Shown here one piece after another: positions 1 to 64,000 of a stretch of 64,000 nucleotides of DNA. How positions within the stretch are numbered: the stretch's first letter is position 1; the number at the start of each line of letters is the position of its first letter. This DNA comes from Ranitomeya imitator (taxonomy: Eukaryota). A program made the position numbers and the translations under genes. The notes under the pieces were generated by a model. That model was not told where the DNA came from, searched no databases, and saw only the letters and a list, made by a program, of their open reading frames with translations. The stretch is taken from positions 18,042,001 to 18,106,000 of the forward strand of contig NC_091288.1 of assembly GCF_032444005.1 (NCBI RefSeq). Direction: 5' to 3'.

Positions 1-248
1 ATGTCAAGAACTTGAGTCTTAAGGACTTCTGGGTAGTCCCCATTGATAAGAATTGGATGGGCAAACCACCCGATCATGAACTGGAGATATCGCTCAGCAG
101 CGCTCACGTCATCTGGATTATTGGGATTTTTTGGTTCTGCCCAGTCTGAATTCAGAGAGATTCCCACCTGACCTTTCTGCGACGCTCGGTACTTGTCATT
201 GTACACATGCCAGGCCTTAGCGTGAGCTTTCACAATGTTATGTGACAC
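1..248 (-). CDS. lct: lct-A exon 7 (partial), domain II
   Basis: Acceptor ttatag|GTGTCACAT; [21 protein letters not shown]...[17 protein letters not shown]. Confidence 0.95.
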
Positions 249-3200
249 CTATAAGATATAACGTAGGAGACTGTGTTAGAGAAATATCTATCCTCATAAC
301 CTCCATGGTGTGAGAACAGTCTGCAAGGATCTAATTATTATTGTGAATCTGCAGTTCTATTATTCTGCACGACCATAGTAACCTGGAGAGATAGCGAGAC
401 CCCGTACATCAGCTGGTAATAAGAATTTCCATCGTCTCTCTTCAACTCATAAAAAGTTAGTGCTAAACTCTAATTATGCAACCAAATGACTTTCCATATT
501 ATTTTGCAATTAATTTATAAGAATATTTAAGGAATTAAATATTTTCTATGATTTTAATTTCCTCTTTATACCTTGAAGGAGGCATTTCCTGGATCTCTGA
601 TCCCGGGTGCATGTTCTCCGGTGCCGTAACCAGCGTAACTAACGACCCAAGGTTCATGGAACGTTATCCATTGTTGAACTCTATCTCCAAAATTCTTGAA
701 GCAAAAATCTGCATATTCCATAAATGCCTCGATGGTGGAGTCATGCTGCCAGCCCCCGGACTCCTGCAGAGCTTGGGGTAGATCCCAGTGATATAAAGTT
801 ACTATCGGTTTAATATTTTCTTTGATTAACCTGTCGATTAATTTGTTGTAATATTTCACGCCGGCGGAATTGATTTTGGATTTCAGTCCCGTTGGGAATA
901 TTCTGGACCAGGAGATGGAGAAGTGATAGACCTTAGACTGTAGACCCTTCAGAAGATATAGGTCATAGTCAATCTTATTGTAGCTATCACAGGCCACATT
1001 TGCGGTTGCATTGTTATCAGCTTGGCCATTTTGTCCAAAAACATCCCATATGGATTGTCCTTTATCCCCTGCGGTCCAGCCCCCTTCTACTTTGAAGGCT
1101 GAAGATGAAGAGCCCATGAGGAAACCTTCAGGGAATGTATCGTGTAGGAAGATGTCTCTCTCTGCTGGAGTCTGGGTGGCAAATTTATTCCATACTGTGG
1201 TGAATGCTGAACGGGATGTTCCTGTCGAATACTTGAGACTAAAATAGTGAAAAATAAGTTATTTAGAGGGTTCTCATCGGAAGTGTAAATGATAGCATAC
1301 ACTAGTAAATCATAGTTTGGCATTTATGGTATGTTCTATATTGTTAAAGAGAAATTAACCTTTTTGTAATCACTTCTAGCCGCCATTTTGACAAAAGTGA
1401 CCACAGAGACTGCAGTCATATTGGCAGCCACCTAGGAATGTATTTCTCATTAACCGATAGACCTATCCTTCCTCCCATTGATTTACCCATTTATCGAGAA
1501 GAGTGGTATGAGTCAATGCATCATCAGGGTACATACGATCACGTTGACCAGTGCATGTTTCGGTTTCCTCAATTTCAGAATAACGTGGCTGAAAATATTT
1601 TTTTGCACTGACCTTTTTTCATTGGCATTTGACTGTGGCATAAATGGACTGACATCGTAACCTAAGAAATCTTCCCGAGAGCCGATCAATTCTGCAGAAA
1701 AACAAATAAATATGACATCATTTATTCGGTTCCCTTACATTGACGTCCCCATAGACCTACATAGTAGACAAAGTGGTCTAAGGTACGCCAATCTCTAGCA
1801 CTTACCGGTAAATATTTTACCACCTTTTTTGCTTCAAATATTTTTTTTCCCTATTTTCCACCTCTAAAACCTGGTGCGTCTTATAGACCGATGCGTCTTA
1901 TAGTCAGAAAAATACGGTATATTAAAACTTAAAGTGATGACTCTTCTGTGCTTTCTCTCTATATCCTCTGACCTCTTCGTCGTAGTATGTAGCTTTAATA
2001 GATGTGGGGATATCACTTAGTCACAGTCGCCCAGCTTCATACATACATACATACATACATACATGCTCTCCTCCCTAGATTTTCTTCTCTTCCTCTCTAA
2101 ATGAAATTTCCTGTTTTACTATGAATTTACAGTGCCAGATTTTGGAGGTCGGGAAGGTAAATTCTAGATTAATCCTTTTTTTTTTTTACAGCAAGAAAAT
2201 CATATTGTTTTTATTGTATCCTGAGCATTTTGTAGCAATGGCAGCAGAACTGCGAAGTCTGATCTGGTGGACTTCCCAACTCTTACTAAGGACGGTTTTA
2301 TAAATCTGTTTGGTTTTTTTTGTTCTCTTAGGCTATGTTCATACGTTGCGTTTTTGATTATTTTTTTTTTTTCCGCAGGCAAAACCTGCTTTCTTGGCAG
2401 TAAAAAAGTAACATAAAAAAGCAGGTTTTGCTGAGTGTTTGCAGCGTTTTTTTGCTGCGTTTTTGGTGAGTTTTTTTGCACTGCGTTTCTTGTCAGGGTA
2501 CGATTGTCTTTTGTGCATGCTGATAAAGTTTAGCGCTTAAAAATTAATCTGATTCAACTTCATCAGGTTTTGGCACCAAAAACGCAACAAAACTCGATTC
2601 CTGTGTTTTTTACACTAAAATGGGTGAAAAATGCTGCAAAAAAACGCTGAAAGAAGTGAAATGCTGCATTTTGCAAAAATGCAGCTCTTTGACAAAACAG
2701 TCAGAAAATAAAAAAACAATGTGTGTGCATGAGATTTCTGAAATCTTATAGACTTAGCTGGTATTGTGAAACACAGCTGAAAATTGACATAAAAAATTCA
2801 TTAAAAAATCTGCAAAAATGCAATGTGGAACATAGCCTAATGTAAAAAAAAAACAGTCTGTGTTTTTTTTTATGCCTGTTGGACCCTTTTTGGTCCATGA
2901 CTAAGTTTACACCCATTTTTCTCATATGAAAAAAAAAAACACTTTTGGCCTCTGCCCATTAAACAGTAAAATACGGGCAGCACTTGGATTACATTCTCAT
3001 ACTATCTTTTTTTATTTTTGGGGTCATTAACTTGCATTGGCGAGTCTGATCCACCACTCAGATCAAAGTGGAACATGTCTCTGTTCATTTTTTATTTTAT
3101 TTTTTTTTTTGCCGACAATCAATTTTCAAAAATGATACATGAGAAGGCACAATCAATGTAATGAACCATAAGCAAAAAATTAAGAATAGTGCATGTACCA

Positions 3201-6200
3201 AAAAAAAACAAAAAACGAGACATTTAAAAGAGGCTTAACTTGAAATGTATGTGAGCAAAAAGCTGGGAAATATAAAAAAAAAATAGTATGACTACTGGGT
3301 CAGACTACATAGGGTTTGTTTGTAGTCTGTTACCATGGAGACAGACCTAGGAGCTGAATGTAAAAAACAAAAGACATGTTTTTATGTATTTATTTTAGAT
3401 GCATTGTAGAAATAGGGGTGTAAAGTTGTACATATGTACCCTTGTATCAACACTACTTACCTTTAAGCAATGTAAAGGCAGAGAGATATTTATTTTCCTC
3501 ATTTATGGAGCTGCAGTCATTTAGTGCTAAGCTGAAAACCAACACGTCCAGACTGTTCTTGATGTTCTATAATAACAATAATAATTAACAATAATGATGG
3601 CAACTATTTATTATAATACTACAAAGAAAAATATAAAATGGCCAAGGGACACATGAGGAGTGTGATTGAAAAGAAGAATTAATATAGTAGTCACCAAAAC
3701 TCATGTAGGATAAATAGTGGGGAGTTATGCTGGCTATACTAAAGATACGGAATTATTACATTATTTGCTACATATAAAGTTTGGTTTATTCTTTTTAAAG
3801 GGGTTAAAAAAAAATCTGCCATTAATTAAGCTTATCACAGATTATCCCACTGCTGGATCCTCAGTGAACCTGTCAATGAATGTTCTGTTCTGCTGCAGTG
3901 CCCCCACAGGTGAAATGATGTATTGCGTGCTGCTAATTTAGAGCAATGGGCTCTCTGTGCAATACAATTATCTGCTGGGTCCTCCAGAGAGAGACGCTCT
4001 TTGTAATACTCTCTGATCAAGGTGATCAGTGATGGTGTCACATGAAGGATCCCCTCTATTAACCCATTATTCCTCGTAGTGAGAGATTTGAATGTAGGTT
4101 TTCCAAACAGACCCCCCCCCCCCCATTAAATTTTAAAAACGTACTATAACTGTAATGCTCCTTTTGAGATTACAACAAAAAAATAATTATATTGTTGTAG
4201 ATCATGATCTTGGACTCCCACAAACCCAAATGTGAAGGTCTCAGTACATTGTACATTTCTACAGGCTGTAACCTTTTATTGGCTTTTGATTCTGTATTTT
4301 GGTAGCCAGTATGTTTTTGGTAATGCGAAGTGTCTTCTCTTCTGCAGATCAATGTGGTTCTCTGGTCACAGACTACAAACAAGCTCAGATCCTTCAGGAA
4401 TTCTTGCTACTTCTTGTTAAGCTTGTAATTGTACAGTATGATATCAAGAAGCTCGGAGATAGAGAGAAGAGAGGATGGCTGCTGGATCAGACTACACTGG
4501 GGTTGTTTGTAGTCTGTTACCATGGAGACATATAGACCTGTCTAACATGTTACCATAGAGACACATGGACCTAACAGTCCTATGAACAAAAACTGAAGAT
4601 GCTTTTAAAAGAAGTGTATTTTATCATGATCTTCTTAACAAGGGCAATTTGGGCCCCAATGCAGATCTGTTATTAGGGCCCTTAATTATCAGAAATCATT
4701 TCATTAATTTCCTTATGAGTGACGTTTTGGGATTCTTCAGGCTACAGGGATCGGGTGAGGCGTCCCTTCTGGACCCTACATTGTACATAGATACCTTAGT
4801 TCCCATTGATCTGGGGAAAAAAAGACTTATATAGACTCTTCTGAAAAGCAAAGTTTGTTGAAGAAGCAAAGTCACCTGTCATCTTATTACCTGAATTGCG
4901 ATCCACTCTTGCAGCTGATCCGCGTTGCCGCAGTCAAATTTCAAGTTCAGAGCAAGAAAATCAACTGTTTCCTAAAAAATGCAGAATTGGTTAACCTGAT
5001 GGCGTCATTGTTCTATATGTCTAATGTTATATTTCATGTGCAAGGCCATATATACCCCCTTTCAGCTGATATGGGACTCAAGGGCACGTTTCACTTTGGT
5101 TTTTTTCCCAATTTTTGGGGGGCGGGTGAGAATCTGTACACAGATGTCCTCATATACAGCTATGTTTTAAAAAAGGGTACCAAGAATCTCCAGGTACACA
5201 GGGTACTGCGAAGACCCCATACACTTTAGAACAAATTCACGTCAGCCAAACCTGCTAATTTAGGGGGGACAGAGCCAGTATCTAATGTAATTAGGGGGCA
5301 TCCTGATTCATCATTGACAGATGAGTGGGAAGGATTGGGCATGTTGAAATTCACAGCCTAATCCTTTTGTTCTCAGGGCGGATAAGCCTCTGCCAGAGAT
5401 TCATGGCAGAGACTTACTCCGCTCTCAACATTGATATCACATGCCGCTTTAGCCTAGCGCCCATGATCACGGACTTAGCTTGCCGTCCTATAACACCTAC
5501 TCTGGCCTTGTGCACGGAGAATACCTGAAAGGTGTACATCCAAAAGGAAAACCATATTTACCAGGACTCGAGGGTGTATTGATAGAGATGTGCTCAGTGC
5601 TCCCGACCCCAGAGCAATGGATATCCGTCCACCTGATGATAAAAGCACAACATCGTGTATCATTGCATCACGACTTTCCCGACCTATCGATCATCATTGC
5701 ATTAGCAAAGACAGCTGTCAGCGGCTGTGGATATATCGACAATCATCAGTATCAGATCGGTGGAGGTCTGTCACCCGACAATCCACTGTTCAGCTGGAAT
5801 CAGGACAGCAAAGCGCCGCACACTGTGTAGTGGCCATTCCCAGGCACTGAAGATGGACTCCTATTGAAGTGAATGTGATCTGATCTGCAGTACCAGAGAA
5901 CGGCCACTACACAGCGTGGGGCGCTGTGCTGCTCAGACTCTGTTCATGGTAGGTCTCTTATTGAACAAGGTGCTGAAAGGGGCAAACATTGAAATCAATT
6001 ATTTTCTTTATAAGTATTTTGTCTTTGTTTCAGGGGAAACACTTTATACTGTGCTAATTAAGCTCTCTGTGGAGTTCATTATCCGTAACAATGTATCAGA
6101 CGTGTTCATCAATCTTCTTATCACTTTGAAATTAATTCCTTATCTATATAAGATATTGATTTGCACAAACAAGACTTATCTGGGTGCAGAGTTCAACAAT

Positions 6201-9200
6201 GTGATTCATTACCCCATGATAAAAAGCATGTCACCCTGCAGATCAGCGACAGCGTCCTGCATGTAATAAGTAATGAGAAAAACAGATTTATATAGGAAAT
6301 GTAACACGTGTCTATAGAGAAACTGCAGAAATCAGAGATTCCCTTAATCTGTAGGGACATTATATAAAGAGGTTGTCCAGGCATCTACAGAATAGGTCAT
6401 TAATAGCAGATTAGTGGGGATCTGACACCTGTATATCCCCCACCGATCACCTGTCATTTGCTCTGGCATGCAAACATAGGGGGCAGAATTATAGTAGTTA
6501 TATTCCTGTACATAGGGGCAGTATTATAGTAGTTATATTCTTGTACATAGGGGCAGTATTATAGTAGTTATATTCCTGTACATAGGAGCAGTATTATAGT
6601 AGTTATATTCTTGTACATAGGAGCAGTATTATAGTAGTTATATTCTTGTACATAGGGGCAGTATTATAGTAGATATATTCAGGACATAGGAGCAGTATTA
6701 TAGTAGTTATATTCTTGTACATAGGGGCAGTATTATAGTAGTTATATTCTTGTACATAGGGGCAGTATTATAGTAGTTATATTCTTGTACATAGGAGCAG
6801 TATAATAGTAGTTATATTCTTGTACATAGGAGCAGTATTATAGTAGTTATATTCTTGTACATATATGGAGTATTATAGTAGTTATATTCTTGTATATAGG
6901 GGGCAGTATTATATGTGTTATATTCTTGTACATAGGGGCAGTATTATAGTAGTTATATTCCTGTACATAGGAGCAGTATTATAGTAGTTATATTCTTGTA
7001 CATAGGGGCAATATTATAGTAGTTATATTCTTGTAAATAGGGTCAGTATTATAGTAGATATATTCTTGTACATATGGGCAGTATTATAGTAGTTATATTC
7101 TTGTACATAGGGAGCAGTATTATAGTAGTTATATTCTTGTACATAGGGGCAGTATTATAGTAGTTATATTCTTGTACATAGGAGGCAGTATTATCGTAGT
7201 TATATTCTTGTACATAGGAGGAGTATTATAGTAGTTATATTCTTGTACATAGGGGCAGTATTATAGTAGTTATATTCTTGTACATAGGAGCAGTATTATA
7301 GTAGATATACTCTTGTACATAGGGGCAGTATGATAGTAGTTATATTCTTGTACAAAGGAGGAGTATTATAGTAGATATATTCTTGTACATATGGGCAGTA
7401 TGATAGTAGTTATATTCTTGTACATAGGGAGCAGTATTATAGTAGTTATATTCTTGTACATAGGGGCAGTATTATAGTAGTTATATTCTTGTACATAGGA
7501 GCAGTATTATAGTAGATATACTCTTGTACATAGGGGCAGTATTATAGTAGTTATATTCTTGTACATAGGAGGCAGTATTATTGTAGTTATATTCTTGTAC
7601 ATAGGGGCAGTATTATAGTAGATATATTCTTGTACATATGGGCAGTATGATAGTAGTTATATTCTTGTACATAAGAGCAGTATTATAGTAGTTATATTCT
7701 TGTACATAGGGGCAGTATTATAGTAGTTATATTCTTGTACATAGGAGCAGTATTATAGTAGATATACTCTTGTACATAGGAGCAGTATTATAGTAGTTAT
7801 ATTCTTGTACATAGGAGGCAGTATTATTGTAGTTATATTCTTGTACATAGAGGGCAGTATTATAGTAGATATATTCTTGTACATATGGGCAGTATGATAG
7901 TAGTTATATTCTTGTACATAAGAGCAGTATTATAGTAGTTATATTCTTGTACATAGGGGCAATATTATAGTAGTTATATTCTTGTACATAGGGTCAGTAT
8001 TATAGTAGATATATTCTTGTACATATGGGCAGTATTATAGTAGTTATATTCTTGTACATAGGGAGCAGTATTATAGTAGTTATATTCTTGTACATAGGGG
8101 CAGTATTATAGTAGTTATATTCTTGTACATAGGGGCAGTATTATAGTAGTTATATTCTTGTACATAGGAGGCAGTATTATCGTAGTTATATTCTTGTACA
8201 TAGGAGGAGTATTATAGTAGTTATATTCTTGTACATAGGGGCAGTATTATAGTAGTTATATTCTTGTACATAGGAGCAGTATTATAGTAGTTATATTCTT
8301 GAACATAGGGGCAGTATTATAGTAGTTATATTCTTGTACATAGGAGCAGTATTATAGTAGATATACTCTTGTACATAGGGGCAGTATGATAGTAGTTATA
8401 TTCTTGTACAAAGGAGGAGTATTATAGTAGATATATTCTTGTACATATGGGCAGTATGATAGTAGTTATATTCTTGTACATAGGGAGCAGTATTATAGTA
8501 GTTATATTCTTGTACATAGGGGCAGTATTATAGTAGTTATATTCTTGTACATAGGAGCAGTATTATAGTAGATATACTCTTGTACATAGGGGCAGTATTA
8601 TAGTAGTTATATTCTTGTACATAGGAGGCAGTATTATTGTAGTTATATTCTTGTACATGGGGCAGTATTATAGTAGATATATTCTTGTACATATGGGCAG
8701 TATGATAGTAGTTATATTCTTGTACATAAGAGCAGTATTATAGTAGTTATATTCTTGTACATAGGGGCAGTATTATAGTAGTTATATTCTTGTACATAGG
8801 AGCAGTATTATAGTAGATATACTCTTGTACATAGGAGCAGTATTATAGTAGTTATATTCTTGTACATAGGAGGCAGTATTATTGTAGTTATATTCTTGTA
8901 CATAGAGGGCAGTATTATAGTAGATATATTCTTGTACATATGGGCAGTATGATAGTAGTTATATTCTTGTACATAAGAGCAGTATTATAGTAGTTATATT
9001 CTTGTACATAGGGGCAATATTATAGTAGTTATATTCTTGTACATAGGGTCAGTATTATAGTAGATATATTCTTGTACATATGGGCAGTATTATAGTAGTT
9101 ATATTCTTGTACATAGGGAGCAGTATTATAGTAGTTATATTCTTGTACATAGGGGCAGTATTATAGTAGTTATATTCTTGTACATAGGGGCAGTATTATA

Positions 9201-11018
9201 GTAGTTATATTCTTGTACATAGGAGGCAGTATTATCGTAGTTATATTCTTGTACATAGGAGGAGTATTATAGTAGTTATATTCTTGTACATAGGGGCAGT
9301 ATTATAGTAGTTATATTCTTGTACATAGGAGCAGTATTATAGTAGTTATATTCTTGTACATAGGGACAGTATTATAGTAGTTATATTCTTGTTCATAGGA
9401 GCAGTATTATAGTAGATATACTCTTGTACATAGGGGCAGTATGATAGTAGTTATATTCTTGTACAAAGGAGGAGTATTATAGTAGATATATTCTTGTACA
9501 TATGGGCAGTATGATAGTAGTTATATTCTTGTACATAGGGAGCAGTATTATAGTAGTTATATTCTTGTACATAGGGGCAGTATTATAGTAGTTATATTCT
9601 TGTACATAGGAGCAGTATTATAGTAGATATACTCTTGTACATAGGGGCAGTATTATAGTAGTTATATTCTTGTACATAGGAGGCAGTATTATTGTAGTTA
9701 TATTCTTGTACATGGGGCAGTATTATAGTAGATATATTCTTGTACATATGGGCAGTATGATAGTAGTTATATTCTTGTACATAAGAGCAGTATTATAGTA
9801 GTTATATTCTTGTACATAGGGGCAGTATTATAGTAGTTATATTCTTGTACATAGGAGCAGTATTATAGTAGATATACTCTTGTACATAGGAGCAGTATTA
9901 TAGTAGTTATATTCTTGTACATAGGAGGCAGTATTATTGTAGTTATATTCTTGTACATAGAGGGCAGTATTATAGTAGATATATTCTTGTACATATGGGC
10001 AGTATGATAGTAGTTATATTCTTGTACATAAGAGCAGTATTATAGTAGTTATATTCTTGTACATAGGGGCAGTATTATAGTAGTTATATTCTTGTACATA
10101 GGAGCAGTATTATAGTAGATATACTCTTGTACATAGGAGCAGTATTATAGTAGTTATATTCTTGTACATAGGAGCAGTATTATAGTAGTTATATTCTTGT
10201 ACATAGGGGCAGTATTATAGTAGTTATATTCTTGTACATAGGAGGCAGTATTATTGTAGTTATATTCTTGTACATAGGGGCAGTATTATAGTAGCTATAT
10301 TCTTGCTTTATATTGTTTTATCTTTACAATAATATGAATAGTCGGCTAAGCTGAAAATTTTTTAGATTTACTGATTATATTGTATTAATCATGAAATTCC
10401 AGTATTCAATCATTTTACATCTTCCAATTTACCTCCAGCAGAATATTTCTGGCGATACACCGTGCTCACTTTCTCATGGGCGTCCAGCAGAGTCTGTAGG
10501 GAGGTCACATCTGTGACATCTGCAGGAACATCAAATGTTATCCAGGTATGGACCAAATCCCCGAATGAATAGAATGCAAATTCAGCATATTCTGTATAGA
10601 CATCAATGGGGCTTTTGCCAGTCTGGGTGCCACCTGCAGACAGTCTGCTGCCATGTAAGATCACAATTGGATTAATGTTTGCTCCATTCAGTTCCTGCAG
10701 AAGGGTCCTGTAACACTGCAGCTGCCCCCCATTCCTCTCCAGGGCATTGTTCTTGATAGATGCAAAGTTTCTGGGTAGCTGGACCTTGTAGTGTGTGACG
10801 CCATACTTCTGCAGAGTGGAAATTTGGTCTTTCAAGGTATTAAACACCCTAGTATTACACCTAAATTCTCCTTCTGGCTCCACTTCATTAAGTGCTCCAT
10901 CCTTGTTGCTCTGCAATGGACCAGCAAGGGCTATGAAGTCTCCAAGAACTGCACTGTTGAGCCCATGATACATGGATGAGAGGAGAACCAGGAGGACCCC
11001 TCGCCAGGCTGGCCCCAT
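1..11018 (-). CDS. lct: Lactase-phlorizin hydrolase paralog A (distal copy), exons 1-7; 3' part lies beyond the left window edge
   Basis: Exons on minus strand: 11018-10433, 5632-5562, 4971-4891, 3566-3461, 1691-1613, 1238-572, 248-<1, all GT-AG with consistent phases (1,0,0,1,2,0). Signal peptide [17 protein letters not shown]1 domain I/II motifs [42 protein letters not shown]. Confidence 0.93.
572..1238 (-). CDS. lct: lct-A exon 6, domain II N-half
   Basis: ttttag|TCTCAAG ... TTCAAG|gtataa; 667 nt, phase 2->0; [17 protein letters not shown]...GNASFK. Confidence 0.95.
1613..1691 (-). CDS. lct: lct-A exon 5
   Basis: ctgcag|AATTG ... AAAAG|gtcagt; 79 nt, phase 1->2; [17 protein letters not shown]. 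Confidence 0.85.
2331..2837. mobile_element. PIF/Harbinger-like MITE
   Basis: TIRs ggctatgttc...gaacatagcc flanked by TTA/TAA; no coding capacity. Confidence 0.6.
3461..3566 (-). CDS. lct: lct-A exon 4
   Basis: ttatag|AACATC ... TTAAAG|gtaagt; 106 nt; [18 protein letters not shown]. Confidence 0.85.
4891..4971 (-). CDS. lct: lct-A exon 3
   Basis: ttttag|GAAACA ... ATTCAG|gtaata; 81 nt; [14 protein letters not shown], homologous to mammalian DTVDFLSLDLSYEC. Confidence 0.88.
5562..5632 (-). CDS. lct: lct-A exon 2
   Basis: catcag|GTGGAC ... GTCCTG|gtaaat; 71 nt, phase 1->0; GRISIAL, homologous to mammalian GKLSVVL and to lct-B exon 2. Confidence 0.8.
6475..10305. repeat. 35-bp minisatellite array (about 108 units) in lct-A intron 1
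   Basis: Unit ATAGGGGCAGTATTATAGTAGTTATATTCTTGTAC; period 35 (e.g. 8101 to 8136). Confidence 0.97.
10433..11018 (-). CDS. lct: lct-A exon 1 (signal peptide and domain I)
   Basis: ATG at 11018; donor GGAG|gtaaat; 586 nt; [10 protein letters not shown]...[13 protein letters not shown]. Confidence 0.92.
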
Positions 11019-11049
11019 TCTGGTCTCTGTATCCCCAAATGTACCTGTC

Positions 11050-11120
11050 AAGTCATTTATACATAGTTAAAGGCCATAAAATAGACACTTGACTTCTTAT
11101 CAGCCGTGCTGATAAAGACA
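11050..11120 (-). promoter_or_regulatory. lct-A proximal promoter: TATA box, CDX-type site, paired GATA sites
   Basis: TATAAAT (minus) at 11055-11061, 37 nt above the ATG; GGCCATAAAA at 11072-11081; TTATCA near 11098-11102 and TGATAA near 11110-11115. The mammalian LCT promoter uses CDX2/GATA/HNF1. Confidence 0.55.
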
Positions 11121-11754
11121 TTGCACAGAGATGATTAGCAGCAGGAGCATGGGGCGCCATTGTCATCGCCAGGAGTTCTAGAAACAGAGTCACTAATAGA
11201 GATTTCAAGCAAATCTAAGAGTTAAGAAAAAAAAAAACTCAGCTGCGTGTCACTTCCGTTTTTTGCTGACAAACACATAGGTCAAGGTCTTGTCTTTTCT
11301 CTATTCCTCTCTTTACCCCTATGTACATGCACTTCCGCTTCTTCTGCTCATGCATGACTTCCTTCTCAATGTCAAGAATGGACAATATTATTACAGTGAC
11401 CTCCGTCCCCGCCAGATACCTCTGGCACCGACTTATCTTCCCTAGAGAATAAAAGTACATTGCAGGAAACGACTTTCACATGTATGAAAGCCTTAAAGGG
11501 TTATGGCCCCCATGCACATTAGACTATTATTTGACGATCCTGCAAATATCAGTGAGCTCGGCCAACAGTCTAATGTATATAGGGGTCTACAGACTCTCCC
11601 CTGAAAGATGACATTGGGGTCATTAAGAATCTAAGATGTGCAATTTTGGACTTTCAATCCTTTGGTTCTCAGCGAGATAAGCCACTGTCATACATGGCTG
11701 GCAGCAGCTTTTTCCTGTGTACGAGAAAGCTTGACATTTTCATGCGTACTTTTG

Positions 11755-11765
<11 letters not shown>

Positions 11766-11824
<59 letters not shown>
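11766..11824. repeat. (CA)n microsatellite
   Basis: About 29 uninterrupted CA units. Confidence 0.95.
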
Positions 11825-11827
<3 letters not shown>

Positions 11828-12829
11828 CGTTCAAAAAAGAAAAGCACAGTTTTTTCCAATGAAGCTAACATTAAATGATTCAGAAATACACTCTTGTAAA
11901 GCTGCAGTAGCATCGTACGCAGTAAAGAAGCAGTGACCCACAAATTCAAACACAAAAGTCTCTTTTAATGTGTTTCTTCACAGCATTAAAGTCCAATTCA
12001 CATAAATGCATATAACTTCAGTGGATATTATCAGTGACCAGTTTACACGAGTTCAAAGCAATACATATCATATGGCTTTAGATTTGCGGTCCCTAAACAG
12101 GCCAGACTTCCCTTGTCCAGTTTCCCTGGGCGACCGCACGCCATCTCACAGTCTCTATACGTCTCCATACACACAGCCTCATATGTTGCAGACACTACAC
12201 ACGCCAGCCCTCTTCTGACTAGTTCTCGTGGGTGTCCTGCATCGCTGTATCACAGTCTCTTTACAGACTCTTTACTCACACAGTCGTACACAGTTCAGGA
12301 TATCCTCCAGATAGCAGCCGGGCACCATATCCACCTGTTTGCAATCGTTGCACATGCTAGTCCTCTTTTGGGTACAGGACATCCACCTCCGGGCACAGGA
12401 CTATCCACATCCGATTCCTTCGGGTACAGGACATCCACCTCCGGGCACAGGACTGTCCACATCCGAGACCAGTACCATGGACGACTTGCATCTCTGTGTA
12501 CGCTTTGGCTGCCAGGCTATTCAGCTGCCCTGGGTGCTGGCTCTGCTGGCCTCCATGCACTCTGCAGACCAGCACACGCCAGCCTGACACTGACATGCAC
12601 CTCGCACACCTGGCCTGACCTGGCCAGACACCTGACACACCCATACACCTTACTGCAGGGTTTTTAAACCTACACAAACCTGTGGCCTTCAGCCACCTGG
12701 AAAACCCGGACCGGAGATCCGTGACTCTCATGCACACCTATGGACTTCATCCGTCTGCATGCACATTCTGGGGAGAACAAACACCGCCCCCTAGCTGTAT
12801 CAGAGGCCACAGCCTCACACTCTATACAT

Positions 12830-14316
12830 TGTTAATGTGGTAAATGACTATTTTTGCTGCAGACGTCTGGTTTGTAATGCAATATCTTCATAGGTGTATA
12901 GAGGCCCATTTCCAACAACCATCATCACTCCAGTGTTCTTATGGTACTTTGTGTTTGCTAACTGTGTAAGAAGGCTAATGGATGGTTAGAATACCCTTGA
13001 AAACCCTTGTGCAAGTATGTTAGCACAGCTGAAAACAGTTTGGCTGATTAGAGAACCTATAAACCTGACCTTCCTTTGAGGTAGATGAGAATCTGGAGCA
13101 TTACATTTGCTGGTTCCATTAAACTCTAAAAATGGCCAGAAAAAAAGACCTTTCATGTGAAACTCGACAGTCTATTCTTGTTCTTAGAAATGAAGGCTAT
13201 TCCATTGGAGAAATTGGCAAGAAACTGAAGATTTCCTACAATGGCGTGTACTACTCCCTTCAGAGGAGAGCACAAACAGGCTCTAACCAGAGTAGAAAGA
13301 GAAGTGGGAGGCCCCGCTGCACAACTGAGCAACAAGACAAGTACATTAGAGTCTGTAGTTTGAGAAATCAACACCTCACAGGTCCTCAACTGGCAGCTTC
13401 ATTAAATAGTACACGCAAAACGCCAGTGTCATTGTCTACAGTGAAGAGGAGACTCCGGGATGCTGGCCTTCAGGGCAGAGTGGCAAAGAAAAAGCCATAT
13501 CTGAGACTGGCTAATAAAAGGAAAAGATTAATATGGGCAAAAGAACACAGACATTGGACAGAGGAAGATTGGAAAAAAGTGTTATGGACAGACGAATCCA
13601 AGTTTGAGGTGTTTGGATCACACAGAAGAACATTTGTGAGACGCAGAACAACTGAAAAGATGCTGGAAGAGTGCCTGACGCCATCTGTCAAGCATGGTAG
13701 AGGTAATGTGATGGTCTGGGGTTGCTTTGGTGCTGGTAAAGTGGAAGATTTGTACAAGGTAAAAGGGATTTTGAATAAGGAAGGCCATCACTCCATTTTG
13801 CGCCGCCATGCCATACCCTGTGGACAGCGCTTGATTGGAGTCAATTTCATAATACAACAGGACAATGACCCAAAGCTCCAAATTATGGAAGAACTATCTA
13901 GGGAAGAAGCCGGCAGCTGGTATCTATCTGTAGTGGAGCGGCCAGCGCAGTCACCAGATCTCAGCCCCATTGAGCTGTTGTGGGAGCAGCTTGGTGCAAA
14001 AAGTGCCCATTAGCCAAACCTACTTGTGTGAGGGGCTTCTGGAAGCATGGGGGGGATGTCTCCAGATTACCTCAGCATATTAACTGCTAGAATGCCAAAG
14101 GTCTGCAATGCTGGAATTGCTGCAAAGGGATCATTCTGTGACGAAAGCAAAGTTTGAACGAGAAAACTATTATTTCAAATAAAAATCTTTTTTTTGAACC
14201 TTGTCAATGTCTGGACTAGATTTTCAATTCATTTGGCAACTCATTTAATTAATAAAAGTAGGAGTTTTCATGGAAAACACAAAATTATCTGGGTGACCCT
14301 AAACTTTGGAACTGTG
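12830..14316 (+). mobile_element. Degenerate, 5'-truncated Tc1-like element
   Basis: ORF 13132-14013 with paired-like HTH, GRPR, WTDESKF, QQDNDPK, SPDLSPIE; local frame disruption and premature stop; right end ...ctttggaactgtg-TA; left TIR not found. Confidence 0.85.
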
Positions 14317-14324
14317 TATATATA

Positions 14325-14617
14325 CAGTTAAGTCCATATATATTTGGACAGAGACAACATTTTCCAAACTTTGGTTATAGACATTACCACAATGAATTTT
14401 AAATAAAACAATTCAGATGCAGTTGAAGTTCAGACTTTCGGCTTTCATTTGAGGGTATCCACATTAAAATTGGATGAAGGGTTTAGGAGTTTCAGCTCCT
14501 TATCATGTGCCACCCTGTTTTTGAAGGGACCAAACGTAATTGGAAAGATTCATTAATTTTAAATAAAATGTTCATTTCTAGTACTTGGTTGAAAACCCTT
14601 TGATGGCAATGACTGCC
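14325..14617 (+). mobile_element. Tc1-like left-end fragment
   Basis: TA-cagttaagtccatatatatttggacag, similar to the TIR of the 19511 element; truncated. Confidence 0.6.
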
Positions 14618-15034
14618 ATATATAATATTAAAGAGACGATTACTCTTCAACACCAGCTTGGGCTGGGACCCGAAGTAAAGAACTGAGATCTCACAACAAG
14701 GGGGAGATTGGATTTTGATTCTTGATTAAATTGACTGGAGATCTTCATTGATGACATATCTTATCAGAATCGTTCTGCTCTTTGATCCCAGATAAAATGT
14801 CCATATTTAGTATTTATTACTCTCTGATAATCATCAGATCATCTGCACCGTACGAGATACCATAAACCCAGCATGAAGTTTCCAATGACAGGTTGAATAT
14901 GACCTATGACCAATGGGCTGCGGCAGGTTGATGTAAGCCACTGAGTCTACTAACCATTAAAGTGGTGCAGGATCATACATCCTGACAACTCATTTGGGAC
15001 ATGTGATACCATTCTTTGTGCATCATCTTGTTAA

Positions 15035-15368
15035 AGGGGCTGTCAAGAGTGGTGCATAAGTAAAAAAAATAAAAATAAAATATACATATATATATACCGT
15101 ACATACCAGCTTGGTGTTATTTCTTCTCGGTGCTGCTGCTGGTGTTCCTCGCCAGTCTCTTGTTTTCCCCTTCTGCCAGTGGGTGTCAAGAGACCACTGG
15201 TGAAGGCTGTACCCAATGATTGGCTGCAGTGGTCACGTGAAACATTCTGCCAAAAGAGGAAGCCAAGAGAAGCAGCAACGGTCCGGTAGGTGTTTTTTTC
15301 CTGTTTCTTTTTACTTTTGCACCACTGTGGGCCCATTAATAAAGTCTTTAAAAGTAGTGGACTACCCT
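15035..15368. mobile_element. Degenerate T2/Kolobok-like MITE
   Basis: TTAA-agggg...ccct-TTAA termini with partial TIR. Confidence 0.4.
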
Positions 15369-15412
15369 TTAACCACTTAATGAAAAAAAGTTCTATAACT
15401 TTATAATATTCA

Positions 15413-16043
15413 TTGCCTTCCAATTCCTTACTATTTCAGCTTCCCTCTGCCAATAAGCTTTTTGGAGATGGAAATTTAATTCTCCAGCAGGACTTGGCCC
15501 CTGTCCACACTGCCAAAAGTACCAATACCTGGTGTACAAATAACAGTATCACTGTGCTTGATTGGAAGCAAACTTGCCTGACCTTAACCCTATAGAGAAT
15601 CTATGGAATATTGTCAAGAGGAAGATGAGAGACACCAGACCCAACAATGCAGATGAGCTGAAGGCTGCTATCAAAGCAACCTGGGCTTCCATAACCCCTC
15701 AGCAATCCCTCCATGCCACGCCGCATTGATGCAGTAAGTGATGCCAAAGGAGCCCGACCAAGCATTGAGTGCATTTATTGAACATACATTTCAGTAGGCC
15801 AACATTTGTGATTTTAAAATCATTTTTTCAAGCTGGTGTTATAAAGTATTATAATTTATTGAGATAATGACTTTCGGGTTTTCTTTGGCTGTAAGCCATA
15901 ATCATCAACATTAACAGAAATAAACCCTTAAAATACATCACTCTGTTTAAAATGACTGTTAATATATGAGTTTCACTTTTTGGACTGAAGAACTGAAATA
16001 AATTAACTTTTTGATGATATTCTAATTTTGTAAGATGCACCTG
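15413..16043 (+). mobile_element. Tc1-like 3' fragment
   Basis: Transposase C-terminal remnant (LQQDLAPVHTAKST) plus right TIR ...ctaattttgtaagatgcacctg-TA. Confidence 0.75.
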
Positions 16044-16595
16044 TATGTATATGTATAACCATTGTGTATATAGTGTATTGTCTAGTGTGTCCTTAAGGTT
16101 ATTAAACATATAATTTAACCTTTGGCTGCTCCTTTATCTCAATCCACACGTCCGTGTTCTCAGCTTTAACTTTCCATGCTATCGGGGCTGGTTTCTGGCC
16201 CAATATAATCCTGTTAACAGACCGCGATTATATCTAATGAGGAACTGGTGGCAGTCCTACCGGGCTAGCAGTGCTCTGTTTCACTGGTGCTAATGGAATG
16301 GGCCTCTCAACCTGTCAGGGTTGTGAGTGTGGTGCCACATAAGCAGTTGCTTGGGCGACCCTCACTCACTCCCCGTGCCTCCCTAGGCCCATTTGGCTAG
16401 GGAGTAAAACTGTGCCAAGCTGATCTTATGTGTCCCTAAGGGGTGTTTAACATCACGTTGGTGCAAGTGAGGAAACTGTACCGTGTGATGCTTTTGACGG
16501 AAAAGTGATGTCAGGCGGGGTGGCAAGGTGCAGATTCTTCACGTGGTGGTAGCGGTGGCATTCTACGTGATGTCTCCGGTGCCATCCCTCACAGA

Positions 16596-18554
16596 GGGTA
16601 CTCTGCTGGCAGTTTGTGGGGGTACTCTGCTGGCACTGTTTATGGGGGTACTCTGCTGGCACTGTTTGTGGGGGTACTCTGCTGGCACTGTTTGTGGGGG
16701 TACTCTGCTGGCACTGTTTATGGGGTACTCTGCTGGCACTGTTTATGGGTGTATTCTGCTGGCACTGTTTATGGGGGTACTCTGCTGGCACTATTTATGG
16801 GGTACTCTGCTGGCACTGTTTATGGGGTACTCTGCTGGCACTGTTTGTGGGGGTACTCTGCTGGCACTGTTTATGGGTACTCTGCTGGCACTGTTTATGG
16901 GGGTACTCTGCTGGCACTGTTTGTGGGGGTACTCTGCTGGCACTGTTTGTGGGGGTACTCTGCTGGCACTGTTTATGGGGTACTCTGCTGGCACTGTTTA
17001 TGGGTGTACTCTGCTGGCACTGTTTATGGGTACTCTGCTGGCACTGTTTATGGGGGTACTCTGCTGGCACTGTTTGTGGGGGTACTCTGCTGGCACTGTT
17101 TATGGGGTACTCTGCTGGCACTGTTTATGGGTGTACTCTGCTGGCACTGTTTATGGGGGTACTCTGCTGGCACTATTTATGGGGTACTCTGCTGGCACTG
17201 TTTATGGGGTACTCTGCTGGCACTGTTTGTGGGGTACTCTGCTGGCACTGTTTATGGAGGTACTCTGCTGGCATTGTTTGTGGGGTACTCTGCTGGCACA
17301 TTTTATGGGGGTACTCTCCTGGCACTGTTTATAGGGGTACTCTGCTGGCACTGTTTATGGGGGTACTCTGCTGGCACTGTTTGTGGGGGTACTCTGCTGG
17401 CACTGTTTATGGGTGTACTCTGCTGGCACTGTTTATGGGGGTACTCTGCTGGCACTATTTATGGGGTACTCTGCTGGCACTGTTTATGGGGTACTCTGCT
17501 GGCACTGTTTATGGGTACTCTGCTGGCACTATTTATGGGGTACTCTGCTGGCACTGTTTATGGGGTACTCTGCTGGCATTGTTTGTGGGGTACTCTGCTG
17601 GCACTGTTTATAGGGGTACTCTGCTGGCACTGTTTATGGGGGTACTCTGCTGGCACTGTTTGTGGGGGTACTCTGCTGGCACTGTTTATGGGTGTACTCT
17701 GCTGGCACTGTTTATGGGGGTACTCTGCTGGCACTATTTATGGGGTACTCTGCTGGCACTGTTTATGGGGTACTCTGCTGGCACTGTTTGTGGGGTACTC
17801 TGCTGGCACTGTTTGTGGGGGTACTCTGCTGGCACTATTTATGGGTACTCTGCTGGCACTGTTTATGGGGGTACTCTGCTGGCACTGTTTGTGGGGGTAC
17901 TCTGCTGGCACTGTTTATGGGGTACTCTGCTGGCACTGTTTGTGGGGTACTCTGCTGGCACTGTTTGTGGGTGTACTCTGCTGGCACTGTTTATGGGGGT
18001 ACTCTGCTGGCACTATTTATGGGGTACTCTGCTGGCACTGTTTATGGGGTACTCTGCTGGCACTGTTTGTGGGGTACTCTGCTGGCACTGTTTGTGGGGG
18101 TACTCTGCTGGCACTGTTTATGGGTACTCTGCTGGCACTGTTTATGGGGGTACTCTGCTGGCACTGTTTGTGGGGGTACTCTGCTGGCACTGTGTGGGGG
18201 TACTCTGCTGGCACTGTTTATGGGATACTCTGCTGGCACTGTTTATGGGTGTACTCTGCTGGCACTGTTTATGGGGGTACTCTGCTGGCACTGTTTATGG
18301 GGTACTCTGCTGGCACTGTTTGTGGGGTACTCTGCTGGCACTGTTTATGGGGGTACTCTGCTGGCACTGTTTGTGGGGTACTCTGCTGGCACAGTTTATG
18401 GGGGTACTCTCCTGGCACTGTTTATAGGGGTACTCTGCTGGCACTGTTTATGGGGGTACTCTGCTGGCACTGTTTATGGGGGTACTCTGCTGGCACTGTT
18501 TATGGGGGTACTCCGCTGGCACGGTTTATGGGGGTACTCTGCTGGCACTGTTTC
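16596..18554. repeat. 24-26-bp minisatellite (about 78 units) just 3' of lct-B
   Basis: Unit G(3-5)TACTCTGCTGGCACTGTTT(A/G)T. Confidence 0.96.
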
Positions 18555-18659
18555 ATGATTTCAGGTAACCAACTGTAGATCCATGATATTATTTCTCAAT
18601 GTCCTCACGGCTTATGTCTGGCAATCCCCATACACTTCACACATAAAATTAGATAAGTT

Positions 18660-18665
18660 TTTATT
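18660..18665 (-). terminator. Putative polyadenylation signal of lct-B
   Basis: AATAAA on the minus strand about 50 nt after the stop codon. Confidence 0.5.
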
Positions 18666-18714
18666 GTTTTTTTTCCACATTTATGGTGATATTTTCATGA
18701 TTTTTTGCTCACAA

Positions 18715-18944
18715 CTAAAATAACTCTGCAAGCTTTACTTCTTTCCGGAGTTTACTGTTCATAAATGCAAATAAAATAACAAGGAACACGACGGCAAGTA
18801 AGAAGGCGAATTCCACATATAAAGCGATCATCGCATCCGAGGTGGAGATCTTTAGTCCAAGAAAGTTCACAAATGGCGGTTCTGGATCTTCCAAGGGTTC
18901 TGTAGTGTGGCTGCCACTACTCGCTGTGGGCCCCATAGTTGTAC
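18715..18944 (-). CDS. lct: lct-B exon 17 (stalk, TM helix, short tail)
   Basis: cagtag|GTACAACT; [36 protein letters not shown]...AELF*. Confidence 0.9.
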
Positions 18945-21900
18945 CTACTGGAAAAAGGGAATTTTTGGTGAACAAGGCCTACTAGTTACATGTGATACTT
19001 GGACCTTGATATCAAGAAGTATGTCAATTAGTGACCAGGGATCATCTCAAAGGATCAGCATCTGACACTTTTACACCTTTTATGGGTCTCTTCACTTATG
19101 TTACAGGAGTTTACACACTCACCTTCTGGTTCTGGATCAAGGCAAGGATGAGACCCGTTATGTGGGTCAGGGAAACCGTTACACTGAACCACCGATCTAT
19201 AGTATTTCACAGACGCTTTAGGAAGACGATGCAGATTGGGGTCAGAAAAATTTGTGTAATACAATCCGAACCGTTCAGTGTAACCTGTCGCCCACTCAAA
19301 ATTATCCATCAGACTCCAGGCGGAGTAACCGCGGAGATCAACACCATCGTACTTTACAGCTGCCGAAAAGAAGAGAAATCTAATAATAGGGAGTATTATA
19401 GTAGTTATATTCTTGTACATAGGAGCAGTATTATAGTAGTTATATTCTTGTACATAGGGGGCAGTATTATAGTAGTTATATTCTTGTACATAGGAGCAGC
19501 ATTATAGTTACAGTTAGGGCCAGAAATATTTGGACAGTGACACAATTTTCGCGAGTTGGGCTCTGCATGCCACCACATTGGATTTGAAATGAAACTTCTA
19601 CAACAGAATTCAAGTGCAGATTGTAACGTTTAATTTGAAGGGTTGAACAAAAATATCTGATAGAAAATGTAGGAATTGTACACATTTCTTTACAAACACT
19701 CCACATTTTAGGAGGTCAAAAGTAATTGGACAAATAAACATAACCCAAACAAAATATTTTTATTTTCAATATTTTGTTGCAAATCATAGTAACATAGTTA
19801 GTAACATAGTTAGTAAGGCCGAAAAAAGACATTTGTCCATCCAGTTCAGCCTATATTCCATCATAATAAATACCCAGATCTACGTCCTTCTACAGAACCT
19901 AATAATTGTATGATACAATATTGTTCTGCTCCAGGAAGACATCCAAATCCTTTGGAGGCAATCACTGCCTTAAGTCTGGAACCCATGGACATCACCAAAC
20001 GCTGGGTTTCCTCCTTCTTAATGCTTTGCCAGGCCTTTACAGCCGCAGCCTTCAGGTCTTGCTTGTTTGTGGGTCTTTCCGTCTTAAGTCTGGATTTGAG
20101 CAAGTGAAATGCATGCTCAATTGGGTTTAGATCTGGAGATTGACTTGGCCATTGCAGAATGTTCCACTTTTTGGCACTCATGAACTCCTGGGTAGCTTTG
20201 GCTGTATGCTTGGGGTCATTGTCCATCTGTACTATGAAGCGCCGTCCAATCAACTTTGCAGCATTTGGCTGAATCTGGGCTGAAAGTATATCCCGGTACA
20301 CTTCAGAATTCATCCGGCTACTCTTGTCTGCTCTTATGTCATCAATAAACACAAGTGACCCAGTGCCATTGAAAGCCAATCATGCCCATGCCATCACGTT
20401 GCCTCCACCATGTTTTACAGAGGATGTGGTGTGCCTTGGATCATGTGCCGTTCCCTTTCTTCTCCAAACTTTTTTCTTCCCATCATTCTGGTACAGGTTG
20501 ATCTTTGTCTCATCTGTCCATAGAATACTTTTCCAGAACTGAGCTGGCTTCTTGAGGTGTTTTTCTGCAAATTTAACTCTGGTCTGTCTAATTTTGTTAT
20601 TGATGAATGGTTTGCATCTAGATGTGAACCCTTTGTATTTACTGTCATGGAGTCTTCTCTTTACTGTTGACTTAGAGACAGATACACCTACTTCACTGAG
20701 AGTGTTCTGGACTTCAGTTGATGTTGTGAACGGGTTCTTCTTCACCAAATTAAGTATGCGGCGATCATCCACCACTGTTGTCATCCGTGGACGCCCAGGC
20801 CTTTTTGAGTTCCCAAGCTCACCAGTCAATTCCTTTTTCTCAGAATGTACCCAACTGTTGATTTTGCTACTCCAAGCATGTCTGCTATCTCTCTGATGGA
20901 TTTTTTATTTTTTTTCAGCCTCAGGATGTTCTGCTTCACCTCAATTGAGAGTTCCTTTGACCGCATGTTGTCTGCTCACAGCAACAGCTTCCAAATGCAA
21001 AACCACACACCTGGAATCCACCCCTGACCTTTTAACTACTTCATTGATTACAGGTTAACGAGGGAGACGCCTTCAGAGTTAATTGCAGCCCTTAGAGTCC
21101 ATTGTCCAATTACTTTTGGTCCCTTGAAAAAGAGGACGCTATGCATTACAGAGCTATGATTCCTAAACCCTTTCTCCGATTTGGATGTGGAAACTATCAT
21201 ATTGCAGCTGGGAGTGTGCACTTTCAGCACATATTATATATATAATTGTATTTCTGAACATGTTTTTGTAAACAGCTAAAATAACAAAACTTGTGTCACT
21301 GTCCAAATATTTCTGGCCCTAACTGTATATTCTTGTACATAAGAGCAGCATTATAGTAGATATATTCTTGTACATAGGAGCAGTATTATAGTGGATATAT
21401 TCTTGTACATAGGAGCAATATTATAGTAGCTATATTCTTGTATATAGAGGCAGTATTATAGTAGTTATATTCTTGTACATAAGAGCAGTATTATAGTAGC
21501 TATATTCTTGTATATAGAGGCAGTATTATAGTAGGTATATTCTTGTACATAGGGGCAGTATTATAGTAGTTATATTCTTGTACATAGGAGCAGTATTATA
21601 GTAGTTATATTCTTGTACATGGGGCAGTATTATAGTAGTTATATTCTTGTACATAGGGGCAGTATTATAGTAGTTATATTCTTGTATATAGGAGCAGTAT
21701 TATAGTAGGTATATTCTTGTACATAGGAGCAGTATTATAGTAGTTATATTCTTGTACATAGGGGCAGTATTATAGTAGTTATATTCTTGTACATAGCGGC
21801 AGTATTATAGTTGGTATATTATTATACATAGCGGCAGTATTATAGTTGGTATATTATTGTACATAGGGGGCAGTATTATGGTAGTTATATTCTTGTACAT

Positions 21901-24900
21901 AGGAGCAGTATTATAGTTGGTATATTATTGTCCATAGGGGGCAGTATTATAGTAGTTATATTCTTGTACATAGGAGCAGTATTATAGTTGGTATATTATT
22001 GTACATAGAGGGCAGTATTATAGTAGGTATATTCTTGTACATAGGGGCAGTATTATAGTAGTTATATTCTTGTACATAGGGGCAGTATTATAGTAGTTAT
22101 ATTCTTGTACATAGGGGCAGTATTATAGTAGTTATATTCTTGTACATAGGGGCAGTATTATAGTAGGTATATTCTTGTACATAGGGGCAGTATTATAGCA
22201 GTTATATTCTTGTACATAGGGGGCAGTATTATAGTAGTTATATTCTTGTACATAGGAGCAGTATTATAGTAGTTATATTCTTGTACATCGGGGCAGTATT
22301 ATAGTAGTTATATTCTTGTACATAGCGGCAGTATTATAGTTGGTATATTATTATACATAGCGGCAGTATTATAGTTGGTATATTATTGTACATAGGGGGC
22401 AGTATTATGGTAGTTATATTCTTGTACATAGGAGCAGTATTATAGTTGGTATATTATTGTCCATAGGGGGCAGTATTATAGTAGTTATATTCTTGTACAT
22501 AGGAGCAGTATTATAGTTGGTATATTATTGTACATAGAGGGCAGTATTATAGTAGGTATATTCTTGTACATAGGGGCAGTATTATAGTAGTTATATTCTT
22601 GTACATAGGGGCAGTATTATAGTAGTTATATTCTTGTACATAGGAGCAGTATTATAGTAGTTATATTCTTGTACATAGGAGCAGTATTATAGTAGTTATA
22701 TTCTTGTACATGGGGCAGTATTATAGTAGTTATATTCTTGTACATAGGAGCAGTATTATAGTTGGTATATTCTTGTATATAGTATATACTTATATTATGG
22801 CGTATAAGAGTATGTTAATGGTCTGTAAGATGTCAGTGCCTTTGCTATAAATATGTCTCCTTCTATATAAAGTGCTTTTGCATTCTTAATCTATTCCAGA
22901 TATTAGGGTTGGCTGAATGACTTGCACATATTCTGCTTGCATTGTATGTAATCTCGTACCTTTCAGCGCCTCATTCACATAATGCTTATAATAATACGTT
23001 CTCCATTCGTCATTTAGATTCGTCCCGCGCTCGGATATTCCATTTTCTGTGATATATATGGCAGGGTTGTTGAACTCTTCTTTTATCCAGTGTAATAACC
23101 TTCTCAAGCCAAAAGGCGTCACTTTCAGCCAAGCACTACCAGATGTCAGCCAGGTTCTGTCACTCAGTAAATAAACCCCCCTGGAATGATGGACAGAAAA
23201 TACATCAAATTTCCTGTTGATTTTCTTTAGGACCGGATTACATTTTCGCTGTCACCTTTACCTGTCTCCTTCATAAGTCTGATAGTCTATTCCAAAGATC
23301 GCGTGCCCAACCAGCACGGTAGTATAGTGGTTCAGGCCAAAGAAGTCGTATGTCCCTTTTATTCTTTGCTTCTCACTTTCAGTGAATTCTGGGAGCCTGA
23401 TGATGAAAGTCATAGAAACCATGAGTAGCAATAGCAAGAGAGGAAAACCTACCGTTATGTAGTCAGGCATCTCACTTGAGTTTTTTTTTCCTTCAATCAG
23501 ACAATTTGCATAATTCGCATATTTCCCAGAGGAGCATTGCGGCTTTAAGTCTCCTCATCTCGGCATGCTTAGCATGTCAATCTCCACAAGGAGAAATTAT
23601 ACTTCTTGGAGATCAGTCGGACGGCTCTCACTCAGCCAAACCAGATCTCCACTTTGCACTGACGAGGGGCAGTTCCCACGAAACACAGTGTCTGCAAATT
23701 GAGATTCTGGTTTGGCTATTATCCTAAGTCATGTGACAAGGCTCGTTAATGGGTTGACATTGACTTGCAGGATCGCTACCTTCCAATAGGTGGCACTAGA
23801 GTTCTAGTCCTCTTCCTCTCTGAAGAGACAATTTTCCTAATTAATAATTAGCATATTTCCCAGAGGAGCATTGCGGCTTTGTCTCCTCATCTCGGCATGC
23901 TTAGCATGGCAATCTCCGCAAGGAGAAATGATACTTCTTGGATATTCCTTCACTCAAAAATGTTGAAAATAGTTCTATATGTCCTGATCATTTCCCGCCA
24001 AGACTACTGGAACTTCCTCCTTTATAGCCTCCCCTGTAAGGCTATGTTCGCACCTGTGTCAGAGGGGCCTCGATCATTTTTACAGCACATGCAGCTCCAT
24101 TTACCTTCAAATAAACGTGCAATGCTCCCAATCTTCCCTTTTGTAAGTAAATGGTATCTGCATATAAATGGGATCCATAACGGAGATGTGAACAGAGCCT
24201 AACACAGTCTTGCATCTCCAAATCATCTTCGATTATGCTGGTATTGCTAGACGTGAAGGGACTGTTACACCTCTCCGGTCTAACAGTCCCTTCATGTACT
24301 ACACGTGACGATGCAGGCGGAACATGGCTTTATAAATGAGCTGGGCACAGGGACTGAAGTCCACAGGATCTATCCCTCCGTCCTCGTCACACTCGGATCA
24401 GCGTGACTGACAGAACTGCATTTATACGCAAATATGAAGAACCCAACAAACTCCTCTACGTGTGCTCTGACTCTTTACTCCGTGGCTCCATGATTTTTGA
24501 AGCTTTGATCTCCCTGAAATACTCAAAGTATCTCAGTTTCATGCTTTACATTGTCCTGGCAGCATGAATGGGACGACAGGTTTTTATTTTTAAAAAGCAT
24601 GGTAGACATGCCATTGGCTTTACTGAGTCTTCCAGAAGTTGAAAACATCCATCCGAAAGACATGATGAAATAAGCATTACTACATGGATGATGCAGGCTG
24701 TTCTGTCATTGTCAGCATACGCACCGGCTTTGGGACTGTCCTATAGCGAGGCTCCTTTCTCGAATTCTGGTCTTCATAACATCTGGGTAGTCCCCAGTTT
24801 TAAATATAGGATATCCAAACCAGCCACCGAAAAACTGAAAGTCGTTAATACATGATTGTTACAATATGTCACTATCATACTATGCACAAGAATATAACTA

Positions 24901-27900
24901 TTATAATAATGCCCCTATGTACAAAAATATAACTACTATAATACTGCTCCTATGTACAAGAATATAACTACAATAATACTGCCCCTATGTGCAAGAATAT
25001 AACTATTATAATACTGCCCCTATGTAAAAGAATATAACTACAATACTGCCCCTATGTACAAGAATATAACTACTATAATACTGCCCCTATGTGCAAGAAT
25101 ATAACTATTATAATACTGCCCCTATGTACAAGAATATAACTACTATAATACTGCTCCTATGTACAAGAATATAACTACTATAATACTGCCCCCTATGTAC
25201 AAGAATATAACTACTATAATACCGCCCCTATGTACAAGAATATAACTACTATAATACCGCCCCTATGTACAAGAATATAACTACTATAATACCGCCCCTA
25301 TGTACAAGAATATAACTACCATAATACTGCCCCCTATGTACAAGAATATAACTACTATAATACTGCCCCTATGTAAAAGAATATAACTACTATAATACTG
25401 CCCCTATGTACAAGAATATAACTACTATAATACTGCCCCTATGTACAAGAATATAACTACTATAATACTGCTCCTATGTACAAGAATATAACTACTATAA
25501 TACTGCCCCTATGTACAAGAATATAACTACTATAATACTGCCCCTATGTACAAGAATATAACTACTATAATACTGCTCCTATGTACAAGAATATAACTAC
25601 TATAATACTGCCCCTATGTACAAGAATATAACTACTATAATACTGACCCTATGTACAAGAATATAACTACTATAATACTGCCCCTATGTACAAGAATATA
25701 ACTACCATAATACTGCCCCCTATGTACAAGAATATAAGTACTATAATACTGCCCCTATGTACAGGAATATAACTACTATAATACTGCCCCTATGTACAAG
25801 AATATAACTACTATAATACTGCCCCTATGTACAAGAATATAACTACTATAATACTGCCCCTATGTACAAGAATATAACTACTATAATACTGCCCCTATGT
25901 ACAAGAATATAACTACTATAATACTGCCCCTATGTACATGAACATAACTACTATAATACTGCCCCCTATGAACAAGAATATAACTACTAAAATACTGCCC
26001 CCTATGTACAAGAATATAAGTACTATAATACTGCCCTTATGTACAAGAATATAACTACTATAATACTGGCCCTATGTACAAGAATATAACTACTATAATA
26101 CTGGCCCTATGTACAAGAATATAACTACTATAATACTGCCCCTATGTACAAGAATATAACTACTACTGCCCCTTATGTACAAGATTGTAACTACTATAAA
26201 TCATTGAGATCCCATTTGTTCACTGAGGTTTTTGTGGTCAAAGTCGAGATGTTGTAGATCATAACAGCATGAATTAAATATTATGACCGCCCCACTCCAA
26301 AAATACTGAGATAGCCACTTTAGAACAATATTCTACAAGAACCCTGTAAATAGATTTTCCGTACCATCATGTACCGCCCTGCTGCATCGATGTCCTCTTG
26401 CTTATAAGGGTTGATCGGTTCTGCCCAATCAGAGTTGAGGGTGATGGAGATAAGACCCTCTTGGGAGGCTCGGTATTTATCGTTATACAGGTGCCATACT
26501 TCGGCATGGGCTTTAATTAGGTTATGTCCTGCCAAATACACACCAATCCCGGGTGATCTGACTCCTTTAAGGAAAGAAAAAACAGAGCATTACAATCTGC
26601 AACGAAGATATAACTGCCTGGAGTCCATGAAAACAGTCCATACCTCCTATAGACGGGTAGGGTATGGGAGAGGTATGTAAGGTTGGACCCCAGTGCAGCG
26701 CCAGAACTTATCCAATGGCTACAACGTATAATCACCTGGTGCAAAGGCGCCTTCTCCGTAACCCAGGTTGGCAATGATGTATGGCTCGTTCAGAGTGATC
26801 CAGAACTTCACTTTGTCTCCCAATCTTTGGAAGAGAACTTCAGAGTAGTCCTTAAACCTTTCTACTATTGTCTCGTTCACCCAACCACCATCGTTCTGCA
26901 AAGCTTGAGGTAGATCCCAGTGATAAATAGTGACCTGAACAGACGAGAGCAAGGAAATAACTAAAAAAAAAAAGAAGAGAGAAATTGCAACTCATCGGAC
27001 TGGTGGTGCTATATAAAGGTGATTTATTACCTGTGGTGTAATGCCGGCAGTAAGTAAACCATCTATCAGGCGAGAATAGTGACTGAGGCCGGCTTCGTTG
27101 ACGTGGTCTTTAGTCCCATCTGGGAGAATTCTCGGCCATGAGATTGAGAATCGATAATATGAGACCCCAAGACCCTTGATAAGTTCTATGTCTTCGTCAA
27201 CCCGGTAGTAGCTGTTGCACGCCACGTCTCCATTACTATCATCTTCGATTTTAGATGATGTGTGAGAAAACTGATCCCAGATGCTGAGCCCTTTCCCATC
27301 AGCCCTCCAAGCCCCTTCGATCTAGAAGGAAAGGAAAAATAATGGGGGTTTATTGTTTTTTTTTCTGTATTATAATATTCTTGCTGAAAGTCCTACAAAA
27401 TGGTGGATATGTACAATATATCTATTTTTTTTTTTAGTTTGTGGGAATTGGTGTGAAAGGTGACAACTGCACTCGTAGAGAGTGTTTAAGAGCAAAGAAG
27501 AACCTCCAGAGATTGAAAAATCTATCTTTCAACCCGGATGGTTGGGACATTTATTTTACAAGAAGAAGAAGAAGTATCCAACCACTACCTGGGTTGTATT
27601 CTGGAACAACACCTATCTTTCTTTACTAGAATCAATAAGTGACTATGGTAGCCAATCACTTGCCAAAGTGTTGGCGTCACTATGGAGAGGACATCATTGA
27701 TCAGCTGTGATGGTCCCATGTCAGTTCCAGAGGGGGGACCATGAAACAACTGGTTGAGAAATTAAGGGGCCCATATGATGTAGGTAGGTATCTCTGCTGA
27801 CTCCCTGATACACGTGCACACTCAGCTGAGCATGCATATGTTTTCATTCAGGAGAGTAAGCGCCTACCTAAATATCGGGTGCTGTAATTAAACATTTTCA

Positions 27901-30900
27901 ATCCTTCTCCCATGTGTTGGGAAAGAGTCAGGAGATCTCAATACACATTTGAAGGTGGTCCTGCCTGACCAAAATCAGCAGTTTAGACAACATTAATCTA
28001 ATTGGGGTCTTTTAGGGGGATTTGAAAAGTAAATATATGGCAATTATTTTTAGGTAGATGCAGCTTTATATTGGGGTTTTCCATCATATTTCACATCTGA
28101 CTGTAAAACTTGGGTAAAATGAAGATTTCTCCAACCTGAAAAGCTGAGGAGGCAACGCCCCAAGCGAAATCATCCCGAAATTCTCCGTATAGAAATTCTT
28201 CTTCCTTGTACATGGGGATACCATGGTTGCTGATGACCTCGGCGTAGTAAATCGCGGTACGTTTTGCAGTTCTTGGTCGCATAGGATTATTGAAATCTAC
28301 ATGGTGAAGGCCAAACCGTATTCGGTATCCATTAACCCACTCAAAGGCGTCCATGAGTGAGTACATAGAATAACCCTTCAGATTCACTCCGTCCACACTG
28401 AGAGCTTTTGGGGGTTAGAATGGAGTCATTAATTATAGTTGCATCCTCATTTTAGAAAGAAAATCTACTTAACAATATATATGGTTAGAAAAACATGTCT
28501 CCTACCTCCGTGCTGGTTTTGGAAAAACCATTAACTTTATACCCATTGATATTGTCTTAGTCATTACGTTATAACCAAATTTAGTAAACTATAACTAAAT
28601 CAGTTTATTTAGCTCCAAGAAAATGCGACTAACCTTTCAGGGCTTCATCAATATACGTCTTATGATAGAAAATTCGGGCAGTGTCATCAAAATCGGGATA
28701 CTGTCCATTGCGATTCCATTTTCAGTGATGTATATGGGGACATCTCCGTACTCTTCTTTTACCCAGTTAAGCAACCTCCTCAAGCCCCAGGCTACTGCCC
28801 TGAGATTTTCAGCAGCAGTTTCTGGCCAGTTATCGTTAAACTCATCTTGGATGTCAATATCATTTTGGAAAGATGGAGGAACGAGGGTTAGAGTTTTATG
28901 TTGAACTATTTTTGTAGTGTAGATGTTTATGGAAAACACATCGGCTGATCCTTGGATATAGGTCTTCTCCTCATCTGTAAAAGCTGGAAGCCTGGACTTT
29001 TGGAGACCCTGTAACTCACTCTTGTTGTCCACTTGCCATTTCATTACCTCTGGGTAGTCACCATTTTTGAAAATAGGGTGTGCAAACCACCCCAAGGTGA
29101 ACTGCAGGTAGCGATCAGCAGCTTCTATGTCCCTTGGTTGTGTGTGGTCTTTAGGTTCCACCCAATTAGTGTTGAGGGTCACAGAAATGACGCCTCCTTG
29201 ACTTTTCCGATATTGCTCATCATAGGTATGGTAGACTCTGGCATGGACCTTAATTAGATTGTGAGCCACTCTGTGTGGAGCATAACCAGGATCATCTTTC
29301 ACCCCAGGTGGATAGAGACCAATGCCATAACCAGCAACAGCAATTGTGTGAGGTTGGTTAAAAGTCATCCAGAACTTGACTCTATCTCCGAAAGTTCTAA
29401 AACAAAAGTCCGCGTAGCTGTGAAAAGCATCTAGCACTCTATCATCTTCCCAACCACCCAAGTCTTGGAGAGCCTGAGGAAGATCAAAGTGGTAAAGGGT
29501 CACCATGGGTGAGATGTTGCTTGCCAGTAGGCCATCAATAAGCCTATTATAATACTCAACTCCCTGATTATTGACTGTGCCCTGTCCAGTTGGGAAGATT
29601 CGAGACCACGAGATTGAAAAACGGTAACTATTTACCCCTAGACCTCTCAGCATGTACAAGTCTGCATCCAGCTGATGGTAACTATCACAGGCCATGTCCC
29701 CATTGCTATTTTCATAAATATTTCCTGGAATATGTGAAAATGTGTCCCATATACTTGATCCTTTTCCATCCTCGTTCCACCCTCCCTCAATCTGATATGC
29801 TGAGGTTGAGGCTCCCCAGTTAAAATCACTTGGGACTATAGAATAATGATACATGTCCCTTTCGAAAGCAGATTGTCCCGAGAACTTATCCCAAACAACT
29901 TTAGCATTAGAGGGAACTTCTGAAGCTGGTAGAGCTGGTAATTTTTTTGCATGTATCGATCTTGCACGAGGAACCTCTTTAACCATCTTCATCCTTGGGA
30001 AACCATTATTTTCTACAATGCTGGAAATGAGGTAGGCGGATTGTTTGGGGGTCCTTTGTCTGTTTGCATTTTCGAATTCGACGTGATGTAAACCAAATCT
30101 TTGACTGTACCCTTCTGGTCCCTCGAAGCCGTCCAGGAGGGAACGGACTATATAGGCGCTTAGAGTCACAGTATCATTTATGACAGCTGTAAAGAAATAA
30201 GGGTTTACAGGGTCAAAATAGCCAACCACCCTAGAAAAATACGACATAAATCAAATTTACAGTGAGCTAGTTATGTTCTAAAGTCTCTGAGATATAAGAT
30301 CTATTGTCAGTGACCGCTCAGCTATGGATGTGAGTAGACTTACCTTTCAGGGCTTCATTGATGTAAGCCGTCAGGTACTCAACCCGAGCTGTGTCATTGA
30401 ACACCTCTCCGGTGTATGGCGTTGGCATACCATTTCCAGTTATGTATATGGGTAGTCCTCCCTTTCTATATTCTTCTTTGACGAAGTTCAGAAGCCTTCT
30501 GAGACCCCATGGCACCACATAGAGCCATGGAGATTCGGTGGTCGGCCATGATGGATCCACGTGTGAAGCAAATCCTCCAATATTTTCATAATTAGCATCA
30601 CAACTTTGGCTTTTGGAGACATTGACCAACCGGGAAGTATAGTGGGAGATGCCAAGGAAGTCTGCAGTGCCTTTGATGTAGGCCTTCTCCTCCTCAGTAA
30701 ATGTGGGCAGTGCTGCCACTGTGGAGGGACACTGGTTATTTATGTCAAGAACTTGAGTCTTAAGGACTTCTGGGTAGTCCCCATTGATAAGAATTGGATG
30801 GGCAAACCACCCGATCATGAACTGGAGATATCGCTCAGCAGCGCTCACGTCATCTGGATTATTGGGATTTTTTGGTTCTGCCCAGTCTGAATTCAGAGAG

Positions 30901-33900
30901 ATTCCCACCTGACCTTTCTGCGACGCCCGGTACTTGTCATTGTACACATGCCAGGCCTTAGCGTGAGCTTTCACAATGTTATGTGACACCTATAAGATAT
31001 AACATAGAAGACTGTGTTAGAGAAATACCTATCTATTCTCATAACCTCCATGGTGTGAGAACAGTCTGCAAGGATCTAATTATTATTGTGAATCTGCAGT
31101 TTTCGTATATTATTCTGCACGATCATAGTAACCTGAAGAGATAGCGAGACGCCGTACATTAGCCAAATATAAATATTTCCATTGTGACTTTACTGGTTGT
31201 ATATAACTAATGTTTTATAGGGCACATTATTTTCCAGTTACATGAAGTGATTGTCCATAATAACAATAAGGTCTGGTTTCTTTAGTTTGGAAACAATGTC
31301 CCTTTTGTCTTTTAGTGTATCTTAAAGTTTACCTCTCATGCTGTAAATGCATAGGAGTCCAGTGGGCGGTGCTATTCAGTGACCGACAGCCAACTTTGTA
31401 TATAAGCACTTATAAAAAAAGGCTATAAATAATGGAGTGAAACCGCCCACTGGATTCCTATTCCCACACAATGAGCAGAAGCTCCTATTGTATATTATAT
31501 ATTACATATTGTATTATATTATTAACGTCAAGCACTGATACCTATTCAATATTTTGATTATAGCTTTTTTTTTTATTTATTTATTACTTCCCGTACATTA
31601 TTACATTATTACTGTGCCAGCCATCTTGCCTGGTTACTGGTCTAAGAAAATGGCTGTATAAAATTATATATATATATGTATATATCTTTTTTACAAATGT
31701 CTAAATTTTTCTCATTGCCGTAATCATACTGATCTAAAGAATCAGGTTAGTTTTTAGTGTACAATGAGTGTTGTAAAAACAAAATCCAAAAAATATTGGA
31801 ATTGCATTTTTTTCACTGCACCTTGATTTTTTCCCCACTCTGCTCGTGATGATAATGAGACTTCTGAAAATTGATCTCTACAGAACAGGAAAGGTTTTTT
31901 TTACCATATACTTACTTTGATGAAAAAACTTTAACAGAAAAAAAAAATTAAGCACCACATAGATTAGAAAATATATTTTCTTTAAAGAATTTCATTTTTA
32001 TGCAAATTATTGAAATAATTTATAGTTTCTGTTTGTACCTTGAAGGAGGCATTTCCTGGATCTCTGATCCCAGGTGCATGTTCTCCGGTGCCGTAACCAG
32101 CGTAACTAACGACCCAAGGTTCATGGAACGTTATCCAATGTTGAACTCTATCTCCAAAATTCTTGAAGCAGAAATCTGCATATTCCATAAATGCCTCGAT
32201 GGTGGAGTCATCCTGCCAGCCTCCGGACTCCTGCAGAGCTTGGGGTAGATCCCAGTGATATAAAGTTACTATCGGTATAATATTTTCTTTGATTAACCTG
32301 TCGATTAATTTGTTGTAATATTTCACGCCGGCGGAATTGACTTTGGATTTCAGTCCCGTTGGGAATATTCTGGACCAGGAGATGGAGAAGTGATAGACCT
32401 TAGACTGTAGACCCTTCAGAAGATACAGGTCATAGTCAATCTTATTGTAGCTATCACAGGCCACATTGGCGGTGGCATTGTTATCAGCTTGGCCATTTTG
32501 TCCAAAAACATCCCATATGGATTGTCCTTTATCCCCTGCGGTCCAGCCCCCTTCTACTTTGAAGGCTGAAGATGAAGAGCCCATGAGGAAACCTTCAGGG
32601 AATGTATCGTGTAGGAAGGCGTCTCTCTCTGCTGGAGTCTGGGCGGCAAATTTATTCCATACTGTGGTGAATACTGAACGGGATGATGAAGACTTGTCTG
32701 CTACAGTTTCAGATCTGTGTTATAGAATAAATTATGTGAATTAACGCCAAGATCTTATATATAGTTTATATGGTATATAAACCTTAGAACATTTTCTACA
32801 ATTCTGCCTTTTTCTTGGATGGTCTACAGTTAGATCGTTCATGCATGAGACTCTCCAGAAACATGTCCCATTTTCAGAAGCATTACAACGGAGGAGATCT
32901 GACCCCTGCCATGAAAATCAAGGTAACAGGATGAGATTGAATGCAATGGCTTATATTGTTGTTTAATATTGAGATTTGATGTAACTTTGTGGGTTCAATG
33001 TTCTTGGTAGGTTCAATACGAAACCATAAGATGAGGCCATGATAAAAGGATAGGTGGGATAAGTGGATTCTATAGGTCAGTGCAAATACATCTTAGCTAA
33101 GTTGATGGGTTTCCACCATTCCTTCTTTTTTATTGCTTTTTATGTTTTTCAAGGATTTTTTTATGTTTTTTTTCTGCGATTTGCACACAGTCAGTACTGA
33201 TGATATAGGGGTTGAAGCGAGCAAACTAAAGACTTATTGGCAAGTGTCTCATCAGTGGTGGGGTGCCAAGTGCGTAAAATGGTCCAAAATTACACGATCC
33301 TGAGTAGTCATGAGAATTGGTAAGGAGTTACCAATGCCTATATGGGGGGTCAGCTGGGTCTACAGAGCTGGTAAATCTGACACTAAAGGTGGGTGACCAG
33401 GAAAGATAGACCCAAGTGAAGAATAGCCGGACCGCCCAGGTTTGGTGGTGAGGTTTTGTGCCCAAGTGTGTGAGATTCACGGGTCAATTAAATAGCTGCT
33501 AACGTCACCATTTTTTTTTTGCCAGGTTGGATCGTTGTGTGTACATTGGTTTTCAGTCTTAAAGGGGGTTAATATCTATATTAAAAAAAAGATCTCCTAT
33601 AAGCAGAGCAGAGAGTTGTTATAAAGAGCCAGATCGGAAGGTGGCACCTTAGGTAGAGATAAGGATGAGAGCAAACGAGAAGAAGGAGGCGCTTTTTCTT
33701 GCACATTTCACCTTGGCACTGGCTCACCTTCCTGTCCCAGCAGATGATGTCGGTAATATATAACTTATGTCATATCCCATGAGGCTGGAAACAGAAGCAC
33801 TGATTTCTATAGAGAAACAGAAGATTAAAAGATCATTTTATGTGATCATAATTCAAAACTATATAAAAAGTTGAGTAACTGTTTCTGTTATTTCAGGTTC

Positions 33901-36900
33901 CTTCCTTCTTGTACTGTACTGTACACCAGAGGTGTCAAACTGCATTCCTCGAGGGCCGCAAACAGGTCATGTTTTCAGAATTTCCTTGTATCGCACAAGG
34001 TGCTGGAATCATTCTGTGCAGGTGATTAAATTATCACCTGTGCAATACAAGGAAATCCTGAAAACATGACCTGTTTGCGGCCCTCGAGGAATGCAGTTTG
34101 ACACCTCTGCTGTGCACACAATAGTCATTCCTTCAATGGCCGCCATCTTACCTGAATATACATGGAAGGTGAGAACAAATTTATCTTCCTCTGATACAAT
34201 ATTACAGTCAGCCAATGAAAATCTGAAGATGAGAATCTCCACAGTCTTCTCGTAGTGCTGCAAAACAATACATGGGAGAATAACCAAAATCTTATTGTCA
34301 CCCTCTTGGGATGACCATTATGTTTTGTCATAATGAGACTAATCTGTATTCATCTATATTTTCCCAACAGATCATTTTTTTTTGCTCTTTTTCACAAAAC
34401 TTTAGATCAGACTTGTTTCTAGCTGTAAGGCAACTAGTTGAAGCTGGAGCCCTCCCCGCTTATCTATGGATCCTAGAGATGAGCAAATTGATTGGCAGGA
34501 TCATGGGTTCAGTAGCCTCATCCGTAGTCCATGCCTGCCGCATGCGAGCCGTAAAAACATTCTCCCACCTGTAAGAATCCCCGATTCCACTTCTGATTTG
34601 TTGACCTGACATGACTTCATCATCGTGGTATGACACACATGACGTGGAATGCCAGCTCGATCTGCAATAAACTCCATGAGATCCATCACCTCTTTAACTC
34701 TCATAATTTTTCCTTCCTGGGCCTCACCAAAACATGGCTCACACCCTCCGACACAGCCTCCCCTGCTGCGCTAGGTTACGTCAGCCTCCACTTCACCCAC
34801 ATTCCCCACCCTGGCAACAGACATGGTAGAGGAGTGGACCTTCTCCATTCTACCAACTGCACCTTTAACCCAATCCCACCTCTACCCTCCCTTATCCTCC
34901 CCTCTTTTGAAGTCCACTCTGTTCGCATCTACTTCTCCTACTACCTCCAAATGGCTGTTGTATACCGACCTCCAGGCCCGACCACTGTCTTTATTGACCA
35001 GTTGTCCACATGACTTCTTCACTTTCTCTCTGCAAACATTCCCATCATCATCATGGGTGACTTCAATATCCCCATTGACACCTGCCAGTCAGCAGCCTCC
35101 AAACTCCTTGTGCAGCCATGTACTACGGAGGACAGAGAATGAACTTCAATCCAATATTGCAGCCAGCATGCAGCCAGCGGGTAAGGAAAGGGTGAATCAA
35201 ACACCCGAAAACCCCGCCTCCATGGCTGAAGATTGTTCCCTCCAAATTCAGGTGACAGAGTCCCTTTAACTCTGCTGCCCGACTAATTAATCTCTCTCCT
35301 CGCTACACTCCTGCTTCCCCCCTTTACAAATCCCTTCACTGGCTCCCAATTTCCCAGCTTAGGCTTCTTTCACACTAGCGTCGGAATCTCCCCGTCGCAA
35401 TGCGTCGGGGAGAGATTCCGACGCTAGCGTTTGCTGCATTGCACAATGGAGGCAGCGGATGCATTTTTCCGGCGTATCTGCTGCCCCATTGTAAGGTGCG
35501 GGGAGGTGGGGGCGGAGTTCCGGCCGCGCATGCGCGGTCGGAAAAAGCGGTCTGTCGGGAGAAAAAAAACGTTACATGTAGGGTTTTTTTCTCCCGACGG
35601 TCCGCCAAAGCACGACGCATTCGTCGCAAGACGGATGCGAAGTGTGCAAATCCGTCGCAAATGCGTCGTCAATAGAAGTGTATGGGGAAAAAACCGCATC
35701 CTGCAAGCACTTTTGCAGGATGCGTTTTTTCTGCAAAACGACGCATTGTGACGGATTTAAAAAACCGCTAGTGTGAAAGTAGCCTTATCCAGTTCAAACT
35801 ACTAATACTGACCTACAAAACCATCCATAACCTTTCTCCTCCATATATCTCCAAACAAATCTTCACATATCTCTCCTCACGTAATCTCTGGTCCTCCCAA
35901 GACCTCCTTCTCTCCTCCAAACTGACTTGCTCTTCATCCAATCGCCTCCAAGACTTCTCCCTAATATCACCCATCCTCTGGAATTCTTTGCCCCAACACG
36001 TCCGGTTATCCACTACTTTTGGATCCTTCAGATGGAATCTGAAAACCCATCTCTTCAAAAAAAGCTTACAGCCTGTAAAGACCACACGGCCACCTCTACA
36101 CCATCGGAGCTACTGCAACCCCCCACCATCTTGTAGAATGTAAGCCCGCAAGGGCAGGGTCCTCGCCCCTCTGCATCAGTCTGTCATTGTTAGTTTGTCT
36201 ATTGTAAGTGATATTTGTATTTTGATGTAACCCCGTCTCATGTACAGCACCATGGAATTAATGGTGCTAAATAAATAATAATAATAATAATAATAATATT
36301 GCCAGGCCTACTAATCAAAAGAGATGTCAGGGATTCCTGCAGGAGAAGGCGGGCAGGGCCCCAGTCCTGCAACCACGGACTAATGACAAGGCCATTGGAC
36401 CACGGTACCTATGCAAATTAATTTGCAGTTTTTTAATGAATTTGCCGAGAAATTTTGTGATTGCAGTCTGACCAGAAATTGGTGTGATAATACGGTTGTG
36501 TGAATTGGCCATGAGGGGGATTCACCAGCTCATCTGAGAGATCGTCAGTATTTCTGCACGTACACTTATTATCATTAATAACATGAACTCTGGACTGTGA
36601 GGCCGAAGGACGACATACGGCTATCAAGCCTGTAAATAATGGATTCATCGCAGGAGACCAGAAATCTTAGTAAACATGTCCTCCTATCATCATCATGGGG
36701 GAAGTGAACTTTAATCAGCAAACAGAAAGGATCGTAAATCTGAGAAAGCAAATGGCCTCTTAAAGGGACTGCCTTTGATAAAGGGGCAGAAGTGTGACAA
36801 TTAAAATATGTGAATTACCCCTGGTCACCAAGTACAATATCACTGGGGTCTCATTGCCCATAGCAACCAATCACAGTGCAGCTTTCATTTCTACAATGCT

Positions 36901-39842
36901 GTTGAAGAAGTGAAAGCAGAGTTCTGATTGGTTGCTATAGGCAACAGGGCCAGTTTTAATAAATGAGGCCTAGTACCTTCGCTTCTCCTCTGACCTTATC
37001 TGTTGTCCAGTTCGGCATTTCCTGGGAATTCTTACAATCATGTCGTAAATTCAGGGCAAGGAAATCAATAGATTTCTGGAAAAAAAAAAGTAGAATGTAA
37101 TTTGTATGGAATAACAGTGACAGTGTGAACATCTATAGGCAGCCATAGGTGGCTCAGAGGGCCCGGGTACCGGAGGGCCTGTAGTCCTCTCTACCACATA
37201 TGGCGATATCAGTATTGATGGCACTTGGTAGATGGGGCTCGTTTACAGATTTTGCATTAAGGACTTTGGCTTCTTCATGAAAGCTAGAAATGTATTTCAC
37301 AGTTGACTGGACAATCTGCCAAACCAGACCGCAAAAGGGATGAGGTTTACAAAAATTGTGGCCAAAAGGGGCAATTTTGGTGGCGTTCTTAGAGGCAGAA
37401 CACTCAAATGCCTAAAATGTGGTGTTGTAAATGTTAGTATGATATTTACCAGGAAGTTCCCTCGAAGTGATAGACAGGTGTCCAGGAGCGGCGAGGGTAA
37501 AGCAATGGCTATCCGTCCACCTGACAACACAAATGCATGAAGACCGGCGGTGTCATTATTATTATTATTATTAGTAGTTTATAATCATAGGTGACAGCTG
37601 CAAATGTGTTTGATGAGAGTACTGAGTTAGGCTACTTTCACACTAGCGTCTTTTGCAATACGTCGCAATGCGTCGTTTATGGGAAAAAAACGCATCCTGC
37701 AAAGTTGTTTGCAGGATGCGTTTTTGCCCCATAGATTAACATTAGCGACGCATTGACACACGTCGCAACCGTCGTGCGACGGTTGCGCCATGTTGTGGCG
37801 GACCGCCGGGAGCAAAAAACGTTACATGTAACTGCCGACGGACCGCTTTTTCTGACCGCGCATGTGCAGACGGAACTCCGCCCTCACCTCCTCGCACCTT
37901 ACAATGGGGCAGCGGATGTGCAGGAAAAATGCATCCGCTGCCTCCTTTGTGCGGCGCATTCACTGCTAGCTTCGAAACCTCGGCCCGACGCAGTGCGTCG
38001 GGCCGAGTCCGACGCTAGTGTGAAAGTAGCCTTAACCCATACTAGCCAAATGCTAAAGTCCCTTTATGTAAGTTGTGGTCCCTTGTTATGGCCCCTGATG
38101 TCTCGCAGATACACGTCCCTTATAAACTGAGGAGAAAAGTATGGGGCCGCAAGTGTTATATTGAAATAACTCCTTTAGTTTCATTATCCCCGATGTATAA
38201 CCTCCAAAAACGTCGCCCCCGGTGTATAACATCCGGCCCCCGCCGTGCCGTCAGCCTTTACTAACATGTGAGAGTGGTGCAGAGCTCACTGATACCTGCG
38301 TGGCCTTGTTAGAGGAGCCACCGGGGCAACAAGTCCATCCATGGCATTTCTTCCTACTAAATCCCCCCCATCACCTGTGATATTATTGAGAAGTGGAAGG
38401 AACCACAGCAACTCAGCCACAAAATTGAGACCCCGTAACCTTACCGGGTGGCCGAGGGCTAAGGAGCAGAAAGCAGGAAAGTCACCACCGCTCTACTGAC
38501 CCCATAACTTCAGAGTCCAGACTTCCTGTGGTATTAAAGGGACACTGTCACCTGAATTTGGAGGGAACAATCTTCAGCCATGGAGGCGGGGTTTTTGGGT
38601 GTTTGATTCACCCTTTCCTTACCCGCTGGCTGCAATATTGGATTGAAGTTCATTCTCTGTCCTCCGTAGTACATGCCTGCACAAGACAATCTTGCCTTGC
38701 ACAGGCGTGTACTATGGAGGACAGAGAATGAACTTCAATCCAATATTGCAGCCAGCGGGTAAGGAACGGGTGAATCAAACACCCAAAAACCCCGCCTCCA
38801 TGGCTGAAGATTGTTCCCTCCAAATTCAGGTGACAGTGTCCCTTTAACATCACTACAAAAACTGCGCCCCCTCCGGGAGCTTCAAGTCCGTGCAGCTGCA
38901 TGCAGCCGTACATCACCAAGCACAATGCAGAGCGTTGCATGGAGCGGTGTAAAGCCGCCACCACTGGACTCTGGAGGAGACGTGTTCTGTGCAGTGATGG
39001 ATCGCACTTCTCTATCTGATGGAGGAGTCTGGGTTTGGTGATTCCAGGAGGACGTTACCCCCTGAGTGCATTGTGCCCCCTGTACAGATGGTGGAGGATA
39101 ATGCTATGGGCTTATCAGGGGGTGGCATCTGTCCCTGAGTTTGAGTGAAGGGAAATCTTAATTCTTCAGCACAAGGCATTGTGGACAATTGTAGCTTCAG
39201 CTTTGTGGGAACAGTTTGGGGAGACCCTTATCTGCCCCCCATGAGTGCGCTCGGTGCACAAGCTCCTTACAGACATGGTAGAAGGTTGGTGACACAACAT
39301 GACCGGCCGCAGTTATTCCATTCATCATAACACTTACCGCCGGCAGAATACTTCTGGTGATAGATATTGTACACCCTCTCATGGGCGTTCAGCAGAATCT
39401 TTAGGTATTGCAAGTCTTTTACAACTGTGCGGACATCAAATGTTATCCAGGTGCCGACCAAATCTCCGAATGAACGAAATGCAAATTCCGCATATTCTGC
39501 ATAGGCTTCATCAGGGCTGGAGCCACCTGCAGAAAGACGACTGATGTTGCCATCATGTAAGATCACAATTGGTCTAATGTTGGCGCCATTCAGTTCCCGG
39601 AGAAGAGTCTTGTAACACTGCAGCTGCCCGTCCTCCATGTCCAGCGGCACCTTGTAATGGGTGACACTGTACTGCTGTAGAGTCTGGATCTGATCTCTTA
39701 TATTATTAAGAGCCTCACTATTGCACCCATGACTCCATAAGGGTCCAGCGATGACCATGAAGTCCTTCTCTGTGGGCTTGGAGATGCCATAACATAGTGA
39801 GGGGATGAAGAGAAGGAGGACCCCTCTCCACACAGCTCCCAT
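18715..39842 (-). CDS. lct: Lactase-phlorizin hydrolase paralog B (proximal to mcm6), 17 exons, about 1869 aa if the -1 frameshift near 28699 is corrected; possible pseudogene
   Basis: Exons 39842-39338, 37520-37450, 37075-36995, 34257-34152, 33806-33728, 32714-32039, 30989-30344, 30186-28634, 28404-28136, 27321-27031, 26934-26736, 26564-26365, 24834-24725, 23396-23262, 23180-22960, 19359-19123, 18944-18715. Sum is 5609 nt, one short of a multiple of 3. Four GH1 repeats plus a C-terminal TM helix; exon number and phases follow mammalian LCT. Confidence 0.93.
19123..19359 (-). CDS. lct: lct-B exon 16
   Basis: [32 protein letters not shown]...CNGFPDP; donor GAAG|gtgagt. Confidence 0.95.
19511..21325 (-). 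mobile_element. Full-length, inactivated Tc1-like transposon
   Basis: Perfect 35-bp TIRs cagttagggccagaaatatttggacagtgacacaa; TA TSD; transposase ATG at 20966 with a frameshift near 20835 and an in-frame stop at 20380; [22 protein letters not shown]. Confidence 0.92.
19786..19944 (-). mobile_element. 5'-truncated CR1-type LINE 3' end inserted in the Tc1
   Basis: Ends in a (taactatgttac)n-type tail; 5-bp duplication aaatc at 19781-19785 and 19945-19949; interrupts the transposase KGFATKY end. Confidence 0.7.
22960..23180 (-). CDS. lct: lct-B exon 15 (domain IV nucleophile ITENG)
   Basis: [31 protein letters not shown]...NEALK; 221 nt. Confidence 0.95.
23262..23396 (-). CDS. lct: lct-B exon 14
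   Basis: [26 protein letters not shown]; 135 nt. Confidence 0.95.
23517..23942. repeat. About 92-bp direct repeat pair (23517-23610, 23851-23942), possibly a split-direct-repeat remnant of a DIRS/Ngaro retroelement
   Basis: gcatatttcccagaggagcattgcggcttt...atacttcttgga present twice; class assignment is inference. Confidence 0.45.
24725..24834 (-). CDS. lct: lct-B exon 13
   Basis: tttcag|TTTTTC; [28 protein letters not shown]; donor CG|gtgcgt; 110 nt. Confidence 0.93.
24871..26198. repeat. 35-bp minisatellite array in lct-B intron 12, inverted relative to the other two arrays
   Basis: Unit TATGTACAAGAATATAACTACTATAATACTGCCCC. Confidence 0.96.
26365..26564 (-). CDS. lct: lct-B exon 12
   Basis: [20 protein letters not shown]...SDWAEP; 200 nt. 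Confidence 0.95.
26736..26934 (-). CDS. lct: lct-B exon 11 (domain IV acid/base TLNEP)
   Basis: [13 protein letters not shown]...[10 protein letters not shown]; 199 nt. Confidence 0.95.
27031..27321 (-). CDS. lct: lct-B exon 10
   Basis: [16 protein letters not shown]...[14 protein letters not shown]; 291 nt. Confidence 0.95.
28136..28404 (-). CDS. lct: lct-B exon 9
   Basis: [23 protein letters not shown]...WGVASSAFQ; 269 nt. Confidence 0.95.
28634..30186 (-). CDS. lct: lct-B exon 8 (domain III), with 1-nt deletion near 28699
   Basis: ttacag|CTGTCATA ... CTGAAAG|gttagt; 1553 nt where phase 1->1 requires a multiple of 3; conserved [18 protein letters not shown] continues in a shifted frame. 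Confidence 0.93.
30344..30989 (-). CDS. lct: lct-B exon 7 (domain II C-half)
   Basis: [13 protein letters not shown]...PIYITGNG...NEALK; 646 nt. Confidence 0.95.
32039..32714 (-). CDS. lct: lct-B exon 6
   Basis: acacag|ATCTGAAAC ... TTCAAG|gtacaa; 676 nt, phase 2->0. Confidence 0.93.
33728..33806 (-). CDS. lct: lct-B exon 5
   Basis: ctatag|AAATC ... GGAAG|gtgagc; 79 nt; LMGYDISY. Confidence 0.85.
33927..34109. mobile_element. hAT-type palindromic MITE
   Basis: cagaggtgtcaaac...gtttgacacctctg; 8-bp TSD ctgtacac/ctgtgcac. Confidence 0.75.
34152..34257 (-). CDS. lct: lct-B exon 4
   Basis: ttgcag|CACTAC ... TTCAG|gtaaga; 106 nt; [13 protein letters not shown]. Confidence 0.85.
34575..36300 (+). 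mobile_element. Internally deleted L2/CR1-clade LINE with nested MITEs
   Basis: APE endonuclease remnant ([23 protein letters not shown]) at 34630-35080; 3' region ending in (AAT)n at 36300; interrupted by a half T2-MITE (about 35113-35268) and a Harbinger MITE. Confidence 0.75.
35362..35784. mobile_element. PIF/Harbinger-like MITE
   Basis: TIR ggcttctttcacactagcg / cgctagtgtgaaagtagcc; TTA TSD on both sides. Confidence 0.8.
36995..37075 (-). CDS. lct: lct-B exon 3
   Basis: ttccag|AAATCT ... GATAAG|gtcaga; 81 nt; [14 protein letters not shown]. An in-frame alternative donor is possible at 36977. Confidence 0.85.
37450..37520 (-). CDS. lct: lct-B exon 2
   Basis: tgtcag|GTGGAC ... TTCCTG|gtaaat; 71 nt; GRIAIAL. 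Confidence 0.8.
37630..38031. mobile_element. PIF/Harbinger-like MITE (same family as 35362, opposite orientation)
   Basis: TIR ggctactttcacactagcgtc; TTA TSD on both sides. Confidence 0.8.
38538..38843. mobile_element. T2/Kolobok-type fold-back MITE
   Basis: TTAA-agggacactgtcacc...ggtgacagtgtccct-TTAA; about 140-bp near-perfect inverted arms. Confidence 0.8.
39338..39842 (-). CDS. lct: lct-B exon 1
   Basis: [19 protein letters not shown] signal peptide; donor GGCG|gtaagt; 505 nt. Confidence 0.92.
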
Positions 39843-39874
39843 TGTCAGCGGTGTTAGCCACCGTACACTGGTAA

Positions 39875-39975
39875 TGACATTTATTCCATAGCCGGGGCTG
39901 TAAAGTGCAGTATCTCCTCTAGATAAGGAAACTGCTGAAGCCGATTTATGGACAGACGTGTGTTAATCTATGACA
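39875..39975 (-). promoter_or_regulatory. lct-B proximal promoter (degenerate TATA, CDX/GATA/HNF1-like motifs)
   Basis: AATAAAT at the TATA-equivalent spacing (about 39879-39885); TTTACAG near 39900; AGATAAG 39921-39927; TTTATGG near 39945-39951; GTTAATCTATGAC near 39962-39974. Confidence 0.4.
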
Positions 39976-41051
39976 TGGATGGCATGCTCACTGTGCTAAT
40001 CGTAAATTATTAGCAGGTGCTGGAGCCAGTGAGTGTATGCGCCAACCCCAGGACCACACTTCATGAGATGTTCCCGGTAATAAAGGGTTACTTGCATAAA
40101 ATATTCCCACGAGTGCCAGGAGCACATACCCACGGAAGGCAAATTAATACCCTTTCCCTTTAACGCAAGAGCTGTATACAAATCTGCTCCAGGCTCACCT
40201 CAAGGCTGTTTTGGAAAGTGTTTTTATAGGAAGACCAAAATGGCAGGACCCATGGTAGAACGTCGTGCTCTGCCTCGAGGCCGGACACAAAGGTTTAGCA
40301 TAATGTCTCCATTTATTTGCAGTGTTGCTTTAATTTTAGATGCACTGGGGAAATGAGGATTATGAACATACTAGAGAGCCTCACTTCATGGATAATAAAG
40401 GCTTGCGGATTTCCTGCAGATCTGCACCGTTTTTTCAGCGCAGAAACGCTGCAGATCTGCAAGCGATTTACAGTACAATGTAAATCAATGGCAAAAAAAA
40501 CGCTGGGCTAATGGTGTGGAAAAATCAGCACGGAAAATGCAGCAGATTCAAAAAAGGACCATGTCAGCTCTTTTTGCAGATTTGCTGCGTTTCTGCACCC
40601 ATTCCATAATAGAACTCTGCAGGGGTTAATATATTTAAAAAAAAAAAGAGGGGGGAAGAAATCTGCAATGTGTGCATATACCAAAAAAAGGTGCAGATTT
40701 TGACCTGCGTTTTCTGCCAAGAAGTGCAGAATCTGCACAGTTAAATCTGCAACATGTGCACATACCATAAAGGTGGGGTCCGGAACTAAAATGTATTTTA
40801 ATCCTAAATGCCTACTTATGATCAGAACTTTTCTAATACACTTTTTAAAGTACAGTCCCCATCATTCCCCTCACTCTTCTTTATTATTACATCATCTTAG
40901 ATGACACTTCGGAGAATCCCACTGCATGCCGGGGACCATCGAAAAAGTCATCACCAGTGGGCAGAGGCTGCAACAGTGACCACAGCCTGTATCCTCCTTG
41001 AAAAATCACTTGTAGGGACAGAGCTGGTCTCTGCTTTTGCTATTCGTCTAA

Positions 41052-41320
41052 GGCTATGTGCACACGTTGCGGAATGGTGTGCAGATTTTTCCGCACGGTT
41101 TTTGCAAAATCCACAGGTAAACCGCACTGCGGATTTGCAGCGGTTTTTGTGCAGAATCAACCTGCGGATTCCTATTGAGGAGCAGATGTAAACCGCTGCG
41201 GAATCCGCACAAAGAATTTTGTTTTCCATACTTTAACATGGTACTGTACAATGCATAGAAAACTGCTGCAGGTCCGCAGCGTCAAATCCGCAGCAAAATC
41301 TGCAACGTGTGCACATAGCC
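41052..41320. mobile_element. Harbinger-like MITE; related degraded copy at about 40400-40770
   Basis: TIR ggctatgtgcacacgttgc / gcaacgtgtgcacatagcc; TAA/TGA flanks. Confidence 0.7.
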
Positions 41321-42061
41321 TGACAATGACCACCAAAAGTGCGCTCTTTTGCTGGCTCCTTGTGTGGAGGTCCGGCTAGCGAGCGCACCGTCACTGTGCA
41401 TCCGTTGGAAATGACAACAGATGGAAGCTCAGTAGAGCAAGCACTAGCCAGCTCAGCCCCCAAAACAGACATCACTCATGATGTTTTGAAGGGGGGGGGG
41501 GGGAAGAGCACAGTCTACAACAGTGACCGCAGTCCATGCCCCCCAATCAGAAAAAGGAAGTAGTAATAAAAAAAAAAACACACCTCTGTAATATATAAGG
41601 ATATGGTCACTTGCAGCAGTTTTGGTGCAAATGTTAGAGTAATCAGCATGTTACATTTGGATTTCCTAGTAGTTTTGCAGCAGCTTTCACCATTTGCATT
41701 ACAAAAGGGTTGAGGCCGCAGCACATTTCTACATCTGCAGAAAATGTTTCATTAATGTCTGCTGTATTGCGGTGTGCATTTTACGGGAAATCCACATCAA
41801 ATCTGCAACAGTCCCAAAGTCATCAAGATCAGCGTTGTTCACATCAGGGTTGATGAGATGTGCTGGAGTCAGAATCAAGTTGCTCTAAAATTCTGTGACT
41901 TTTCAATGCTTTTTATGTCTGGTGTGACAGCTTTGATGCATTGGGATTAATATGTACAAATATCTTAAACCTGCATAGGTGAGGGACGAGCCTATATTTT
42001 ATCAGCTGAATATCTCCATTATAAATAAGCTCTATCAGCTGTAACAATGGATGTCTGTGCG

Positions 42062-42162
42062 TTGGCTCAGTGGTTAGCACTGTTGCTTTGCAGCACTGGG
42101 GCCCTGGGTTCCAATGACATCTGCAAGGAGTCTGCATGTTCTCACCGTGTTTATGTGGGTAT
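42062..42162 (+). mobile_element. tRNA-derived SINE 5' fragment (V-SINE-like)
   Basis: A box tggctcagtgg, B-box-like ggttccaat, followed by catctgcaaggagtctgcatgttctc. Confidence 0.55.
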
Positions 42163-43452
42163 CTAGATGTGAGCCCCCAATGGGATGCATACAGCACACA
42201 TATGGCTCTGGTATGGTAGAATATAAAGTTACTGCATGCGTTGCTCTGGTCCGCTTTACTATGAGGATGAGAGCACATTGGAGCAGAGATGCATGCAACA
42301 TCAGGTCTGCAGTTTCTGCTTAGGAAACTCAGGTGTGTATTACAAACTAAATTTTGCACATTTTAAGAAATCTCATGTGAACGCTGCCGAGACTTGTTGT
42401 ACCAAAAACTGACCATATGAAACAAGCAACCTATCAAATTATACTACGGATTTTACAGAATTTCTGCACACTTCACTCATTGCAATGTGAGCTACAGTGC
42501 AAGTTGTCATGCCGAGGACTTTAAACCTGCAGCACGAGGTTGTGAAAAAAAGAAGATATTAACACAAAAGTTGCAATGTATTTTGACAAATTTACAACAC
42601 TTATTGTAAGCCGTATAAAATGACCTGGTGCGTAATACACAGGATAATATCCAGAGACAAAATGGCAGAAGGTAACTGGACAGAATAAAAGGCCAAAAAT
42701 ATTCAGAAAGATGAAGCATGAAATGTCTAATTACAGACTGAGAAACAGAACAGAAAGAAAATGCAAATAAAATGGTGATGTGTCAGTTCAAAGACATTTA
42801 AAGGGATGTTGTCGAATTTAATATTGATGGCCTTGAAATGAGTCAAAACTGCATAATTTCCTGGGGGGATCCCACAGCAAGCAGCTGAATAAAGAAGCAG
42901 CCGCCATCAAATCTACATCCATTTGAGAAGTGATCTGCAGTACCGGACACCGCCACAGGTGTATGGATGGCGCCATGTTGGGTTCTGCAGAAAAGTCACT
43001 GTTTCACTTTTGCCTCTGATTTGACAGTCCCAAAAGAACGACCATACGTCGATGGCCTCTTAGGAGTCACAGATATCTAAAAAGTCCCTTTAACAGGAAG
43101 GGAAAAAAAAAAAAAAAAAAACTGGACTGACATTCTGTAAAATGACTGAATCCTTTAAAAACTTCTTCCGCAGAAATTAGGACACCACGTTCAGGGTTCC
43201 AGGGCCCAAATACCAAATTTAGTTTACCAATAACATAAGCAATGATGGCTTGTGGTAAAACTGGTACAAGATATTTTTCCTTGCTTTGGTCACTGCAGAA
43301 AAGCAGATGAGGGAAAGTTGTTATAACCTAAGGAAATGTGTTACCCCAAAACTTAAGGAATAAAATGCGTGGGGGGGAAAAAAAAAAAAAAGTCTGAAGA
43401 TAAAAAGTTCTAAAAAGTCCTTAGAAATAAAATTCCATGTGTCCGTGGATAA

Positions 43453-59295
<15,843 letters not shown>

Positions 59296-59354
59296 CGTCC
59301 TCTCGGTTCTTTCCGACCGGAGAAGCCGCTTCCTGCTCGCTGGGAGGACAACGC

Positions 59355-59450
59355 TGGAGTTTCGCGCCAATCTCCGGCACCACGTGACCGGTTTCGCGCC
59401 AGTCGCAGCCAATAGCGGCAGAGGGATGGTGCAAGTTTTCGCGCCATTGA
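59355..59450 (-). promoter_or_regulatory. mcm6 CpG-island promoter with three E2F sites, E-box and CCAAT box
   Basis: TTTCGCGCC at 59360-59368, 59392-59400 and 59437-59445; CACGTG at 59381-59386; CCAAT at 59409-59413; 65-150 nt upstream of the ATG. MCM genes are established E2F targets. Confidence 0.8.
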
Positions 59451-59805
59451 GGAAGGAGGCGGATCAGCGCAGGCTAAGAGTTAACTCGTTGTTCCCTGGA
59501 CAGAGTTGGCAGCCAGTGTAGTGGTGAGAGCGCCACCTAGCGGGGAAAGGAAGACGTTCACATGCAAGGCCTGTCAGATCTCATACACACTGTGCCACAC
59601 TCATTATATTTGCTTTTCAGTCTTTTTAATTTTTCACCCAATTTTCTTTAGCATTTTTTAATATAATTTTTCTCCTATTTTGTATTTCACCCTTTGTAGT
59701 TTCTGTTTTCACTTTATTTTAATCCTCAGCAGGAGACTTGAACTTGTAGTTATTTGTTTTGTGTACAGTGTTATAACCCTACAGTTTACAGCCCAGCATC
59801 ATCAA

Positions 59806-60627
59806 GATGGCGGCTCCGGGGCCCAGTGCCGGGGGATGGCGGCTCCGGGGCCCAGTGCCGGGGGATGGCGGCTCCGGGGCCCAGTGCCGGGGGTTGGCGG
59901 CACCGGGGCCCAGTGCCGGGGGATGGCGGCTCCGGGGCCCAATGCCGGGGGATGGCGGCTCCGGGGCCCAATGCCGGGGGATGGCGGCTCCGGGGCCCAA
60001 TGCCGGGGGTTGGCGGCTCCGGGGCCCAATGCCGGGGGATGGCGGCTCCGGGGCCCAATGCCGGGGGTTGGCGGCTCCGGGGCCCAGTGCCGGGGGATGG
60101 CGGCTCCGGGGCCCAGTGCCGGGGGATGGCGGCTCCGGGGCCCAGTGCCGAGGGATGGCGGCTCCGGGGCCCAGTGCCGGGGGTTGGCGGCTCCGGGGCC
60201 CAGTGCCGGGGGATGGCGGCTCCGGGGCCCAGTGCCGGGGGTTGGCGGCTCCGGGGCCCAGTGCCGGGGGTTGGCGGCTCCGGGGCCCAGTGCCGGGGGA
60301 TGGCGGCTCCGGGGCCCAGTGCCGGGGGTTGGCGGCTCCGGGGCCCAGTGCCGGGGGTTGGCGGCTCCGGGGCCCAGTGCCGGGGGATGGCGGCTCCGGG
60401 GCCCAATGCCGGGGGTTGGCGGCTCCGGGGCCCAATGCCGGGGGATGGCGGCTCCGGGGCCCAATGCCGAGGGATGGCGGCTCCGGGGCCCAATGCCGGG
60501 GGATGGCGGCTCCGGGGCCCAATGCAGAGGGATGGCGGCTCCGGGGCCCAATGCCGGGGGTTGGCGGCTCCGGTGCCCAATGCCGGGGGATGGCGGCTCC
60601 GGGGCCCAATGCCGGGGGATGGCGGAC
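59806..60627. repeat. GC-rich 29-bp minisatellite (about 28 units) upstream of mcm6
   Basis: Unit GGGGG(A/T)TGGCGGCTCCGGGGCCCA(G/A)TGCC; period 29 (59821 to 59850). Confidence 0.96.
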
Positions 60628-61021
60628 CTGTTTAGGGTCCTCAGGATGACATCTCCTGCAGTATTTCTATGCGCTGAGCAGAGAGCTGGAAGCTGTAGAA
60701 GTTCAGCATGAGAAAGAACAGCTGGACCTGATATCATTTTCCATAGATATGGGAACAGAACCGAGCTTGCTGCGTACCAGTGATGAGCGAGTGCACTCGG
60801 ATAACTAGTTATCCCACCATGCTCATGTCTTCGGCATGCTCAAAAAATACGTTTGCGTCCCCATGGCTGCAGGTCTTGCAGCTGGTAAACAGCTATAACG
60901 CATGCAGGGATTGCCTAACAGACTCAAACATATTTTTCAAGCATGTCAAAAATACTCCGTTAGCACACGAACATGCTCAGATAACACTTTATCCGAGCAT
61001 GTTCGCTCATCACTACTTACA

Positions 61022-61750
61022 ACATAGATACGGGAACAGAACCAAGCTTGCTACATACATACGGGAACAGAACCACGGTTACTACATAGATACGGGAACA
61101 GAACCAAGCTTGCTACATACATACGGGAACAGAACCACGGTTACTACAGAGATACGGGAACAGAACCAAGCTTGCTACATAGATACGGGAACAGAACCAC
61201 GGTTACTACAGAGATACGGGAACAGAACCACGGTTACTACATAGATACGGGAACAGAACCAAGCTTGCTACATAGATACGGGAACAGAACCACGGTTTCT
61301 ACAGAGATACGGGAACAGAACCACGTTTACTACATAGATACGGGAACAGAACCAAGCTTGCTACATAGATACGGGAACAGAACCAAGCTTGCTACATAGA
61401 TACGGGAACAGAACCACGGTTTCTACATAGATACAGGAACAAAACCAAGCTTGCTACATAGATACGGGAACAGAACCAAGGTTGCTACATAGATGCGGGA
61501 ACAGAACCAAGCTTGCTACATAGATACGGGAAAACACACCAAAAAAAACAGGCAAAGGTGCTTACCTGTCTAGGCCTTGAATCAAATGCACCATCATTGT
61601 GCAGCGGGCCCAAGTATAGACGGTTACTACATAGCTACCGGGACAGAACCAAGCTTGATACATAGATACGGGAACAGAATCAAGCTTGCTACATAGATAC
61701 GGGAACAGAACCACGGTTACTACATAGATATGGGGACAGATCCAAGGTTA
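61022..61750. repeat. 31-bp minisatellite with two variant units
   Basis: catagatacgggaacagaacc followed by aagcttgcta or acggttacta; interrupted at about 61510-61620. Confidence 0.9.
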
Positions 61751-62259
61751 CTACATAGTACAATGCCTCACTGTGATTGATGGGTGCCAGAATGATTGTG
61801 CCAGGCCCTCTGTACTGCTGTCAGAGATCGACAGTGCCAGGTTTTGTTTCACCTTCAGATGGGTGATGTGACTGGCTACAATCCCTGTCTGGACCTACAT
61901 AATACACATTCTTGTTACTGTAAATAAAGGACGATGTATGCACAGATTACAGTACTGCGGGCGTAATCCCCGCAAATCTGGCGAATATCGGACCTTTCTA
62001 GGGTTGTCTAGTTGAAAATGTCTATCAGAAGTTTAAAGTGAGAAAGAGCAGCCGAAACCAATATTTAATGTGCCAACACTGTGTGACCTGTGAACAATAC
62101 CTCAGAAAATAGAAAACATGGTGCAGCCATGAGTTAACCCTTCAAAAGGGCATACAGGTGCGGTCTCCAGTTCTTAAAACATTTCATCACTCTGGAGATT
62201 ATCAAGCATGGTCCATTCACTGACAGCAAGAAAAGGTCTTGAAAATTATTATAGACCAG

Positions 62260-64000
62260 CCTCTTACCTCATCACCACAGTTCTCTAGTATTAGATCAGA
62301 TAGACAGGGTAGATAGCAGTGTGAGCAGCCTCTTCTTACCTCAGCATCTCCAATATCTCTAGTATTATACCAGATAGGGTAGACAGCAGTGTGAGCAGCC
62401 TCTTCTTACCTCAGCACACCTGGTATCTCCAGTATTAGATCAGTTAGGGTGGACAGCAGTGTGAGCAGCCTCTTACCTCAGCACCCCTGGTATATCCAGT
62501 TTTGGATCAGATAGACAGGGTGGACAGCAGTGTGAGCAGCCTCTTCTTACTTCAGCACCCCTGGTATCTCCAGTATTAGATCAGATAGATAGGGTGGACA
62601 GCAGTGTGAGCAGCCTCTTCTTACTTCAGCACCCCTGGTATCTTCAGTATTAGATCAGATAGACAGGGTGGACAGCAGTGTGAGCAGCCTCTTCTTATTT
62701 CAGCACCCCTGGTATATCCAGTATTAGATCAGATACAGGGTGGACAGCAGTGTGAGCAGCCTCTTCTTACCTCAGCACCCCTGGTATATCCAGTATTAAA
62801 TCAGATAGACAGGGTGGACAGCAGTGTGAGCAGTCTCTTCTTACCTCAGCACCCCCGCTACCTCCAGTATTAGATCAGATAGACAGGGTGGACAGCAGTG
62901 TGAGCAGCCTCTTCTTACCTCAGCACACCTGGTACCTCCAGTATTACATCAGATAGGGTGGACAGTAGTGTGAGCAGCCTCTTCTTACCTCAGCACCTCT
63001 GCTACCTCCAGTATTAGATCAGATAGGGTGGACAGCAGTGTGAGCAGCCTCTTCTTACCTCAGCAACCCTGCAACCTCCAGTATTAGATCAGATAGACAG
63101 GGTGGACAGCAGTGTGAGCAGCCTCTTCTTACCTCAGCACCTCTGGTACCTCCAGTATTAGATCAGATAGACAGGGTGGACAGCAGTGTGAGCAGCCTCA
63201 TCTTACCTCAGCACCCCCGCTACCACCAGTATTAGATCAGATAGGGTGGACAGCAGTGTGAGCAGCCTCTTCTTACCTCAGCACCTCTGGTACCTCCAGT
63301 ATTAGATCAGATAGACAGGGTGGACAGCTGGGTGAGCAGCCTCTTCTTACCTCAGCACTCCTGATATCTCTAGTATTAGATCAGATAGACAGGGTGGACA
63401 GCAGTGTGAGCAGCCTCTTCTTACCTCAGCACCCCTGCTACCTCCAGTATTAGATCAGATAGACAGGGTGGACAGTGGTGTGAGCAGCCTCTTACCTCAG
63501 TACTCCTATTATCTCTAGTATTATATCAGTTAGGGTGGACAGCAGTGTGAGCAGCCTCTTCTTACCTCAGCATCCCTGCTACCTCCAGTATTTGATCAGA
63601 CAGACAGGGTGGACAGCAGTGTGAGCAGCCTCTTCTTACCTCAGCACCTCTGGTACCTCCAGTATTAGATCAGATAGACAGAGAGGACAGCAGTGTGAGC
63701 AGCCTCTTCTTACCTCAGCACTCCTGATATCTCTAGTATTAGATCAGATAGACAGGGTGGACAGCAGTGTGAGCAGCCTCTTCTTACCTCAGCATCCCTG
63801 CTACCTCCAGTATTAGCTCAGATAAACAGCGTGGACAGTGGTGTGAGCAGCCTCTTCGTACCTCAGCATCCCTGCTACCTCCAGTATTAGCTCAGATAAA
63901 CAGCGTGGACAGCAGTGTGAGCAGCCTCTTCTTACCTCAGCATCCCTGCTACCTCCAGTATTAGATCAGATAGACAGGGTGGACAGTGGTGTGAGCAGCC
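62260..64000. repeat. 70/74-bp tandem satellite, running off the window
   Basis: Unit gggtggacagcagtgtgagcagcctcttcttacctcagcacccctggtatctccagtattagatcagata(gaca); period 74 (62518 to 62592). Confidence 0.93.

What the first reader, a model, noticed from the sequence alone, without database searches (positions are those of the whole stretch)
30742..32685. Patchwork homogenisation of two old lactase paralogs: domain II exons nearly identical, domain I exons highly diverged
Seen: lct-B exon 6 (32039-32685) vs lct-A exon 6 (572-1218) differs at about 14 of 647 nt (about 97.8%). The visible part of exon 7 (30742-30989 vs 1-248) differs at 1 of 248 nt, so synonymous sites are homogenised too. In contrast exon 3 shares 11/27 aa, exon 4 9/35 aa, exon 5 9/26 aa, and exon 1 has multi-codon indels. 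The identity breakpoint lies inside exon 6, about 20-30 nt from its 5' end. Intron 6 differs in length (323 vs 1049 bp) and shares only about 165 bp at about 90% next to exon 7. Inference: recurrent interlocus gene conversion, or an unequal-crossover chimera, keeps the body of the protein in concerted evolution while the N-terminal pro-region diverges. The exon-biased pattern also leaves cDNA-mediated conversion open.
Basis: partly seen in the sequence, partly recalled or inferred. Interest (0 to 1): 0.75.

Follow-up and report, generated by a model that had tools for sequence, protein, structure and literature searches.

The report
Partial gene conversion between tandem lactase paralogs
Two neighbouring lactase-like genes in this vertebrate (probably a frog) are very different in their first five exons but almost identical in exons 6 and 7. 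One gene copied a stretch of DNA onto the other, which is a real but ordinary case of gene conversion.

Summary
Two minus-strand lactase-phlorizin-hydrolase-like (GH1) genes lie in tandem downstream of an MCM gene.

**Identity pattern between the copies**
- Exon 6 differs at 14 of 647 nt (dS 0.045).
- The visible part of exon 7 differs at 1 of 248 nt.
- Exons 2-5 are 41-61% identical in nucleotides. Their dS is 0.6 for exon 2 and from 1.2 to saturated for exons 3-5.
- Exon 1 is 72% identical, with in-frame indels.
- Introns other than the end of intron 6 do not align.

**Not an assembly artefact.** A spliced RNA contig from an independent run matches copy A with zero differences across exons 7-6-5-4-3-2. 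This places the identity breakpoint 20 nt inside exon 6.

**Intron 6.** Identity collapses at the start of intron 6. The middle shares nothing (about 136 bp in A against about 880 bp in B). Identity returns about 165 nt before exon 7.
- This excludes a simple unequal-crossover chimera.
- It argues against a purely cDNA-templated event.
- It fits at least two DNA-level interlocus conversion tracts.

**Age.** Neutral divergence in the tract (4.3%) is about the same as divergence from a sister species (5.6%). "Recurrent" or ongoing homogenisation is therefore not shown.

**"Body of the protein."** This claim is unseen, because copy A leaves the window. The converted domain II lacks the catalytic nucleophile in copy B.

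This is a known phenomenon in a new gene pair. The scan had already noted the tandem array on this same window.

The parts
1..248 (-). lct-A exon 7, visible part (the exon runs off the window start). High-identity tract 2, coding part.
   Evidence: 1 difference in 248 nt against 30742-30989. The splice junction 248|572 is seen in spliced contigs of X3 and X6. The B counterpart gives a GH1 Pfam hit.
249..571 (-). lct-A intron 6 (323 nt, GT..AG). The last ~165 nt (249-~413) belong to tract 2. Positions ~436-571 have no counterpart in B.
   Evidence: RNA joint that skips 323 nt. Alignments. Sister-species contig on 327-598 at 7% divergence.
572..1238 (-). lct-A exon 6 (667 nt; GH1 domain II, N-terminal half). 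Positions 572-1218 are high-identity tract 1. Positions 1219-1238 are the diverged 5' 20 nt.
   Evidence: RNA joints 1238|1613 and 248|572. 14/647 differences. Pfam PF00232 E=3e-83.
1613..1691 (-). lct-A exon 5 (79 nt), diverged from B
   Evidence: Spliced contigs X3 and X6 with 0 differences. 41% nucleotide and 8/25 amino-acid identity to B.
3461..3566 (-). lct-A exon 4 (106 nt), diverged
   Evidence: 9/35 aa, dS 1.2.
4891..4971 (-). lct-A exon 3 (81 nt), diverged
   Evidence: 11/27 aa, pS 0.80.
5562..5632 (-). lct-A exon 2 (71 nt), diverged
   Evidence: 12/23 aa, dS 0.62.
10433..11018 (-). lct-A exon 1 coding part (signal peptide plus degenerate GH1 domain I), long form
   Evidence: ATG to GT donor. 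Pfam GH1 E=2e-10. The long form is shared with outgroup P0121.
30742..30989 (-). lct-B exon 7, the part comparable with A. The open frame continues down to about 30321.
   Evidence: Pfam GH1 positions 193-392. 'ITGNG' stands at the nucleophile motif.
30990..32038 (-). lct-B intron 6 (1049 nt). Only 30990-~31160 is homologous to A. The middle (31186-32014) is B-specific and holds a 20-nt inverted-repeat pair at 31351-31461.
32039..32714 (-). lct-B exon 6 (676 nt). Positions 32039-32685 are tract 1. Positions 32686-32714 are the diverged 5' 29 nt, of the type seen in the outgroup frogs.
   Evidence: acceptor position shared with L001 and L002. Pfam E=2.7e-83. No RNA evidence was laid on B itself.
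33728..33806 (-). lct-B exon 5 (79 nt, AG/GT, same phase as A)
34152..34257 (-). lct-B exon 4 (106 nt)
36995..37075 (-). lct-B exon 3 (81 nt)
37450..37520 (-). lct-B exon 2 (71 nt)
39338..39842 (-). lct-B exon 1 coding part, short form (in-frame deletions relative to A and the outgroup)
22889..30250 (-). lct-B GH1 domains III and IV (several exons). These are context, not part of the comparison.
   Evidence: tblastn and Pfam.
44166..59400 (-). MCM-family gene upstream of lct-B, in the position MCM6 occupies next to LCT in mammals
   Evidence: Pfam MCM and MCM_OB hits on three ORF pieces. Its identity as MCM6, as opposed to another MCM paralog, is inferred from synteny only.

Best explanation
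Two lactase-phlorizin-hydrolase-like genes arose by an old tandem duplication and have since diverged almost to saturation. More recently, DNA-level interlocus (non-allelic) gene conversion copied sequence from one copy onto the other in at least two tracts.

- Tract 1 runs from about 20 nt inside exon 6 to the exon 6/intron 6 junction, at least 647 nt.
- Tract 2 starts about 165 nt before the end of intron 6 and runs through exon 7 for at least 413 nt. Its far end is outside the window.
- The non-homologous middle of intron 6 separates the two tracts, presumably because a heteroduplex cannot form there.

The event or events date to about the time this species split from a sister species (about 4-6% neutral divergence). 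Since then both copies have accumulated their own substitutions under moderate purifying selection (dN/dS about 0.36).

Shown: the mosaic itself, its boundaries, the reality and transcription of copy A, and the age ratio.

Inferred: the mechanism (homologous-recombination repair using the paralog as template), the number of events, and the direction.
For: - **Tandem, same-strand GH1 genes.**
- **Identity step.** 15/895 mismatches in the tract against 294/825 in the other exons, p about 1e-86.
- **dS.** 0.045 for exon 6 and 0.019 for exon 7, against 0.79 for exon 1 and 1.45 pooled for exons 2-5. Synonymous sites are homogenised, so selection alone cannot explain the pattern.
- **Intron sequence next to exon 7.** It shares the same ~5% divergence as the synonymous sites.
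- **Intron 6 start and middle.** The first 24 nt have 7 mismatches (against exon 6 synonymous 6/139, p=6e-4) and the middle has no homology.
- **Independent RNA data.** Contig X6 record 14 lies on 1-246, 570-1238, 1613-1691, 3461-3566, 4891-4970 and 5561-5634 with 0 differences. X3 contigs break exactly at 1218, as expected if both A and B transcripts are present in that run.
- **DNA support for copy B.** DNA contig X1 record 2 carries B-type letters and continues on both sides into sequence unlike copy A, presumably B's own flanks.
- **Sister species.** Its contigs carry A-specific intron 6 and intron 5 at 5.6-7% divergence, so the duplication and A's short intron predate that split.
- **Outgroup frogs.** Genomic exon 6 from L001 and L002 is equidistant from A and B (76.0-76.7% nt), which makes A and B each other's closest relatives in the tract.
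- **Polarisation.** The 14 differences are spread over both lineages.
Against: - The far (3') end of tract 2 is unseen, because copy A leaves the window at position 1.
- All read evidence comes from de Bruijn contigs, which collapse near-identical paralogs. Copy-specific letters in genomic DNA of copy A could not be confirmed independently of RNA.
- No orthologous B sequence from the sister species was retrieved as a sequence, so the classical per-exon tree test is incomplete.
- Trans-specific differences at 186, 263 and 267 suggest that, since the species split, the tract has evolved by ortholog and not in concert.
- The number of events (two tracts, or one discontinuous tract) is inferred.
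Confidence: 0.8

Rival explanations
1. A single unequal crossover or segmental replacement made copy A a chimera: its own old 5' part joined to a B-derived 3' part from exon 6 onward. Later insertions and deletions remodelled intron 6.
For: There is one sharp 5' breakpoint, at 1218. All neutral sites of the block fit one age. What lies beyond exon 7 in copy A is unseen and could be uniformly B-like.
Against: The first 24 nt of intron 6 already have 7 mismatches, and A's ~112-nt middle has no counterpart anywhere in B's intron. Insertions into B would leave A's sequence flanking them, and it is absent. The sister species already carries A's short intron 6 at 7% divergence, so that intron form is at least as old as the tract.
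Confidence: 0.08
2. RNA- or cDNA-templated conversion: a spliced transcript of one copy served as the repair template, so exons were homogenised and the intron was skipped.
For: The high identity of exon 6 ends within a few nucleotides of the exon/intron junction (last exon difference at 605, first intron mismatch at 568). The intron middle is not shared. Copy A is transcribed, and X3 contigs break as if both copies are.
Against: Tract 2 includes about 165 nt of intron 6 at the same ~5% divergence as the synonymous sites, including a 100%-identical run of about 66 nt. A cDNA cannot supply this. A second, DNA-level event would still be needed, so the model saves nothing.
Confidence: 0.07
3. Assembly or polishing artefact: reads of one paralog were used to correct the other, or a block was duplicated in silico.
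For: In DNA contigs of X1 only B-type letters were listed across exon 6 and exon 7. One letter (1030 C) seen in X1 and in the sister species is present in neither assembled copy.
Against: The spliced RNA contig of X6 reproduces the assembled copy A exactly, including all 15 A-type letters, joined to A-specific exons 5-2. X1 holds A-specific intron 6 and intron 5 contigs. The two introns 6 differ in length and content. Contig assemblers pop such bubbles, so a missing A-type DNA contig is expected.
Confidence: 0.03
4. No homogenisation at all: extreme purifying selection keeps exons 6-7 identical.
For: Domain II is the best conserved part across vertebrates.
Against: dS is 0.02-0.045 in the tract, against 1.3-1.8 to other frogs for the same exon. 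Adjacent intron sequence is also ~95% identical.
Confidence: 0.01

Closest known systems
Interlocus (non-allelic) gene conversion between tandem paralogs, for example the primate gamma-globin pair, red/green opsin genes, RHD/RHCE, and CYP21A2/CYP21A1P (from my own knowledge, not tested here)
   Same: - Same-orientation neighbours.
- A sharply bounded block of near-identity that includes synonymous and some intronic sites.
- The block sits in otherwise old, diverged sequence.
- Tract ends fall where homology is lost.
   Different: - The gene family (a four-domain GH1 lactase-like gene in a non-mammal) has not been reported for this, as far as three literature searches show.
- There is no evidence here for repeated or ongoing exchange.
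Mammalian LCT (lactase-phlorizin hydrolase) locus next to MCM6
   Same: - Repeated GH1 domains.
- A degenerate domain I in exons 1-5.
- Domain II beginning in exon 6.
- An MCM-family gene immediately upstream on the same strand.
   Different: - Two tandem copies here, against a single gene in mammals (my own knowledge).
- Copy B has in-frame deletions in exon 1.
- The C-terminal anchor and the catalytic residues were not examined in this report.
Retro- or cDNA-mediated gene conversion
   Same: Identity drops at the exon 6 donor site, and the intron middle is excluded.
   Different: Intron sequence next to exon 7 is part of the tract, and the 5' breakpoint lies inside an exon. The defining exon-only pattern is not met.

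Membership tests
Interlocus gene conversion between paralogs | Two paralogous loci available as donor and acceptor (here in cis, same orientation) | tested here: met
   Both genes lie on the minus strand about 29 kb apart, with matching exon lengths and phases for exons 2-5.
Interlocus gene conversion between paralogs | A bounded tract whose divergence is far below that of the flanking homologous sequence, at silent sites as well | tested here: met
   dS is 0.045 and 0.019 in the tract, against 0.47 to saturated elsewhere. Mismatch counts are 15/895 against 294/825, p about 1e-86.
Interlocus gene conversion between paralogs | Phylogenetic incongruence: the tract groups by species while the flanks group by ortholog | tested here: inconclusive
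   Distant frogs L001 and L002 are equidistant from A and B in exon 6. The sister species holds orthologous A-specific introns. No separate A and B tract sequences could be obtained from the sister species. Shared differences at 186, 263 and 267 suggest the event is not younger than that split.
Interlocus gene conversion between paralogs | Both copies are real in independent data | tested here: met
   Spliced RNA contig identical to copy A across the breakpoint. DNA contig with B-type letters that continues beyond the tract into sequence unlike copy A.
Concerted evolution (recurrent, ongoing homogenisation) | Several conversion events of different ages, or species-specific shared substitutions in both copies | tested here: inconclusive
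   - Exon 6, exon 7 and the intron piece fit one age.
- One candidate site (294) is T in both copies here and C in both contigs of the sister species.
- A possible older stratum exists in exon 1 (3' half) and exon 2.
- These are hints only.
cDNA-templated conversion | Tract limits coincide with exon limits and introns are excluded | tested here: not met
   About 165 nt of intron 6 lie inside tract 2. The 5' limit is 20 nt inside exon 6.
Unequal-crossover chimeric gene | Uninterrupted donor-like sequence, introns included, from the breakpoint onward | tested here: not met
   The start and middle of intron 6 are not homologous. A's intron form is shared with the sister species.
Lactase-phlorizin hydrolase (LCT) genes | Tandemly repeated GH1 domains in one polypeptide | tested here: met
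   For copy B, Pfam PF00232 hits on exon 1 (weak), exons 6-7, 28640-30250 with 28094-28414, and 26995-27321 with 22889-23251. For copy A only domains I and II lie in the window.
Lactase-phlorizin hydrolase (LCT) genes | Conserved position downstream of MCM6 | tested here: met
   MCM P-loop and OB-domain ORF pieces at 45627-56608 on the same strand, upstream of lct-B. The paralog assignment to MCM6 rests on synteny.
Lactase-phlorizin hydrolase (LCT) genes | C-terminal membrane anchor and catalytic Glu pairs in domains III and IV | not tested
   Outside this finding. Another note of the scan (s1-288382) concerns domain III.

The most novel reading that the evidence does not exclude
The locus may be under repeated, still-segregating exchange and not a single old event. 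Four hints point this way:

1. A letter at 1030 (B 32497) is A-like in the assembled copy B, but differs in a B-type DNA contig of the same species and in the sister species.
2. Site 294 is shared by both copies within each species but differs between species.
3. An RNA contig (X3) is a mosaic of A and B letters.
4. There is an intermediate-age stratum (dS about 0.5) in the 3' half of exon 1 and in exon 2.

Together these could mean multi-epoch, polymorphic micro-conversions. They would keep the non-catalytic chaperone-like domain II matched between two co-expressed lactase-like proteins.
Probability: 0.12. Interest if true: 0.5.

Novelty: new member of a known kind. Interest (0 to 1): 0.27.

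Why it matters
The result documents, with transcript support, that a non-mammalian vertebrate carries two expressed tandem lactase-like genes, and that part of their pro-region (domain II) was homogenised long after the duplication.

- **For annotation.** Short reads and de Bruijn assemblies collapse exons 6-7 of the two genes. Per-gene expression and variant calls there are unreliable.
- **For trees.** Gene trees built from different exons will disagree.
- **For biology.** It is one more example of a common process. It does not open a new question unless the conversion turns out to be recurrent and selected.

Tried and rejected
- **Neighbouring-window notes.** A look-up of the scan's notes for the stretch holding the rest of copy A failed, because coordinates must lie within the window. 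A word search gave only notes on this same window.
- **Word search with exon 6.** It found no protein above 80% identity, so no close-species orthologs could be fetched as sequences. The two 78-80% hits (L001; L002/L003) served as outgroups only.
- **A-type versus B-type outgroups.** My first impression that L002 was A-like at the 5' end of exon 6 was rejected after alignment. Both outgroups carry the B-like form.
- **Word search with exon 1 of A.** It gave a single hit, which is too few for a tree.
- **Residual homology or a mobile element in the B-specific middle of intron 6.** I found no homology to A and no other copy in the window, only a 20-nt inverted-repeat pair.
- **Three literature searches.** Nothing was found on lactase gene conversion or lactase duplicates in amphibians.
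- **Big profile search (search of protein representatives).** Not used, as the operators advised, because the identity of the protein was not in doubt.
- **Joined spliced protein model.** None was searched anywhere. All searches were exon by exon, by reference.
- **Sister-species tract sequences.** Separating A and B tract sequences from the read-laying table was attempted and abandoned as unreliable, because contigs merge near-identical paralogs.


Full report
**What is there**

All the genes discussed lie on the minus strand.
- ORF pieces with MCM P-loop and MCM OB domains lie at about 45.6-56.6 kb.
- Downstream comes a complete-looking lactase-phlorizin-hydrolase-like gene, lct-B. GH1 (PF00232) hits fall on exon 1 (weak), exons 6-7 (domain II), 28640-30250 with 28094-28414 (domain III), and 26995-27321 with 22889-23251 (domain IV).
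- Further downstream is the 5' part of a second copy, lct-A. Its exon 7 runs off the window at position 1.
- The layout, an MCM gene upstream of LCT on the same strand, matches the mammalian MCM6-LCT arrangement. That comparison is from my own knowledge.

**Check of the observation**

Self-BLAST gives two blocks. 548-1218 matches 32015-32685 at 96.9% over 671 nt without gaps. 1-435 matches 30742-31185 at 94.1%. Base-by-base comparison gives the following.
- The exon 6 tract has exactly 14 differences in 647 nt, at A coordinates 605, 671, 704, 745, 755, 810, 874, 959, 1001, 1007, 1152, 1153, 1177 and 1206.
- The visible 248 nt of exon 7 have one difference, at 186.
- Intron 6 is 323 nt in A and 1049 nt in B.
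- Amino-acid identity is 11/27 in exon 3, 9/35 in exon 4 and 8/25 full codons in exon 5.
- Exon 1 has in-frame indels of 42, 36, 9 and 12 nt.

**Exon structure and reality of copy A**

All the public runs I laid on 1-5700 were Logan contigs. Two of them, from two different studies, contain spliced contigs.
- X6 record 14 (2940 nt) lies on 1-246, 570-1238, 1613-1691, 3461-3566, 4891-4970 and 5561-5634 with zero differences.
- All skipped parts have CT..AC ends on the plus strand, which is GT..AG on the gene strand.
- After the stated cut shifts, and after checking splice sites in the sequence, the exons of copy A are: exon 7 up to 248, exon 6 572-1238, exon 5 1613-1691, exon 4 3461-3566, exon 3 4891-4971, exon 2 5562-5632.

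Three conclusions follow.
- Copy A is transcribed.
- The short, poorly conserved exons 2-5 are real exons.
- The exact A-type haplotype of exons 6-7 is physically joined to A-specific exons in data independent of the assembly. This removes the collapse or mis-polishing explanation for copy A.

In run X3 one contig ends exactly at 1218 and another starts at 1189. That is the expected graph branch if B transcripts, which diverge at 1218, are present too.

For copy B there was no direct RNA evidence.
- Exons 2-5 were placed by AG/GT sites giving the same lengths and phases as in A.
- The exon 6 acceptor (32714) coincides with the acceptor in two outgroup frog contigs.

**Divergence strata**

Nei-Gojobori estimates, computed exon by exon:

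| Region | dS (A vs B) | Note |
|---|---|---|
| Exon 1, whole | 0.79 | |
| Exon 1, first half | 1.50 | |
| Exon 1, second half | 0.47 | |
| Exon 2 | 0.62 | |
| Exon 3 | saturated | |
| Exon 4 | 1.2 | |
| Exon 5 | saturated | |
| Exon 6 tract | 0.045 | dN 0.016 |
| Exon 7, visible | 0.019 | |

For scale, the same exon 6 differs from two other frogs by dS 1.3-1.8. The baseline divergence of the paralogs is therefore about as deep as the divergence from those frogs. The block is 20-30 times younger. The step is significant beyond any doubt: 15/895 against 294/825 mismatches, p about 1e-86.

**Boundaries**

- The 5' boundary is abrupt, at A 1218-1221 / B 32685. That is 20 nt (A) or 29 nt (B) after the exon 6 acceptor.
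- At the 3' end of exon 6, identity collapses at the donor site. The first 24 intron nucleotides have 7 mismatches, against 6/139 at exon 6 synonymous sites (p=6e-4).
- The intron middle shares nothing even in a short-word search.
- Identity returns about 165 nt before exon 7, at about 5% mismatches plus two small indels and with a perfect run of about 66 nt.

The homogenised sequence is therefore not strictly exonic, and it is not continuous.

**Age**

Pooling exon 6-7 synonymous sites with the ~157 aligned intron sites gives 15/348 = 4.3% (CI 2.4-7.0%).

Contigs of a second organism label (X8) lie on A-specific intron 6, on intron 5 and on other A introns. They show 179 differences in 3201 nt, which is 5.6%. 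The two figures do not differ (p=0.38).

The exon 7 value is compatible with the exon 6 rate (P=0.31). At positions 186, 263 and 267 the sister species shows two contig forms, one with the A letter and one with the B letter. These A/B differences therefore predate the species split.

Outgroup polarisation puts about 6-7 of the 14 exon 6 differences on the A lineage and about 4-5 on the B lineage.

Taken together, the block was homogenised about as long ago as that speciation and has diverged normally since. The data do not demonstrate recurrent or ongoing homogenisation.

**Mechanism**

DNA-level interlocus gene conversion with at least two tracts (or one discontinuous tract) explains all the features.

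- **Single unequal crossover.** This is contradicted by the non-homologous start and middle of intron 6. It is also contradicted by the sister species already carrying A's short intron 6 at 7% divergence.
- **cDNA template.** This would explain the sharp drop at the exon 6 donor but not the intronic part of tract 2. It remains a minor possibility for tract 1 alone.
- **Selection alone.** This is excluded by the silent-site identity.

**Function of the converted part**

- Exons 6-7 encode GH1 domain II (profile positions 2-392).
- In both copies the acid/base motif reads HEP, a state invariant in all aligned vertebrate relatives.
- In copy B the nucleophile motif reads ITGNG where active GH1 domains have TENG.
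- The converted domain is therefore very probably non-catalytic.
- In mammals domains I and II form the cleaved pro-fragment (my own knowledge).

**Limits**

- Copy A beyond exon 7 is outside the window.
- All read evidence is from contigs, which merge near-identical paralogs. In DNA run X1 only B-type letters were listed in the tract.
- One letter (1030 C) occurs in X1 and in the sister species but in neither assembled copy.
- No separate A and B tract sequences from a close relative could be obtained, so the per-exon tree test is incomplete.
- Organism names are coded in the tools. I did not verify the taxon.
All searches were by single-exon references.

**Verdict**

This is a real, well-bounded partial gene conversion between two old tandem lactase-like paralogs. 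It is a new example of a textbook process. The scan had already noted the tandem array on this same window (s1-288380).

Noticed in passing
window 10433-10760 and 5562-5632 vs 39338-39650 and 37450-37520: A possible third, intermediate divergence stratum. The 3' half of exon 1 (dS 0.47) and exon 2 (dS 0.62) are much less diverged than the 5' half of exon 1 (1.50) and exons 3-5 (1.2 to saturated). Fisher p is 0.005 and 3e-5. A 24-nt stretch at the exon 2 acceptor is 96% identical. This could be an older conversion, or simply uneven constraint.
   Followed up: partly
window 1030 (= 32497 in copy B): A B-type DNA contig of the same species (X1) and the sister species (X8) both read C. Both assembled copies and the RNA contigs read T. 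The change would turn Asn into Asp. The cause could be heterozygosity in copy B, a very recent micro-conversion, or a polishing error.
   Followed up: partly
window 39338-39842 vs 10433-11018 and L004:242-847: Copy B's exon 1 lacks 14 and 12 codons that copy A shares, wholly or in part, with an outgroup frog (P0121). The indels are therefore deletions in B. B is also the more diverged copy from the outgroup (47% against 52% amino-acid identity).
   Followed up: partly
window 30345-30420 (lct-B exon 7) and 640-660 / 32107-32127: Domain II reads ITGNG at the GH1 nucleophile motif (seen in copy B only) and HEP at the acid/base motif (seen in both copies). It is very probably catalytically dead, like the Klotho pseudo-glycosidase domains.
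   Followed up: partly
window 6474-10305, 21326-22782, 24880-26199 (inverted), 19386-19508: Large arrays of one satellite family (register shifts of about 35 and 70 nt, 90-94% between copies). They sit in intron 1 of lct-A and in two introns of lct-B, one of them in opposite orientation.
   Followed up: no
window 52634-52835 and 55504-55705, with ORF 53726-54637: Two 202-nt arms are 100% identical and in inverted orientation. They flank a Tc1/mariner-type transposase ORF (HTH_Tnp_Tc3_2 plus DDE_3) inside the MCM gene region. This looks like a very recent DNA-transposon insertion. Further transposase ORF pieces lie at 13123-14010 (+) and 19864-20904 (-).
   Followed up: partly
window 16456-18575: A CT-rich tandem repeat with long open frames in several phases lies between lct-A and lct-B (GC 0.51, AT skew -0.41). 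It is probably a minisatellite and not a gene.
   Followed up: no
window 59806-60625, 61016-61760, 62254-64000: Three further tandem-repeat arrays (register shifts of about 58, 31-62 and 70-74 nt) lie in GC-rich sequence near or upstream of the 5' end of the MCM gene.
   Followed up: no
window 31351-31461: A 20-nt inverted-repeat pair, 95% complementary and 71 nt apart, lies in the B-specific middle of intron 6. It may be a small MITE-like insertion.
   Followed up: no
window 1711-2090, 2281-2850, 3231-3420, 4371-4560: Stretches in introns 3 and 4 of lct-A attract contig depths of thousands to over 100,000, in both species. They are high-copy interspersed repeats.
   Followed up: no
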